Assembly (NCBI GenBank): GCA_963847625.1
Contig: CAWKAR010000038.1
Span: 1-64,000, forward strand
Reading direction: 5' to 3'
From: a candidate division FCPU426 bacterium
Lineage (GTDB): Bacteria > Oederibacteriota > Muellerivitia > Muellerivitales > Muellerivitaceae
DNA length: 64,000 nt
This document shows, one piece after another, positions 1 to 64,000 of this stretch (position 1 is the stretch's first letter; every line of letters starts with the position of its first letter). The notes beneath the pieces are model-generated. The model saw nothing but the letters and a program-made list of their open reading frames with translations, had not been told where the DNA came from and made no database searches. Made by a program: the position numbers and the translations under genes.

Positions 1-2
1 CG

Positions 3-2770
3 CCCACGCCAACACCCACGCGCACGAATACAGCCACGAACACCAATACCCCGACACCTTCTCCTAGCCCGACCAACACCCCGACACCCACTAGGACCAA
101 TTCTCCGACGAATACTGTGACGAACACTTATACGCCTACGCCCTCGCCTACACTCACATCGACACTCACGCGCACGAATACAGCCACGAGCACCAACACC
201 CCGACATCTTCCCCGACTGCGACCAATACCCCGACCCCGACACCCACGAGGACCAATTCGCCCACACCCACGAATACCAATACACCCACGCCCACAAGTA
301 CTGCGACCAACACCCCGACCCCGACACCCACTAGGACCAATTCACCGACACCCACTAGGACCAATTCTCCGACGAATACTGTGACGAACACTTATACGCC
401 TACGCCCTCGCCTACACTCACATCGACACTCACGCGCACGAATACAGCCACGAGCACCAACACCCCGACATCTTCCCCGACTGCGACCAATACCCCGACC
501 CCGACACCCACTAGGACCAATTCACCCACACCCACGAATACCAATACACCCACACCCACAAGTACTGCGACCAACACCCCGACCCCGACACCCACTAGGA
601 CCAATTCACCGACACCCACGAATACCAATACACCCACACCGACAAGTACGGCGACCAACACCCCGACCCCGACACCCACGAGGACCAATTCGCCCACACC
701 CACGAATACCAATACACCCACACCCACAAGTACTGCGACCAACACCCCGACCCCGACACCCACGAGGACCAATTCGCCGACTTCTACTGCGACGAACACG
801 TACACATCAACGAACACCCCAACGCCTACGAATACCCCGACCCCGACCCCGACGCGCACGAATACCCCAACGCCGACGGTGACGAATACGGTGACATTGA
901 CGCCCACCGGGACACAATCACCCACCAACACATCCACGAATACGCCTACCCGCACCAATACGCCGACTCAGACCAATACCCCGACTTCCACCCCTACGGC
1001 GACGAATACGAGGACGAATACTGCGACGAACACGGTGACGAATACTTATACGTCGACACTTACGCCAACCCCGACAAGTACTGCGACCAACACCCCGACC
1101 CCGACTTCTACTAGGACGAATACGCCGACGAACACGGTGATCAATACCTACACGCCAACACCCACAAGTACGGCAACCAATACCCTGACTTCGACGCCCA
1201 CGAGGACTAATACCCCGACACCCACGAATTCCAATACACCCACGCCGACAAGTACGGCGACCAACACCCCGACCCCGACGTCCACGAGGACCAATTCACC
1301 GACACCCACGAATACTAATACACCCACGCTGACGAATACGCCGACCAACACCCCGACTCCGACGCCTACTAGGACGAATACGCCGACGAACACGGCGACA
1401 AACACGGCGACGAACACCTCCACGGCGACACCCAGCCCAACGGTGACGAACACGGTGACATTGACGCCCACGGGGACGCAGTCGCCGACGAACACCCCCA
1501 CGAACAGCCCGACGCGGACGAACACTCCGACGGTGACGAACACGAGTACGGCGACCAACACCCCGACTCCGACACCCAGTCGGACCAATACGGCGACGAA
1601 CACGGTGACGAACACCTATACGGCGAGCAGCACGCCAACCCCCAGCAACACGCCGACTTCGACCAACACGCGGACGAACACTCCGACAGTGACGGCCACG
1701 AATACGCCGACGGTGACATTGACGCCCACGGGGACGCAGTCGCCGACTTCCACCTCCACGGACAGCCCGACGCGGACGAACACTCCGACGGCGACGAACA
1801 CGAATACGCCGACCAACACCCCGACCCCGACTCCCACGAGGACGAATACGCCGACGAGCACGGTGACGAACACCTATACGGCGAGCAACACGCCAACTTC
1901 GACCAACACGTGGACAAACACATATACACCGACGAACACGAGGACGAATACGCCGACAAGTACGGTGACGAACACGGCGACGAACACCTCCACGGCGACG
2001 CCCAGCCCAACGGTGACCAATACGAGGACACATACGCCGACGGTGACGTTGACGCCCACGGGGACGCAGTCGCCGACTTCCACCCCCACGGACAGCCCGA
2101 CGCGGACGAACACTCCGACGGTGACGGCCACGAATACGCCGAGCAACACAGCGACAGTGACGAATACGTACACAGCGACGAGCAGCCCCACGCAGACTTT
2201 CACGAGGACGGATACGGCGACGCCGACCCAGACAAACACGGCGACGCCCAGCTATACGCCGACCGAAACGAACACACAAACGCCGACCTCGACGCAGACT
2301 TCCACCTATACGCAGACAAGCACAAGGACGCAGACGAACACTTATACGGCAAGTAACACGCCCACGCAGACATCCACGAGGACGGATACACCGACGCCGA
2401 CTTTGACGAACACGCCGGGAGAGACTGATACGCTGACTCCGACGAACACGAAGACGCCGACGAACACTTATACGACGAGTAACACGCCGACTTCGACTTC
2501 GACCCCCACGGAGACGTTCACGACCACGCAGACATCGACCACGACGGCGACGAAGACGCCGACGAACACTTATACGGCGAGTAACACGGCCACGGAGACA
2601 TTCACGGCGACGCAGACATCGACGACGACGGTGACGAAGACGCCGACTTCCACTCCGACGCCGACGTATACGAGAACACCGGTTCCCACGGCGACGGACA
2701 CCTGCACATGGACGCCGACGAACAGCCCGACGCCCACGGTGACACCTCCTCCGACGGCGACGCCGGTGCC
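3..2770 (+). repeat. Coding tandem repeats (84-bp/28-aa units and a 264-bp near-exact duplication)
   Basis: TTCTCCGACGAATACTGTGACGAACACTTATACGCCTACGCCCTCGCC at 101 and 365. [28 protein letters not shown] repeated several times. Confidence 0.9.
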
Positions 2771-4280
2771 GGGATGCGGAGGATGCAGTCTGACGACGAA
2801 CCAGTCGGCGAACTTTGTGGTGGGCCAAGCGGCGCTGACGTTGAACGCCACGTCACCGGTGAACGCGGGTTCATTGTACCGGCCGGAAGGGGTATTCCAG
2901 GCGGGGAACGACCTGATCGTGGCGGATTCGATGGCCAACCGGGTTTTGGTATACAGCCCGATTCCCAGCGTGATCCATCCAAGCGCGGTGCAGGTGATCG
3001 GGCAGTCGACGTTCACGGGAAGCGTGACGAACCAGGGTGTTTCGGTGAATTCGAATACCTTGTATTTGCCGTTGGGGATATGGAGCGACGGGACCATGCT
3101 GATCGTGGCGGACGAAGGGAACAACCGGGTATTGATTTACAGCAATATCGGTTCACTGGCGGTGACGAACGGATCGGCAGACGTGGTGATCGGGCAGGCG
3201 GACATGGTGAGCAGCAAGGCGAACCGCGGGGTGACGACGACGCCGGGAGCGAACACGCTATACGCGCCGGACGGGGTATTTTATGACGGGCAGAGACTGT
3301 TCATATCGGACATGGACAACAACCGGATATTGGTATACAACTCGCTGCCATCGGCGAATGGGGCGAGCGCGGATGAAGTGATCGGGCAGTCGAATTTCAC
3401 GAGCCAAACCGGGGATGGAGGGCTGACCAGCGCGACATCGCAAGGGCTGGTGACACCGAGGGGATTGTGGGTGGATAGCGGGAACCTATACGTGGCGGAC
3501 GCAGGGAACAACCGGATACTGATTTATAACAACGGAGGTAACGGGATAGACAGTCTGGCGGGGAACAACCCGCCGGCGGACGCGGTGGTGGGTCAAGTAA
3601 GCTACACCACGAGCGCAAAAGGATGTTCGGCGACTCAACTGAGCGGGCCCATGGGAGTATGCGGAGTGAATTGCCAGCTATATATCTCGGACACGGGAAA
3701 CGACAGGGTATTGATTTACAATCAAATTCCCACAGGGACGGCTAATCCGCCGGCGGTAGGGGTATTGGGACAGGCGAACATGATTACTAATACGTCGTCA
3801 ACGACCACGAAGGCCAATGATTTTATCAACCCATGGAATCTGCAAGCGGTGGGGGGGATGTTGTACGTGACGGATCTCAATGAAGACCGGTTGATGGCGT
3901 TCCAATGCGCGGCCGGGACAGGTGCGTCGTCAAATGTGAAAGAGGTGGTGATGAAGGAGACAACCCCGACTCCCCCGGTGACGGGGGCGATGTTGGGGAG
4001 TGTGGTGGCGGGGCCGAACATCTCCAGGGGCGGGGGGACGGTGGAAATCCGGTACAGCCTGGGGCAGGCGGCGAAAGTGACATTGAGGATTTACACGGTC
4101 ACAGGGGAGTTGGTGTACGAGAAGGGAGTGGAAGGGAACGCGGGTGCCAACAAGCTGGCGTGGGGAGTGAGGAACCAGGGGGGGGAGGCGGTAGCCAGCG
4201 GGCTCTATGTCTACGCGTTGCAGGCCGAGGGAGGAAATGGCATTGCCCGCAAGACGGGCAAGATCGTGGTGGCGCATTGA
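3..4280 (+). CDS. Giant surface protein (5'-truncated by window): >900 aa Thr/Pro/Asn/Ser mucin-like repeat, NHL beta-propeller, C-terminal FlgD-Ig/T9SS-type-A-like domain
   Basis: Frame open from base 3 ([10 protein letters not shown]...). Repeated LIVADxxNNRVLIY..ADxVIGQ blades. C-terminus VVAGPNISR...[13 protein letters not shown]...[20 protein letters not shown]...KIVVAH. Confidence 0.85.
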
Positions 4281-4312
4281 AATAAACCCACATCAAACCG
4301 TCCCTGAGATAC

Positions 4313-4348
4313 AAAAACCCCTCATTCCAAAGGAATCAGGGGTTTTTT
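4313..4348 (+). terminator. Rho-independent (possibly bidirectional) terminator
   Basis: AAAAACCCCTCATTCC-AAA-GGAATCAGGGGTTTTTT, ~30 bp after the stop codon. Confidence 0.8.
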
Positions 4349-4513
4349 ACTGGCGGGTTAAGGCGCGATTAGTCTTAAAATAAATCGTTGAAGAAATATC
4401 TTTTTTCAATTTTCAACACTCAGGATCCCTTGTTTTCCGGCGGGAAAATTCTTGAACGCTGGTTTTTCAGCAGTTTTTATTATAATGCCAACAATTTTTA
4501 CCAGGAGGGTGGG

Positions 4514-5800
4514 ATGAATAAAACTCTGGGAATGTTCTTCGCGACGATAGGTTTGCTCATGGTCCTGGGATGTGCTCCCCATTCGGGTGGGGATAAATCC
4601 GGAATTACTCTCACTTGTATTGGCTGGGGTGACATCGAGGAAGCCAAGATCATCCAAGCTGCGGTTAATGATTTCAAGATGGCCCATCCCGGCGTAGAAG
4701 TGAAATTGCAGAGGGCACCCTACGGCGAGTACATTACTAAGGTTCTAACCCAGTTCTCGGGCGGCTTGGCGCCAGACGTAATGGCGGTAAATGCCGAGCA
4801 GATGATCTCTTTCGCATCCAGGGGCGTGTTCCGGGATTTGAAACCCTACGTGGACAAAGACTCCTCCATCAAGCTCTCCGATTTTTATCCCGAAGCCATC
4901 GACCATTACACCTACAACGGCATCCTAACTGCCATCCCGAGGGACATCGCGCCCGTCGCGGTGATCTACTACAACAAGAAGAAATTCGACGAGGCTGGCC
5001 TGCCCTATCCCAAGGACGATTGGACTTACGAACAGTTCGCAACAACGGCGCAAAAATTGGTGAAAAAGGACGCCAAGGGACGGGTGACACAGTACGGTTT
5101 CCTGGACGACTACCCGACCTGGGACGCCTGGGTTTACGCCTTCGGAGGGAGTATGGTGGACAATGAGAAAAAGCCCGCCCGATGCACCCTGGACAGCGCC
5201 GCCGCCATAGCGGGGGTGCAGTTCCGCTCCGACCTCATCTACAAGTACGGTTGCACGCCCAGTCCCAGCGCTTCCACCGCCATGGGTGGCCTGGGCAATT
5301 CGGACCACTTCATCAACGGCTCGGTGGCTATGTTCCACAGCGGGATCTGGATGACCCCGCGGTTCCGCCAGATCAAGGATTTCGAATGGGACACGGTGGA
5401 GTTCCCGACGGGGCCCGGCGGTAACCGGGGTTTCCCGCTAAGCGCCGCTGGTTACGGCATCATCAAGACCTGCAAAAACCCCGATATGGCCTACGAGCTG
5501 GTGAAGTTTTTGGCCGGGGAAGTGGGACAAAAATACATGGCGGCTACGGGTTTGACCCAGCCGGCTATCAAGGCTGTCGCCCAGTCACCGGTCTTTCTGG
5601 ACGGGTTGGAGCCGAAATCAAAAGGATTCCTTGTGGACGCGGTAAAATACGGGCACTACCAACCGCTTGACCCCAACATTAACGAATGGAAAGCCCGGGT
5701 GGACTCTGCATTGGACCGGGTGTGGAACGAGGGCAAGCCGGCCCAGAAGGCGCTGGTCAAGGTTACAAAGGAAATCAACGCGAAGTTTTTCAAGAAATAA
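4514..5800 (+). CDS. Sugar ABC transporter substrate-binding lipoprotein (SBP_bac_1/8)
   Basis: ATG after GGAGGG. Lipobox VLGC. Motifs APDVM, IYYNKKKFDEAGL, FINGSVAMF. Confidence 0.9.
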   Translation: MNKTLGMFFATIGLLMVLGCAPHSGGDKSGITLTCIGWGDIEEAKIIQAAVNDFKMAHPGVEVKLQRAPYGEYITKVLTQFSGGLAPDVMAVNAEQMISFASRGVFRDLKPYVDKDSSIKLSDFYPEAIDHYTYNGILTAIPRDIAPVAVIYYNKKKFDEAGLPYPKDDWTYEQFATTAQKLVKKDAKGRVTQYGFLDDYPTWDAWVYAFGGSMVDNEKKPARCTLDSAAAIAGVQFRSDLIYKYGCTPSPSASTAMGGLGNSDHFINGSVAMFHSGIWMTPRFRQIKDFEWDTVEFPTGPGGNRGFPLSAAGYGIIKTCKNPDMAYELVKFLAGEVGQKYMAATGLTQPAIKAVAQSPVFLDGLEPKSKGFLVDAVKYGHYQPLDPNINEWKARVDSALDRVWNEGKPAQKALVKVTKEINAKFFKK

Positions 5801-5817
5801 CCGAAAGCTAAGATTGA

Positions 5818-6744
5818 TTAATAGCTGTTTTTCTTAATGAAACTTATGACTTCATCAAAGTCCGCACTCGCCAGGGCCACGCAGGTGTCCGCCGCGCCAT
5901 AGTAAACGTCCAGCTTGTTGGTTTTCTCATCCAGGATGCTCGCAGTCGGGAATACCACATTGGGCACAAATCCCACCCGCTCATAGTCTGCGGTGGGGGA
6001 CATCAGGTACCGCTTGGTGCGGTATTTCACTTTCCAGGGCTTATTCAAGTCGAGGATCGCCCCCCCCATGGAATACACGAACCCGTTACAGGTCGTATGA
6101 ACCCCGTGGTAAATCATGACCCACCCTTCCTTGGTTTCAATCGGAGTGGGGCCAGCCCCGACCTTGGTCATCTGCCATCCGCTGGTCCTGCCGAAAACGA
6201 ATTTGTGCCCGCCCCAATGAATCAGATCCGGACTGGTGGCAAAAAAAACATCGCCATAGGGCGTATGCCCATTGTCGGAAGGACGGTGGAGAAGGGCGTA
6301 TTGGCCGTTGATTTTCCTGGGGAAAAGAACCGCGTTGCGGTTGTAAGGCAAGAGTATGGTCGCCATCTGGGTGAAATTCTTGAAATCCCTTGTACGGGCT
6401 AATCCGATGGAAGGGCCGGAGGAAGGGTAATAGCACCAGGTGATGTAATAGGTTTCTCCGATCTTAGTGATGCGGGGGTCATAGCCCATTCCACAGGGGA
6501 TACTTTCCGGCACTTCGCCGGTCAGTTTCATCCGATTAGGCTGGATGTCCCAGTTGATGCCATCGCGGCTGAAGCCCACATGCAGTTCCATCAACATTTC
6601 CTGGGTGTCCACCCGGAACACACCCGCATAAGCGTCCTTGAACCGAACCACAGCGCTGTTCATGATGACGTTGGCGTTGGGGACCGCCTCCGACGTAATG
6701 ATGGGATTCTGGGAATAGCGTTGAAAAACTGTTTCGTTAGCCAC
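5818..6744 (-). CDS. GH130 beta-1,4-mannooligosaccharide phosphorylase (GH130_2-like)
   Basis: NSAVV, GYDPRI, LPYNRNAVLFPRKING, RPSDNGHTPYGDVF, GFVPNVVFP, YYGAADT. GTG start after AGGAGG. Confidence 0.9.
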   Translation of the reverse strand: MANETVFQRYSQNPIITSEAVPNANVIMNSAVVRFKDAYAGVFRVDTQEMLMELHVGFSRDGINWDIQPNRMKLTGEVPESIPCGMGYDPRITKIGETYYITWCYYPSSGPSIGLARTRDFKNFTQMATILLPYNRNAVLFPRKINGQYALLHRPSDNGHTPYGDVFFATSPDLIHWGGHKFVFGRTSGWQMTKVGAGPTPIETKEGWVMIYHGVHTTCNGFVYSMGGAILDLNKPWKVKYRTKRYLMSPTADYERVGFVPNVVFPTASILDEKTNKLDVYYGAADTCVALASADFDEVISFIKKNSY

Positions 6745-6862
6745 GAAAGTCCTCCTGAATTTGAAAGGTGAGTCTTCCCAACTCAAACAAAAATCACCGC
6801 GGTATTTTATTCATCATTCCAAACGGGCCATAACAAGTTCAAAGGGGTGGAACGAACCCCGA

Positions 6863-7609
6863 TTAGGCTTTTAGGCTTGTCCTAAAACATTTTAAGATTT
6901 CCAGGGTGTGCTCCGGGTTCCGTACCCGGATGCAATCCACCACCTGAAGGGCGGGGTAGTCGTTGCCGTCCGGATCCATCTTATCCCCGAAGAACAGGGC
7001 TTCGGAGGGTTTCAGCCCGTTGGCCTCAAGGAACCTGTGGATGCCCCAGGCCTTATCCACCCCCTTCGGCGTGATGTCGATGGAGGTTCTGCCACCGATC
7101 CGCATCGAGTATTTATCGCCCAAACAGGTTTTTAGGAAACCAAGCCAAACCCGTCTCTTGGAGCCGTCGGGGTCGTTGGTCCTCTTTTTCTCGTCAGGCG
7201 CGTTTCGTCCGATTGAAGAAAGGGTGATTTGAGAACCGCGGTCTTGAAGTTGATCCTCTTTGGTCGTCATGGAGCAAATGTCGTATTTGGCGATGAGGGA
7301 ATCGAAAGCATCCAGGATTTCTTTTCTTTCGGCAAAGGTGAACTCCAGCCGGTATTGCTCGTTGAACACGGCTTTTCCATCCCGGTAGTCCACCTTGACG
7401 TAATGGGTTCCGGAAACGGCCAAGAAGTGGTGGGGAACCGGCAAAAAGGGGGTGATCTGGGCGGATAAATGTTGGAAGCTGCTGCCGCTGATGAAGGCGA
7501 AGGAACACCCCCCCCGGATAATCCTTTCGATCTCGCTCGCCATGGCGGGCGAGATGGGTTTCGTACTGGGACAGATGGTGTCATCCACGTCGGCGATAAG
7601 GGTTAACAT
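6863..7609 (-). CDS. HAD-IIB hydrolase, phosphomannomutase (PMM/Sec53)-like
   Basis: DVDDT motif I, ISGS, DRGSQIT, GGRTSIDITPKGVDK, FFGDKMDPDGNDY. Confidence 0.75.
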   Translation of the reverse strand: MLTLIADVDDTICPSTKPISPAMASEIERIIRGGCSFAFISGSSFQHLSAQITPFLPVPHHFLAVSGTHYVKVDYRDGKAVFNEQYRLEFTFAERKEILDAFDSLIAKYDICSMTTKEDQLQDRGSQITLSSIGRNAPDEKKRTNDPDGSKRRVWLGFLKTCLGDKYSMRIGGRTSIDITPKGVDKAWGIHRFLEANGLKPSEALFFGDKMDPDGNDYPALQVVDCIRVRNPEHTLEILKCFRTSLKA

Positions 7610-7682
7610 TACTCACCTGTAAAGAGGTTGATTCACAAAGGCCACATCATACAACATTCGGTAAAAACCGGGAAATCCCTTT

Positions 7683-7698
7683 GTTAAAACCTTTTAAC
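7683..7698. promoter_or_regulatory. Candidate LacI-family operator in the divergent HAD/lacI intergenic region
   Basis: Palindrome GTTAAAA-CC-TTTTAAC, similar to TAAAACGATTTA at 8990. Confidence 0.45.
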
Positions 7699-7848
7699 TG
7701 TCCCTGAGTCTAATATATATAGCCTGAAAAAAAGGGACGATTGTTTGAATTTTCCCATTTTTAAAAGATATTGGCAACCCAACTAAACCTGAGCGGCAAG
7801 GATGATGTTAAAATAACCCCCCGTTTTATTAAGTGTAAGCGAGGCCTC

Positions 7849-8874
7849 ATGGGTACCCATTCCACGATTAAAGACGTGGCCAAGAAAGCCGGAGTCTCCA
7901 TTACCACAGTCTCCTTTGTGTTGAACAACCGGCAGGACGTGGCCATCAGCGAGGAAGTCAAGAAACGGGTCCTGAAGGTGGCTCGGGAGATGGATTACCA
8001 CCCCAGCGCCATGGCGGCGGGATTGGCGGGAAAAAGAACCCGGAACCTGGGCGTCGTTTTTTTCCAGGAAGACAATATGATCTCCAACCCATTTTATTCC
8101 TTCATCGTCGAGGGAATCGTTCGGGAAACCATCGAAAAGGGGTTCAACCTTTTCTTTTCGTACCAGGAGTCGGCTTACGAAGGTTACCAAAGTTTTCCCA
8201 GGATCATCCGGGAAAAAAACGTGGACGGCGTTCTGTTAATCGGCCGGTGCGATCCCCACATGGTGGGGGATATCCAGGACCGGCGCATTCCGGTGGTGGC
8301 CATCGAGAATTTCCCTGCACTTAAGGATGTGGATACCATCCAGATTGAAAACAAGAGAGGAGGCATTCTCGCGGTGGATCACCTGATCCAATTTGGCCAT
8401 AAGAACATCGGCCTCCTGACGGTTGGGGATTTAAGGCCTAGCATTTCGGAAAGGGAGGAAGGCTGGCGGGCTTCCTACTTGAGGAACAATATTCCTCTGA
8501 ACGAAAAATATATTTTCAAAAGCTCAATGCTGACCTTCCGCGGCGGCTACGAGAGGACCAAGGAACTTCTGAGGGAAAACAAGAAAATCACCGGGCTTTT
8601 TTGCGTGAACGATGAAATGGCGGCGGGGGCCCTGAGAGCGGCCCGTGAAGTGGGAAGAAAGTTGCCGGAGGATTTGAGCGTGGTGGGCTTTGACAACATC
8701 ATCATGAGCAACTATACCGATCCGCCCCTGACTACCATCAGCGTGGCTAAGGAGTACTTGGGAAAACTGGCGGTCATCAGGCTTCTGGAAATAATGGAAA
8801 ACGAAAACCTTCCAGCCCTCCGGCAGGAAGTTCCGGTGGAATTGGTCGTGAGAAATTCCACAGCTGGAATCTGA
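7849..8874 (+). CDS. LacI-family transcriptional regulator
   Basis: TIKDVAKKAGVSITTVSFVLN HTH. LSVVGFDN..PPLTTI. ELVVRNST. Confidence 0.95.
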   Translation: MGTHSTIKDVAKKAGVSITTVSFVLNNRQDVAISEEVKKRVLKVAREMDYHPSAMAAGLAGKRTRNLGVVFFQEDNMISNPFYSFIVEGIVRETIEKGFNLFFSYQESAYEGYQSFPRIIREKNVDGVLLIGRCDPHMVGDIQDRRIPVVAIENFPALKDVDTIQIENKRGGILAVDHLIQFGHKNIGLLTVGDLRPSISEREEGWRASYLRNNIPLNEKYIFKSSMLTFRGGYERTKELLRENKKITGLFCVNDEMAAGALRAAREVGRKLPEDLSVVGFDNIIMSNYTDPPLTTISVAKEYLGKLAVIRLLEIMENENLPALRQEVPVELVVRNSTAGI

Positions 8875-8878
8875 GATG

Positions 8879-8892
8879 TAAAACCGGTTTTA
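8879..8892. promoter_or_regulatory. Candidate LacI-family operator
   Basis: Perfect palindrome TAAAACCGGTTTTA with central CG, upstream of the operon promoter. Confidence 0.5.
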
Positions 8893-8952
8893 TTTTATTT
8901 ATTGAGACCAAGATGGTGTTTTGTGAATCGGAGTCTATTTTCGGGATTTATC

Positions 8953-9001
8953 TTGACAGGGAAAATATCGGGTGCTAATTTGCGCTAACTAAAACGATTT
9001 A
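8953..9001 (+). promoter_or_regulatory. Sigma70 promoter of the 9067-19386 operon with downstream operator candidate
   Basis: TTGACA (8953), 17-bp spacer, TGc-TAATTT (8976). TAAAACGATTTA at 8990-9001 lies near the inferred +1. Confidence 0.6.
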
Positions 9002-9066
9002 ATTGAAACCAGGTTTTAATCCGACACTCCCGTTAAATTAATTGAAGGCTTTTTAAGGAGGCTTTA

Positions 9067-9951
9067 ATGAAATATCTCAAATACGTGGTTTTAGTTCTCT
9101 TGGTCATATTTTTTTCCCCATTTTTCACTTTTTTAAACAGTGGTTGCAGTAAAAGCGCCACCCAGCCCCGTTGGGACGCGACTAATACTTTTACCAAAAC
9201 ACCAACCTTCACTATTACGTCCACAGCACCTCCTACTCAAACTCCAACGTACACGAATACGGCGACCATCACCAACACTCCGGGGAGTCCTACCTCAACG
9301 AATACCCCGACATCCACACCAACAGACACACCGACAACGAATCCAAGCTATACGGCCACTTACACCCCGACCGTCACGGAAACACCAACCGTCTCGAACA
9401 CCCCCACTTCCACCCCGACAATCAGTTCCCTTGACTTTACTTTTAGTTCGGCCGCCTCCATCACGGGGTGGTATTACAATGCCAGTGGTTCCGTGGGTGG
9501 AGGAGTCACCACTACCGCGGCTGTGGGTTTTGACGGAACCGCAAGTTGTCCTCCCAATTCTGGGGCGCTCGCGGTAACCATCGCGTTTACAGGAGTCAAT
9601 CAACAAGTGAACATCCAGTATGCCACTGGAAGCGTCATTAATTTGGCAGGGAAAGCTGTCAGCGCAGTAGTGAAAGTTCCTTCAGGTTTTAATACTAACA
9701 ATCCCCAGGGCGGCCACCTTTATGCGCAAAATGGTTCGCCTAATTGGCTTTTTTATAAAGACCCAACATATCAAAATTTAGGACCTGGCTGCGTCACCTT
9801 GACCATGAACGTTCCAGCCACCATTACTGCTGTCACTGGAGGTAATTTTGACCCATCACAGGTCGTTCTCATTGGATTGGAGCTGGACAGCAACGCTTCT
9901 GGGAGTACTACGCAGACAGTCGTAGATGTCTTCAATTGGCTTTCCCAATAA
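9067..9951 (+). CDS. Lipoprotein with Thr/Pro linker and C-terminal CBM-like beta-sandwich
   Basis: AGGAGG RBS. Hydrophobic leader ending LNSGC. ~80 aa T/P linker. DFTFSS..GW...INLAGK...[12 protein letters not shown]. Confidence 0.65.
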
Positions 9952-9967
9952 TATTAGCGAGGTTCTC

Positions 9968-12900
9968 ATGAAACCATACCTTCTTATGAAAAGGGCGGCC
10001 GCTATCAGCGCCGCCTTTTTTATTGCTTCTACCTTGATGGGCGCTCCAGGCGGATCTTTTGTCTGGGAGGATTTCGAACTTGGCACCTGCTACTGGGGCA
10101 CCCAATTCGACGGGAGCCTCATGACCGATGGGATGATTTCCCCAGATTTCCCATCCCATGGCAAGAATGGTTTCCGGGGGCATTTTGTGATTCCCAAAGG
10201 CGGGGGTCGTACTGCTTTCTCCACCGCCCAAGCGGGCGATCTGAACGGAGCAAAAGATTTGTACATTGACCTCTACAACGCTTCACCCGTGACTTTTACC
10301 GCGCAGGTCATCGTCAAACAGGGCGTCCAATGGACCTGGTATAAAACCGATCAATTGACCATCAAGCCCGGGTGGAACAAGGACATGGATTTTAATATGG
10401 CCGGTTTGAAGGATGACTCGGGAAAACCCATGTCTGCCCCCCTGAACGAATTACACCTTGTGGCCCTTGTTTTCGAAACGAAAGACGCAGGCGAAGGGTT
10501 TTTATATATGGATTATGTCCGCCTTTCAGGGGCCAATCCCCAGAAGGTGGTGATGGTCCGGGCGGAGGAAATGGCCACCGGAAGCGCGGTGACCGTAACT
10601 GGATTTGAGGATGGAAGCAGTCCCCTTACCCCCGATTCCGGTTATTCAACTGCCATCGCGGCGGAAGCGGTGACGGTGGAGGGTGCGCCGGAAGGAACCC
10701 ATGTAGGCCTTCTTTCCTATGACAACAAACAACCGGACGACCACGCCGGCTACAACCTGCAAGCGGACATGGATTTATCCAAGGTCACAGGGGTGGTTTT
10801 TGACGCCTTTAACCCCCTCAAGGAACCGGTGGACACGGGAATTTACGTCAATACCGGCGCCAGCTGGACCTATTTCGAGTCTTCGACCCAATCCTTGAAA
10901 CCCGGCTGGAACCATAATGTCACATTCGCCTTGAAGGCTAAAACCTTCAAGAGCGAGGAATCCAAATGGACCAACACTGTCGGCGTCAAAGGAATTACTG
11001 TCACTCGGAAGATAGGACTTACTTTCTTTCCCCACCAGATCACCCGTTCTTATTTCATGGTGGATAACCTTCGTTTCCTCACTAACGACCCCCGTCCTGT
11101 CCAAAACATGGTTAACGATTTATTCCCAGCCACCCCCGCCATTACGGGAACCGACCACCTTTTTGAGGGCTTTGAGAAAGAGAAAACCGCTTGGGGGACC
11201 ATCACCGCCGGCAATTCCAAGGCCACCGGAGCCACCATCGTGGTGGATAACCGTTCCACCGAGGGCACTCACATGCTGGAGACTCATTTCGAATTTGACG
11301 CCAAGGACCAGCAAGCCTGGTTCGGTGTTGACCAGAGTATGAACCTAAAAGACTCCTCCGCTGTAAAAGTGGATATCTTCAACCCGGGAACGGAATCTCT
11401 CCAAGCCGCCATGGTCATGAAACTGGGCGATACCTACGATTGGAACGAGTCGAAAACCACGACCATCAAGCCAGGGTGGAACAAGGACGTCACTTTTCTC
11501 TTGAAGGCCAAAACTTTCAAGAACGCGGTCACGAACTGGCAAAACCACGCCTACGCCGAACCCCTGAACCAGGTGAAATGCCTCTATATCGGTTTTATCT
11601 CCAGCGGCCCAATGAAGGGTTCAGCCTACTTTGATAACATCCGCGTGACGGGCGCTTCCGCCGTGGCCGTCGGCGCGCCGGCCCCCAAGCACGAACTCAA
11701 GGGCCGGGTGGTCATGTGGGATCCCGTGCAAGTATTCGCGGCTGACGGATGGCAGGCCTCCACCAGCCCCGGAAGCAACTCCTTCGCCGTGGCCTCGGAA
11801 TATAAAAGGTTCGAGGGCGAGGACTCGGTGGTGATGAAATACAGGACCATCAGCGATTCCCAATCAGGCCAATTCGTTAAGACCCAACAAACCGATTGGA
11901 GCAACGTTCTGGGACTCCAATTCGATTTTTACAATCCCCAACCCTACTCTCTGACATTTACCATGGCCGTCCAAACAGGCCCCAACTGGGAATGGCAGGA
12001 AACCACTGAGATGACCCTGAAACCTGGTTGGAACCGGAAGGTCCAGGTGGACATCACCCAACCCATCTTCAAGTCTCTCGACACCAACTGGAGCGCGACT
12101 GACTTTTTGCGCACCCGGGATGACATCCGTACGGTCATCCTCAACGTTTTTCCCCACCATGCCGGAAGTGGTTCGCTCATCATGGCCAACTTGAGGACCA
12201 TCGAGCGGGACCTAATAGGTCCTGTTTCCTCCAACGACGTAGGGCAAGCCGTGGGTGTCATCTCGGATACCCAATTGACGTTCCGGACCTTGAAATACAC
12301 CTATTTCGAGAGTTTTGAGGGGGACATTTCTCAGTGGCAGCCTGTGGCAAACACGCTTATAACCAAATCCAGCGCTTACTCGACGGACGGGAACCATTCC
12401 CTGCGAATCGATTATCAGGGAGCTTTCGTTCCTAATGGAACGACTCCCGAGTTTTTTTACACGCCCCTTAAGGGAAAAAGCGTGTCCGTGGAGGGAACGA
12501 TTGATATGTCGTCCTTCAGTCATGTCCAATTCGACATTTACAATCCGGGTCCGCCGGTTCAAATGGACATGGCTTTCCGCACGGGCCCGGTTTCTTATGT
12601 GGGGTCGGGGGACAGCAACTCGAATGGGGAATGGATCGAATCCAGCTCTGTGACGGTCAATTCGGGATGGAATCGGAACCTGGACATTTCTCTCCTGGGA
12701 AACAATTTCAAGTCCGGCGCGACAGCATGGAAAATGTGGGATACTTTCCGCAATTCCAACCAGGTCCATGAAATTCACTTCAAAATCAGCAATACCTATG
12801 GCCGGGGGACTTTTTACCTCGACAACATCCGCTTCATTGGCGCGGGCATCCAACAGGCGGATGGCGTAACCGGCGAGGAAGTATCCTTCAAGCTCAATCC

Positions 12901-14218
12901 AAGCGACTCGGTTCAACTGGTGGCCGCCGGAAGCGCCATCGGTAATAGTGCCAGTCCAGCCCAGTTTAATCTAGATAAAGTACGTTTGGATATCCGGGGT
13001 GCGGGAGACCAGCTTTCCTTTTTTACCGGCGATCAAGTAATAGGCACCGATGATCCCATGACCATGGTATACGGGCCCCAAATCGGCAATCAAATTTTTG
13101 GTGTGGATGAGCGCTATAACCTCAAGGACATCGCCATGGTCCAGGCCTCCGGTTTTGCACAATATGGAGCCACTCCCAACAGCTTAGGAAATACCGCCGG
13201 ATACCTGGTTCGTGCGAAATCCACGGCTCTTTACGACTGCTATATTGGCGCGAGCTTGGTTGACGCCCGGTTTGGCAACACCATGGGTTCCAACCCCCTT
13301 ACTGCCAATGTTGAATCGGACGTAAAAACCTACGAGGCTGACGTGCAGGGGTACTTACGGGATATCCGTGTGGGCTTTCATGGGGAAGTGGCCCAAAGCG
13401 CATACGATGGTTATCCCGGCAGTCCATACCACCTCCAGAGTAATGGAAACAATAACGCCTATTACGCTGAACTGGATTATCAAATAGGAGCCTTCAAGAT
13501 CCAGGGAACCCGCCTGGAACACCAATTGTATTTCTTCAACCCCTTTTCTTCCGCAGCTTACCAGGGCTCGGACCAAAACAGCGCCCAATTCTACTGGCAA
13601 ATGGACACATTCTCCGTGGTTAAGGATATGCAGACCTGGGGCCGGTTCTGGAACGATTTCCTCACTGGGCTCAATTTTCTCGTGCAATATTATGATTATT
13701 CCTCGAAGAGTAACACCTACGCCAACCACGACATCAGGGCTATCCTCCAAAACAATACCTACCGGCCTCCCCTCTATATGAACTTCTGGTGGCACTGGTA
13801 CCAGGAAGGCCATAATATTGGCGACCCCAATGTGCCTAATCCTGCCATGGATGATAGTACCCTTATCACGACTTCCAATTACGAGCTCCACTACCAATTC
13901 AATCCCAAACTCGTCCTGACCGGCTTGTTTCGGGATTCCTTCACCGACTATTGGGAAGCCTTTACTTACGCGACCAACATGAAGTGGAAATTTTGGGGAA
14001 ATACTTGGCTTACGGGGGACTATAAACACATCGACCAGACGGGAAGCCGGTTCGGACAATTCAACAACTTCTCGGTTGGATTTACTAAGTATTTCCTGAA
14101 CAACGCCATCCAGGCCAACCTGACTTATGGGTCACCCAGCTTCATCGGGTATTGGGAGGATGACAACAACCTCCAAACTGTCGACGAGTGGATGGCTTCC
14201 CTAACCGGAAAATTCTGA
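9968..14218 (+). CDS. Secreted protein with five tandem CBM-like repeats and a predicted C-terminal outer-membrane beta-barrel
   Basis: Signal peptide. Five (K/N)(P/S)GWN-centred repeats of ~180-210 aa. Last ~450 aa show aromatic-rich alternating strands and a terminal Phe (LTGKF). Confidence 0.7.
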   Translation: MKPYLLMKRAAAISAAFFIASTLMGAPGGSFVWEDFELGTCYWGTQFDGSLMTDGMISPDFPSHGKNGFRGHFVIPKGGGRTAFSTAQAGDLNGAKDLYIDLYNASPVTFTAQVIVKQGVQWTWYKTDQLTIKPGWNKDMDFNMAGLKDDSGKPMSAPLNELHLVALVFETKDAGEGFLYMDYVRLSGANPQKVVMVRAEEMATGSAVTVTGFEDGSSPLTPDSGYSTAIAAEAVTVEGAPEGTHVGLLSYDNKQPDDHAGYNLQADMDLSKVTGVVFDAFNPLKEPVDTGIYVNTGASWTYFESSTQSLKPGWNHNVTFALKAKTFKSEESKWTNTVGVKGITVTRKIGLTFFPHQITRSYFMVDNLRFLTNDPRPVQNMVNDLFPATPAITGTDHLFEGFEKEKTAWGTITAGNSKATGATIVVDNRSTEGTHMLETHFEFDAKDQQAWFGVDQSMNLKDSSAVKVDIFNPGTESLQAAMVMKLGDTYDWNESKTTTIKPGWNKDVTFLLKAKTFKNAVTNWQNHAYAEPLNQVKCLYIGFISSGPMKGSAYFDNIRVTGASAVAVGAPAPKHELKGRVVMWDPVQVFAADGWQASTSPGSNSFAVASEYKRFEGEDSVVMKYRTISDSQSGQFVKTQQTDWSNVLGLQFDFYNPQPYSLTFTMAVQTGPNWEWQETTEMTLKPGWNRKVQVDITQPIFKSLDTNWSATDFLRTRDDIRTVILNVFPHHAGSGSLIMANLRTIERDLIGPVSSNDVGQAVGVISDTQLTFRTLKYTYFESFEGDISQWQPVANTLITKSSAYSTDGNHSLRIDYQGAFVPNGTTPEFFYTPLKGKSVSVEGTIDMSSFSHVQFDIYNPGPPVQMDMAFRTGPVSYVGSGDSNSNGEWIESSSVTVNSGWNRNLDISLLGNNFKSGATAWKMWDTFRNSNQVHEIHFKISNTYGRGTFYLDNIRFIGAGIQQADGVTGEEVSFKLNPSDSVQLVAAGSAIGNSASPAQFNLDKVRLDIRGAGDQLSFFTGDQVIGTDDPMTMVYGPQIGNQIFGVDERYNLKDIAMVQASGFAQYGATPNSLGNTAGYLVRAKSTALYDCYIGASLVDARFGNTMGSNPLTANVESDVKTYEADVQGYLRDIRVGFHGEVAQSAYDGYPGSPYHLQSNGNNNAYYAELDYQIGAFKIQGTRLEHQLYFFNPFSSAAYQGSDQNSAQFYWQMDTFSVVKDMQTWGRFWNDFLTGLNFLVQYYDYSSKSNTYANHDIRAILQNNTYRPPLYMNFWWHWYQEGHNIGDPNVPNPAMDDSTLITTSNYELHYQFNPKLVLTGLFRDSFTDYWEAFTYATNMKWKFWGNTWLTGDYKHIDQTGSRFGQFNNFSVGFTKYFLNNAIQANLTYGSPSFIGYWEDDNNLQTVDEWMASLTGKF

Positions 14219-14231
14219 GGAGTTTTCGTAT

Positions 14232-16610
14232 ATGCACCGACGAACCAGAAAAATCTCTTTCCAGAGTCTCCTGACTCCCATTACTGGAATCCTAGGAGTT
14301 TTTTTGCTGGCGGCCCACTTCGGTGTTTGGGCCGCGCATGTTAAAAAAGCTCCGGTTTCAGAATTAGAAGTACAAGGTCTTTTATTCCGGGAAGGCGGGC
14401 AACCTTTTTTCCTGGACGGCGTGGAAGCCCCGGGCCTTTATCGGTTGACCCAAGACCAACTGGCGGCATTTTTTCAAAAGGTCAAAACGGCAGGTGGTAA
14501 GGTTGTGAAGACCAACGCATTTTCCACTGGCCAGACCCAGGATGCCCTTCAGACCGGCGCGGACCAATGGGACGAGAAATCCTTAGCCAAACTTGATCAG
14601 ATGACCACCGAAGCGAAAAAGGCGGGAGTGAAGCTCGTGCTCAGCCTTTGTTCGGCTAACGGAAACGAGGGAGGAACCGACGCCTATGCTTCCTGGGTTG
14701 GAAGCCCCAATCCGGGGGTTTTCTATATCAATTACCAATGCAAGGATTGGTACCGTCATTATGTGAAGATGTTATTGAGTCGAGTCAATACGATCACGGG
14801 GACAAGCTACAAGTCAGATCCCACTATTCTGGCCTGGGACCTGATGGATTCTCCCAGCAATCCGAATGGCGAACCGGAAGCCATTAACCAGTGGGTGGCC
14901 GAAATGGCTTCTTACTTGAAGACCCTTTCCCCCCAAGCCCTTGTATGTTTGACCTTAGACCCCAATGCTCTCGGCCTAAATATGAATACAGCGGCAGGCC
15001 AAGCCGGCGTGGAGTTTGTTTTTGAACGCATTTTTCCAAACGCTTCTTCGCCTCAGAAATGGGCATTGAGGCTTGGAAAACCCGTTGTAGCTCTATTAGA
15101 GAAACCCCAAGCCCAATCTCAGGAGTTGGGAGCTGGGGTATTGGTTGCCCAGGGAATTTCCGGGCTAGATCAATGGAAAGGAATTACCTCATTGTTCACT
15201 AATCTCACCCAAGAAGGTGGATTCGGCGCCAAGGACCTTTTTGAATCCGTATCCGCGGTTCCAGAAAGCGCTCCAGCTTTATGTTGGGAAGCCAAGGGTA
15301 ATATTAAGGTTGTTCTTACCGAGCCGGCAAAAGTGGTTGTCCGTTACGGAACAGGAGGAGTGTTGGACCATGAAACAACACCTTCCCTTGAGGCGGCCGT
15401 CCTTCAACATATCTCCCTGGAAAATTTATTAACTGGAAAGGAATATTCGTTTCAAGTGAAGGCCATACGAGATAAAGACACCCAGTACTCCAACATCTCG
15501 ACCTTTTCCACGCCAAAGGTTAAAGCATTGACCGTCTCCGCCTCCAAAATGTCCAAGAATTTCATCATGGTGGAAGGGGATCATTTTTACGTCGGGAAAA
15601 AGATATTCCGGTTTGTAGGAACCAACAACTATCAACTACATATCGCGGAGCCTGACAAGCTGGAATATGTGATGAATTGGGCTGAAAAGCTAGGTTTTCA
15701 GGTCATGCGCACTTGGGCGTTCGGGGAATCCAAAAAACCTGAAAAAGACTGGGCCGATTGGGAAAAACGGCGTTATTTCGTCACTGCCCCTGGCCAATTC
15801 AGGGAAGAAGCGTTCAAGGATTTGGATTCCGTGGTTGTTTCGGCGGCAAAACATAATATCCGGCTTGTACTTGCCCTGGCAAACAATTGGGGGGATTACG
15901 GGGGCGCTCCTGAGTGGGTTAAATTCTTCGGATCTACTGAAAAAAATGACTTTTTTGACAAGAAAGAAATAAAGGAAGCCTTCAAGGCATATATAAAAGC
16001 CATGGTCACCCACGTCAACACCCTGACCGGGGTAGCCTACAAGGACGACCCCACCATCATGGCCTGGGACCTCATGAATGAACCCCGCTACGAAAGGGAC
16101 ACCACCGGCAAGACATTAGTCGCTTGGATCGATGAAATGTCATCCTACTTAAAAAGTCTTGGGATCAAGCAATTGGTCACTACCGGTTCAGAGGGTTTTA
16201 AAGCGGAAAATGGAACCCATTATTCTGGAGTCAACTTTATCCTGGACCATCAACCCAAATCCATCGACTATGCTGTCTTCCACGTTTATCCGACAGGAGA
16301 TTATTCCATGTGGAACTTGGAGACCACCGAAGCAGTCCTCACCTCCTATGTGAAGGACGCGCATGAAGTTTTGAAGAAGCCGGTGGTTTTAGAGGAATTT
16401 GGAATTGACAAGGGCAAGCCCGGCTATGACCGTCCGTCTTTTATCTATAACATGATGAAAATATTCTACGACGCGGGTGGGGATGGCACTCAATATTGGA
16501 TGCTGGCGGAACCTACTTACAACGGGGACGGGAACCAGATTGATCCAACCATGACGGACATCTGCAACACCTTTGTCATCGAATCCAACGAATTGCGGGG
16601 AGGAAAATAA
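14232..16610 (+). CDS. GH5 (GH5_7-like) endo-beta-mannanase: degenerate GH5 domain + Fn3-like domain + intact GH5 domain
   Basis: C-terminal domain FVGTNNY, RTWAF, NNWGDYGG, AWDLMNEP, FHVYP, VLEEFG. N-terminal copy has WDLMDSP. Confidence 0.85.
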   Translation: MHRRTRKISFQSLLTPITGILGVFLLAAHFGVWAAHVKKAPVSELEVQGLLFREGGQPFFLDGVEAPGLYRLTQDQLAAFFQKVKTAGGKVVKTNAFSTGQTQDALQTGADQWDEKSLAKLDQMTTEAKKAGVKLVLSLCSANGNEGGTDAYASWVGSPNPGVFYINYQCKDWYRHYVKMLLSRVNTITGTSYKSDPTILAWDLMDSPSNPNGEPEAINQWVAEMASYLKTLSPQALVCLTLDPNALGLNMNTAAGQAGVEFVFERIFPNASSPQKWALRLGKPVVALLEKPQAQSQELGAGVLVAQGISGLDQWKGITSLFTNLTQEGGFGAKDLFESVSAVPESAPALCWEAKGNIKVVLTEPAKVVVRYGTGGVLDHETTPSLEAAVLQHISLENLLTGKEYSFQVKAIRDKDTQYSNISTFSTPKVKALTVSASKMSKNFIMVEGDHFYVGKKIFRFVGTNNYQLHIAEPDKLEYVMNWAEKLGFQVMRTWAFGESKKPEKDWADWEKRRYFVTAPGQFREEAFKDLDSVVVSAAKHNIRLVLALANNWGDYGGAPEWVKFFGSTEKNDFFDKKEIKEAFKAYIKAMVTHVNTLTGVAYKDDPTIMAWDLMNEPRYERDTTGKTLVAWIDEMSSYLKSLGIKQLVTTGSEGFKAENGTHYSGVNFILDHQPKSIDYAVFHVYPTGDYSMWNLETTEAVLTSYVKDAHEVLKKPVVLEEFGIDKGKPGYDRPSFIYNMMKIFYDAGGDGTQYWMLAEPTYNGDGNQIDPTMTDICNTFVIESNELRGGK

Positions 16611-16611
16611 G

Positions 16612-17322
16612 ATGAGAAAAATTTTATTCTGGCTGGCAATTGTTCCTGGAATGTATGCATTCATTTTATCTTTGTCCGGATGCGGCAAGGTGAGTGGGCC
16701 CATTAGTCCATTAGTTAATCCGACGACTATTTTGTTCAATTTTGATAATGGAACCGCGGATGGCTGGCAATATGATAGCTGTAATCCGTCAACTTTTAAT
16801 GGACTGCCCGTAACTGCTACTTTCGCGGGGCTGCCCGTAACCGTTGTGCCTACTCCAAGTGCGACTAATCAAATTGCCTTCCAAGGAACGGGGGCTCTTT
16901 ATTTGCCTATTCCGGAATTCGGACAAGTCCAAGTGGTCAAAAGCGGTCCGATCACGGAAACAGATTACGTATCTCTAACCTCTTATTCGGTTCATTATCA
17001 ATTTGCATCCGCTGTCGATATGACCAATAAAATCTTTTCCATGTGGGTGTACTGGAAATCAGGTGTAGTTACGCCTCCTAACCAGATCGGGGCACAAATA
17101 TTTATTAAGGATTCTTCTTGGCAATATGCGAACGGCACCTTTTTCAATCTTACGCAAAATCAATGGACCCAAGTGACCTATAATGTCAAAGCTCCTAATT
17201 ATCAAGCCAATCCGCCGCCAGACTTAACCAAAATTATGCAAGTGGGACTTCAGATAGCCGGTTCTGGAAGTGCGGTATTCACCTCTGATGGCGAGGTGGA
17301 TGCTGACAGCTTTGGTTATTGA
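16612..17322 (+). CDS. CBM-like lipoprotein
   Basis: Lipobox LSGC. FNFDNGTADGW, AQIFIKDSSWQY, DLTKIMQVGLQI. Resembles the 9067 C-terminal domain. Confidence 0.65.
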   Translation: MRKILFWLAIVPGMYAFILSLSGCGKVSGPISPLVNPTTILFNFDNGTADGWQYDSCNPSTFNGLPVTATFAGLPVTVVPTPSATNQIAFQGTGALYLPIPEFGQVQVVKSGPITETDYVSLTSYSVHYQFASAVDMTNKIFSMWVYWKSGVVTPPNQIGAQIFIKDSSWQYANGTFFNLTQNQWTQVTYNVKAPNYQANPPPDLTKIMQVGLQIAGSGSAVFTSDGEVDADSFGY

Positions 17323-17412
17323 GATTTAAATATATTTTTTCGGTAGAAGTATTTTCCTTATTTTCTCCAATAGCTACCTTCAACGGTTTTCAAATTATTC
17401 CGGAGAATTTCC

Positions 17413-19386
17413 ATGCGAAAAACCACCTTGTTTATTTTTATCTTATTACAGGCTTTCGCCATGACTGCCCTAGCAATGCCTAAACTCCAATTACCTTCCC
17501 TCATCAGTGATCACATGGTCCTGCAACAGGGTATGCCGGCTCCCATTTGGGGCAAGGACAAACCGGGCCAGACCATTATCGTTTCCATCGCAGACCAGAC
17601 AGCATCCAGCAAAGCCGGAAACGACGGCAAGTGGAAAGCGGTATTACCGGTTCTTACCGCCGGCGGGCCTTATGAATTGGTAGTTTCAGGCTCTGAATCC
17701 GTCACGGTTAAGGATGTCTTGGTGGGGGAAGTGTGGGTGGCTTCAGGCCAATCCAATATGGAATTGCCCTTGAATAACACTCTGAACGCCAAAAAAGATG
17801 TACCTGCGGCTCATCAGAGCCAAATCCGATGGTTTGTGCAGGAACGTGCCTTGTCAGAAAAACCTCTCGAAGAGCCCAAGGGAACTTGGAAGGTTTGCAC
17901 GCCAGAGACCGCGAAAGATTTCTCGGCGGCGGCTTATTATTTCGCCAAGAAAATCCACCAAGCGCTCAATGTGCCCGTGGGCATCCTCGGAACCTACTGG
18001 GGAGGTACTTGGATCGAATCCTGGATACCCCGGGAGACTTTCAAGACCAATAAGAGTATCCAAGCCATTCTCGACCGATGGGATTCTCTTTCCTCTTCGG
18101 TAAAAAAAGAACGGGGCGGCTTGCAGGACATGGAATTGGAAATTTGTAATTTGCGTTTCATTCCGAAGGATGACGCCCAGGAACCCTTGACCGTCCTTTT
18201 GGAGAAGGATGCTTCAAAGGCATCGGGGAAAACCTTGGGAGGAACCTGGACCTCCAACGCGCAACCGGGATCTACCATTACATTCATATCAAAATCGAGT
18301 GGTGGACCGAAGCCGGGACCCGTGGGAATGCTTCGGGCCTCTGTCCAGGCAGGGGGTTGGGCTAATTCCAATACTGAATTTGCTTCCGGCAACCGCCTGG
18401 TAGACTTAAGCGCCTATAGCGGGTTCGAATTCATGGCCAAAGGGAAGGGTTCCTTCACGGTTCTTCTTTCCCAGCCCATCGTCACCGATTGGGACAATTA
18501 CGGCACTGAACCCTTCGAGGCGACCCAGTCCTGGAAAACATACAAATATTCATTCTCGCAAATGAAACAAAGCGGCTGGGGTTTGCCCAAACCCTTCCGA
18601 TCCTCGGCCCTCCAGGCTGTTTTTCTTAACGTAGCGGTGCATCCCATGTCCGCCGTGCCCACGGGCCTGTTTAATGGCATGGTCAATCCCTTGATTCCCT
18701 ACGGAATCAAGGGCGCTCTCTGGTATCAGGGAGAGACCAATGTGGGCCAGGCGGAAGAATACCACCGGCTTCTTCCCGCCTTCATCCAGGGATGGAGAAA
18801 GGCCTGGGGGGAAGGAGATTTTACCTTCGTTTGCGCCCAATTGCCGAACTTCAAGGACCCGAACGAGAAACCCGGGAACGGTTGGCCCGAATTGAGAGAA
18901 GCCCAACTCGAAGCATTGAAGGAACCCAATACGGGTATGGCTGTACTCATTGATGTGGGAGAGGCCAACGACATCCATCCTAAGGATAAAAATGACGTGG
19001 GAAAAAGAATGGCCCTGCAGGCTTTGCACTTGGCTTATGGAAAACCGGGTAGTTATTCTGGCCCTTTGTACGATTCCATGAGAGTGGAAGGCCAGAAGAT
19101 CCGGCTGAAATTTAAAAACGCTGATGGGGGATTAAGGGCCAAAGGGAAGGGTCCGCTTAAAGGATTTGTTTTGGCTGGCGCGGATGGAAAATTTATGGAA
19201 GCCCGGGCAAAAATCGAGGATGCAACCGTCATCGTTTGGAACGCGAAAATCAAATTCCCTCAAGCCGTTCGTTACGCCTGGGCCGATGACCCGGTTTGCA
19301 ACCTTTATGGAAAAAGCGGGCTTCCTGCGTCCCCTTTTCGCACGGATAACCCTTATTTAGTCAATAAGGGAAAAGGTAAAAAGTAA
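17413..19386 (+). CDS. Sialate O-acetylesterase-family (SASA) carbohydrate esterase with inserted CBM11/CIA30-like domain
   Basis: GEVWVASGQSNM, WYQGETN, DIHPKDK, VRYAWAD. Insert contains VDLSAYSGFEFMAKGKG...FSQMKQSGWG. Confidence 0.85.
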   Translation: MRKTTLFIFILLQAFAMTALAMPKLQLPSLISDHMVLQQGMPAPIWGKDKPGQTIIVSIADQTASSKAGNDGKWKAVLPVLTAGGPYELVVSGSESVTVKDVLVGEVWVASGQSNMELPLNNTLNAKKDVPAAHQSQIRWFVQERALSEKPLEEPKGTWKVCTPETAKDFSAAAYYFAKKIHQALNVPVGILGTYWGGTWIESWIPRETFKTNKSIQAILDRWDSLSSSVKKERGGLQDMELEICNLRFIPKDDAQEPLTVLLEKDASKASGKTLGGTWTSNAQPGSTITFISKSSGGPKPGPVGMLRASVQAGGWANSNTEFASGNRLVDLSAYSGFEFMAKGKGSFTVLLSQPIVTDWDNYGTEPFEATQSWKTYKYSFSQMKQSGWGLPKPFRSSALQAVFLNVAVHPMSAVPTGLFNGMVNPLIPYGIKGALWYQGETNVGQAEEYHRLLPAFIQGWRKAWGEGDFTFVCAQLPNFKDPNEKPGNGWPELREAQLEALKEPNTGMAVLIDVGEANDIHPKDKNDVGKRMALQALHLAYGKPGSYSGPLYDSMRVEGQKIRLKFKNADGGLRAKGKGPLKGFVLAGADGKFMEARAKIEDATVIVWNAKIKFPQAVRYAWADDPVCNLYGKSGLPASPFRTDNPYLVNKGKGKK

Positions 19387-19575
19387 CTGCTTAAAACGGT
19401 ATAGGCTTTTCAAAATATCATTTAAAAGTTATTTCTGCGTAAACCAGTCCATTAAAAATAGGCGGAATTGTTGCATTAATTTACCTGCCTATGACCCGTA
19501 TCATTTTCTATTGCCATTTGTTAGTAAAAGATAGACTATAAATCCCGCCGTCAGCATTTTCTGATCGAGGATTCT

Positions 19576-20394
19576 ATGCCACGCAAGAAAAAAGAAGAAG
19601 TCACTAAAAACAGTTCCCATGATTCTCCAAAGAAAAAAATAAATAAAAAAATTATTAAAACCGTGTCCGGCGCTGCTAGGGAACCAATTGAAAAAAAACC
19701 TCGCGGGAAAGCAGATCTCGGTTCAAAAACCCTAAAAACGGCGTCAGCCAAAATGGGGGGTGCCAAGTATAAGAATGGAAATTCCCTGAAAATGAAGGAT
19801 TCTGGCGAAAAATACGTAACTGCTTCCACCGGCGGGAAGTCCCAGAAGCCGGTTTTCAAGGCTTCCAAATTGCCACGGTACGGTCAGACTCAAATGGTTG
19901 CCTTTATCCGTGATCCCCGCTGTATTTTTACTTACTGGGAGGTGACTCCGGAAAGCGTGGAGGCGGTTAAGAAACACTTAATGGGTGAGTTTCACAACAG
20001 CTCAATGGTTTTAAGGGTTTTCAAAACCAACACACATGGTGAATCGGAACTTCTTTATGAAATCAAAGTGGAACCCGATGAAATGAACAGGTACGTCAAC
20101 CTGGAGGAAAGCGGGGGAAGCTATTATATCGAAATAGGGCAAAAAACTTCTTCAGGCCGGTACATACCTTATGCCCGGTCCAATAAGGTTGTAACATCCC
20201 AGGGAGGCTTTTCCCCGACGGTCGACCCGAATTGGGAACCTCCCACCGGAATCCTGGAATATTTTTCGGATGAAATCGTTGAAGAGTCCTTTGAACCCGA
20301 AAAGAAGGGTTTTTCCGCATCGTTGGGAAAAGCCGCACGAATTTCTAAGCCTCCAAGAGGAAAGTTTGGGCATCACGCCGCTTCGCATTTTTAA
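19576..20394 (+). CDS. DUF4912 domain protein with Lys-rich N-terminus
   Basis: LPRYGQTQMVAFIRDPRCIFTYWEV ... YIEIG ... ARSNKV. Adjacent to GH57. Confidence 0.8.
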   Translation: MPRKKKEEVTKNSSHDSPKKKINKKIIKTVSGAAREPIEKKPRGKADLGSKTLKTASAKMGGAKYKNGNSLKMKDSGEKYVTASTGGKSQKPVFKASKLPRYGQTQMVAFIRDPRCIFTYWEVTPESVEAVKKHLMGEFHNSSMVLRVFKTNTHGESELLYEIKVEPDEMNRYVNLEESGGSYYIEIGQKTSSGRYIPYARSNKVVTSQGGFSPTVDPNWEPPTGILEYFSDEIVEESFEPEKKGFSASLGKAARISKPPRGKFGHHAASHF

Positions 20395-20515
20395 AATGAC
20401 ATTAGGTGGCAATATTTACCCCAAATATGAATAAAGACAAGTATAAATTATTATTGATTTAAATTTATTTCCGGCCGGAGCGTTTGATAAAGTTTTTTTT
20501 CGATAAATCCATTCA

Positions 20516-22132
20516 ATGTTTATCAAAGGTTTTTCATTGAGTCACCCTCCCCTCGGTTACCTCGCCTTCGTCCTCCATTGCCACCTTCCGTTCGTACGTC
20601 ATCCCGAACATGAGTATTTCCTGGAGGAAAATTGGTATTACGAGGCAATGTTTGAAAGTTATATCCCGTTGCTAATAAAGTTAGAGGGTTTGGCCGAAAA
20701 AGAAATACCTTTCAAGATCAATCTTTCGGTCTCCCCCACGTTGCTTTCCATGTGGGCCGATCCTCTCTTACAGGCGAGGGCCGTAAGACACGTGGATAAC
20801 CTTCTCGCGCTTTTACACAAAGAAATGGAAAGAGTGGGTAACACCTCTCCTTTCCGGCCCGTAGTGGAAATGTATTTTTCCAAATTGTCGGCCTATCGGG
20901 AAAAATTCATCCATCACTACCGTTGCGATTTAACCCTGGGGCTCCGAAAACTGATGGAATCGGGACGGGTTGAATTGATCGCCTGCGCAGCCACCCACGG
21001 TTATCTTCCGCTTATAGGGGTGAGGGAAGAGGCGGTAAAAGCGCAAGTGGAAGTAGCCCTAAAATTCCACAAAATTTTTTTCGGTGTGAAATCCACCGGA
21101 TTTTGGCTTCCGGAATGCGGTTATCAAACAGGGTTGGAAGAAGTGCTGGAGCGACAGGGGATCCGATATTTCCTCTTGGACACCCACGGACTTCTTTATG
21201 CAAATCCGCGGCCCTATTACGGGACCTTCGCTCCGGCCCGATGCCCCTCCGGCGCCGTGGTGTTCGCTCGGGACACGGAAAGCTCCAAGGAGGTTTGGAG
21301 TTCAAAAGAGGGTTATCCCGGGGACCCGGATTACCGGGATTTTTACCGGGACATCGGTTATGACTTGGAGGAATCCTATTTGGCGCCTTTTGTCAAACCG
21401 GAAGGAATCCGGCGGTTCACGGGATTGAAATATTTCCGAGTGACGGGGGGGCAGGAACCCAAAGAGCCTTACGATCCCCAGAAGGGCATCCAGCGGGCCA
21501 TGGGCCATGCGGTGGATTTTTTAGAGAAGCGGGTTGAACAACTAACCGCGATCAGCCGCTTGATCGACAGGCCACCCTTGGCAGTCTGTATGTATGACGC
21601 CGAATTATTCGGTCATTGGTGGTACGAAGGACCCGATTTCCTGGAAGGGGTCTTTGAGAAAAACCAATTACTAGGATTGGAAATGCAATTTGTAACACTG
21701 TCCGAATACCTGGAACAATATCCCCGACTCCAAACCGTGGAACCCAGCCCTTCGTCCTGGGGTTTTGGCGGTTATTCCGAATTTTGGTTGAATGAGTCCA
21801 ATGATTGGATCTATGCAAGTTTAACGAAGGCTTGTGACCTTATGGTGGAACAGGCATCCCATCAACCCCGGGCAAGGGGATTGACCCGGCGGGCCTTAAA
21901 CCAAGCTGCCCGGGAACTGCTCTTGGCCCAAGCCAGTGACTGGCCCTTTATGATGAAAATCGGCAACAACCGGAGCTATGCCGAAATGCGGTTTCGCAAA
22001 CATTTAGAGAGTTTTCACGAACTTTGCCGCCAAAATAAGGCCCAGGAAATAAATAGGTGTTATTTGGAAGATTTAGAGCAAAAGGACAATATATTTCCTG
22101 ATATCGACTATAGGGTTTACCAAAACCCTTGA
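20516..22132 (+). CDS. GH57 1,4-alpha-glucan branching enzyme (DUF1957); start may be TTG 20537
   Basis: LHCHLPFVRHP, ATHGYLP, WLPECG, YRDFYRDIG, YDAELFGHWWYEGP, LLAQASDWPF. Confidence 0.9.
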   Translation: MFIKGFSLSHPPLGYLAFVLHCHLPFVRHPEHEYFLEENWYYEAMFESYIPLLIKLEGLAEKEIPFKINLSVSPTLLSMWADPLLQARAVRHVDNLLALLHKEMERVGNTSPFRPVVEMYFSKLSAYREKFIHHYRCDLTLGLRKLMESGRVELIACAATHGYLPLIGVREEAVKAQVEVALKFHKIFFGVKSTGFWLPECGYQTGLEEVLERQGIRYFLLDTHGLLYANPRPYYGTFAPARCPSGAVVFARDTESSKEVWSSKEGYPGDPDYRDFYRDIGYDLEESYLAPFVKPEGIRRFTGLKYFRVTGGQEPKEPYDPQKGIQRAMGHAVDFLEKRVEQLTAISRLIDRPPLAVCMYDAELFGHWWYEGPDFLEGVFEKNQLLGLEMQFVTLSEYLEQYPRLQTVEPSPSSWGFGGYSEFWLNESNDWIYASLTKACDLMVEQASHQPRARGLTRRALNQAARELLLAQASDWPFMMKIGNNRSYAEMRFRKHLESFHELCRQNKAQEINRCYLEDLEQKDNIFPDIDYRVYQNP

Positions 22133-22223
22133 AAATCCGAGCCGATTTTAATTTTATAAGGCTGGGGATTTTTGCATAATAAACCTGAAAAGAGTGCAGC
22201 CAATATTTCCGGAGGAGTCTTCA

Positions 22224-23150
22224 TTGAAAACTGTTATCGGGGTTGATTTGGGGGGGACCAATATTGTTTCCGGGGTTGTGGATAAGAAGGGTAAGGTTCT
22301 CGGAAAAGACAAAAGACCCACCTTAGCCCGGTTGGGCGCGGTGGGAGTCATGAACCGGATTGTGGATAGTATTTATGCCGCCAGCGCCGATAGCCGCTTG
22401 CCTTGGGTTTCACACTTGGCCGTCGGTTTAGGCTCTCCCGGGCCCCTAGATCCCAAAAGAGGCCTTATTCTTTATACCCCCAATTTGAACTGGCATAATG
22501 TCAGAATTGTGGATTACCTCCAGAGGAAAATCCGGAAGAAAGTGGTGCTGGAAAACGACGCCAACCTGGCCGCCTTGGGTGAAACCTGGGCTGGCGCCGG
22601 TAAGGGCGAAAAAGTGGTTCTTTGCTTGACCCTTGGTACAGGGGTTGGCGGGGGATTGATCGTCGAAGGGAAAATATTCGAAGGCGCTTGGGGCGTGAGC
22701 AACCATATCGGCCATATCGTCGTAGATCCTAATGGACCCAAGACCGCCTACGGAAATCGGGGCATCTTAGAACAGTATGTTTCCGCAACCGGTATCGTCC
22801 GTCTAGCCAAAGAGGCAGGGTTGAAACCACCCCCCGGCCTGCCTGTAGAAGCCCAAAGCTTCCAGAAAATGGCCGAAATGGGCAACCGGAAGGCACGCAG
22901 GGTCTATGTCTTGGCGGGGAAAATGTTGGGAGTGGGTTTAACGACCGCCCTCCACCTTTTAAATCCGAGCATGGTCATTTTTAGCGGTGGAGTGTCCGCT
23001 GCTGGTTCACTTCTATTGAAACCAATGTTTAAAGAATTAAGGACCCGATGTTTTAAATCCCACTTGAAGGGTGTTAAATTCAAATTAGCGAAATTAGGGG
23101 ATGATATGGGCGTTATCGGAGCCGCTCGCTTAGCATGGCAGTCCATTTAA
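22224..23150 (+). CDS. ROK-family sugar kinase (gluco/mannokinase-like)
   Basis: GVDLGGT, GSPGPLD, LENDAN, TLGTGVGGG. TTG start after GGAGG. Confidence 0.85.
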   Translation: MKTVIGVDLGGTNIVSGVVDKKGKVLGKDKRPTLARLGAVGVMNRIVDSIYAASADSRLPWVSHLAVGLGSPGPLDPKRGLILYTPNLNWHNVRIVDYLQRKIRKKVVLENDANLAALGETWAGAGKGEKVVLCLTLGTGVGGGLIVEGKIFEGAWGVSNHIGHIVVDPNGPKTAYGNRGILEQYVSATGIVRLAKEAGLKPPPGLPVEAQSFQKMAEMGNRKARRVYVLAGKMLGVGLTTALHLLNPSMVIFSGGVSAAGSLLLKPMFKELRTRCFKSHLKGVKFKLAKLGDDMGVIGAARLAWQSI

Positions 23151-23253
23151 TGCCGTTGATTAAGATCACTTAAAAACAATTAAAATATGAGGTTTTTAGG
23201 CCAGAAATAAGTTGAATTATGAAAAAACAACCCTTAAAATACGGCCTTCAATT

Positions 23254-23287
23254 AGCCTGTCATTTGATTTGACGGGTGGTTTTTTTG
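23254..23287 (+). terminator. Possible intrinsic terminator
   Basis: GCCTGTCA-TTTGATT-TGACGGGT hairpin (with G-U pairs) followed by a T run. Confidence 0.45.
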
Positions 23288-23343
23288 TTTTTTATCAGGA
23301 ACTGTGGTAATACCGCCGTTCCTCATTTTTAAGGAGGGTGTTA

Positions 23344-23583
23344 ATGAAGCGTTTATTCGCAGTTTTGATGACCGTGTTGTTCATGGGTGCTGTTGGCGTG
23401 GCATTGGCTGATGAGGCTGCTGCTCCTGCTGCTGCAACTCCGGCTGCTGCCGCTCCGGCAAAGGCTGAGAAGAAGATGGCGAAGAAGGCCAAGAGAGCTG
23501 CTAAGAAAGCAAGAAAGGCGAAGAAGGAGAAGAAGGCTGCCGCAGCCGTTACCCCGGAAGCTGCTGCTCCGGCTGCCAAGTAA
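23344..23583 (+). CDS. Small secreted Ala/Lys-rich low-complexity protein
   Basis: AAGGAGGG RBS. Signal peptide ending VALA. KKAKRAAKKARKAKKEKK core. Strongly biased GCT/AAG codons. Confidence 0.75.
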   Translation: MKRLFAVLMTVLFMGAVGVALADEAAAPAAATPAAAAPAKAEKKMAKKAKRAAKKARKAKKEKKAAAAVTPEAAAPAAK

Positions 23584-23637
23584 TTTCGACCTTAAGCTAG
23601 TTGTGGTTTCAGGTTTAGAGCCTGAAACTTCCTAATC

Positions 23638-23674
23638 ATCGGGTGAATTTGAGAAAATTCACCCGATTTTTTTT
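23638..23674 (+). terminator. Rho-independent terminator
   Basis: ATCGGGTGAATTT-GAGA-AAATTCACCCGAT followed by a T run. Confidence 0.85.
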
Positions 23675-23741
23675 GTCCCGAGATGGTAAACCCTTAACAG
23701 GAAAGAGATTAACTTAAATTTAAGGTTTTTGAACCTGAATT

Positions 23742-25430
23742 TCAAAAATCATCCGTTATCGCCCCCTGACTGGCGGAGGAAACCAAATGGGCAAATTTAT
23801 GTAAAACACCGCTCGAATATTTGTTTTTCGGAGGTTTCCATTTTGTTTTACGTTTTTTCAGTTCACTTACGGTTACCTTTAATTCCAATTTCTTTTTTAC
23901 CGCGTCAATAGTGATTAGGTCTCCATCCTTGATGAGCCCGATAGGACCGCCAACCTGGGCTTCCGGAGCAATGTGACCGACTACCAGCCCATGGCTCCCA
24001 CCGGAAAACCTTCCATCCGTGATTAAGCCGATTTTTTCGATAAGACCCTGCCCCACAAGAGCGGCGGTAATGGCCAACATTTCCCTCATTCCGGGACCTC
24101 CCTTAGGTCCCTCGTAACGAATGACCACTACGTCACCCGCCTTAATTTTGCGCTTTTGAACGGCCTCAAAGGCCGCTTCTTCGCTGTCAAAAACCTTGGC
24201 AGGACCCGAATGTTGGACCACTTTCAAGCCCGAGATTTTGGCAACGGCGCCTTCGGGTGCCAAATTGCCTCTTAAGATCACAATGGGGCCGGTGGGATGA
24301 AAGGGGTTTTTCATGGGACGGATAACGTGCTGGTTCTTTGAAAGTGGGGCTGCCTGCTTCAGATTCTCGGCCAGGGTATTCCCCGTCACGGTCAGACAAT
24401 CGCCGTGCAGGAGCTTGGCTTCCAGAAGAAGTTTCATGACGGACGGAATGCCGCCAATACGATCCAGATCCGCCGCCACGTAACAGCCGCTGGGCTTCAA
24501 ATCCGCCAAGTGGGGTACCTTATCGCCGATTCGGTCGAAATCATCGATGGTGAGTTTGATCCCGATCGACTTGGCCATGGCAATCAAGTGAAGGACGGCA
24601 TTGGTGGAACCACCCAAAGCCATGACAACCGTGATAGCGTTCTCAAAGGCTTTTTTAGTCATGATGTCCTTTGGCCGGATGTTTTTCTTGATGAGTTCCA
24701 TGACTGTGGCCCCAGCCTTGTCGCAGAGAAGCCGTTTAGGTTCGCCGATAGCCGGCTGGCACGAATCGTGGGGAAGCGCCATTCCTAAGGCCTCGATGGC
24801 GGAGGCCATGGTATTAGCCGTATACATGCCGCCACAGGAACCCGGACCCGGGCATGCATTGCATTCGATATCTTTCAGTTTCTCCTTGCTGATCTGGCCT
24901 GCGCTGTACTGACCCACCGCTTCGAACACCGAAACAATGTCAATATCCCGGCCCTCCAACTTGCCCGGCAGGATGGTACCGCCATAGATGAAAAGCGAGG
25001 GGATATTCAAACGGGCCATACCCATGAGAGCCCCGGGCATATTCTTATCACAACCGCCGATGGCTACCAACCCATCAAAACGCTCTGCCGAAGCAACTAC
25101 TTCGATGGAATCGGCGATCACTTCCCTGGAAACGAGTGAAAACTTCATGCCTTCGTGGCCCATAGCAATACCGTCGGCAACCGTGATAGTCCCGAATGTT
25201 TGCCCTATACCCTGGGCGGATTGGATAGCCTGTTTCACGCGTTCTGCCAGCTCGTTAAGATGCATATTACAAGGAGTCACCTCGCTCCAAGCTGAGGCAA
25301 TGCCGATAACGGGTTTGTTGAAATCCTCATCTTTGAAACCTACTGCCCTTAACATGGCCCGATTTGGAGCTCTTTGATAACCCTCGGTCATAATCATGGA
25401 TCGTTGTTTGAGCCTGTTTTTCATGGGCAT
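23742..25430 (-). CDS. ilvD: Dihydroxy-acid dehydratase
   Basis: [48 protein letters not shown]. Confidence 0.97.
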
Positions 25431-25479
25431 GCCTTTCGAAAAAAGAGTATGGGCATTTTAGTCTCTAGGCAAAAGGGGC

Positions 25480-27800
25480 TCAAGCAAGCCGGGAAGAAAA
25501 AAGGAAGATAACCAGTGTGCTGAAAAGAAGGAAAAACAGGAAAAAGCCGAGTCGAAGGCCGGTGGGTTCGAATTTGAGTTCCACTTGGTTTTTCCCTTTC
25601 GGGAGATCAACGCCGATCAAAAGAAAATTGTAACAGTATAGATAGGACTTTTGGCTGTTTATTAAAACTTTCCAACCCGGGAGAAATGTTTTTTGGAGTA
25701 GGAGACCTGCCGATGGAACAGAGTTAGTGATCAAAAGCAGTTGGGTTTCGTCCCATTTTAAAATTTCCGGTGGAGGAAAAGTTCGATGAGATGGGGGTAG
25801 TTCGTTCCCATTCGGTATGAGTTCCAACCTGGCTTTGGGAAATGTTTCAGGGAGAGAATAAGTATATGGGTAATGTTTTTGCGTGATCCGAAAAGGCACG
25901 GGTATGTTCAAGGGTGTATCGGTAACGATTTGATCCACACCAATTTTCTGAAGCAAATCAACATTTTGTGCAAATCCTATCGGGTTCCGACCCTTATAGA
26001 CCCAGGAGAACCAACCCACTTCAGCCGCGAGCTTGTCGTAACGCGCCAAGCCCGGGTTGGCGTCAATGACCAGGTTGGGCCTTCCTGAAACGAAATTCAT
26101 ATTGGGATAGGCCATCTCGCCGTACTGAGCGGGCAGCGGGGAGGTGTTTTGCAAAAGCAGCACCAGGGAACGATTCTCGGGAGCGGGATAAGCGGGTTGA
26201 GGAATTTTAGAAGGGTCGTAAAAAGCGTTGCCGAAAGGCATTTGGAAAACCATGAGATCGGCAAAAACCAGGAACAGAAGAACGCTTTTCTGCCATTTCA
26301 GACCCCACCTTTTACGGTTGAAAACACAGGCGATCAACCCGGCTAGGAATAGCAAGGGAAGGAAAATGCGGGGATGACGCGGGTCGAGATTGAACGCCAG
26401 TGCATCCAGCTTTTCGGGAAGGCGCCCGAGGTAGACTGAAAAGGGCTGGGTGTGGATGCCGTCGCCCATGAGGAAATTCTGGATGGCCCAGGCGACCGTT
26501 TTCTCCATCAGGTGGCGGCCCGGGAAAAGGAAAAACCAACCCAGCGCCATAAATCCCAAAGCTGCCCCCCCAATACCATACCGAGTTTGCGGCCGGTAGA
26601 CACCGTTTTTTCGTTCACGAACCATTCCTCCCAGGCGTAGGCCGCCCCTAATCCCAAGACCCATGTCGCCAGAAACCAATACCTAGCCGGGTCCCTGAAG
26701 AAGGAGAAGAAGGGAAGTGTTTGAACCAAGGGATAGACAAAGAAGAATTTGCCCAAGGCCATCATTACTGCGAAAAGGCCTGTAACTCCGATAAACCGGC
26801 GGTTGGTACTTCTCCGAAGGAAGAACAACAAAATAAAGAAAAGGCCTGCGATCGAAAAGGCCACCTGCATTTCCACGAACTGGTATTGCCACCAATAATC
26901 TCCTTGGGCGCGGTCATATTGGGCGTGGCCAAAAAACCAGGGGAAAAGAAGGGTGATGAAATTGAGGGGCGTCCAGGAATGAAAGAAACGGTCCACATGG
27001 CTCCAATGGATTCCCAGGCCATCAGGCCAATGGCATTCCAGGGTGAAAAGAATGAGGGGCGAGGCGAAAAGCAAGGCGCTAATTCCGACCCATGCGACTG
27101 CTTTCAGCCTTTCCGGCAGGTCATGGGTATTCCAAAGAAGGGCCCAAAAAAGAAAAAACAGGCATTCCAAGAAAACCACCTGAGGATGGCCCGAAAGTAA
27201 GTTTAAGCCGAGGCCTAAGGATGAAAGCAGGGCCCAAAAAAACTTACGGCTCTTCAAATAACATAAAAGACTCAGAAAAGCCCAAGGAAAGAAAGCGTGG
27301 GCCCAGGCAACGTTCAAGTGGTCCAATTGCGCCATTTGATGGCCGTTATAGGTCCAAAGGAAAGCCAACAGCAGGGAGGCGGTTTGGGAAAGGCCCAAGC
27401 GGCGACCCAGGAAATAGGTTCCCGTGAGATAAAAGGCCGTCGGGAACAAAAACAATAAGTTAAAGGCGATTGTGAAGGAAGACATGGAATGAAAGAGCCA
27501 AAGAAAGGGTGATAGTACGCCCACTATGGAAACTGCGGCCACTGGCGCGCCATGGTAAGCCAAGTCCGAAATGAGCGGCAGGCGGTTTTGAACCAAATGC
27601 TGGTTTACCCAGTGGTAAAGAGGGTAATAAATGACAGTGAGATCGAGGGATAGGAAAATCTCATTAGATAAACGGGTGAACCAATCCTTGAAGCAAAAAA
27701 GAAAGGATAAGGCCAAGACCAGAAGCGCTGGCATTTCCGCACGAATGAAGAACTCGGGTTTCTGGCGAGGGTTAGTTTTTTCGGGGCGCATTATTCTCAA
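25480..27800 (-). pseudogene. YfhO-family (GT-C-like) membrane protein split by a frameshift at a G7 tract (26565-26571)
   Basis: ORF 26508-27800 (DLTVIYYP, LSGHPQ, FRDPARY) continues in another frame as 25480-26679 (PGWKV..LPKGKNQVELKFEP). G8 would fuse them. Confidence 0.75.
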
Positions 27801-28668
27801 GGGATTTCAACAGCTCACCGGTAATGGTTCCTGAGCAAATTTCCTCCACGGGTCCCCTCATAGTCAAATCAAAATTATAGCCGACTTTCACTGAAAGATC
27901 CCCGCCTGGCATGTGAATGGTCAAATCCCGGTTGGTTCTCTTGGTCTTTACACAGGCAGCGGCCACTGCGCAGGAGGAGGAACCAGAAGCCAGAGTATAA
28001 CCGGCACCTCTTTCCCAGATACGCATTGAAACCTCATGTTCGTTATCGACCTTGGCGAATTGGACATTGCTTCGGTTGGGAAAGGCCGGATGACGCTCCA
28101 AAAGGGGTCCTAAGCGGTGGATGTCCCGCTCTGCATCTTCAAGATTGTCATAAAACACGACGCAATGGGGATTGCCGACCGAAACACAAGTAACTTTCAG
28201 ATCTTTGCTGATTTTTTCCAGTTTCAGGGGTTTTTCAACCACTTCACCATCAAAGCCTGAAACAGGTATGGTTTTTGAATCAAAGGTAGCTTTTCCCATT
28301 TCTATCGTTACCGCTACGACTTTTCCTAAAGCCAGGTGCAATTGAGACTGTACCACTCCTCCATCTGTTTCAATCTCAAAGGAAGACTTTTTCGTGTAAC
28401 CATGTTCAAAGAGAAACTTGGAAAATATACGCAATCCATTTCCACTTTTTTCGGCTTTACTGCCATCCGGGTTATAGATGAGAAGTTTTGCCGGACAAGT
28501 TTCGGATTTTGCCAATGCCAGGATACCGTCGGAACCCACTCCAATATTTCGGTCACAGATACGCACAATATTCAAGGGTGTCAGTTCAAAGGAAAGCACG
28601 GAGGGGTCCATGACGAGGTAGTCATTCCCCAATCCATGTGACCGGATAAATTGATTTTTTAAAAGCAT
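27772..28668 (-). CDS. dapF: Diaminopimelate epimerase family protein with Ser at both catalytic Cys positions
   Basis: HGLGNDY, GVGSDG, YNPDGSKAEKSGNG, SVGNPH, RIWERGAGYTLASGSS, MPGG. Confidence 0.88.
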   Translation of the reverse strand: MLLKNQFIRSHGLGNDYLVMDPSVLSFELTPLNIVRICDRNIGVGSDGILALAKSETCPAKLLIYNPDGSKAEKSGNGLRIFSKFLFEHGYTKKSSFEIETDGGVVQSQLHLALGKVVAVTIEMGKATFDSKTIPVSGFDGEVVEKPLKLEKISKDLKVTCVSVGNPHCVVFYDNLEDAERDIHRLGPLLERHPAFPNRSNVQFAKVDNEHEVSMRIWERGAGYTLASGSSSCAVAAACVKTKRTNRDLTIHMPGGDLSVKVGYNFDLTMRGPVEEICSGTITGELLKSLENNAPRKN

Positions 28669-28720
28669 TAGAATCCCCCATCCTTTGTCAGTGAAAAGAA
28701 ACTCTATTTTTTAACGCGGT

Positions 28721-29584
28721 TCAATGGCCTTTTGAACAATAAAGATTCGTGTAATCGTCGGTTTTCAGGTTGTAACGATTGAGCAGGTAGCTGGCAGTTA
28801 CGGATCTAATGCTTTTACCACTTTTCGAAATTTCAGATATTTTGAAACCCATCTTTTGAAGGGCTGATAAAAACTGCTTGGGGTCGCTTCCGCATTTTTT
28901 TAGATTTTTTCCGCAGAATTCAACCACCATCTTTATCCTGCGGTTGGCCTTTACCAAACTTCTTATTCCCTTGAGCGCCTTGGCTTCGGCGCCTTGGATA
29001 TCCATTTTAATGAAATGAACCCGCTTGTCCAATTTTTTGAAATAATCGTCCAGCGAAACCGTTCTGATTGGGATACGGTCGCGATATTCTCCCGGGTTAT
29101 AGATGCGGTGGTCGCCCATATTGGTTTTGTTCAAGTAAAGCAGAGCTGAGCGGGTGTTATCGGAAACCGCACGGTTAACGAGCACGACGTTTAAATAGCC
29201 GTTTTGCTCGATGTTTTTTTCGAGAAGCCGAAAATTAACAGGATCGGGTTCAAAAGCATAAACTTTTCCCCGGGGCCCTACCAGCCGGGCGGCGATCAAG
29301 GTGTAATAGCCAATATTGGCCCCTATATCGACAAAAATTTCACCTTTCTTAAGCTCTTTTTTCAAAAGGGCGGTTTCAGTTGGTTCGTAAAACTCGTTTG
29401 TCGCCAACTCCAAAACGTCTTTTTCATCCAGCCACATAAGATGACCCTGGACCATGATGGAGCGAGGCTTGAAAAAAGAATAGACATGATCATAAAACCA
29501 ACGGATGAGTTTAATTTTTCCTAAGCCGCTTCCGCCGAAATACTTTTCAATGTTTTTGAGACAAGCCAGAAGCGGGCTACGCAT
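28721..29584 (-). CDS. FkbM-family methyltransferase
   Basis: FVDIGANIGYY, VYAFEP, IKMDIQGAE. Confidence 0.9.
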   Translation of the reverse strand: MRSPLLACLKNIEKYFGGSGLGKIKLIRWFYDHVYSFFKPRSIMVQGHLMWLDEKDVLELATNEFYEPTETALLKKELKKGEIFVDIGANIGYYTLIAARLVGPRGKVYAFEPDPVNFRLLEKNIEQNGYLNVVLVNRAVSDNTRSALLYLNKTNMGDHRIYNPGEYRDRIPIRTVSLDDYFKKLDKRVHFIKMDIQGAEAKALKGIRSLVKANRRIKMVVEFCGKNLKKCGSDPKQFLSALQKMGFKISEISKSGKSIRSVTASYLLNRYNLKTDDYTNLYCSKGH

Positions 29585-31865
29585 GGGGGGATCTTTTCCG
29601 TAAAAGTTTGAAGGAAGCAAAGCCAAGAAACGTCATAAGGGCCCAAAGTAACAGGCCTATTTTAATGGGGCCCCACCAGAAAGGCTCGAATTCGAATTCC
29701 ACTTGGTGGCTTCCGGCCTTCAGGAATACTGCTCGAAGTAAATGATCCGCTGTCAGCAGGGGAGTGGATTGCCCGTCCACTTGTGCTTTCCAGCCCGGGA
29801 ACATGACCTCGGGAAAAATCACGATTCTATCTCGGCTCAATTTCATTGAAAAACTCTGTCCATCGGGTTCGTCCTGAACCATTTGGTATTGGAATAGAAC
29901 AGGGCCTGAAGATTGTAATACCGTCGAATCCCCGGCAGCCAAAGGTCCGGAAAGGATCGCCTCTTGGGTCGGGTCAAAATCGGGTTTTTGAATTACGGAC
30001 AATCGCTTAACGGGATCAGTGATCACCTGTAAATGCTTGGGAATAAAAGCGTAAGAAAGACGCCCCTGGTATTCGAAAAGGCGATAGTTTAAAAGGTTTT
30101 TCTGCTTAAAGCCGGGGATGGGGTGATCCGAGGATTTTAAAATGCCCCGAATAGCCCCGATATGAATCAGCGAATCTAACGATAGCGACATAGTGTCCAA
30201 CTTGGTTTGAAGCACGAGAGGATTGTAGCCGCCGAAATTTTTGATCTTCAGGGCGCATGAGGCGTTCTGAGGGTAATTCGTGATTAACTTTTTGCCTGAA
30301 ACCTGGATGGGATAACCCATTTCCGAATTAAAAAACATAACCCGAAATGGTTTTAATGGTTCGACCGCTTCCACTATGGATTTAGAATTTACGGCATAAT
30401 CGAAATTGGTCGCTGGTCCGGGAATAAAATTTGACCACCCATTTAGTAGCAAGGGGACAACTAAGGCTGCTGGAAAGAGAATATATCCTAATTTTTTCCA
30501 TGGGTTTCGGGTATTCCAAAGGAATAAAGCAAGAACACCAAGGACTAGACTGACAATTTCCCGCCAAGTCTGACTTGCTTTGAAAAGCGCTGCGAAGTAA
30601 AGCAGGGCCGAATAAATTAAAGAACTTTTGAGGCGCACTTTTGCTTCGGCTAAAAACAGGGTCTCCAGTCCGAATGCGGCGAGTGCTGAAGCGGCTAGAA
30701 CATATAGATAAAGGTAACGGTAAGGCACCCGAATAATGGAAAAGCCCGGCAAGACCGCACAAGTGTATCGATGAACAGGGGTGTAACGTCCGAAACAAAT
30801 AGCAAGGGACACCAAGGTAAAAATGCCCAGAAACCAAATGATTTTCTTTTCGCGCCATTGAAACGTTGATAAGGCCAAGAATGGCAACCAAACCCCCAAA
30901 TAACCCAGATTGGCGGCCAAGGAGGTGTCTTTATCAGTGTTCCCGAATTGAATGGCCTCTGCCATTGATTTATCTGTTGGCAGAGTAAACCGAGGAAACA
31001 GAAACTGGTAAAGAGTTGAAGGATTTAAGGGAAGCCTGGTGTTGGATTGCTCATAAGTTTGGTTTGGAGCACCGCGACTTGTGAGGGCTGCATATTCAAG
31101 AGAAGGAACGAGTTGGCCTACGAGAGGCAAAGCGCCCCAGAGCAATAGAAATCCAATGAGAAGATATGATTTTACAAGTTTTTTTGGAGCCTCTAGCTTC
31201 TTTTTTTTCTTCGAGATCCAAATCCAAATTCGAAAAATAGAATAAGCCAATCCTCCGTAAAAGGCGCCCAGGGTAACCTGGATGCTTCCACACAAGAAAA
31301 GCATGGCAAAGGAAAATCCAGCGTAAAAGGCGTTTTTTGGACCAAGGGTTTGGAACAAGGCTTCGAGACCAGCGAAAAACCAAGGCAACCATGCAAATGC
31401 TGCGATTACCGGAGGATGGATTAATTCCAACCAGAAAAAATTAGAAAGTGCGAAAAGAAGAGCTCCCATGCGAGAAGAGTTTTGAGTAAGGCCCAACAAT
31501 CTCAGCCAAAGGTGCATTCCAAGGGCGGCCCAAAACATATGGATTAAAAAGAAAATACTCAGGCCATAAGGAATTGAAAAGGGAAGGGTTAGCCAATTGA
31601 AGGGATAAAGCATCATATTTTGAAGGTCTGCGAAAAAGGGCTGACCACCCAATAAGTAAGGGTCCCATAAAGGGAAATGACCTTGGGCTAATTGATCCTT
31701 TAAAAACGCCCGCCAAGGACCAAATTGGGCTAATAGGTCGTTATCAAAGTAAGCTTGGCCCCAAAAAATACAACGGCCAAAGGCCAAAAGCGAAACAGCA
31801 CTATAAAGAAGTAGATCGTATTTCGAGAATAAGGATGAAAGAGAAAGTTCTTGAGGCTTACGCAT
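29577..31865 (-). CDS. YfhO-family (GT-C-like) membrane glycosyltransferase
   Basis: GHFPLWDPYLLGGQPFFAD, many TM segments, IRVPYRY, FPGWKAQVDG. Confidence 0.85.
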   Translation of the reverse strand: MRKPQELSLSSLFSKYDLLLYSAVSLLAFGRCIFWGQAYFDNDLLAQFGPWRAFLKDQLAQGHFPLWDPYLLGGQPFFADLQNMMLYPFNWLTLPFSIPYGLSIFFLIHMFWAALGMHLWLRLLGLTQNSSRMGALLFALSNFFWLELIHPPVIAAFAWLPWFFAGLEALFQTLGPKNAFYAGFSFAMLFLCGSIQVTLGAFYGGLAYSIFRIWIWISKKKKKLEAPKKLVKSYLLIGFLLLWGALPLVGQLVPSLEYAALTSRGAPNQTYEQSNTRLPLNPSTLYQFLFPRFTLPTDKSMAEAIQFGNTDKDTSLAANLGYLGVWLPFLALSTFQWREKKIIWFLGIFTLVSLAICFGRYTPVHRYTCAVLPGFSIIRVPYRYLYLYVLAASALAAFGLETLFLAEAKVRLKSSLIYSALLYFAALFKASQTWREIVSLVLGVLALFLWNTRNPWKKLGYILFPAALVVPLLLNGWSNFIPGPATNFDYAVNSKSIVEAVEPLKPFRVMFFNSEMGYPIQVSGKKLITNYPQNASCALKIKNFGGYNPLVLQTKLDTMSLSLDSLIHIGAIRGILKSSDHPIPGFKQKNLLNYRLFEYQGRLSYAFIPKHLQVITDPVKRLSVIQKPDFDPTQEAILSGPLAAGDSTVLQSSGPVLFQYQMVQDEPDGQSFSMKLSRDRIVIFPEVMFPGWKAQVDGQSTPLLTADHLLRAVFLKAGSHQVEFEFEPFWWGPIKIGLLLWALMTFLGFASFKLLRKRSPHA

Positions 31866-34164
31866 GAGCCATGGGATTGGAAGAAACCGGGTTCTTCATC
31901 AATAGATAAAGACCATAGACTAAGGCGGAGATAATCCAAAGAATAAAACCACTTAAAAGAGGTTTAAACCAGGAAGGTTCATACTTAAATTCTACATTGT
32001 GTTCACCCGAGGGGACAAAAAGGGCACGAAATGCATAATCGGCGGTAAAAAGATCGGATGACTTTCCGTCTATCCACGCACGCCAACCTGGAAAGGCGAT
32101 TTCGGAGAATACCAGCAAACTGTTGGTGTCCAAAGCAATTTTGAAAATTTGGTCATCCGGCTCATCAGTTTCCAATTGATATTTCAAATCGGCTTTTCTA
32201 TTCGGAAGTTGGGAGAGAAGGGCCGCCGGAGGGGTTTCGGAAAGAAAAGCCTCATCCGAGGGGTTAAACTGCGGATTTTTCATAGCTTCAAGTCTCTGCG
32301 AGTCGTCCGGTATAACCCGGATTCGGAAGGGTGCCTTTACGAACTCAGGCGGATGAGCGAACTCGTATAAATGAAGGGCATCAAGGCTTTGATGTTTAAA
32401 TCCTTTTTGTTCACCCGCATTTTGACCGGTCAAAATGCCGCGGATACCCATCAATTGGAGGTAGGTGTCTTGCGGTAATTTTTTTAATTCAGCCGATTTT
32501 TTTAAAAGGAGGGGATTGTATCCGGCGGTTGTACGGAACCTGAATACATCCGCGGAGTTTTCCGGCAAGTATTGATTGAACAATTTTCCATTTTCAATTG
32601 TGGGGTAAAGAATATCCTGGCCGTTCATAAAAAATCGCGAGGTGGAAAAAGCTTTGCCGAGCAAACCCAGAGAAGGAAATTTCGAATTGAAGTCAAAATT
32701 AGAAGGAGGTCCTGTGCCGAAGTCGTTCCAGGCGTTTAGTAATAAAGGAAGTATCAGGGCTGATTGGAATAAAAGCATACCAGCTTTTTTCCAGGTCGAG
32801 GTCCCGCCCCAAAGAAGAATTCCCGTGATGCCAATACCTAGTCCAAGTATTTCCCGCCAAGTTTCACTAGGCTGGACCAAGGAAACCACTCCTAAAAGAA
32901 CAGCATAACCAAACCCAATCAGCAGACGTTGCTTAGCTTTGCCCTTTTCCTCAAGGAATAATCGTTCCAGGGTTTGATAACCATATGACGCCAAAACGCA
33001 AACCGATAGCACGTAAATATCGATAAAACGGAAAGGCGCACGGCTCAGGTTGACCCCGGGAAGAATGCTACAAAGAATTCGGTGAAGGGGAAAAAACCTA
33101 CCCCAGGCTGTTAGGATCGAAAGGCCCGCGCACGCCGAGAGAAAGAACGCGAATTTCCTTTCCCGCTGTTTGAATGAAAAATAAACCAGGAAGGGAATCC
33201 AAATTCCCAAGTAGCCATAGTCGCCCATGAAATTGTTGCAATAATATTTCGTGTCTGTTATTTCCTCATTAGCCATCTCGGGTGTTTTCCCCTCGGGAAT
33301 TCCCAATGATGGAAATAAAAACTCATAAGTTGTCCTGGGTACCATGCAAAAAGTGCCGTTGAAATTATCGTAAGTCTGATCAGAAGCCCGCCGGGTGGAA
33401 TAACTCGAAAACTCATTTGCCGGGATCAAACAAGCGAATAGGGGAAGACTTCCCCAAAAACAAAAAAGCGAGATGATCGTCAACTTTTTTAGAGAAAGTC
33501 GGCTTTTCCAAAGCTGTTCCGCATTTGACCAGTGTGAAAACCTGAAGATGAAAAACAAGAGGCCGCCATAGATCGCGCTGGTGGTGATCTGGAAATTACC
33601 GCAACAAAAAATCATCGCAAAGCAAAGGCCGGCCAGAAAAGCCTGCTTGGCCCGCCAATCGCGGCTTAAATTTTCCAGACACAAGAAAAACCAGGGCAAC
33701 CAAGCCAGGGAAGAAATGATGGTCGGATGGATGATTTCCCACCAAAAGTTTCCTGAGAGGGAATAAATAATCGCGCCTATGCGGCAGGCGTTTTCCGGAA
33801 GGTGAAGTGATTTTAAAAGGAAATGCATGCCCAGAGCCGCCCAAAACATATGAAGGAAAAAAAAGACGGTAAAACCATAAGAAATGGAAAATGGAAGGGT
33901 CAGGTAGTTAAAGGGGTACAACATCATGTTTTGAAGGTCGGCGAAAAAGGGCTGGCCACCTAAAAGATAGGGATTCCAAAGTGGAAAATGTCCTTTTGCC
34001 AACTCCTCTTTTAAAAAAATCCTCCAGGGACCGAATTGGTAAAGAAGATCATTTTGAAAGTAAGACTGCCGGAATAACAAACAAGGCATGAAGGCGATGA
34101 AAGACACGGCAAAATATAAAAGAATGGAATTGGCTGTTTTTCGATTCAAAGGAATGGAGTTCAT
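31858..34164 (-). CDS. YfhO-family (GT-C-like) membrane glycosyltransferase, paralogue of the neighbouring gene
   Basis: GHFPLWNPYLLGGQPFFADLQNMMLYPFN shared with 29577. SRAPFRF, FPGWRAWIDG. Confidence 0.85.
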   Translation of the reverse strand: MNSIPLNRKTANSILLYFAVSFIAFMPCLLFRQSYFQNDLLYQFGPWRIFLKEELAKGHFPLWNPYLLGGQPFFADLQNMMLYPFNYLTLPFSISYGFTVFFFLHMFWAALGMHFLLKSLHLPENACRIGAIIYSLSGNFWWEIIHPTIISSLAWLPWFFLCLENLSRDWRAKQAFLAGLCFAMIFCCGNFQITTSAIYGGLLFFIFRFSHWSNAEQLWKSRLSLKKLTIISLFCFWGSLPLFACLIPANEFSSYSTRRASDQTYDNFNGTFCMVPRTTYEFLFPSLGIPEGKTPEMANEEITDTKYYCNNFMGDYGYLGIWIPFLVYFSFKQRERKFAFFLSACAGLSILTAWGRFFPLHRILCSILPGVNLSRAPFRFIDIYVLSVCVLASYGYQTLERLFLEEKGKAKQRLLIGFGYAVLLGVVSLVQPSETWREILGLGIGITGILLWGGTSTWKKAGMLLFQSALILPLLLNAWNDFGTGPPSNFDFNSKFPSLGLLGKAFSTSRFFMNGQDILYPTIENGKLFNQYLPENSADVFRFRTTAGYNPLLLKKSAELKKLPQDTYLQLMGIRGILTGQNAGEQKGFKHQSLDALHLYEFAHPPEFVKAPFRIRVIPDDSQRLEAMKNPQFNPSDEAFLSETPPAALLSQLPNRKADLKYQLETDEPDDQIFKIALDTNSLLVFSEIAFPGWRAWIDGKSSDLFTADYAFRALFVPSGEHNVEFKYEPSWFKPLLSGFILWIISALVYGLYLLMKNPVSSNPMAHA

Positions 34165-35198
34165 TTATTCTCGGATTCACTCGCAGAGGGGTATGGAAAA
34201 AGACTGTATTTCTTTTTTACGAACCGGGCTGAAAAAATCCTGACATCCTTGGGCCGCTGTAAGGTTTTAGAAAAAAAACCGGTCATCAATCCCAAACCAT
34301 AAAAGGAATGTCTCAATAAGATCAGCCCCGGTACTTTGAATAAATCAGTCCAATGCCGGTTCCAGGACACAGCCGAGGCGCCTGTTCCGAAGGCTAAGAG
34401 AAAAAACAATATTAACGGGATAGGCCAAATGAATATTTGAATGAATGAAAGATAGGAGTGCGGAGCTAAGCAAACGAAAAAAGGTACGAGAAAACTCAGG
34501 AGATAAAGAAGAAAAAAAGCCGGAACCAAGTGAACGACGTCGGATAAACATGGATAGATTTTCATTTGTTGCGCCCTTCCCTTGCCGTATCGGAAAGCTT
34601 GATGACAAAAGGCCGGAAGTGTTTTTCTACGGGACCTGTAAATAGCTCCGCCGGGATCGTACACCAAGCGGTAACCGGAATGAAGCAACCGGTTTAAGAA
34701 TTCATTCTCTTCATTGGGATAAAGGTCCGCGCGGAATCCCTTTTCCGCGAGGAATACCTTTCGCCGGACCATCATATTGCAGAGAATCAGATCTTTTTCG
34801 GTTGCTTCCTTGACTGATCCCTTGGAAGTGTAACGATTGCGCACGCTGAAACTTCCCAACCAGGAGGCGATAACGGCGTCTACTGTCCGTTCAAAAGAAG
34901 AGGCGTTGGGAGGAAGAAGATTGGGGCCGCCGGCTACTGCGGTGCGGGTTTCCTCGAAATGCGAAAGAAGTTCTCGCGTAGTTCCGGGAATGACAAAACT
35001 GTCGTCATCCAGGAAGTAAACTACTTCCGATGTGCATTGTTCGACACCCAAGTTCCTTTGGAACGAAGGATTTTTTCCAACGCAGGCGAAGATCTCCGCG
35101 GGCCGTTCCTGAGGAGGCAGCCCTGCAAGTCCACTCAAGACCGGAAGATCCTTATCCGTACGATCCAGAGCGATAACCACACTGTAGGAAATTGTCAT
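34161..35198 (-). CDS. GT2 glycosyltransferase with C-terminal TM helices
   Basis: QRNLG, FLDDDS, AVAGGP, YPNEENEF, QAFRYGKGR. Confidence 0.85.
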   Translation of the reverse strand: MTISYSVVIALDRTDKDLPVLSGLAGLPPQERPAEIFACVGKNPSFQRNLGVEQCTSEVVYFLDDDSFVIPGTTRELLSHFEETRTAVAGGPNLLPPNASSFERTVDAVIASWLGSFSVRNRYTSKGSVKEATEKDLILCNMMVRRKVFLAEKGFRADLYPNEENEFLNRLLHSGYRLVYDPGGAIYRSRRKTLPAFCHQAFRYGKGRAQQMKIYPCLSDVVHLVPAFFLLYLLSFLVPFFVCLAPHSYLSFIQIFIWPIPLILFFLLAFGTGASAVSWNRHWTDLFKVPGLILLRHSFYGLGLMTGFFSKTLQRPKDVRIFSARFVKKKYSLFPYPSASESENK

Positions 35199-36157
35199 GA
35201 CTTATCACCTATGGAAGAACTGAGCTTCATAGCAAATGGAATCCCGAGCAGGGAGGTGCAAAGGGGCCCCGCCAGCACCAACATAAATGAAAAGGAAAAA
35301 AGGCCCGAATTGGGGATTTGAGCCGATGAGAAAAAGAGTAACAGTGACGCTTCTCGTGTACCAAAGCCGAGAAGGGTGATAGGTATAAATTCTATCATAA
35401 TGACTATGGGGAGGTGCAAGGCGATGAACGTAAAAGAGAGGGGCAATCCTAAAGCCCGAGCGGAGAAATAGGCCCGGATCAGGACCGCAAACCAAGCCAT
35501 GAGGGAAAAGAAGAAAGGCAAGGGAATACGAGGAAGTTGGAACAAACCCAAAAGGTCCTGGTAAAATTCGCGGCCATGGGCCCTCACCTTCTCGGCCAGC
35601 CGTTGAGGCGCAAGGTAAAGAAGCAACGGTTTCAGGAAATAACCCATCCACCTGGGATTGAGGAAAAGCATCATCAAGAGGATTCCCAATGCAATGCCAA
35701 GCAAGGCGGCCTCGGCCGGGGCTTGATGCTGGTTTTGCAGGATGAGGGATATGAGGCCCATAGCTGTCAAGAGACCCAAGACCACTATATCGAAGATTTT
35801 GTCTGCTACATGAACAGCGAACGCTGAGTGCGGCCGCAAAGAACCCCAACGGATAATACCCAATACCCTTATGATATCCCCCAGTTTTGCAGGGGTGAGG
35901 GCTGAAAGGGGTTGGCCCGCGAGATAAAGCCATATTGCGTTCTTGACGGAAAGGCGTGAGTGGAAAGACCTGGACATAGCTGCAATACGAAAACCCTTGA
36001 AAATGATTTCAGGCAAAAGAAAAAAGAAGGATGCGATCACCCAGATTGGATTTGCGGATATCAAAAGGCGTGCCGTCGCGGAAACGTCCACCATTCTTAA
36101 AAGGAGAATAAAAAGGACTAAACCCAGTAAAAATGCGTAGGAACTCAGACGTCGCAT
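35195..36157 (-). CDS. LPG-synthase-TM / UPF0104 flippase-like membrane protein
   Basis: TPAKLGDIIR, DKIFD, IPITLLGFGTRE. Confidence 0.8.
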   Translation of the reverse strand: MRRLSSYAFLLGLVLFILLLRMVDVSATARLLISANPIWVIASFFFLLPEIIFKGFRIAAMSRSFHSRLSVKNAIWLYLAGQPLSALTPAKLGDIIRVLGIIRWGSLRPHSAFAVHVADKIFDIVVLGLLTAMGLISLILQNQHQAPAEAALLGIALGILLMMLFLNPRWMGYFLKPLLLYLAPQRLAEKVRAHGREFYQDLLGLFQLPRIPLPFFFSLMAWFAVLIRAYFSARALGLPLSFTFIALHLPIVIMIEFIPITLLGFGTREASLLLFFSSAQIPNSGLFSFSFMLVLAGPLCTSLLGIPFAMKLSSSIGDKS

Positions 36158-36428
36158 GGAGTTATAAATTCTTTTTTGGGTTATTCATAATTTATCGATC
36201 CCATTTTTTACCAACAAATCGACTGATTGTGCGTTTTTTTCCCCGCTCTGTCTACATCTTTGAAAATAACGGCGGAAAACCTTTATATACGCTGAAAATG
36301 GAAAATGTTTTTCCACTTCTGAAGATACCAGATACTGGTTGTAAGACGAGTAAAATGTTATCTTGTTCGCTCTTTGGGGTGGCATTTGGCGGCTAAATCA
36401 ATTTCTTCCCTTCATTTTAGGAGAGTCT

Positions 36429-37433
36429 ATGGCAAAAATTAATAGGAAAACCTCAAAAAGAGTCAAACGGTCCAATAAAAAAACTTCAAAAAAAAGGAGG
36501 ACTCGCCCCAACTGGGCCTGGATGATTATTTTTGGGATCGGAGTGATTCTTTTAGCTGATTTCGGGATTTATTTTAAAAAACAATTCTCAGTTCCGTTGA
36601 ATTATTACGTACGGCCTGTGATGAGTTTTAAAGGCGAAAACCAAACCTGCGGCGTCTTCTCCCCTTGGGATATTAAGTCGGGTAAGGATTGGATCGCCTT
36701 GAGCGATCAGGGACATAATCGGATCCTTTTATTCGACCGCCAAGGGGTTTTAAAGAATGAAATTACTGAAAAACAAGCAGGACCTCCGAAATTCAAGGAA
36801 ATATCCTGCCTGACATCCGATCCTCAAAACCATATCTATGTGATCGATACGTGGAATGGACTGATTCGCGGTTTCGACTTGGCTGGGAAACCCATACTGA
36901 AAGTGGATCTATCGAATAAGGGATTTTTCGGGGCGAGGGGTCTGACTTGGAATAATGGATCGTTCATTGTGGCTGATACCGGCAGTCATCGGTTGGTAAA
37001 AGTCTCTTCTCAAGGCGACATTATCAGTCAATGGGGTGAAAAAGGAAATTCCAAGGGGATGTTTTTTAATCCCACAGCGGTGGTGAGCGACCAAAAAGGA
37101 TTTTTATATGCCGCCGATTTAGACAATCATCGCGTCCAGTGCCTGGATAACAACGGAAGTTTTATCCGCGCCTATGATGTCGGTTCGAAAGTATATGGAG
37201 TGTCGCTTGATCCCCAAGGCCGCGTTTACGCGACGGCTCTGGATGATAATTACGTAAAAGTTTTTGAGAACAATGGCAAGTATCTTGGAAAAATAACGGA
37301 TATTAACCGTAAACAAGAACCGATGATGGATCTGTCGGCCCTGACCGTCGCTGAAAATGGTGACATCATCGCGTGCCTTCATAATAATGAGGTGGTCATC
37401 TTACGTCCTGTCCCTTCAAATCAGGTGAAATAG
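36429..37433 (+). CDS. Membrane-anchored NHL-repeat beta-propeller protein
   Basis: Basic N-terminus, one TM. SDQGHNRI, VADTGSHRL, WGEKGNSKGMFFNP, AADLDNHRVQ. Confidence 0.85.
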   Translation: MAKINRKTSKRVKRSNKKTSKKRRTRPNWAWMIIFGIGVILLADFGIYFKKQFSVPLNYYVRPVMSFKGENQTCGVFSPWDIKSGKDWIALSDQGHNRILLFDRQGVLKNEITEKQAGPPKFKEISCLTSDPQNHIYVIDTWNGLIRGFDLAGKPILKVDLSNKGFFGARGLTWNNGSFIVADTGSHRLVKVSSQGDIISQWGEKGNSKGMFFNPTAVVSDQKGFLYAADLDNHRVQCLDNNGSFIRAYDVGSKVYGVSLDPQGRVYATALDDNYVKVFENNGKYLGKITDINRKQEPMMDLSALTVAENGDIIACLHNNEVVILRPVPSNQVK

Positions 37434-37606
37434 GGGTACCATTCCCATTAAAACACGGATGAAAGTTCAAGGTTTAGGTCATAATCCGAAAGCGGCATAG
37501 CTAAAAACCCGCTAGAAATACACTTCAACATTTATTCACAGCAGGGCTGTAAAGAGATAGTTTTTTCCCCAATTGCGGCATTATTCGACGGAAGGACATC
37601 ATCTCG

Positions 37607-38392
37607 TTGAAAACAAGGGCGGATTTTTTCAAGTATTACCTGTCTTGCCGATCAGTCGCCAATTCTTTTTGGCGTTCTTTTGAATGCGAAAAATTTTCCG
37701 GAAAAAAATTATTAATGCCCGTTTTGGACGCTGGCTGCGGAGACGGCTTTTTTGTCCGCGCGACGTTCGGAAGTGCTTTGGATGAGGGCGTTGATTTGGA
37801 TGAAGGGGAATTAAAGCAGGCGAGAAAAAGCGGCTGTTACCGGGATACCCATCACGCTAACATTTTAAAAATGCCTTTTCCTAATAGTAAATTCAGAACG
37901 GTCATCAGCAATTGCGTTTTAGAGCATGTGATGGATATCGATTCGGCGCTCCGGGAAATCGCCCGGGTTTTAAAACCCGGCGGCCGGCTCCTGATGACCG
38001 CCCCCAGCGAATGTTTCAACACTTGCTCGATATTTCAAAAATGGTTAAATCATCTCCGCTTAAATTTCCTCGCGCGAAAGTATATTGAAAGCTTGAACAA
38101 GGTGTTCAAGCATTCCCATGTGGATAACGCCGAGACTTGGGAAAAAAGATTTAAAAAGGCAGGTTTCCGGATAGAAAAAACAGAATATTTCGTTTCGATA
38201 CCGGCATACCATGCCTACGAAATTTGGCTGATCACTGCGTTGCCTTCGAAATTATGGAAAGTCCTTTTCGGGCGGTGGACACTTTTTCCCAGATTTTGGA
38301 TTCAATGGATTATTCCCTTATTAATGCGGAGGGTTCTATGGTCGGAAACCGAGAAAGGCGCGGCATATTTCTTTACCGCGAGGAAGAACTAG
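37607..38392 (+). CDS. Class I SAM-dependent methyltransferase
   Basis: VLDAGCGDG, SNCVLEHV, RVLKPGG. Confidence 0.88.
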   Translation: MKTRADFFKYYLSCRSVANSFWRSFECEKFSGKKLLMPVLDAGCGDGFFVRATFGSALDEGVDLDEGELKQARKSGCYRDTHHANILKMPFPNSKFRTVISNCVLEHVMDIDSALREIARVLKPGGRLLMTAPSECFNTCSIFQKWLNHLRLNFLARKYIESLNKVFKHSHVDNAETWEKRFKKAGFRIEKTEYFVSIPAYHAYEIWLITALPSKLWKVLFGRWTLFPRFWIQWIIPLLMRRVLWSETEKGAAYFFTARKN

Positions 38393-38398
38393 AAAAAA

Positions 38399-39472
38399 AT
38401 GCCTGAGCATTCAGTCGTGAAGCGTTGGCGGCACTCGGCGTTTTTAGTGTTTCTGTTAGGAGGAATTTCAGGCGCCCTACTGAACTTTTGCCTCACCTTG
38501 GCATTTTATAAAATATTTTCATGGAAACCCGGATGGGCTTTTTTTACCGGCACTATGTTAAACCAAGCTTTTCATTACATTTATTACAACGTGGTTTACG
38601 TGAATCGTGAAATCCAATTGAAGACTTCCCCCATCCTTCATGTTCTGATGAGCGTTTGCGTTTCAGCCGGCAGTGCCTTGTTACTGGTTTTTTTCATTCG
38701 TTTGGGTTGGGAACCGCCCTGGGCAATAGCTGTTTGCCTTTTCATTCTCGCGCTTTTAAATTCCTTATTGAACCGCATCTCCACTTTCAGCTCCGCGAAA
38801 ATGGCGGAAATGGAATACAGGGAGATGAACGAAAGTTATTACGAGGATTTCACGGACGAGAAAAAAGTAAGCCGGTTCAGGGCTTGGTACCACCGGTCCC
38901 GTCATGAGCGGCTGACCCGGTTTGTATCGCGGCATTTTAAGAAAGGCATGGAACTTGCCGACTTGGGTTGCGGCAATTGCCTGTGGAATGTGGATGGATT
39001 GCCGGTTTTTGGAGTGGATATCAACGCGCAAATGCTCCAATGGGCGAAAAAGAAAAAAAGGCTCAAGGCGTTCAAGGTTTGCGATGACCTGGCGAGAACT
39101 GGGTTACCCTCCAAAAAGTTTGACATGGTGTTGATATCCGAAACCCTGGAACATGTTTTTGATTTGGACGAAGTCCTAACTGAAGTCAGACGCATCCTGA
39201 AGGATGACGGAACCTTCTTACTGACAGTACCCTATGATTATTTTTTGGGTCCCTTTTTCATCCTTTTCAACTTGAATTGCCTGTACATGGGATATCTCCG
39301 GGGAAGCCGGTATCACAAGTACCGTTGCGGGCATATCCATCATTTTACGAAAAGCCGCTTGAGGAAAGCCCTTGAAACAACCGGATTTAAATTGACAGAT
39401 GTTTTTGTGGTCAATGGATTGTTGCTTTACGGCACTGCGAAAAAAGGGGATTTTATTGGAAATAAAACCTAA
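38399..39472 (+). CDS. GtrA-like 4-TM domain fused to a class I methyltransferase
   Basis: Four hydrophobic segments starting FLLGGISGALLNF, then LADLGCGN, SETLEHV, RRILKDDG. Confidence 0.7.
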   Translation: MPEHSVVKRWRHSAFLVFLLGGISGALLNFCLTLAFYKIFSWKPGWAFFTGTMLNQAFHYIYYNVVYVNREIQLKTSPILHVLMSVCVSAGSALLLVFFIRLGWEPPWAIAVCLFILALLNSLLNRISTFSSAKMAEMEYREMNESYYEDFTDEKKVSRFRAWYHRSRHERLTRFVSRHFKKGMELADLGCGNCLWNVDGLPVFGVDINAQMLQWAKKKKRLKAFKVCDDLARTGLPSKKFDMVLISETLEHVFDLDEVLTEVRRILKDDGTFLLTVPYDYFLGPFFILFNLNCLYMGYLRGSRYHKYRCGHIHHFTKSRLRKALETTGFKLTDVFVVNGLLLYGTAKKGDFIGNKT

Positions 39473-39602
39473 CAGGGTGCTGAAAAAATCCCCAAAACGG
39501 ACTTTTTCAGCTGACGACATTAGCGGAAACCCCGCGATTCCTGCGGAATCTTTGGGGTCGCAGGCTGCTTTGTGGGCCTATTTTTACTTTTTCAGCAGCC
39601 TG
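39473..39602. mobile_element. 130-bp MITE (IS5/IS1182-like ends)
   Basis: TIRs CAGGGTGCTGAAAAA / TTTTTCAGCAGCCTG. CTAA direct repeats at 39469-39472 and 39603-39606. Confidence 0.7.
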
Positions 39603-39666
39603 CTAAAGTTCAGTTAAGGCTTATCGAAACTTCCTCATCCAATGCCTTAAGCCGGAAATAGCGCTG

Positions 39667-40335
39667 TTAACCCCCGGCTTCCAAACGGTATTTCGCGAAA
39701 GCCGCCTGTGCTTCCAAGTTGGATGCATCCCGGAGATCCTGCCATCTTTGCAAATGATCGGGGTAATCCAGGTCCCGAAGGGTCATCTCCGTGAGACCAT
39801 CGTTAAACTGCCATTCCTTATAATGCACTTGGGGACCCAAGGGTTGCTTATCCTGTGAGGGAGTCTTGTCCCAGCGGCGGTACTGATGTTGCCACACTTC
39901 CAATGGGATGGGTTTCGCGCCCTCGCCTTCCCAACTAGCGGAAAGGAAATAAAGCTGTTTTTTGAAAAAAAGAAGGTCCAAGCTGGAGGCGCCTGTCAGG
40001 CCGCAAGCAGCGTCAAGTGTGGCGATTTTAAAAAGGGGATCATCGTTAAAGGACCGGATTTTCTTTTTGAGTTCCGGATATTTCTGGAGTAGTTGGTCCC
40101 AGGTCATCCCCATCGAGATATTTAAAACCTGACGGGGCAGGGGAATCTTGGGCCCGGCAAACAGGTCCTTGAAAACCCCCGAAGTCCACAGGATGCCAAA
40201 CAAGAGAAGAGTGAAAAGAAGTCCAACGGCAAGCCATACTTTCCAACGGGGTGTTGGAATGCCATGAGAAACAAGTAATTTGGCTTTTGACTCCCTTTTT
40301 TTATAAGCGGCTGGTTGCTGTTTGAGGCGTGGCAT
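39667..40335 (-). CDS. Hypothetical single-TM protein
   Basis: 222-aa ORF coupled to the upstream gene. One TM (WLAVGLLFTLLLFGILW). Confidence 0.65.
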   Translation of the reverse strand: MPRLKQQPAAYKKRESKAKLLVSHGIPTPRWKVWLAVGLLFTLLLFGILWTSGVFKDLFAGPKIPLPRQVLNISMGMTWDQLLQKYPELKKKIRSFNDDPLFKIATLDAACGLTGASSLDLLFFKKQLYFLSASWEGEGAKPIPLEVWQHQYRRWDKTPSQDKQPLGPQVHYKEWQFNDGLTEMTLRDLDYPDHLQRWQDLRDASNLEAQAAFAKYRLEAGG

Positions 40336-41839
40336 CGTTTATTTTGCTTTCCGGGAGGGGATCCCCATAATCTTGTACATGTCCCAGCAGGGATTGAAAT
40401 CCCCGCCATAAAAGATCCAACTCCCTTAGGGATCTAACCGTGACCAACTGCCTGATGATAAACTTCGGTTTTTTCATGAGATTCCACGTCTTGGCGGTCC
40501 AGTAACTCGCGTTAATCTGGGTTTTCAAGATTGGATGGCTCATGTCGTATTTCTCATAGTCGGTTTTCCCCACCAAAAGCCAGCCCTTGCGGACCGCTTC
40601 CTTCCAGAGGGGGGCGCCTGGATAGGGGATCACCACCGACGCCTGCATGCAGTCGCCGGAGCGAACTTTGTAAAGAAGAAGGTCCTTCGTAACCTCGTAA
40701 GTCTTGCGGACGTCCTCCTCGGTTTCCCAAGGATAACCCATCATGGTGGTCAAAAGGACCCGAAGACCCCTGTCTTTGGCCATTTTAACCCCGCGACTGA
40801 TTAAATCAACCGTTTCACACTTGGCCAAGCGTTTGATGCTGCTGTCCGTGCCGGCTTCCAGCCCGATTTTTAAAAGACGCCAACCACATTTGACCAGCAG
40901 ATCCACGACTTCCTCGTTAAGGGTGTCGGCCCTGCAGTTGGAGGAGAATTGGTAACGGCCCAAGAGATTACGTTCTTTAAGTTCCTTGTGAAATTCCCGC
41001 AGCCACTGGACATTATTAATGGGGCCGGATTCGTTGTCGTCGAAAAACTCCCAGATTTTATATTTGTTAATGCAAATTTCCATTTCAGCGGCCACGTTAG
41101 CGGGGGTGCGCAGGCGGGCGGTCCTGCCCCAGAGGGCGTGCTGCCATATGCAAAAGGTACAAAGGCCAACGCCACCTCCTGATTCCTTGGGCGCCCCGCA
41201 ACCGCGCCCGGTCAGGATGTAGGCCGTGGGCCGCAAAAGGTAAGCCTCGCCGTAATCCCCTGTGCGGGTCAATTCCCGGTCAAGGAAAGGAAGAGAGTCT
41301 AAGTTTTCCTCCAGTTTGTGGGGACCGGTCGTGACTGTTTTGCCATCGGCTCCCCGATACCAGATTCCGGGACCCAGGGCATCGTTGCCCGAAAGGTGTT
41401 CAACCAGGTTGCGGCCGACGATATCGTAATCCCCGCCGGTCATGACGTAATCCACGTTGGAATTTAATACCGACTCTTCCGGGAAAAAAGAGACATGGTC
41501 GCCCATGAGGACCGTTTTTACCCCGGGGTAACGATTTTTCAATTCGTCGATATATTTCCAGTGGCGGTAAAGAACGGGAGCCTTGGTTTCCAAGAAGACG
41601 ATTTCAGGCTTGAATTCGTCCAGGTGCCTTTCGTACTCCTCGTCGCTCATCCGGCGGTTGATCCCGTCCAGCCAAAGGACGTCATGCCCCAAGTGTTTCA
41701 GGTTGGTGGCCAGGTGGCCGGGAACCAGGGGAAATATCCTAACCTCCAGGGATTTGGAAAATTTCATATGGCGGTTTTGAGTGAGAAGAGGGAATTCCCC
41801 CTCTTTGCGGAAAGGGGGATAAAGGATGGCTGTTTTCAT
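40301..41839 (-). CDS. B12-binding-domain radical SAM protein
   Basis: N-terminal cobalamin-binding-like domain (VLMGDHVS, VDYVMTGGDY). GRGC-X12-CTFC, FFDDNE, IGLEAG, GYPWET, PYPGAPLW. Confidence 0.88.
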   Translation of the reverse strand: MKTAILYPPFRKEGEFPLLTQNRHMKFSKSLEVRIFPLVPGHLATNLKHLGHDVLWLDGINRRMSDEEYERHLDEFKPEIVFLETKAPVLYRHWKYIDELKNRYPGVKTVLMGDHVSFFPEESVLNSNVDYVMTGGDYDIVGRNLVEHLSGNDALGPGIWYRGADGKTVTTGPHKLEENLDSLPFLDRELTRTGDYGEAYLLRPTAYILTGRGCGAPKESGGGVGLCTFCIWQHALWGRTARLRTPANVAAEMEICINKYKIWEFFDDNESGPINNVQWLREFHKELKERNLLGRYQFSSNCRADTLNEEVVDLLVKCGWRLLKIGLEAGTDSSIKRLAKCETVDLISRGVKMAKDRGLRVLLTTMMGYPWETEEDVRKTYEVTKDLLLYKVRSGDCMQASVVIPYPGAPLWKEAVRKGWLLVGKTDYEKYDMSHPILKTQINASYWTAKTWNLMKKPKFIIRQLVTVRSLRELDLLWRGFQSLLGHVQDYGDPLPESKINDATPQTATSRL

Positions 41840-41882
41840 GGGGACCTCATTAGAAAAGAAGGTTGACGATGTTCACGTAAAT

Positions 41883-42866
41883 TTATCTTCTGGCCCGGTA
41901 ATAATCAATGGTGTGTTTCAAACCTTCTTTTAAACTCACTTGAGGCACCCAGTGAAGCCTCTTTTTCGCCTTGGATATGTCAGGTTTTCTTCGGACGGGG
42001 TCGTCCTGGGGAAGGGGAAAACGCTTCATTTTAACTTTGGTTATTCCGCAAAGAATGGAAACCAGTTTGGCGAAATCGCGAATATTGGTTTCCTGGGGGT
42101 TACCCAGGTTGAAAACCTCGCCCGTGGTGTTTTTAGTTGAAATGGCCGCCCAAATACCCCTTACCAAATCAGTGACATAACAAAAGCTCCGGGTTTGGGA
42201 GCCGTCCCCATAAATCGTAAAGGGCTTGCCCTTCAAAGCTTGGGTGATCAAGTTTGAAACCACCCGCCCGTCGTTTTCGTTCAGACGGGGTCCGTAGGTG
42301 TTGAAAATCCGGATGATGCGCGCATCCACGTCGAACTTGTGTATATATTCATAAACCAGGGCTTCTCCCAGCCTTTTGCTCTCGTCATAGCAGGACCGGG
42401 GGCCAAAGGAGTTTACGTTGCCCCAATAGGTCTCTACTTGCGGATGAACGCGGGGTGTCCCGTAGACCTCGGATGTGGACGCGAACAAGAACTTGGTATG
42501 TTTTTTCCGGCAATACTCCAGAAGTTGAAGGCAGCCCATGGAGTTAACCAGAATGGTTTTTATGGAATTTTTCATGTAACCCGCGGGGGAAGCGGGAGAC
42601 GCCAGATGAAAAATGTAATCGGCTTTGGGGAAAACCCGGGGGAAACCCCTCCTGTTATTGCCCAGGAACCTTGGAAGCCCCTTAATGACGTCGCGGTTAA
42701 TAAATCGAAATCCCGGGTTGCCACGGAGGTGCGCGATGTTTTCCAGCTTACCCGTGATGAGGTTGTCCACGCAAATCACTTGGTGGCCCAAACCGGTTAA
42801 AAAATCGCAAAGATGGGAACCCACAAAGCCGGCTCCGCCTGTGACGATGGAATGCGTTTGTTTCAT
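41883..42866 (-). CDS. UDP-glucuronate decarboxylase (UDP-xylose synthase) family SDR
   Basis: TGGAGFVGSHL, HLASPASP, STSEVYG, GPRSCYDESKR, RIFNTYGP, DDPVRRKPDI. Confidence 0.92.
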   Translation of the reverse strand: MKQTHSIVTGGAGFVGSHLCDFLTGLGHQVICVDNLITGKLENIAHLRGNPGFRFINRDVIKGLPRFLGNNRRGFPRVFPKADYIFHLASPASPAGYMKNSIKTILVNSMGCLQLLEYCRKKHTKFLFASTSEVYGTPRVHPQVETYWGNVNSFGPRSCYDESKRLGEALVYEYIHKFDVDARIIRIFNTYGPRLNENDGRVVSNLITQALKGKPFTIYGDGSQTRSFCYVTDLVRGIWAAISTKNTTGEVFNLGNPQETNIRDFAKLVSILCGITKVKMKRFPLPQDDPVRRKPDISKAKKRLHWVPQVSLKEGLKHTIDYYRARR

Positions 42867-42950
42867 AAAACCTCAACAAGCAATGACAATATGGTTCGCA
42901 AAGTAGTGAAGTTTAACACAGGCAGGGAATGCCTGCCAGAAAAAGCAGGA

Positions 42951-44105
42951 TCAACGGATGGGATAACCGGCGCCGCCATATGGATTGGTATCGGCTTCGG
43001 TGGGGGTCGGAGAGAAGGGGGCCGGGGTGGGGGGGGCGGAGAGGTCTTTTTTAGGTTTTAAACGGATGATGACGTTATTTTGAATATCCGTGATATAGAG
43101 ACGGTTTTGCGAGTCACTGGCGATTCCCCTGAAACGGGGCAAAAAGTTTTCGTTCAAGATTTCATCCTTGGCCCTCCAAAGGCTCAAGAACTCAAAGTCG
43201 CCGTTCCGGCTGTTATAAAAATCCACTACGCCTCCGATCCCATCGGTGATGGCCGCCACCCCGGAGGGCGTAACAGCCACTCCCGAGGGCTCCTTGAATT
43301 GATAAGGGCCTTCGCCATACCAGCCCTGTACAGTGACGGGAGCCGTGTTGGTCGTGGCGGAGGATTGGTCGTTGAAAACCTCCATCCGGAAATTTCCCGT
43401 GTCGGCCACGATGGCCTGGTCGATGTTGTTCAGTGCGATCCCCCAAGGAAGATTCATGAAACCAGGCTGGGTTCCATAGGAGCCCCAGGTGAAATTAAAA
43501 ACACCCATATTGCTGAAATTCTCGACGCGGGAATTGCCCGTATCCAGGACCCAGATGTTCCCGTAATGATCCTTGAGGATGGTATGAGGCGTGTTGAACT
43601 GGCCGTTGGCGTTGCCTTGGCTTCCCCAGGAAGAGACCACCAGGCCGTTCTCATCCAGGACCACGATCCGGTTATTCAAGGTGTCGGACACGTAGATTTT
43701 CCTCGGGGGAAGGACCAGAAGCGCTGTCGGGTGGTTGAACTGGGGCGGGTTACGCCAGGTGGCGGAGGTGCCGAAGGATCCGTAGGATGTCACGGGTTTC
43801 CCGTCGGTATCCCAGACTAGGATCCGGTTGTTGGCGGTATCGGCGATGTAAAGGAGCCCGTCGGGACCGATGGCCAGCCCTTCCGGAATGTTCAGCTGGT
43901 TGATATTCGCGCCCTTGGAACCCCACATGGAGTCGAAAACGTAGAGCTTTTCACCGGACCAAGGCATGGGCGTGGGTGTCTCCGTAGCGGTTTCGGTGCA
44001 AGTGGGTGTGGGGGTGTAACGGTGCCTGGCTAGGACATAGCCCGGGCAGGAATAACTGAAAATCAAAAAAGCGAAAAAAAGATAGCCCAAAAACTTCTTT
44101 TTCAT
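42951..44105 (-). CDS. Secreted NHL-repeat protein with Thr/Pro-rich ends
   Basis: Signal peptide. IADTANNRI, WGSQGNANGQFNTP repeats. TPTPT segments at both ends. Confidence 0.85.
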   Translation of the reverse strand: MKKKFLGYLFFAFLIFSYSCPGYVLARHRYTPTPTCTETATETPTPMPWSGEKLYVFDSMWGSKGANINQLNIPEGLAIGPDGLLYIADTANNRILVWDTDGKPVTSYGSFGTSATWRNPPQFNHPTALLVLPPRKIYVSDTLNNRIVVLDENGLVVSSWGSQGNANGQFNTPHTILKDHYGNIWVLDTGNSRVENFSNMGVFNFTWGSYGTQPGFMNLPWGIALNNIDQAIVADTGNFRMEVFNDQSSATTNTAPVTVQGWYGEGPYQFKEPSGVAVTPSGVAAITDGIGGVVDFYNSRNGDFEFLSLWRAKDEILNENFLPRFRGIASDSQNRLYITDIQNNVIIRLKPKKDLSAPPTPAPFSPTPTEADTNPYGGAGYPIR

Positions 44106-44305
44106 AGCGAAGTTTATGCTATCGGGGGTTTATGCGGCAGTCAACTTAAAAGGATTTTTTCATCAGAAGCCTTTTTCATTCAAAAGCCGGGATTTTAATT
44201 TTCATTTAGATAATGGATAAAAAGGGAAAGAAATGTGGAGAAAATAGGAGGTCCATTGCGGGGGAAGATAAAATCCGAGAGGATTTGAACTGGAAAAGAT
44301 AAGGC

Positions 44306-44791
44306 TCAGGCGCCTTCCATACGGCTTTGGCAGTTGATACAGCGGGTGGCCCAGGGTATGGCTTTCAAGCGGGCCATCGGTATGGATTTTTTACATATCT
44401 CGCACAAACCGTAAGACCCATCCGTGATGTGGGAAAGGGCCTTTTCGATCCGATCCAACTCAATCCGGTCGTTTTCCATCAGGGTGAGGGAGAGGTGCTG
44501 GGTTAATTCACCCGTACCATGGTCGGCCATGTCGCCGGGAACATTTTGGTTGTCGGCGATTTCCTCGCGGAGATCCGTTTCGAGATGGTTGACTTGGCCG
44601 GTAATTGCGTTACGGCGGTCCTGCAATCTTTTAAGAAGGGGGAGATAAGCCGGGTCGATTTTAAGCCTTTTCTTGGGAGCGACTTTAAAGGCCGAAAGTT
44701 TGGAAACGGGTTTTGCTGCTATTTTGCGGGAAGATTTTTTTGTTTTCTTCCCCGAACTTTTTGAGGACGATTTACGTTTGGAACGAGCCAT
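44306..44791 (-). CDS. TraR/DksA C4 zinc-finger transcription factor
   Basis: GDMAD coiled-coil tip, YGLCEIC, RLKAIPWATRCINC. Confidence 0.9.
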   Translation of the reverse strand: MARSKRKSSSKSSGKKTKKSSRKIAAKPVSKLSAFKVAPKKRLKIDPAYLPLLKRLQDRRNAITGQVNHLETDLREEIADNQNVPGDMADHGTGELTQHLSLTLMENDRIELDRIEKALSHITDGSYGLCEICKKSIPMARLKAIPWATRCINCQSRMEGA

Positions 44792-45028
44792 GGTTCCCTC
44801 CAGTCCTTAATTTATGTGGTTAAAAGCTCTGGCAACAAATGGGTATTGAAAAGGTATAGAAGAGTATCTAAGGCTTCCTGAACTGTCAAGACTAAAGGGA
44901 ACCGTTATTTTTCAGCGGAATGCGAGGGCCCGGCGGGGGGATGACCGGAACGCGCGGGTTGAATTTCCCTGGTTAAGGCACATCCGGACGCCTTATACTT
45001 AAACCACCTTTTTTAAAAGGAGCGCCCC

Positions 45029-45598
45029 ATGGCCATGGGAATCATTTTAGTGGTTTTGTTCTTTATCTTAGGTGTCGTTATTCTTGCCACGCTTTATTTC
45101 ATCTCGATTTACAACCATTTGGTCCGTTACCGTGTGGAAGTGGATGATTCTTGGAGCCAAATCGACGTCCAACTCAAGCGCAGGCATGACCTGATCCCCA
45201 ACCTTGTGGAAACGGTCAAGGGGGTCATGGATTTCGAGAAAAACACCCTTACCCAGGTCATGCAGGCCCGTGCTAGCGCCATGGGCGCCGCCAACCTGGC
45301 CGACCGTATGAAGGCGGAAAACGACATCACGAGCGGGTTGGGCCGCTTGCTCGCCGTCTGGGAAAACTACCCGGCGCTGAAATCCAACGAGAACGCCAAG
45401 CAGCTCCAGGAAGAACTCACTTCCACCGAGAACAAAATCGCTTATTCCCGGGGCCATTACAACGACGTGGTGGCCAATTTCAACACGATCGTCCAGCAGT
45501 TCCCGTCCAATCTCATCGCGGGCCCGTTCCACTTCCAAGCCAGGGAATTCATGAAGGCGGCCGAAGCGGATAAGGAAGTCCCCCAAGTCAAATTCTGA
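45029..45598 (+). CDS. lemA: LemA family protein
   Basis: SWSQIDVQLKRRHDLIPNLVETVKG, ENYPALKSN, TENKIAYSR. Confidence 0.95.
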   Translation: MAMGIILVVLFFILGVVILATLYFISIYNHLVRYRVEVDDSWSQIDVQLKRRHDLIPNLVETVKGVMDFEKNTLTQVMQARASAMGAANLADRMKAENDITSGLGRLLAVWENYPALKSNENAKQLQEELTSTENKIAYSRGHYNDVVANFNTIVQQFPSNLIAGPFHFQAREFMKAAEADKEVPQVKF

Positions 45599-45644
45599 TA
45601 CCGGTTGACAAGCCGCCCAATGCCGGATCCGGACCGAGGCAGGG

Positions 45645-47348
45645 ATGTTTTATTCTTTACCCGCTGAAACGGTTTTCGAGGCCAAACAACGTACGAAAAG
45701 GGCGACAGTCCTCCTATTTTTCCTCCTAGCCGTCCTTTACATTTTCTTCGCCGATCTCATGGCCGTATCCGCTTATTTGTGCGTCAAAATCAGGTTCACC
45801 TCGAGAATCATCGGGGAGGAGTTTCTCTGGATCATGATCCTGACCACCCTGACCGCGGCCGTGGTGGCCGTGGTCCATTTCATCGTTGTCCGGAACAAAT
45901 CGCTGGAGGATATGCTCGCCCAAATCAAGGCCCGGCCCGCGGACCCCGGCGATGAATACCATTCCCAATTCATCAACATCGTTTCAGAGGCCGAGGCGGC
46001 CACCGGCATCCACGGCATTCAACCGGTCGTCCTGGCCACCCCCGGGTGCAACGCCTTCTCCCTGCAGGATTCCCGGGGCCATTGCGCCATCGGGGCCACC
46101 GAGGGCCTTCTTTCCAAGCTCACCCGCGGCGAACTCTCCGCCGTCATCGCGCACGAGGCCGCGCATCTCCTGCATGAGGATTCCCGGCTCGTGACGACCG
46201 CCTGTTTCCTGTTCAGCGTTTTCGGGGATATCCACGCGGCCCTGGGCCAGGTTCTTTCCGCCGGGTCTTCGATTTCCTATTCCTATGGGCGTTCCTATGG
46301 AAGGAAGGGGGGAGGGAGCGGAGGCGGGGGATTTGGCCTGGCTGTCTCGGCGCTATGGCTTATTTCCGGGGTGGGATACCTGTTGACCCGCCTGATCAGC
46401 ATGGCTATTTCCCGGGAGAGGGAATACTTTGCCGACTCGGACGGGGTCCAGATGTGCAAGGACCCCCTTTCCCTCGCGGAAGGCCTTTACAAGATATCCC
46501 ACCGGTACCGGGGGGAAATGCCGGACGCTTACTCGGCGGTTTTCATCATGGACCCGAACCAATCCGAAATCGCCGAGCAGGAGGGTTTTTTCCCCGACCT
46601 TTTCAGCACCCATCCGCCTGTTTCCAAGAGACTCACCAAACTCCTGGGCTGGGCGAAGTCCGACGTGAAAACCCTTCAGGAGGCGGTGGAACAGGAGGAA
46701 AAATCCGCGAAACCCAGTGGCCCTGCCGAGGAAACCCCGGCGCCCGACAAATCGGGGTTCATGACATTCCAAAACAACCAATGGGTGGGGCCCTATACCC
46801 CCCTCCAGCTCCTGACCGCCGGAATCATCACCCCCTCCTCCTGGGTTTGTCCCGCGGGAAGCCAGCAGGTGGTGAAGGCCTCGGAAACGGCGGAATTGAT
46901 CCCCCTATTCCAAAAACAGGTCCAGGGGGCCGTGGCCCAGGAAGCCTGTCCCCGCTGCAAGGTCCCCCTGCTGGATACCCACTATGAAGGCGCGGAAGTG
47001 GAACAATGCAGTTATTGCAAGGGACATCTGTTGAAGGCCGGGGTCCTGGAGAGGCTCATCACCCGCGAGGAGAGGACCTTTGACCCCGAGGAAATCAAGA
47101 AAGCCAGGATTTGGAGGGACTCCCAGAAGGGCCCCCTCAAGGACCGGGACCCCTTCCCCGATATCCAATGCCCCTTTTGCAAGTGCGCCATGGGCAGAAG
47201 CGTCCACTCCATGCTGACCCAGGTGATCATCAACCATTGTTGCAACGATGATTGCGGGGCCATCTGGTGCGACGGGGGGGAATTGGAGACGATCCAAATG
47301 CTGATCCGGGACGCCCATTCCGGTTCTTCTCCCGCGAAGAACATATAA
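45645..47348 (+). CDS. HtpX-like M48 zinc metalloprotease with C-terminal GYF_2-like and two zf-TFIIB-like zinc ribbons
   Basis: NAF, IAHEAAH, SREREYFAD, STHPP. GPYT..L. CPRC..CSYC and CPFC..C..CGAIWCDGGEL. Confidence 0.85.
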   Translation: MFYSLPAETVFEAKQRTKRATVLLFFLLAVLYIFFADLMAVSAYLCVKIRFTSRIIGEEFLWIMILTTLTAAVVAVVHFIVVRNKSLEDMLAQIKARPADPGDEYHSQFINIVSEAEAATGIHGIQPVVLATPGCNAFSLQDSRGHCAIGATEGLLSKLTRGELSAVIAHEAAHLLHEDSRLVTTACFLFSVFGDIHAALGQVLSAGSSISYSYGRSYGRKGGGSGGGGFGLAVSALWLISGVGYLLTRLISMAISREREYFADSDGVQMCKDPLSLAEGLYKISHRYRGEMPDAYSAVFIMDPNQSEIAEQEGFFPDLFSTHPPVSKRLTKLLGWAKSDVKTLQEAVEQEEKSAKPSGPAEETPAPDKSGFMTFQNNQWVGPYTPLQLLTAGIITPSSWVCPAGSQQVVKASETAELIPLFQKQVQGAVAQEACPRCKVPLLDTHYEGAEVEQCSYCKGHLLKAGVLERLITREERTFDPEEIKKARIWRDSQKGPLKDRDPFPDIQCPFCKCAMGRSVHSMLTQVIINHCCNDDCGAIWCDGGELETIQMLIRDAHSGSSPAKNI

Positions 47349-47687
47349 GTCAATTCATGTCTCTCCATAGGGTGTCGCATATACGAGACAACCTATTAGA
47401 AGTGGGTTTGATATATCCCCTTGTCTTTGCACGGAGCGGGAAAGGAAAAGACCAGGTTCAAAGTCTTGAAGGTGAAATGTAGGCATTAGATCGATGACAG
47501 GGGTTACAAAGGATGAAATGGTTGAAATGGCCGAATTTTGGGGGTAGTTATGTGGTGGTAGTACAATAAGTAACAAGTTAGCTGTTGGTGAAATCGGCTT
47601 AAGTCATCTTGAAAATACCGCCTTTATGCAATAGTAGCGGCACGGTCACCAGAATCAGATAATTAAAAAAGGATGTAAAGGTTAGAT

Positions 47688-48668
47688 ATGAAAAATCTAT
47701 TTTTAATACTTCTTTTTTCGAGTTTATTCCCAATTTGCGGATACGCCTTTACCGCGGACGAGTATTATCATGCGGGATTTGCGGACTATCAGGCGGGGAA
47801 ATGGAACAATGCGATCCCTTTATTGGAAAATGCAATACAACAAGATCCGAATTATTGGGAAGCGTACCAAATACTCGCTTATTCTTATTATCGATTAAAT
47901 GATATACAAAAATGTCTTCGAAATGGCGATGCAAGCATTCGAATTCATCCCAATAATCCAACCTTGCAAAATTTCATTGATAAATTAAAAACCCAAAACT
48001 TACCAGCCCCTTCAGTCGACAACCAACAAAATAATTCAGCAGTTGTTAATCCTACCCCAATACCAACATTGCCACCAATTCCAATGACCAATGGAAGTAC
48101 AACGCCTACAAATATAGCTTCATCAAAAAAAAATTCCTTTTACTTCAATCTTTCTGCCGTTACTCCGGATTATCCGAACGGATTTTCAACTGATTGGACA
48201 TCAGGCGGTAGTGTTGGAATTGCCTATGGAATTGATTTAAACAAAATGACTTCGATTGTTTTAAGTGGTCAATACAGTACATTTCCATTTAACTATACAT
48301 ACCCAGGTTTGGAATATTCAGGTGGTAGTGTTCATACGGTTATGTTTTTAGTAAACGGAAAATTCATTTTAGTAGGCGCGGAAAACCCTGTTGCATTTTA
48401 TGTAATAACAGGATTAGGACCAACTGACTTTATAATTGACACTTTAACCGCCACAAACATTTCAACAAGTCAAACCCAAACATACACTTCAACTTATGAA
48501 GCTGATTTTTCTTTACGCCTGGGAATGGGAATTGATATTAAATTAAACAAAGGAGTGGCTCTATATATCGAATCAAATGGTGTTGATACTTTTGTTTCTC
48601 AAAAAGTAGCGACCGAAGGCTATACGACCAACAATATGTTTTCAATCGGCATGAAATTCGATGAATAA
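47688..48668 (+). CDS. TPR + Pro-rich linker + small outer-membrane beta-barrel protein (AT-rich gene)
   Basis: Signal peptide. YYHAGFADYQAGKWNNAIPLLENAIQQDPNYWEAY TPR. C-terminal strands ending FSIGMKFDE. Confidence 0.7.
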   Translation: MKNLFLILLFSSLFPICGYAFTADEYYHAGFADYQAGKWNNAIPLLENAIQQDPNYWEAYQILAYSYYRLNDIQKCLRNGDASIRIHPNNPTLQNFIDKLKTQNLPAPSVDNQQNNSAVVNPTPIPTLPPIPMTNGSTTPTNIASSKKNSFYFNLSAVTPDYPNGFSTDWTSGGSVGIAYGIDLNKMTSIVLSGQYSTFPFNYTYPGLEYSGGSVHTVMFLVNGKFILVGAENPVAFYVITGLGPTDFIIDTLTATNISTSQTQTYTSTYEADFSLRLGMGIDIKLNKGVALYIESNGVDTFVSQKVATEGYTTNNMFSIGMKFDE

Positions 48669-48820
48669 AAAATCAAATTGTTTGGGGCTTTTTTTGTAGA
48701 ATCCCAATAAATTCCGCTTTTAAAATTACCCATATTGATTACCGCACGTGTGGGCTGGAAAGGCAATTTAGAATTTAAAACTCAACATTCAAAATTGGCT
48801 TTTACATAGGTTTTTTGGTC

Positions 48821-49591
48821 GGCATAGGCCGGAGCCCTGTAGGCATGGGCCGGACGCCCTGTGGGCATGAGCCGGACGCCCTGTGGGCATGAGCCGGACG
48901 CCCTGTGGGCATGAGCCGGGTGTCCTGTGGGCATGAGCCGGGTGTCCTGTGGGCATGAGCCGGGTGCCCTGTGGGCATGGGCTGGCACCCTGTGGGCACG
49001 GGTCGGACGCCCTGTGGGCATGAGCCGAGAGTCCTGTGGGCATGGGCCGGCACCCTGTGGGCATGAGCCGGGTGCCCTAGGAACATGGGGCTGGACGCCT
49101 AGGAACATCCTCCAGGGGTCCTAGAAACATGGGTCGGACGCCTAGGAACATGGATGTACCCTAGGAACATCCAGCCGGGTGTCCTGGGAACATGGGGCGT
49201 GCCCCTAGGAACATTCGGCAGGGGTCCTAGGAACATGGGGGATAAACCGCCCACATTCCCGTCGGAATTCGAGATACCCCCTTCGGAAAGGGCCGGGCCT
49301 CCCGTCGGAAAGGGGGATAACCTGCCCACATTCCTGCCCGCAGACGCCGGGGGTCCTGCCCGCATAGGTGGTTTTACTGCCCGCATGGGCCGGAAGTCCT
49401 GCCCGCATTTCGGGGTCTCCCGCCCGCAGAAGTCGGGGGTCCTGCCCGCATTGGTGCCTTTATGGGCACCAACACACGCACCCGTTGGGCCTTCGGCCCA
49501 AGGGCGATAAAAATCATCGAGTTATGTGACCTGGTTTGTGACCTCGCCACAGCGGCATGAGAGGATAAACCGCCCACATTCCTGCCCGCAT
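48821..49591. repeat. Intergenic tandem array with ~21.5-bp period and block-wise changing 10-11 bp cores
   Basis: 11x CCTGTGGGCAT (from 48836), 8x CCTAGGAACAT (49076-49236), 3x CCC(G/T)TCGGAA, 6x CCTGCCCGCA (49333-49450). GGATAA(ACC/CCT)GCCCACATTCC at 49240, 49315 and 49563. Confidence 0.92.
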
Positions 49592-49694
49592 GGTAACCCC
49601 TTGCGAATACGCAAAATCTTCGTTATTTCAGGGCTTAAATGGGCTGGAATAAACGGGGAAAACCGATTTGTTTTTCTGCTAACATGCTGGCCTT

Positions 49695-50729
49695 ATGGAA
49701 ATCCTACTTCTCAGACTCGACCGGATCGGTGATTTTATCCTGGGGATTCCAGCCTACCGCGCCTTAAGGCAGGCATACCCCAACGACCGGATCTCGGTCA
49801 TTGTCCCCTCGAATGTGGCCGAACTGGCCGAAGCTTGCCCCTATTTCGATGAGGTCTTCCTATATGAGGCCCTCTGGCTGAAACCCGGGGTTCCGCTCCT
49901 GGACCGTTGGAAATCCGCCCTGAAATTAATCCGGTTCCTCCGGTCCATGCCCCTGGACTTGGTCCTGAATTTCCGGTACCAAAGCCGCCTGGACCCGCTG
50001 GTCACCGGCTTCTCGGGCGCGAAAAAACGCGTTGGTTTCAACCTGGGATGGGTCAGCTGGTTTTTATCCCAAAGGGTTTCCCATCCGTCTCCCGACTTCC
50101 ACCAGGTGGACCGCAACCTGCATTTGCTGGATGCGATGGGCATCCAGGCTCAGGACCGGCAATTGGAAATTTGGACGGAGGAAAGGGACAAGAAAACCGC
50201 CGAAAGCCACATGCCTGCCCAGGAACTTCTTCCGGGTATTCCCTCCATCGCGGTCCACGTGGGCGCGGCCACGCCATCCAAAAAATGGATGGAGGAAAAT
50301 TTCTCCAACCTCATTTTCGAGCTCCATGCCATCACCCAGGCGGACATTATGGTTCTGGGCGGTGAACAGGACCTGCCGGCCGCCCATGAAGTCGTGGACG
50401 GGTTGGAATGTCCCTGCGTGAACTTGGCTGGGAAGTTGAGCCTGCGCCAAATGGCCGCGCTGATCAAGCAATGCCAAGTCTTTATCGGCTGTGACTCCGG
50501 CGCCACGCACTTAGCGGCCGCTTGCGGGATTCCGGTGGTCTGCCTTTTTTCCGCGGCCAATGAGGAGGCGGTCTGGAGGCCCTGGGGGCCCAAGGTGAAG
50601 GTGTTGACCGCCCACCCGGATTGCTCGCCCTGCCGGAGCCACGAGTGCCTGCGCACCGACGGCTATTTCTGCATGAACGAAATCAAGGTGGAGGATGTGG
50701 TGGCTGAAGTGAAGGCTTTGCTGGGCTGA
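49695..50729 (+). CDS. GT9 glycosyltransferase (LPS heptosyltransferase-like)
   Basis: RLDRIGD, HQVDRNL, HVGAATPSKKW, NLAGKLSL, GCDSGATHLAAA. Confidence 0.92.
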   Translation: MEILLLRLDRIGDFILGIPAYRALRQAYPNDRISVIVPSNVAELAEACPYFDEVFLYEALWLKPGVPLLDRWKSALKLIRFLRSMPLDLVLNFRYQSRLDPLVTGFSGAKKRVGFNLGWVSWFLSQRVSHPSPDFHQVDRNLHLLDAMGIQAQDRQLEIWTEERDKKTAESHMPAQELLPGIPSIAVHVGAATPSKKWMEENFSNLIFELHAITQADIMVLGGEQDLPAAHEVVDGLECPCVNLAGKLSLRQMAALIKQCQVFIGCDSGATHLAAACGIPVVCLFSAANEEAVWRPWGPKVKVLTAHPDCSPCRSHECLRTDGYFCMNEIKVEDVVAEVKALLG

Positions 50730-50734
50730 CAACC

Positions 50735-51298
50735 TTATACCAACAACAACTCATCGTCGGGCGTGAGGAAGCGCCATTTGCCCGATTCTACGTCCAGGTT
50801 CAACCCGCCGATTCTTATCCGCTTCAATTCCAGGACCTTCAGGGGTGTCTTGAATTTCGGGTCCTTCATGCTACCGAACATCCGGCGGATATGCCGGTTC
50901 TTGCCCCCGCTCAACACCACTTCCAGCTTGGTCTTGTTTCCCCCGCCACCGATGATGGAAACCTGCGACGCCTTGAGGATTTCCCCGGAATTCTCCACCC
51001 CCTTCAGGGCCATTCGAAGGTGCTCGGGGGTGACGATGCCCCTCACCAGGACCTCGTAGGTTTTCCGGCAGAAGCCGGGCTCGGTCAGGCGGTCCAAGAG
51101 CTTGGTGTTGCGGGTGAAGAGGAGCAGGCCCTTGGAATCCAGGTCCAAGCGGCCCACGGGTTTCCAGCCTTCCGCGTAGGCCCAATCGGGCAGGAGCTCG
51201 TAGACGATCTTGCGGTCCTTCTCGTCGGAGCGGGTGACCAGGTAGCCCTTGGGTTTGTTGAGCATGAAGAGGCGGGCTGAAGACGTGGGTGGCGTCAT
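50735..51298 (-). CDS. RsuA/RluE-family pseudouridine synthase (no S4 domain)
   Basis: LNKPKGY, PVGRLDLDSKGLLL, GKNRHIRRM, LKRIRIG. Confidence 0.9.
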   Translation of the reverse strand: MTPPTSSARLFMLNKPKGYLVTRSDEKDRKIVYELLPDWAYAEGWKPVGRLDLDSKGLLLFTRNTKLLDRLTEPGFCRKTYEVLVRGIVTPEHLRMALKGVENSGEILKASQVSIIGGGGNKTKLEVVLSGGKNRHIRRMFGSMKDPKFKTPLKVLELKRIRIGGLNLDVESGKWRFLTPDDELLLV

Positions 51299-51364
51299 TT
51301 GAGTTCGTTCCTTTGCGATTGATTTATTCAATTTCGAAACTTTTCAAATTGAAAATCGGCAAGC

Positions 51365-51530
51365 AAACGCCCAAACAATCTAAATTAAGTCGGCCCAGGG
51401 GGTATCCCTATTTCCCTATAGGCCCATTCGGGCAGAAGTTCTCAATAATCCTAAGGTCCTTCTGATCGGAGCGGGTGACCAGATAACCTTTGGGTTTATT
51501 GAGCATGAAGAGTTTGGGTTTGATTTCCAT
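51365..51530 (-). pseudogene. Degraded duplicate of the 5' end of the pseudouridine synthase
   Basis: Reads MEIKPKLFMLNKPKGYLVTRSDQKD, then after frameshifts ELLPEWAY and GRLNLD. Confidence 0.8.
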
Positions 51531-51578
51531 CGTCACTGTTCCTTGCAAGCTTTAGCGAACTGAAAAATAACTTCTTTT

Positions 51579-51697
51579 GCCACAGATGCATGGGATACGT
51601 GGGATTAACATAGAATTCAAAAATAAGAATTTAAAATTTTTCCATAAGGTTTCAGATATGTTTTAGCCTATCTAAATGCATCCCCTGAATCCGTGGC
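51579..51697. repeat. Palindromic intergenic repeat, family A copy 1
   Basis: GCCACAGATGCATGGGAT ... TGCATCCCCTGAATCCGTGGC. Confidence 0.8.
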
Positions 51698-51710
51698 TAA
51701 GACGTAGTTC

Positions 51711-52904
51711 TTACAGGGCTTCCTTGAAGACTTTGCCCAGGCGGCGGATGCCTTCCCGGATTTTCTCCTTGTCCACCGCGCAATAGGTCAAGCGCAGGGT
51801 GTTCAAACCCTGGCCTTCCTTCGTATAAAAGGCCGTCCCCACCACGTAAGCCACCTTGGCCGCCACCGCCTTCTCGAAGAGGGTGACCGCGTTGAGCCCC
51901 TCCGGCAATTCGGCCCAAAGGAAGAACCCACCCAGGGGATGGTTGTGGCGGATTTCCGAGGGGAAATGTTCCTGGATGGCGGACATCATGGCGTCCCTGC
52001 GGCCCTGGTAGGTGCCGATGAGTTTCGCAAGGTGGTCCTTCAGGTGGCCTCCCCGGAAGAAATCCGCCGCGATGACCTGCGACAGCACGTCAGTGCAGAC
52101 GTCGGCGGTTTCCTTGGCCATGGTCATGCGGGCCACGAGGGAGGGGCCGGCGCAGACCCAGCCCAGCCTCATGCCGGGTGAGGCGATCTTGCTGAAACTG
52201 CCCAGGTAGATGACCCGGCCATCGGTGTCGAAGGCCTTGAGGGGCTTGATGGGCTTGCCGGTGAAATTCAACTCGCCGTAGGGGTTGTCCTCGACGATGA
52301 GGACGTCGTGCCTGCGGGCGACATCCAGGAGCTGGGCCCTTTGCGCCTCCGGGAGGGTGGAACCGGCGGGATTCTGGAAAGTCGGGATCGTGTAGATCAG
52401 CTTGGGTTTGGGGGAGGCTTTCGAGAGGATCTGGTCCAGCCGGGGGATATCCATCCCCGTTTCGCCGCAGGGAACCGGCAAGAATTCGACGGAGAAATTG
52501 CGGAAGCAAAGAAGGCCCCCCAGGTAGCTGGGCTCCTCCACCACCACGGAATCCCCGGGATTCAAGAGGGTGAGGCCCGACAAAAAGAGCCCCTGCTGGC
52601 TTCCGGTCGTGATCAGGATATTCTCGACGGCGCAGGGAATGCCCTGGGCTTTCAGGTAATCGGCCACCGCTTCCCGAAGGAGCGTCCAGCCGATCGTCTC
52701 GCCGTATTGGAGGGAGAATTTGCCCTGCTCCCGGATGACCTTGGAGGCGATATCGGCCAGGATATCCTTGGGGAACAGCTCCGCGTCGGGGGTGCCGCCG
52801 GCGAAGGAGATGATGTCGGATTGTTGGACCAATTTGAGCAGGGCGCGGATGACGGAGGGTTTCATCGAGTTGGAAACGTTGGAAAAACGGTGGTCGTAAT
52901 CCAT
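51711..52904 (-). CDS. PLP-dependent class I aminotransferase (LysN/MocR-type, no HTH)
   Basis: ISFAGGTP, TGSQQ, PTFQNPAG, VEDNPY, GSFSKIASPGMRLGW. Confidence 0.92.
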   Translation of the reverse strand: MDYDHRFSNVSNSMKPSVIRALLKLVQQSDIISFAGGTPDAELFPKDILADIASKVIREQGKFSLQYGETIGWTLLREAVADYLKAQGIPCAVENILITTGSQQGLFLSGLTLLNPGDSVVVEEPSYLGGLLCFRNFSVEFLPVPCGETGMDIPRLDQILSKASPKPKLIYTIPTFQNPAGSTLPEAQRAQLLDVARRHDVLIVEDNPYGELNFTGKPIKPLKAFDTDGRVIYLGSFSKIASPGMRLGWVCAGPSLVARMTMAKETADVCTDVLSQVIAADFFRGGHLKDHLAKLIGTYQGRRDAMMSAIQEHFPSEIRHNHPLGGFFLWAELPEGLNAVTLFEKAVAAKVAYVVGTAFYTKEGQGLNTLRLTYCAVDKEKIREGIRRLGKVFKEAL

Positions 52905-53042
52905 GGAAAGCTCCCGAGTTCATTTCCGGGTTTATTTAAAAATCCGGTCCCCCAAGATACCGGCAACGACTTGAGACATCAAGCGTTGTAAATTAACTCA
53001 ATCATTCATAATTCAAAACCACACCTGTCCAAAATAAATCTA

Positions 53043-53134
53043 GCCACGGATGCATGGGATTCATGGGATTTAAAAACACAAATATTTAAAGCTTTTTTTA
53101 TGGTCTATCCGAGTGCATCCCCTGAATCCGTGGC
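53043..53134. repeat. Palindromic intergenic repeat, family A copy 2
   Basis: GCCACGGATGCATGGGAT ... TGCATCCCCTGAATCCGTGGC. Confidence 0.8.
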
Positions 53135-53374
53135 AAAGGACTAGGTTTTGCTTAACGCCTTTTAGATTAAAGAATTCCTGATTTTATTTATCTTTGTTTC
53201 CTGGATTTTGTTTAATTTGGACAGCTATGATTCAAAACTTAGAATTCAAAATTGCCTCTATTGGTTCCCCTTTCGCTGGGAAGCGGCCATTCCAATGGGT
53301 CTCTTGGCCGGGCTTTCGCCAGAGGGGGCCGGGTGTTTTTTGAAACCAGAAAAGAGCATTCAAACGCGGATTAA

Positions 53375-54790
53375 TTAAAAGGTTTGGAGGTCCTGGAAGA
53401 TTTTATCGGCGACGCATTCACCCGCCGCGATGGCGTCGGGGATGCCGATGCCCTTCAATCCGTTTCCCGCCAGGTAAAGGCCTTTGGTTTCGCTCACTTT
53501 TTTCAAGAGGTTTTCCACCAGGTCAGCGTGTCCTGGACGGTAATAGGACATGGAGGAAGTATAAAGCGATAAGTGGTGAACCATGGGCCGGTAGTGCAGT
53601 TTCAGAAGGGGAGAGAGTTCGATCAAAACATCCTCCAGGAGGGCTTCCTCTCCCTCCTTTTGGGCCACGGCGACTGCATCGGCACCCAGGAATACCCGCA
53701 ATAACACAGTACCTTCCGGGGCGCGGCCCGGGAATTTTTGGCTGGCGAAGGTGCAACCCACGATTAACCTTTTTTCCTTTGAGGGAACCACAAATCCGAA
53801 ACCATTCAAGGGATGGCCCACATCCTGACGGCGGAAACCCAGGTTCAAGGTTGCGGAGTCATGGGCGGGTATTTTTTCCAAAAGATTGTCCCAGTTGGGG
53901 TCCAAAGATTTCAGGAGAGGCCGCATTTTGGAAGGCTGGATGGCTAAGACCACCTTTTCCACTTCCTGGGTATGGCCCTGCGTTGTAACCACCCAGGTTC
54001 CGTGACCGCTGGGGGCCAGGGATTCCACTGGATGTTGCATCCAAAGGCACTCGGGCGGGATTTTGGAGGCCAAAGCTTCCGCGAAGGACTGCATGCCGTC
54101 CTTGAATGAGACAAAAAGGGAATAACGGGCACCCGAGACACGGGTCTGGGAGTTTAGGCGCCTGGCCGCCATGGCTTTCAACAGGGAACCATATTGGATT
54201 TCCATTTCCTTGAAGCGGGGGGCGCACGTCTCCAGACTCAACTCGAAGGGGTCGGCGTTATAGACACCCCCCATGAGTGGCTGGGCCAGGTAATCCAAAA
54301 CTTCACGGCCCAGGCGGCGGATCACGAAGTCCCCGATGCTTTCATCCCCCGCGTCCTTGCGGACCGGCACGAAGGGTTCGAAACACGCCCTCAGCTTTCC
54401 CCGGATGGAAAGCAAAGGTGTTGTTATGAGGGGCATGAGGCGGGAAGGGGCCATGAGGTAGAAACCCTCAGGGATCGGATGGAGCCGTTCCCCTTTGAGG
54501 ATGAAGGATTGGAGGATATCCGGATTGGTTCTGACGAGACGATCTTCGAGTCCCAGGCGCTTGACCATGGCCATCCCCGCGGGTTTATCAGTGATGAAAC
54601 AATCGGGGCCTTCCTCCATGAGGAAGCCCGCTTTTTTCACCGTCCCCAGGGTCCCGCCGGGCTTTTTCGCGCCATCCAGGATGTTTAAATCCAGATGTAG
54701 GTCTTTTCCCTGGGATAGCTCCAAAAGCCGCAGGGCGGCCGCCAGCCCGCTGACTCCCGCCCCGATGATGGCGACTCGTAAGTAATTCAA
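53375..54790 (-). CDS. hemY: Protoporphyrinogen/coproporphyrinogen oxidase (HemY type)
   Basis: IIGAGVSGLAAA, EEGPDCF, DESIGDFVIRRLG, GFGFVVP, GIGIPDAI. Clustered with hemH and hemE. Confidence 0.92.
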   Translation of the reverse strand: MNYLRVAIIGAGVSGLAAALRLLELSQGKDLHLDLNILDGAKKPGGTLGTVKKAGFLMEEGPDCFITDKPAGMAMVKRLGLEDRLVRTNPDILQSFILKGERLHPIPEGFYLMAPSRLMPLITTPLLSIRGKLRACFEPFVPVRKDAGDESIGDFVIRRLGREVLDYLAQPLMGGVYNADPFELSLETCAPRFKEMEIQYGSLLKAMAARRLNSQTRVSGARYSLFVSFKDGMQSFAEALASKIPPECLWMQHPVESLAPSGHGTWVVTTQGHTQEVEKVVLAIQPSKMRPLLKSLDPNWDNLLEKIPAHDSATLNLGFRRQDVGHPLNGFGFVVPSKEKRLIVGCTFASQKFPGRAPEGTVLLRVFLGADAVAVAQKEGEEALLEDVLIELSPLLKLHYRPMVHHLSLYTSSMSYYRPGHADLVENLLKKVSETKGLYLAGNGLKGIGIPDAIAAGECVADKIFQDLQTF

Positions 54791-54886
54791 GTTATTCCAA
54801 TTCCTTAAAAAACAAATGAAAGATTAGCAAGGTTGATCGCCCTAAATAAATAATAGATAAATTTGGCCCCTGTCGTGGACAGTTTT

Positions 54887-55741
54887 TCAATCATTTCCAA
54901 GATACGTGAACTTCCCGGTATCTAAGTCGATTTCGCCCCAACATCTACCGCCGAATGTAACGTTTACGATCCCTTCGCCAAAGCTAATCGAATCGATCCC
55001 TTTATGATAAAGCGCAACCATGCCCGGATCATCCGTTTGAAGAATATCGTCTTTCAAATTCGGGAAAATATATTTCATGTTACTTTTCCCATCACTCCTA
55101 TTGCGCCAAAAGCCCGAAGATTCCATTACCTTGATTACATTTGAACACCATAAGGGTTTTCCATTAAGGTCGGTTGCGATAACTGATTTTAAGTTTTTCG
55201 AAACTAGGATTTTCATATTTTTGTTTTTATTTACCCAACCTTTTTTAAAATCTCCCGCCCAATAGGAATTAATTCTTTTTGATTTTTCGATGTCCCTGTA
55301 ATAGCCACAAACCAAACCCCTAATCTGATCCAAATTTGGGTTGTGCAAATTTGCTGGCAATTGAGAGTAATATGAAACGCAAAAACCATTTTTAACTTTT
55401 AAAAATACACCTAAATGATCGATAACTGGGCGCAGAGAGCTTTGGTAATAAATGTAATAACTTTTATTGGAAATGCCGGCCAACACCAATTTGAAGTTGT
55501 GAAAATGTTCATCACCGTTCAGCATATCCAACAACCTTTGATCTTGAATCTTTTTTTCGTTCTCTTCTAATTTCTTTTCCGTATCAGCCGGTAATTCTTT
55601 CAAATCAGAAACCGGTTGATAGGTTTCTGTTAAAAAAGAATATAGACCTGGGTTTTTGATATCTGAATAATTCTTTTCGGTGGCATGAGTAAATCCGAAG
55701 GTGGCGAACACAATAAAAAATAAAACTAAATATTTATTCAC
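54887..55741 (-). CDS. AT-rich hypothetical secreted protein whose original start codon was split by IS30
   Basis: (V)NKYLVLFFIVFATFGFTHA signal peptide. The native RBS GAGGGGG and ATG lie beyond the IS at 56797-56812. Confidence 0.65.
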   Translation of the reverse strand: MNKYLVLFFIVFATFGFTHATEKNYSDIKNPGLYSFLTETYQPVSDLKELPADTEKKLEENEKKIQDQRLLDMLNGDEHFHNFKLVLAGISNKSYYIYYQSSLRPVIDHLGVFLKVKNGFCVSYYSQLPANLHNPNLDQIRGLVCGYYRDIEKSKRINSYWAGDFKKGWVNKNKNMKILVSKNLKSVIATDLNGKPLWCSNVIKVMESSGFWRNRSDGKSNMKYIFPNLKDDILQTDDPGMVALYHKGIDSISFGEGIVNVTFGGRCWGEIDLDTGKFTYLGND

Positions 55742-56795
55742 CCGAGTTCCATAAGTAAGTGCAACACTTAGTGTCTGAAGAAGGCCGCATGAATAGGATA
55801 TGCGGCTATGAAAAAGAAATACAAGCATTTAAGCGTTGAAGAAAGAGATCATTTATCCGTCTTGAAAGGAAAGGGTCTTAGCCTTCGAGCAATTTCACGC
55901 GCCTTGAAGAGGTCTCCTTCCACCCTCTCCAGGGAACTCAAGCGCAATGCTCCCCCTATCCGTTCTGGTTATTATCTTTCTCATCGAGCCCATCAACGGT
56001 ATGTTGACCGCAACCAACAACGAGCACGCCGTTTACGCCTGAAAACAAAACGAATTCGTGCCTACGTCCGTCGTCAATTGAAACGAGGCTGGTCTCCAGA
56101 ACTCATTTCAGGTCGATTAGGTCACCTACGGCCTAAGCAAACCATTGGTCCTGAAGCTATCTATCAGTGGGTTTATGCTGAAGCCACTGAGCTGATTCCT
56201 TGCCTAGTTCGACACCACCGGCGACGATTCTCATTTGGCCATAGCCGTAAGCACGCCAAAAACCATATCCCAGGCCGTGTTTCCATCGATAAGCGCTCCG
56301 AGATCGCCAATCAACGCAAGCAATTCGGCCATTGGGAAACCGACACCATGGTCTCTCGTCAGAGTAAAGTTGCTATGCGGGCTCTCGTCGAGCGTCAAAG
56401 CCGTTTTTCCAAGTTGGGAAAGCTCAAACGAAAGACCGCTCGCCAAATGAGTCATAGCCTCAACCGCGCTTTATGCCGCTTCCCTCAAGACGCCCGCCTG
56501 AGTCTGACCTATGACAACGGAACCGAAAACACCAACCACTTGGAAACCAACCACGTGCTTGGTACAAAATCCTTTTTCTGCGCCCCTTTCCACAGTTGGG
56601 AAAAAGGTACGGTGGAAAATACTATCGGTCTTGTCCGCCGCCATTTGCCTAAAAAGACTGATCTTGCTAAAGTGTCCTTCAAAGAATTCAGGACCATAGA
56701 AAGATGGCTCAATAACAGGCCCAGGAAATGTTTGGGCTTTAAAACTCCGGCGGAAGTCTTCCGGCGAAGTGTTGCACTTACTCCGTGAATTCGGC
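55741..56795 (+). mobile_element. IS30-family insertion sequence
   Basis: 27-bp imperfect IRs CCGAGTTCCATAAGTAAGTGCAACACT (55742) / AGTGTTGCACTTACTCCGTGAATTCGG (to 56794). TCA target duplication at 55738-55740 and 56796-56798. Confidence 0.9.
55808..56788 (+). CDS. IS30-family transposase
   Basis: RSPSTLSRELKRN, WSPELI, GHWETDT, TYDNGTE, WEKGTVENTIG, NNRPRKCLGFKTP. Confidence 0.95.
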   Translation: MKKKYKHLSVEERDHLSVLKGKGLSLRAISRALKRSPSTLSRELKRNAPPIRSGYYLSHRAHQRYVDRNQQRARRLRLKTKRIRAYVRRQLKRGWSPELISGRLGHLRPKQTIGPEAIYQWVYAEATELIPCLVRHHRRRFSFGHSRKHAKNHIPGRVSIDKRSEIANQRKQFGHWETDTMVSRQSKVAMRALVERQSRFSKLGKLKRKTARQMSHSLNRALCRFPQDARLSLTYDNGTENTNHLETNHVLGTKSFFCAPFHSWEKGTVENTIGLVRRHLPKKTDLAKVSFKEFRTIERWLNNRPRKCLGFKTPAEVFRRSVALTP

Positions 56796-56953
56796 TCATT
56801 TATTACCCCCTCTTCTATATCCCCATTGTCTACAGTGTGTCCCCGCCGTGGACAACGCATTTTTGTAGAATGAATTTTATTTATTTGAGCTTCTCTCTAA
56901 CAAGCGGTTCACCATTACAAGAATTCCTAAGCTAGAATCGTCGGTCGGTCTTG

Positions 56954-57913
56954 TTAAAACTTCAAATCCGAGGCTTCCTCGACGAGGGAAGCCAGCAACC
57001 CAATGAAGGAAGGGCGGGTCCCGACTGTTTCCGCCCGGACCATGTTAATCCCTACTTTCTGGGCCCTGGAACGGGCCAGGATGTCGATGTCATAAAGCAC
57101 CTCGGCGTGGTTTACTAAAAAACCGATGGGTGCCACTACGCAGGCGGCTAATCCTTCCTTGGAGCGGCGTTCCAGAAAATCCCCCAGGTCAGGCTCAAGC
57201 CAGCGGTCTTCCGGCCGTCCGCTTCGGCTGGTGTAGGCCAGGTGGAAATAGGGGATTCCCAGTCTTTCCTGCACGAGCCGGGCGGTTTCCTCGAATTGGG
57301 CCACATAGGAAGATTGGTTGGCGAGCGCGCTGGGAATGCTGTGGGTGGTAAAGATCAGCTCGGCTTTGGCGGCTTTTTTTTCTTTCGGAAGCAGTTTGGA
57401 AAAGGCAATCCGTGTTTCCTTCTCAATGGCGTGGACAAAACCGGGACGGTTGTGCCATTCGGGCGCGTAAGCGACATCGGGAATGGACATGCCCCTGCTT
57501 TTTAGGGAGTCCTTCGCCTCATCCACCTTCAATATATATTTCGTGAAGGAAGCCTGGCTTCGGAAAGGGGCCAGGATAATGGCAAAGATGTGTTTTTTAC
57601 CCTGGCGGGAAAGGTCCTCGAGGGTTTGAGCGACCGTCGGGGAGGAATGGGCGAATCCCAAAGAAACCGGAATTTCCAACCCCCGGGCGTTCAGGAGTTT
57701 CTGGAGCGCCTGGGCCTGGGCCCGGGTGAGCTGGTTATAAGGCGAGATACCGCCGATTTGCTTGTATTGGTCAGAGACCAATTTCAATCTTCCCGGGGGG
57801 ATATCCCGCCCGCGAGTGACGTCTTCCAGGAAGGGAAGGACGTCCTCGGATTTTTCGGGGCCGCCGAAACCGATCAACAAAATAGCGTCGTGTTTTATAG
57901 GGTTCAAGTTCAT
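56954..57913 (-). CDS. hemH: Ferrochelatase
   Basis: LLIGFGGP, YKQIGGISP, FTTHSIP, SRSG..WLEPD, PIGFLVNHAEVLYDID. Confidence 0.92.
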   Translation of the reverse strand: MNLNPIKHDAILLIGFGGPEKSEDVLPFLEDVTRGRDIPPGRLKLVSDQYKQIGGISPYNQLTRAQAQALQKLLNARGLEIPVSLGFAHSSPTVAQTLEDLSRQGKKHIFAIILAPFRSQASFTKYILKVDEAKDSLKSRGMSIPDVAYAPEWHNRPGFVHAIEKETRIAFSKLLPKEKKAAKAELIFTTHSIPSALANQSSYVAQFEETARLVQERLGIPYFHLAYTSRSGRPEDRWLEPDLGDFLERRSKEGLAACVVAPIGFLVNHAEVLYDIDILARSRAQKVGINMVRAETVGTRPSFIGLLASLVEEASDLKF

Positions 57914-57966
57914 TTCCTGTTAAGGATAAAACGTCTCAAGACCAACCCTAACGGCAAAATTTTTTA

Positions 57967-58299
57967 GCCACGGATGCAGGGGATGTGCCGATTCACTCCA
58001 AAAGCAGTCAAGGAAATCGGTACTATACCGAACTTTCATTGAAACCTTCATTGAGGTTCGGCATGCACTCGGATAGGCCAAAGAAAAAAGGCTTTTAATT
58101 TTTGTTTTTTAAATCCAATGAATCCCATGCATCCGTGGCTAGAGATTATTTTGGATTGGTGTGATGCTTTAGTATATCTCACGAATCCCCTGCATGCCGA
58201 CCTTCTTTAAATCTGTTAAAGAGGAAATGGCTTTGCCATTTCAGGGGGTATAGTACCGATCCCAATAAATGTTTTAAGGTGAATCGGTACATCCGTGGC
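57967..58299. repeat. Family A repeats (copy 3 inverted, copy 4 partial), each carrying an inserted family B mini-element
   Basis: Copy 3 matches the reverse complement of 53043-53134 with an insert at 57986-58062. Copy 4 has a related insert at 58196-58289. Confidence 0.75.
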
Positions 58300-58362
58300 A
58301 AGATTTTATTATTGACTGAGGTGTTTTTAATTAATGCCAAGAAGCCAGTTGGAACTGGTTGC

Positions 58363-60279
58363 TTAAAGTTTAAATGTTTTAACCGTATCGATCATGGTCC
58401 GGACGTTTTCCAGGGGCGTCTCGGGCAGGATACCATGCCCCAGGTTAAAGATGTGGCCGGGGCGGCCGCCGGCTTTCTGAAGTATTTTTTCCGTCTCTTT
58501 GCGCACTTTATCGGGATCAGTCAAAAGAATATTGGGGTCCAAGTTGCCTTGGATGGCCACATCGCCCAGTTGTTTCCAGGCCTTGCCCAGGTCTACGTGG
58601 GAATCCAGGCCGATGACCGTGGCCCCGGTTTTAAGGATATCGGGGAAAAAAGGTTCGGTGTGGACTCCGAAGTAAATGAGAGGAACGCCTTTTTTCAAAC
58701 CGCTGGTGAGGATTTGCAGGAAGGGTAGGACCCAGCGTTTGTATTCATCGGGAGTGAGGATGCCCACCCAGGAATCGAACAATTGGAGGGCCTGGGCCCC
58801 GGCCTCCACCTGGGCATTCAGGTAGGAAACGGTGGCCTTGACGATTCGGACCATGAATTCATCCCAAACGGAAATATCCTCGCCCAGGACCGCGCGGGTC
58901 CGTGAAAAATCCTTGGAGGCCCCGCCTTCCAGCAGGTAAGAAGCCACCGTGAAGGGGGCGCCGGCAAAACCGATTAGGGGGATACCGGGTTTCAAGCGCG
59001 AGCGGATCAGCCGGACGGCTTCCATGACGTAACCCAAATCCCCGTTCCCATCCACTTCCCGGAGGCGTTTGAGGCCGGCCGCGCCCCCGAAGGGATTCCG
59101 GATAACGGGCCCGCCCTTTTCGGGAAACTCCAGTTGGAACCCGAGCGGCTCCGCGATTAAAAGGATGTCCGCGAAAAGAATAGCGGCATCCACCCCGAGG
59201 GCTTCCTGCGCCGACACTGCGGCTTCCGCAGCCAGCTCCGGCGTCTTACAGAGTTCCAGGAAGGAAACCTTGGAACGGATTTTCCGGTACTCCGGCAAGT
59301 AACGCCCGGCCTGACGCATGATCCAGACCGGGGTGCGGAAAGTCCGCTCCCGCCGGCAGGCTTTCAAGAATAGGTTGTCCGGGAGCTGGAAGGCTTTCTT
59401 GGGCGCGGAGGAAACCGGCAAGGTGAAACTGCTTTTAAACTGGTGAAGCTCGGGACCTTTTCGGGCGGCTTCCCTCACGAGGAAATCCATATTGTGCTGT
59501 TCAGGCTCGAAGTCCACCGTGAATCCGTGTCCTTGCAGGATATCGGTGACCGAGGTTCCTACGGACCCGACGACCAGGCGGGTGAAAGCCTCCATCAAGG
59601 GTTCCAAGCGGCCGAGGCTTTCCGCCAATTGGACCAGGTTATGGACCTGGTACCCGCTGGTAAAAAGGGCGATCGCTACTTTCCCTTTGAGGATGGATTC
59701 GATCAACTGGGCCAGGGGCTTGGTGTTGTCGGGGAGGGCCCAAAGATTGATAGGAACGCTTTCGACCTCCTGGGCGCCCAATTCCCTAAGGCTCTCCAAC
59801 AATTCTCGGTTGGTAAAGCCGAATTCCTGGACGGCCACCCTTTTATCTGTCAAGTCGACGAGGGCGGCCGGGATGTCCCGCCAAGTGGTCTGACCGGGAA
59901 GGGTGATGGCGGCCTTTAAACCGTATTCAGACAAAATCGAAGGGATTTGTGAGTCGCAGGCCACCAATATGCACCGCTTGAAAGTTTTAGTGATGTGACT
60001 TTGGGGGAACTGAGTTTCCAAAGCTTGGAAAAGCGCGCGGGTTCCAATTCCCGAAACGAGGATCAAAATGTCGAAATGGCCTTCCCGGAGCCGCTCAAAG
60101 AAAACGTAGGATTCCTTGTTCTCCTCCGGATGCATTTCCCTCATGGCGGGGGCGATCAAGGGTTTCCCGCCGTGGAGTAGGATTAAATTCTCCATTTCCT
60201 TGGCCATAAGGCTCTCAAACGCGGCCACGGTCAGGTTATTAAAGTTGTGTTTTTCCCTGGGATGGGTTGGTGTCGCCAT
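58363..60279 (-). CDS. hemE: Uroporphyrinogen-III synthase (HemD-like) / uroporphyrinogen decarboxylase (HemE) fusion
   Basis: N-terminal VAAFES..APAMRE..LFTSGYQV..VGSVG (HemD-like). C-terminal PVWIMRQAGRYLPEY, FAGAPFTVASY, QLFDSW, IFNLGHG. Confidence 0.9.
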   Translation of the reverse strand: MATPTHPREKHNFNNLTVAAFESLMAKEMENLILLHGGKPLIAPAMREMHPEENKESYVFFERLREGHFDILILVSGIGTRALFQALETQFPQSHITKTFKRCILVACDSQIPSILSEYGLKAAITLPGQTTWRDIPAALVDLTDKRVAVQEFGFTNRELLESLRELGAQEVESVPINLWALPDNTKPLAQLIESILKGKVAIALFTSGYQVHNLVQLAESLGRLEPLMEAFTRLVVGSVGTSVTDILQGHGFTVDFEPEQHNMDFLVREAARKGPELHQFKSSFTLPVSSAPKKAFQLPDNLFLKACRRERTFRTPVWIMRQAGRYLPEYRKIRSKVSFLELCKTPELAAEAAVSAQEALGVDAAILFADILLIAEPLGFQLEFPEKGGPVIRNPFGGAAGLKRLREVDGNGDLGYVMEAVRLIRSRLKPGIPLIGFAGAPFTVASYLLEGGASKDFSRTRAVLGEDISVWDEFMVRIVKATVSYLNAQVEAGAQALQLFDSWVGILTPDEYKRWVLPFLQILTSGLKKGVPLIYFGVHTEPFFPDILKTGATVIGLDSHVDLGKAWKQLGDVAIQGNLDPNILLTDPDKVRKETEKILQKAGGRPGHIFNLGHGILPETPLENVRTMIDTVKTFKL

Positions 60280-60400
60280 AAAAAGCAGTATAAAAGTGAA
60301 AAAAAGGGAAATCCACATAAGCCTGCTGTGGGTATAATGGACATAGGCTAGTCATTCGGGTCAAAAGCGGTGTTTTAAAACCAGCCTTGGAGAGGTGATT

Positions 60401-61799
60401 ATGAAGTGCCCCGGCTGCGGGTTTGAACAGGCGGATGGGCGCATTGATTGCGACCGTTGCGGCCTAGTCTTTGAAAAATGGCATCAACGGCATCCAGACC
60501 CTGCTCCCCCGGCTGAAACCCCGGCGGTCACAACGGAAAGCACTCCCTCTCCCGCTGCACCGGCGCCCGTAAAAGAAGAAGCGAAAAAGCCGGTTCTCGT
60601 TACCTTGCCGATTCCCGAGAAAAAACCAACCGCCCCCGCGCAGGTTCCAGTAAAAGCAGAGGGAAGTAAACCAGCCTCTATACCAACTCCGGCCCCCGTT
60701 TCCACCCCGATCCCGGAGAAAAAACCTCCCGTCTCCGCCCCGGCCAAGAAAGCCGAAGCGGACAAGCCCGCTGCCGCGATCCCGGTGTGGAGTCCCGAGC
60801 CGGAAATGCCGTCCCGCCGTCCCCCAAAAACCCAGCCTCTTGTCGGGAAAATGTCATTCTTTGTCCTCATGGGGGCGGTGGTATTGGTTATAGCTTTATA
60901 TGTTCTTGTGAATTACCTATCAACCGAATCCGGAAAGCATGGACCCCGTTGTCTGGTGACCTGGGGCGAAGAACGGGGAAGACCAGGGTCAAATGGACAT
61001 GCCCATCGCGGTGGCGGTCGACCAAGACCGGAACCTCTACCTCTCGGACCAAGGCAACAACCGGATCCAAAAATTCGATTCCAACGGCACGTTTCAACTC
61101 GCGTGGGGCGGGTCCGGGACAGCCGCGGGCAAGTTTAATAGACCCGTCCAGTTGGCGGTGGATTCAAAAAGTTTCCTGTATGTCGTGGATGGCGGCAACC
61201 ATCGGATCCAAAAATTCGACCTGAACGGGAACTACCAGGCGACGTGGGGGGGATTCGGCACGGACCCGGGCCAATTCAACCAGCCCTGGGGGCTGGCCAT
61301 CAGTTCCAAGGATGAGGTTTATGTGACGGACCAAAACAACCACCGGGTGGAGAAATTCACCGCGGATGGGACATTGATCAAAGTCTGGGGCGCCAATGGA
61401 AAGGACCAGGGGTCCTTCATTCAACCACACGGGATTGCGGTGGATTTGGATGGAAACATTTACGTGGCGGATTACTCCGAGCGAATCCAAAAGTTCGATA
61501 CCAACGGGGCCTTTATCGCTCAAATCGGGGGATTTGGACAGGAACCAGGCCAGTTCCACAAAATCCAAGGATTAGCCTTGGACAAAACCGGCCGCATATA
61601 CGTGGCCGATGGTGGAAATTACCGGGTCCAGGTATTTGACGCCCAATTAAAACCATTGGTAGCATGGGGGCACTTGGGTGGTAAGCCGGGGTTCTTCAAC
61701 TTTCCCGGCGGGGTCGCGGTGGACTCGAGCGGGTTTATCTATGTAACGGATTGCCAAAACGACCGGATCCAGAAGTTCGCGGAACTCAAAAACCAATAG
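60401..61799 (+). pseudogene. Zn-ribbon + Pro-rich linker + TM + NHL-repeat protein with a frameshift near 60963-60968
   Basis: CPGC..CDRC. After VTWG, removing one base gives KNGEDQGQMDMPIAVAVD, matching later blades such as WGANGKDQGSFIQP. The NHL ORF 60993-61799 is intact. Confidence 0.7.
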
Positions 61800-61918
61800 T
61801 TAAATCCTACGCGGCCGGATACGTTACCGATGGGTTGGTTCCCGCTATGAGCCCGGCATCTTCCCCGAAAAAATTTTCTCATTTTGCTTTTTCAGCAGCC
61901 CGCAATAGGAATTAGGGA

Positions 61919-62500
61919 TTGAATAAAATCAGAAGAGTCTTTATCCAGGGGATCGGTCTCGGGCTTGGGGCCGGCCTATGTTCAGCGGGGGCACTGGCGC
62001 TGATCTTTAAAACCACCCATGGCGGCAGTCCGCAGGGCCATCCGGGATATTTCACCTTCTATTTCCTGGGGGTGGGAGCCCTCCTGGGGTTGATCGGCGG
62101 ATGGTGCCTGGCCCTGCAACTGGTTTTAAACCAACTTTTAAGCTCGCTTTTCCTCCAAATCTCCCGGTTGATTCCCTTGACCACCTCCCTGATCGGCCAG
62201 GAATGGGCCGCCAAAATGGAAATTTTTTTCCAGGAAGTCTTGAAGCCGTTGCCCGCATTCTTCGGGAAGCTGGTGGAGTTTTTCCTGGTCCGCCGGTTCA
62301 GGAATTACACTAGGATAAACAAGGCCATCTTCAAGGCCAAGAACAAGCAGAACCTCCCGGCCTATTCGCCGGAGTGGATGGCCCGGGTGGTATTGCATTA
62401 TTTATTGGAACCTTTATGGCTACTATTTTACCTGGCCTACGCGGTTCTATTTTTAACCGCTTTTATGTTTTTATCGTTGCCCTTTATCAGGGGTGGCTGA
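61919..62500 (+). CDS. Hypothetical membrane protein
   Basis: 193-aa ORF with about three hydrophobic segments. Confidence 0.6.
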   Translation: MNKIRRVFIQGIGLGLGAGLCSAGALALIFKTTHGGSPQGHPGYFTFYFLGVGALLGLIGGWCLALQLVLNQLLSSLFLQISRLIPLTTSLIGQEWAAKMEIFFQEVLKPLPAFFGKLVEFFLVRRFRNYTRINKAIFKAKNKQNLPAYSPEWMARVVLHYLLEPLWLLFYLAYAVLFLTAFMFLSLPFIRGG

Positions 62501-62720
62501 GAACTTTCAACGGTTCCATTTGAAATAACAGAATGGAAGGTTTTACGGGAAGCTGTAACTTCCTCATTTGTCACCCGGCGTCCCTCCGCCCATTGGGGGG
62601 ATATGGGTTGTTGGTGGAGGCCCCGCGGTTTGTTATCATGCCAAGACCTTTGAGCGCTCAGAGGGTTCAACCTCAAATCAAATGTTGAAAAAAATTTTCC
62701 GAATAACTTGAGGAGTAATT

Positions 62721-63518
62721 TTGAAAACCCCTTTATACGAAAAATGGAAAAACGCGCAAGCCCAATGGGATGACGAGGAATACCTGAAGTCCCTCACCTC
62801 CCTGATGAAACTTCGCTACAAGCGTCTTGACGCGAAAGCGCATGGGATTTTTCAGGAACAATTCCAAAACCGGTTTTCAGATTCAGGGAGTAGAAAGCCC
62901 CTGCTGTTGGACCTGGGGTGCGGCCGGTCGGAATTCGGGGCTTATCTTCATGCTGCATGGAAAAAGGACCCGGAAAAAGCCCCGTGGAATTACCTCGGGA
63001 TCGAACCTTCCCTGGTGCAGTTGAATCACCGCGATGTCGAGAGCCTCGGCTGGGGTTTCCTCCAGGCCCTGGGGGAACAGGTGCCCCTGCAGGATATGGC
63101 CTGCGAGGGTGTCCTGGTCAAGGAGGTGATCGACCATTGCTATGATCCCTTGGGGGTGTTCCGGGAAGCCCACCGGATTTTAAAACCCGGGGGGGTTTTC
63201 GTGGCGACGGTGACGAACGACCGGAGCTATTTCAAACGCCTGTTTCCCGGGATGAACCGGAAGCTGAAGGAAAAACAAACCGACCATTTATTTTTTTTCG
63301 GGCCGGAAGAACTGAAAAAAATGGCCTTGGAGGCGCAGTTTGACAGCGTTCAAACCCAAACCTATAATTACCTGAAATTGCCGCGCTCATTGGAAAAACT
63401 CCTGGGCTTTTCAGGGGAACCCTTCAATCGTCTTCTGCTGGAAATAACGGACCGCGCCGGCCAAGCCCTTTTGCCGGGTTTGGGCGGCGGTATTCTTCTG
63501 AAAGCAGTGAAAAAATGA
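62721..63518 (+). CDS. Class I SAM-dependent methyltransferase
   Basis: GAGGAG RBS before TTG. LLDLGCG, EVIDHC, RILKPGG. Confidence 0.85.
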   Translation: MKTPLYEKWKNAQAQWDDEEYLKSLTSLMKLRYKRLDAKAHGIFQEQFQNRFSDSGSRKPLLLDLGCGRSEFGAYLHAAWKKDPEKAPWNYLGIEPSLVQLNHRDVESLGWGFLQALGEQVPLQDMACEGVLVKEVIDHCYDPLGVFREAHRILKPGGVFVATVTNDRSYFKRLFPGMNRKLKEKQTDHLFFFGPEELKKMALEAQFDSVQTQTYNYLKLPRSLEKLLGFSGEPFNRLLLEITDRAGQALLPGLGGGILLKAVKK

Positions 63519-63537
63519 AATCTGTCAAAGGGAAAAA

Positions 63538-63699
63538 ATGAACCCAGAACTCCTGAATATCCTGATCTGCCCGGCCTGCGGCGCCTCCGTGCGCGAGAAA
63601 GATAACGCCATCGAATGCACCGACTGCAAGAACCGGTATCCCATCATCAATGGAATTCCTGCCCTCATTGTGGACCGTGCGGAAAAAGCCAAGTCCTGA
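63538..63699 (+). CDS. Trm112/YcaR-family protein (53 aa, not in the ORF track)
   Basis: Own translation MNPELLNILICPACGASVREKDNAIECTDCKNRYPIINGIPALIVDRAEKAKS. Confidence 0.88.
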   Translation: MNPELLNILICPACGASVREKDNAIECTDCKNRYPIINGIPALIVDRAEKAKS

Positions 63700-64000
63700 T
63701 CCCCTGAGGATCGGAATCGATGCCAGGCTGGCCTACCACCGCGGCGTGGGAACCTATGCCGCCAACCTGATCATCGCCCTATCCAAAACCGACCCGAGAA
63801 ACGAATATTCGCTTTTTAACGCCCCGCCATTACTCAAAGAAAAGGTTCAAAACCGGAATTTCCAATGGGTGGATCTGCCGCCCAAAAACCCCGCCTACTA
63901 CGAACAAATTCAATTGCCCCGCGCCGCCCGCGAAAGGAAACTGGATTTCCTCCATTACGTGGACAATACCGCCACCTTGTTTGATCCCTTCCCCTACGTG
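63677..64000 (+). CDS. GT4 glycosyltransferase (3'-truncated by window)
   Basis: Own translation ...LRIGIDARLAYHRGVGTYAANLIIALSKTDPRNEYSLF...YEQIQLP...LDFLH. Confidence 0.8.
   Translation, partial: MRKKPSPDPLRIGIDARLAYHRGVGTYAANLIIALSKTDPRNEYSLFNAPPLLKEKVQNRNFQWVDLPPKNPAYYEQIQLPRAARERKLDFLHYVDNTATLFDPFPYV

What the first reader, a model, noticed from the sequence alone, without database searches (positions are those of the whole stretch)
9968..14218. Five tandem CBM-like modules fused to a predicted outer-membrane beta-barrel: candidate one-protein glycan capture/import device
Seen: a signal peptide, then five homologous units (FE..W...D.YNP...G..W.W.E...(K/N)(P/S)GWN...(Y/F).DN(I/L)R). The GWN motifs sit near 10364, 10898, 11468, 12020 and 12659. 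The last ~450 aa (about 12860-14218) have alternating, aromatic-rich strands and a terminal Phe. Known: FE...DN(I/L)R bracketing is typical of Ca-binding jelly-roll CBMs (CBM11/23/27-like), and a terminal Phe is the BAM insertion signal. Inference: a porin carrying its own mannan-binding array that replaces SusC/SusD. I see no TonB plug, and I do not recognise this architecture as a described family.
Basis: partly seen in the sequence, partly recalled or inferred. Interest (0 to 1): 0.85.

Follow-up and report, generated by a model that had tools for sequence, protein, structure and literature searches.

The report
Sugar-binding-module-corked outer-membrane channel
An uncultured bacterium encodes a large outer-membrane channel protein that, in structure models, carries one sugar-binding module outside the cell and is corked from inside by a second one; its gene sits beside a mannan-cutting enzyme gene, so it looks like an undescribed way of importing plant polysaccharide.

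Summary
The 1416-aa protein has five homologous jelly-roll modules (PF21253; closest solved relatives CBM59-like, CBM27, CBM11) and an outer-membrane barrel ending in Phe (33 of 33 homologues).

Models give a 24-strand barrel whose first strand lies between modules 4 and 5. Module 5 is therefore inserted in loop 1, outside; modules 1-4 are periplasmic. Module 4 docks into the periplasmic side of the lumen as a cork (complex score 0.84, best control 0.23). So there is a plug, but it has a CBM fold, not the TonB-receptor plug fold, and I found no TonB box.

The family is single-copy in 28 of 99 genomes of the phylum. In 27 of the 28 it co-occurs with a dead-GH5/active-GH5 mannanase (adjacent in 26); none of the 71 barrel-negative genomes has that enzyme. 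A LacI-type operator links it to GH130 and phosphomannomutase genes.

Best reading: a CBM-gated beta-mannan importer doing the job of SusC/SusD by unrelated means (about 0.65 for import, 0.5 for the TonB-independent version). Binding, transport and gating are untested. No family or paper describing this architecture was found.

The parts
9968..14218 (+). CBM-corked 24-strand outer-membrane barrel protein, 1416 aa
9968..10042 (+). Sec-type signal peptide (judged by eye; no predictor run)
10055..10537 (+). CBM unit 1, inferred periplasmic; absent in minimal homologues
10586..11089 (+). CBM unit 2, inferred periplasmic; absent in minimal homologues
11153..11659 (+). CBM unit 3, extra copy found only in the five-unit clade, closest to unit 2; PF21253 E 6e-9
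11708..12211 (+). CBM unit 4 = predicted cork in the periplasmic side of the lumen; W676 and W708 at the interface; calcium-site Asp lost
12212..12295 (+). Short amphipathic segment and barrel strand 1 (aa about 762-776)
12296..12847 (+). CBM unit 5, inserted in loop 1 between strands 1 and 2, inferred cell-surface; best fold match CBM11
12848..14215 (+). Barrel strands 2-24, ending in Phe
13028..13093 (+). Loop 3 (GTDDP), conserved Asp pair, folds in and touches the cork
14129..14188 (+). Loop 12 (YG...GYWEDD), conserved Tyr/Trp/Asp, folds in and touches the cork
8953..8981 (+). Sigma-70-type promoter: TTGACA, 17 nt, extended -10; same layout in 6 of 6 family loci inspected
8990..9002 (+). 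LacI-type operator-like motif just after the promoter
7685..7697 (+). Second operator-like motif, ahead of the divergent PMM-GH130 genes and lacI
9067..9951 (+). Lipoprotein with Thr/Pro stalk and CBM-like head (first gene of the operon)
14232..16610 (+). Dead GH5 - Fn3 - active GH5 endo-beta-1,4-mannanase; signal peptide, no lipobox, no C-terminal secretion tag
16612..17322 (+). CBM-like lipoprotein following the GH5 in 24 of 24 loci whose contig reaches that far
17413..19386 (+). SASA-family acetylesterase with CIA30/CBM-like insert (present in some five-unit loci only)
7771..8874 (+). LacI-family regulator
6863..7609 (-). HAD phosphomannomutase-like protein
5818..6786 (-). GH130 manno-oligosaccharide phosphorylase
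4517..5800 (+). Sugar ABC solute-binding lipoprotein (no permease gene beside it)

Best explanation
A single-chain, CBM-gated importer of beta-mannan (gluco/galactomannan) oligomers across the outer membrane, driven by binding and hydrolysis rather than TonB. Steps: (1) BAM inserts a 24-strand barrel [modelled]. (2) Module 5 on loop 1, helped by two CBM lipoproteins, captures chains at the surface [position modelled; binding inferred]. (3) The chain passes the in-folded acidic/aromatic loops 3 and 12 and meets the Trp face of module 4, which corks the lumen from the periplasm [contact modelled; binding inferred]. (4) The cork shifts, and modules 1-3 plus the periplasmic dead-GH5/active-GH5 enzyme hold and cut the chain, making uptake one-way [inferred]. 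(5) Products go by the solute-binding protein to GH130 and PMM, under a LacI repressor [gene content and operator shown; flux inferred]. Import of any kind about 0.65; this TonB-independent version about 0.5.
For: Barrel: the barrel-only model matches only outer-membrane barrels in its top rows. Adding unit 4, the linker and unit 5 raises pLDDT 76.9 to 85.4 and pTM 0.69 to 0.82 and gives 24 strands. The 24-strand ushers then align from model residue 183-186 to 839 at rmsd 3.7-4.2 A over 365-378 residues in the best rows. Cork: unit 4 as a separate chain scores 0.84 against a best control of 0.23; that mark was reached by 116 of 157 solved complexes and 2 of 215 mismatched pairs; runs agree in at least 88% of contacts; partner pLDDT at least 85. 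Contacts run round the whole rim and include loops 3 and 12. Minimal homologues keep only cork, strand 1, surface module and barrel. Glycan: the unit profile hits mannanase CBMs 1wky and 1pmh first; W595 and W676 align with CBM27 Trp23 and Trp113, two of three platform residues named in PMC10167667. The same unit occurs free in barrel-less GH113 loci. Linkage: double GH5 in 27 of 28 barrel genomes and 0 of 71 others; canonical GH130 in 9 of 10 versus 1 of 21 genomes of the own family; shared operator. No SusD, LamB or OprB found in this 93.9% complete genome. The lineage TonB-box motif is in 5 of 6 own receptors and 0 of 33 family members.
Against: All structural evidence is prediction, and I saw no coordinates, only secondary structure, aligned ranges and contact lists. 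The docked parts are neighbours in one chain, my own alignment was used, and units 1, 2, 3 and 5 were not tried as partners (close cousins can pass). The interface is not more conserved than the rest (0.46 v 0.51 on unit 4; 0.49 v 0.45 on the barrel). About 180 contacts is a tight cork with no known energy source to move it. The third CBM27 platform Trp is not matched. The four-unit clade has only weak partial GH130 matches (E 1e-8 or weaker). The minimal homologue in G041 lies near GH18/CBM30 genes with no double GH5, so mannan is not the substrate of the whole family. Genomes are kin, so the co-occurrence counts are not independent. The sides of the GH5 and the lipoproteins are inferred.
Confidence: 0.5

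Rival explanations
1. Same importer, but energised by TonB-ExbBD pulling on an unrecognised box, that is, a convergent TonB-dependent transporter with a CBM as plug.
For: The N-terminal plug ahead of strand 1 has the TBDT layout; TBDT alignments begin in unit 4 on their plug residues. The genome has 2 TonB and 6 receptors. A tight cork needs force. A loose box look-alike lies at the first strand of unit 2 in 5 of 33 members.
Against: The lineage box motif is in 0 of 33 members and nothing like it is in the 45 aa before the cork. Minimal homologues start the cork about 5 residues after the signal peptide. No tonB or exbBD gene among the neighbours scanned.
Confidence: 0.15
2. A permanently sealed scaffold (Wzi-like): it displays one CBM outside for adhesion to mannan and parks periplasmic CBMs and the GH5 underneath, without transport.
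For: About 180 cork-barrel contacts plus two in-folded loops; no energy coupling seen. Wzi, titled a carbohydrate-binding barrel, is among the fold hits (Z 12.3), though tied with many porins.
Against: A 24-strand barrel is far larger than an anchor needs. Acidic and aromatic loop residues are conserved at 20% identity. A mannanase without secretion tag needs substrate in the periplasm.
Confidence: 0.14
3. A dedicated protein translocon (usher- or Slam-like) that moves the double GH5 and the CBM lipoproteins to the surface; the modules act as protein-docking domains.
For: The best whole-barrel matches are the 24-strand ushers FimD/PapC. The barrel is paired one-to-one with a GH5 that lacks the C-terminal tag of the genome's other secreted proteins.
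Against: 6-8% identity to ushers; the cork is an N-terminal CBM, not an internal usher plug. The modules keep glycan-stacking Trp positions. The G041 homologue has no GH5 partner.
Confidence: 0.1
4. An export pore for a self-made beta-mannan-like polymer (AlgE/BcsC-like), with the GH5 and esterase as periplasmic editing enzymes.
For: Barrel plus periplasmic hydrolase plus esterase resembles synthase-dependent systems (recalled); AlgE is among the fold hits (Z 13.1).
Against: No polymer synthase among the neighbours scanned in the GH5-linked loci. They hold GH130, GH36, GH2, a sugar isomerase domain, PMM, SBP and LacI, which are catabolic.
Confidence: 0.05
5. One reading: an open porin with all five modules on one side as a capture array.
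For: Linear order of repeats, then barrel.
Against: It leaves 23 strands, and odd counts in bacterial barrels are mostly miscounts (10.64898/2026.03.07.710327). The linker is an amphipathic strand in 30 homologues and completes the barrel. Unit 4 fills the lumen.
Confidence: 0.04

Closest known systems
TonB-dependent glycan transporter SusC with SusD (e.g. BT1763/BT1762, PDB 5t3r)
   Same: Large plugged barrel with the plug N-terminal to strand 1; surface glycan-binding part; linked GH and surface-type lipoproteins; regulated locus. This is what it most likely works like.
   Different: 24 not 22 strands; the plug is a CBM jelly-roll, not PF07715; the surface binder is a CBM inside loop 1 of the same chain, not a TPR lipoprotein; extra periplasmic CBMs; no TonB box found; 4-9% identity in structural alignments.
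Fimbrial ushers FimD and PapC (PDB 9fy9, 7lhh, 3ohn, 2vqi)
   Same: 24-strand barrel; best whole-barrel superposition (Z 12-14.6, rmsd 3.7-5.8 A, about 370 residues); plugged by a beta-sandwich; periplasmic domains.
   Different: The usher plug is an insertion within the barrel (recalled) and the cargo is pilin. Here the cork is N-terminal, a second module sits in loop 1, no chaperone or pilin genes were seen nearby, and identity is 6-8%.
CBM59-like domain of Bacillus mannanase (PF21253, PDB 1wky), CBM27 (1pmh, 1of3) and CBM11 (1v0a)
   Same: Jelly-roll fold (unit 4 to 1wky Z 15.4, rmsd 2.2 A; unit 5 to 1v0a Z 15.2, rmsd 2.7 A); FE...DN bracket in units 1-3 and 5; two of three CBM27 platform Trp positions.
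   Different: Built into a membrane barrel rather than appended to an enzyme; 13-21% identity; an extra conserved hairpin Trp (W708); unit 4 lacks the calcium-site Asp.
Cytophaga hutchinsonii chu_1276-chu_1280 atypical PUL (PMC12016534)
   Same: Non-canonical glycan locus: predicted barrel, CBM-like outer-membrane protein and endo-hydrolase, no SusD.
   Different: Separate proteins; CHU_1276 is reported as TBDT-like; cellulose. Homology to this family was not tested.
Sugar porins LamB, ScrY, OprB, chitoporin
   Same: Energy-independent sugar entry followed by a periplasmic binding protein and ABC transport.
   Different: 16-18 strands with loop constriction (recalled), no globular plug and no CBMs; no Pfam match here.

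Membership tests
Outer-membrane beta-barrel (BAM substrate) | Even number of amphipathic antiparallel strands with short periplasmic turns | tested here: met
   24 strands in the model; alternation in most strands, weak (below 0.4) in 4 of 23; usher superposition over residues 184-839. Prediction only.
Outer-membrane beta-barrel (BAM substrate) | C-terminal Phe; host has BamA | tested here: met
   33 of 33 end in Phe; Omp85 E 1e-53 in the genome.
TonB-dependent transporter (SusC) | 22-strand barrel | tested here: not met
   24 strands; TBDTs superpose worse (rmsd 5.6-6.4 A) than ushers (about 4 A).
TonB-dependent transporter (SusC) | N-terminal plug of the PF07715 fold | tested here: not met
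   No PF07715 match; the plug position is held by a domain matching CBM folds at Z 15.
TonB-dependent transporter (SusC) | TonB box ahead of the plug | tested here: inconclusive
   A recalled generic pattern missed all 6 own receptors, so that test was void. The lineage motif read from 5 of 6 receptors is in 0 of 33 members. A divergent box cannot be excluded.
TonB-dependent transporter (SusC) | Adjacent susD | tested here: not met
   The adjacent genes are a lipoprotein and a GH5; PF07980 not found in the genome, 93.9% complete.
Fimbrial usher | 24-strand barrel | tested here: met
Fimbrial usher | Usher sequence family, internal plug, chaperone and pilin partners | tested here: not met
   No usher Pfam or NCBIfam match in 21 barrel sequences or the full protein; the cork is N-terminal; none among the neighbours scanned.
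PF21253 / CBM59-like module | Profile match above the curated cut-off | tested here: met
   62.1 bits v cut-off 27; 35 of 61 units match at E 0.05 or better.
PF21253 / CBM59-like module | Binds glycan | not testable with these tools
   Only Trp correspondence and gene context.
CBM27 | Trp23/Trp60/Trp113 platform | tested here: inconclusive
   Two of three positions align in a weak profile alignment (E 4.5e-4); Trp60 is not matched.
Sugar porins LamB/OprB | Family profile; unplugged barrel of 16-18 strands | tested here: not met
   No match; 24 strands and a cork.
DUF6029 (PF19494) | Profile match | tested here: not met
   Language-model look-alike at 0.92, but 0 of 21 barrel sequences match it in Pfam.
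GH5 endo-beta-1,4-mannanase (partner gene) | Two catalytic Glu | tested here: met
   C-terminal domain: NEP and EE(F/Y)G in 19 of 19; best PDB match 3pz9, E 5e-60. The N-terminal copy lacks the nucleophile in 19 of 19 and the acid/base Glu in 18 of 19.

The most novel reading that the evidence does not exclude
A third route for polysaccharide import in diderm bacteria, beside TonB-dependent SusC/D and open sugar porins: a 24-strand barrel in which one CBM is the ligand-sensing gate, a second is the surface receptor, and further periplasmic CBMs with a dead/active hydrolase form a ratchet that pulls chains in without proton-motive force.
Probability: 0.4. Interest if true: 0.93.

Novelty: categorically new. 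Interest (0 to 1): 0.85.

Why it matters
The known routes for glycans across the outer membrane are TonB-dependent transporters and small porins (PMC13543919, passages read). A barrel corked by a CBM, with another CBM spliced into its first loop, would be a new transporter architecture and an independent solution to the SusC/SusD problem. It would also suggest how a polysaccharide-degrading rare-biosphere lineage (probably Goldbacteria/FCPU426) takes up hemicellulose with no SusD found. It is directly testable: the 850-aa minimal homologues and the single modules are small enough to express, and removing the cork predicts a very wide open pore. Even if it does not transport, the topology itself was not found in any database searched.

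Tried and rejected
No sequence match for the protein or the barrel in PDB, Pfam (barrel: 0 meaningful hits in 21 sequences) or NCBIfam. No fold hit combined a barrel with a CBM cork; that absence does not prove a new fold. The top Foldseek rows to SprA have TM 0.16-0.20 and rmsd 37 A and were disregarded. Stand-alone barrels: the 249-861 aa search gave 3 proteins, taken as fragments from short contigs or partial records; that search scored only 8000 candidates. The representatives search gave 17 proteins, all full fusions or short pieces. ESM Atlas look-alikes of 490-520 aa (0.92-0.94; below 0.8 with the modules) are unconfirmed leads. A split form was sought in loci with free modules: the neighbours in L093 and L097 are GH113, not barrels. 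Generic TonB-box patterns failed on the positive controls. The promoter scan did not list the 8953 promoter, whose -10 matches only 3 of 6, and found no excess over shuffles; the promoter rests on conservation. No RNA holder was listed. Earlier findings by sequence, words and relatives: none. Paper searches for this architecture found nothing describing it; the library lacks most subscription journals, and I opened no supplements, where gene tables of PMC7031533 might list the protein. The tree of units is the quick tree only.


Full report
Observation. The ORF at 9968-14218 encodes 1416 aa. Five units at aa 30-190, 207-374, 396-564, 581-748 and 777-960 are mutually homologous (all 10 pairs E 1e-7 or better). 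The protein matches Pfam PF21253, the galactose-binding-like domain of bacterial mannanases, at 62 bits against a cut-off of 27. The last 456 aa match nothing in Pfam, NCBIfam or PDB by sequence.

Family. A barrel profile finds one copy in 28 of 99 genomes of the phylum (the single sequence found 26). Among 30 full-length homologues examined, 13 have five units and 17 have four. Units group by position rather than by genome in a quick tree, and unit 3 is an extra copy closest to unit 2. Three divergent homologues have only two matching units before and within the barrel; two of them (850 and 855 aa) consist of signal peptide, unit, linker, unit and barrel. All 33 end in Phe. Only 17 representatives were found among 1.84 billion proteins, so the family is narrow. 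One relative's record title names Candidatus Goldiibacteriota, while others are titled Spirochaetia, proteobacterium or bacterium. PMC7031533 (passages and section 7 read) links Goldbacteria with FCPU426 and describes many CBMs and GH5s; its main text has no occurrence of porin, outer membrane, barrel or mannan. The host lineage is therefore probable, not shown.

The barrel starts earlier than it seems. The C-terminal part alone models as 23 strands (pLDDT 76.9, pTM 0.69), and its top fold matches are outer-membrane barrels, with poor fits (rmsd 6.7-14.4 A). An odd count is suspect (10.64898/2026.03.07.710327, passages). The linker between the last two units differs from the other linkers and shows alternating hydrophobicity in 30 homologues. 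With unit 4, the linker and unit 5 included, confidence rises to pLDDT 85.4 and pTM 0.82. The linker becomes a long strand running into unit 5, and the last strand of unit 5 runs into the next barrel strand, giving 24 strands. The 24-strand ushers FimD and PapC now align from model residue 183-186 through 839, at rmsd 3.7-4.2 A over 365-378 residues in the best rows and up to 5.8 A in others, at 6-8% identity. Unit 5 is thus an insertion in loop 1. If the terminal Phe and the short turns face the periplasm, as is the established rule, unit 5 is outside and units 1-4 are inside.

There is a plug. Alignments to TonB receptors and VDAC begin at model residue 20-24, inside unit 4, on their plug or pore helix. 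Folded as a separate chain, unit 4 docks on the barrel with score 0.84 against a best control of 0.23. That mark was reached by 116 of 157 solved complexes and 2 of 215 mismatched pairs; the runs agree in at least 88% of about 180 contacts; partner pLDDT is at least 85. Contacts cover the start of strand 1, the short turns and rim residues all round, the terminal Phe, and two in-folded loops (GTDDP, GYW). None involve unit 5. W676, E678, K702 and W708 of unit 4, each conserved in at least 85% of 30 sequences, lie in the interface. Limits: this is the model's own confidence, the parts are chain neighbours, other units were not tried, I saw no coordinates, and the interface as a whole is no more conserved than the rest. 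The contact list suggests a cork in the periplasmic part of the lumen rather than a plug filling it.

The modules look like mannan binders. A profile of 61 units hits the CBM of Bacillus mannanase (1wky, E 4.5e-6), then CBM27-1 (1pmh) and CBM11. By fold, unit 4 matches 1wky at Z 15.4 and unit 5 matches CBM11 at Z 15.2. The positions of W595 and W676 align with Trp23 and Trp113 of CBM27-1, two of the three mannan-stacking residues named in PMC10167667 (one passage read). They are aromatic in 26-29 of 30 and 22-30 of 30 copies of units 1, 2, 4 and 5. Closely related free-standing modules occur in barrel-less loci with GH113 and GH5 genes, one also with GH130 (L093, L097). Binding is not shown.

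Context. A protein of dead GH5, Fn3 and active GH5 is present (E below 1e-40) in 27 of the 28 barrel genomes and in 0 of the 71 others. It is the next gene in 26; in one genome a contig end intervenes. The profile was built from these same loci, so the informative part is the absence elsewhere. Its second domain keeps both catalytic Glu in 19 of 19 and is closest to solved GH5 endo-mannanases (E 5e-60); the first lacks the nucleophile in 19 of 19 and the acid/base in 18 of 19. It has a signal peptide, no lipobox, and none of the C-terminal tag that ends about 45 other long proteins of this genome, so I infer it is periplasmic. A CBM-like lipoprotein follows in 24 of 24 loci that extend far enough. 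The window adds GH130, PMM, LacI, a solute-binding protein and an esterase; relatives add GH36, GH2 mannosidase-like and isomerase genes. Within the own family, canonical GH130 is in 9 of 10 barrel-positive and 1 of 21 barrel-negative genomes. A promoter and operator-like motif precede the operon in 6 of 6 family loci inspected. The motif recurs before PMM-GH130 here and before GH36 in L030; it has 12 hits in the genome against 0-2 in three shuffles, two of them near a secreted GH5 and a CBM/esterase gene. It was not found in the loci of the four-unit clade, nor in L033, L035 or L076.

Against a simple mannan story: the four-unit clade has no strong GH130 match, and the minimal homologue of G041 lies near GH18/CBM30 genes with no double GH5. 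Kin are not independent, so I attach no statistics to the counts.

Mechanism. The most economical reading is an importer. Surface unit 5 captures the chain, conserved loops guide it to the Trp face of the cork, the cork yields, and periplasmic modules plus the dead/active GH5 trap and cut it. Topology and cork are modelled; linkage and operator are shown; binding, opening and direction are inferred. The energy source is the weak point. The genome has BamA, two TonB and six receptors, with no SusD, LamB or OprB found. The TonB-box motif of 5 of those 6 receptors is in 0 of 33 family members, and the minimal forms leave almost no room for one.

Comparison and novelty. It works most like SusC/SusD (definition from PMC13543919, passages) but fails membership on strand number, plug fold and partner. 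It shares barrel size with ushers but not plug position, sequence or partners. The atypical C. hutchinsonii locus (PMC12016534, passages) is an analogue made of separate proteins. Paper searches found no description of a CBM-plugged barrel. Two earlier AI notes on this genome describe a separate OmpM-like porin trio with CBM lipoproteins; my barrel profiles match no other ORF in the genome, so that is a different family. Verdict: a real, conserved and apparently undescribed architecture, more unusual than first thought, with a plausible but untested function. Interest 0.85.

Noticed in passing
window 14232-16610: Tandem GH5 in which the N-terminal copy lost its catalytic nucleophile in 19 of 19 homologues yet is kept across clades about 25% identical: a candidate glycan-binding or docking pseudo-enzyme.
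   Followed up: partly
L093:7995-14364 and L097:8001-16371: Sets of free-standing, secreted 190-aa copies of the same module in GH113/GH5 loci (L093 also GH130) with no barrel in the fetched DNA.
   Followed up: partly
L071:3054-5738 (G041); P0048, P0049: Minimal two-module form of the family, near GH18/CBM30 genes: possibly another substrate, and the best construct for structure work.
   Followed up: partly
G000 C32:16812-21492 and C39:64227-68898, C39:188121-190568: Neighbouring 760-820 aa ORFs ending in Phe, probably the OmpM-like porins of the earlier notes; no match to this barrel.
   Followed up: partly
window 117-4280 and about 45 ORFs genome-wide: Long secreted proteins share a C-terminal tag resembling the type IX sorting domain (weak Pfam hits), outside Bacteroidota; the one here has a very long Thr/Pro-rich repeat.
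   Followed up: no
window 4517-5800: Sugar solute-binding protein without adjacent permease genes; permease-family genes lie on other contigs.
   Followed up: partly
window 8878-8891: Perfect 14-bp palindrome right after the lacI stop, resembling the operator; possibly an auxiliary site.
   Followed up: no
L038:11961-14361 and L076:184-2579: The double-GH5 gene is in two frames in two genomes (frameshift or assembly error).
   Followed up: no
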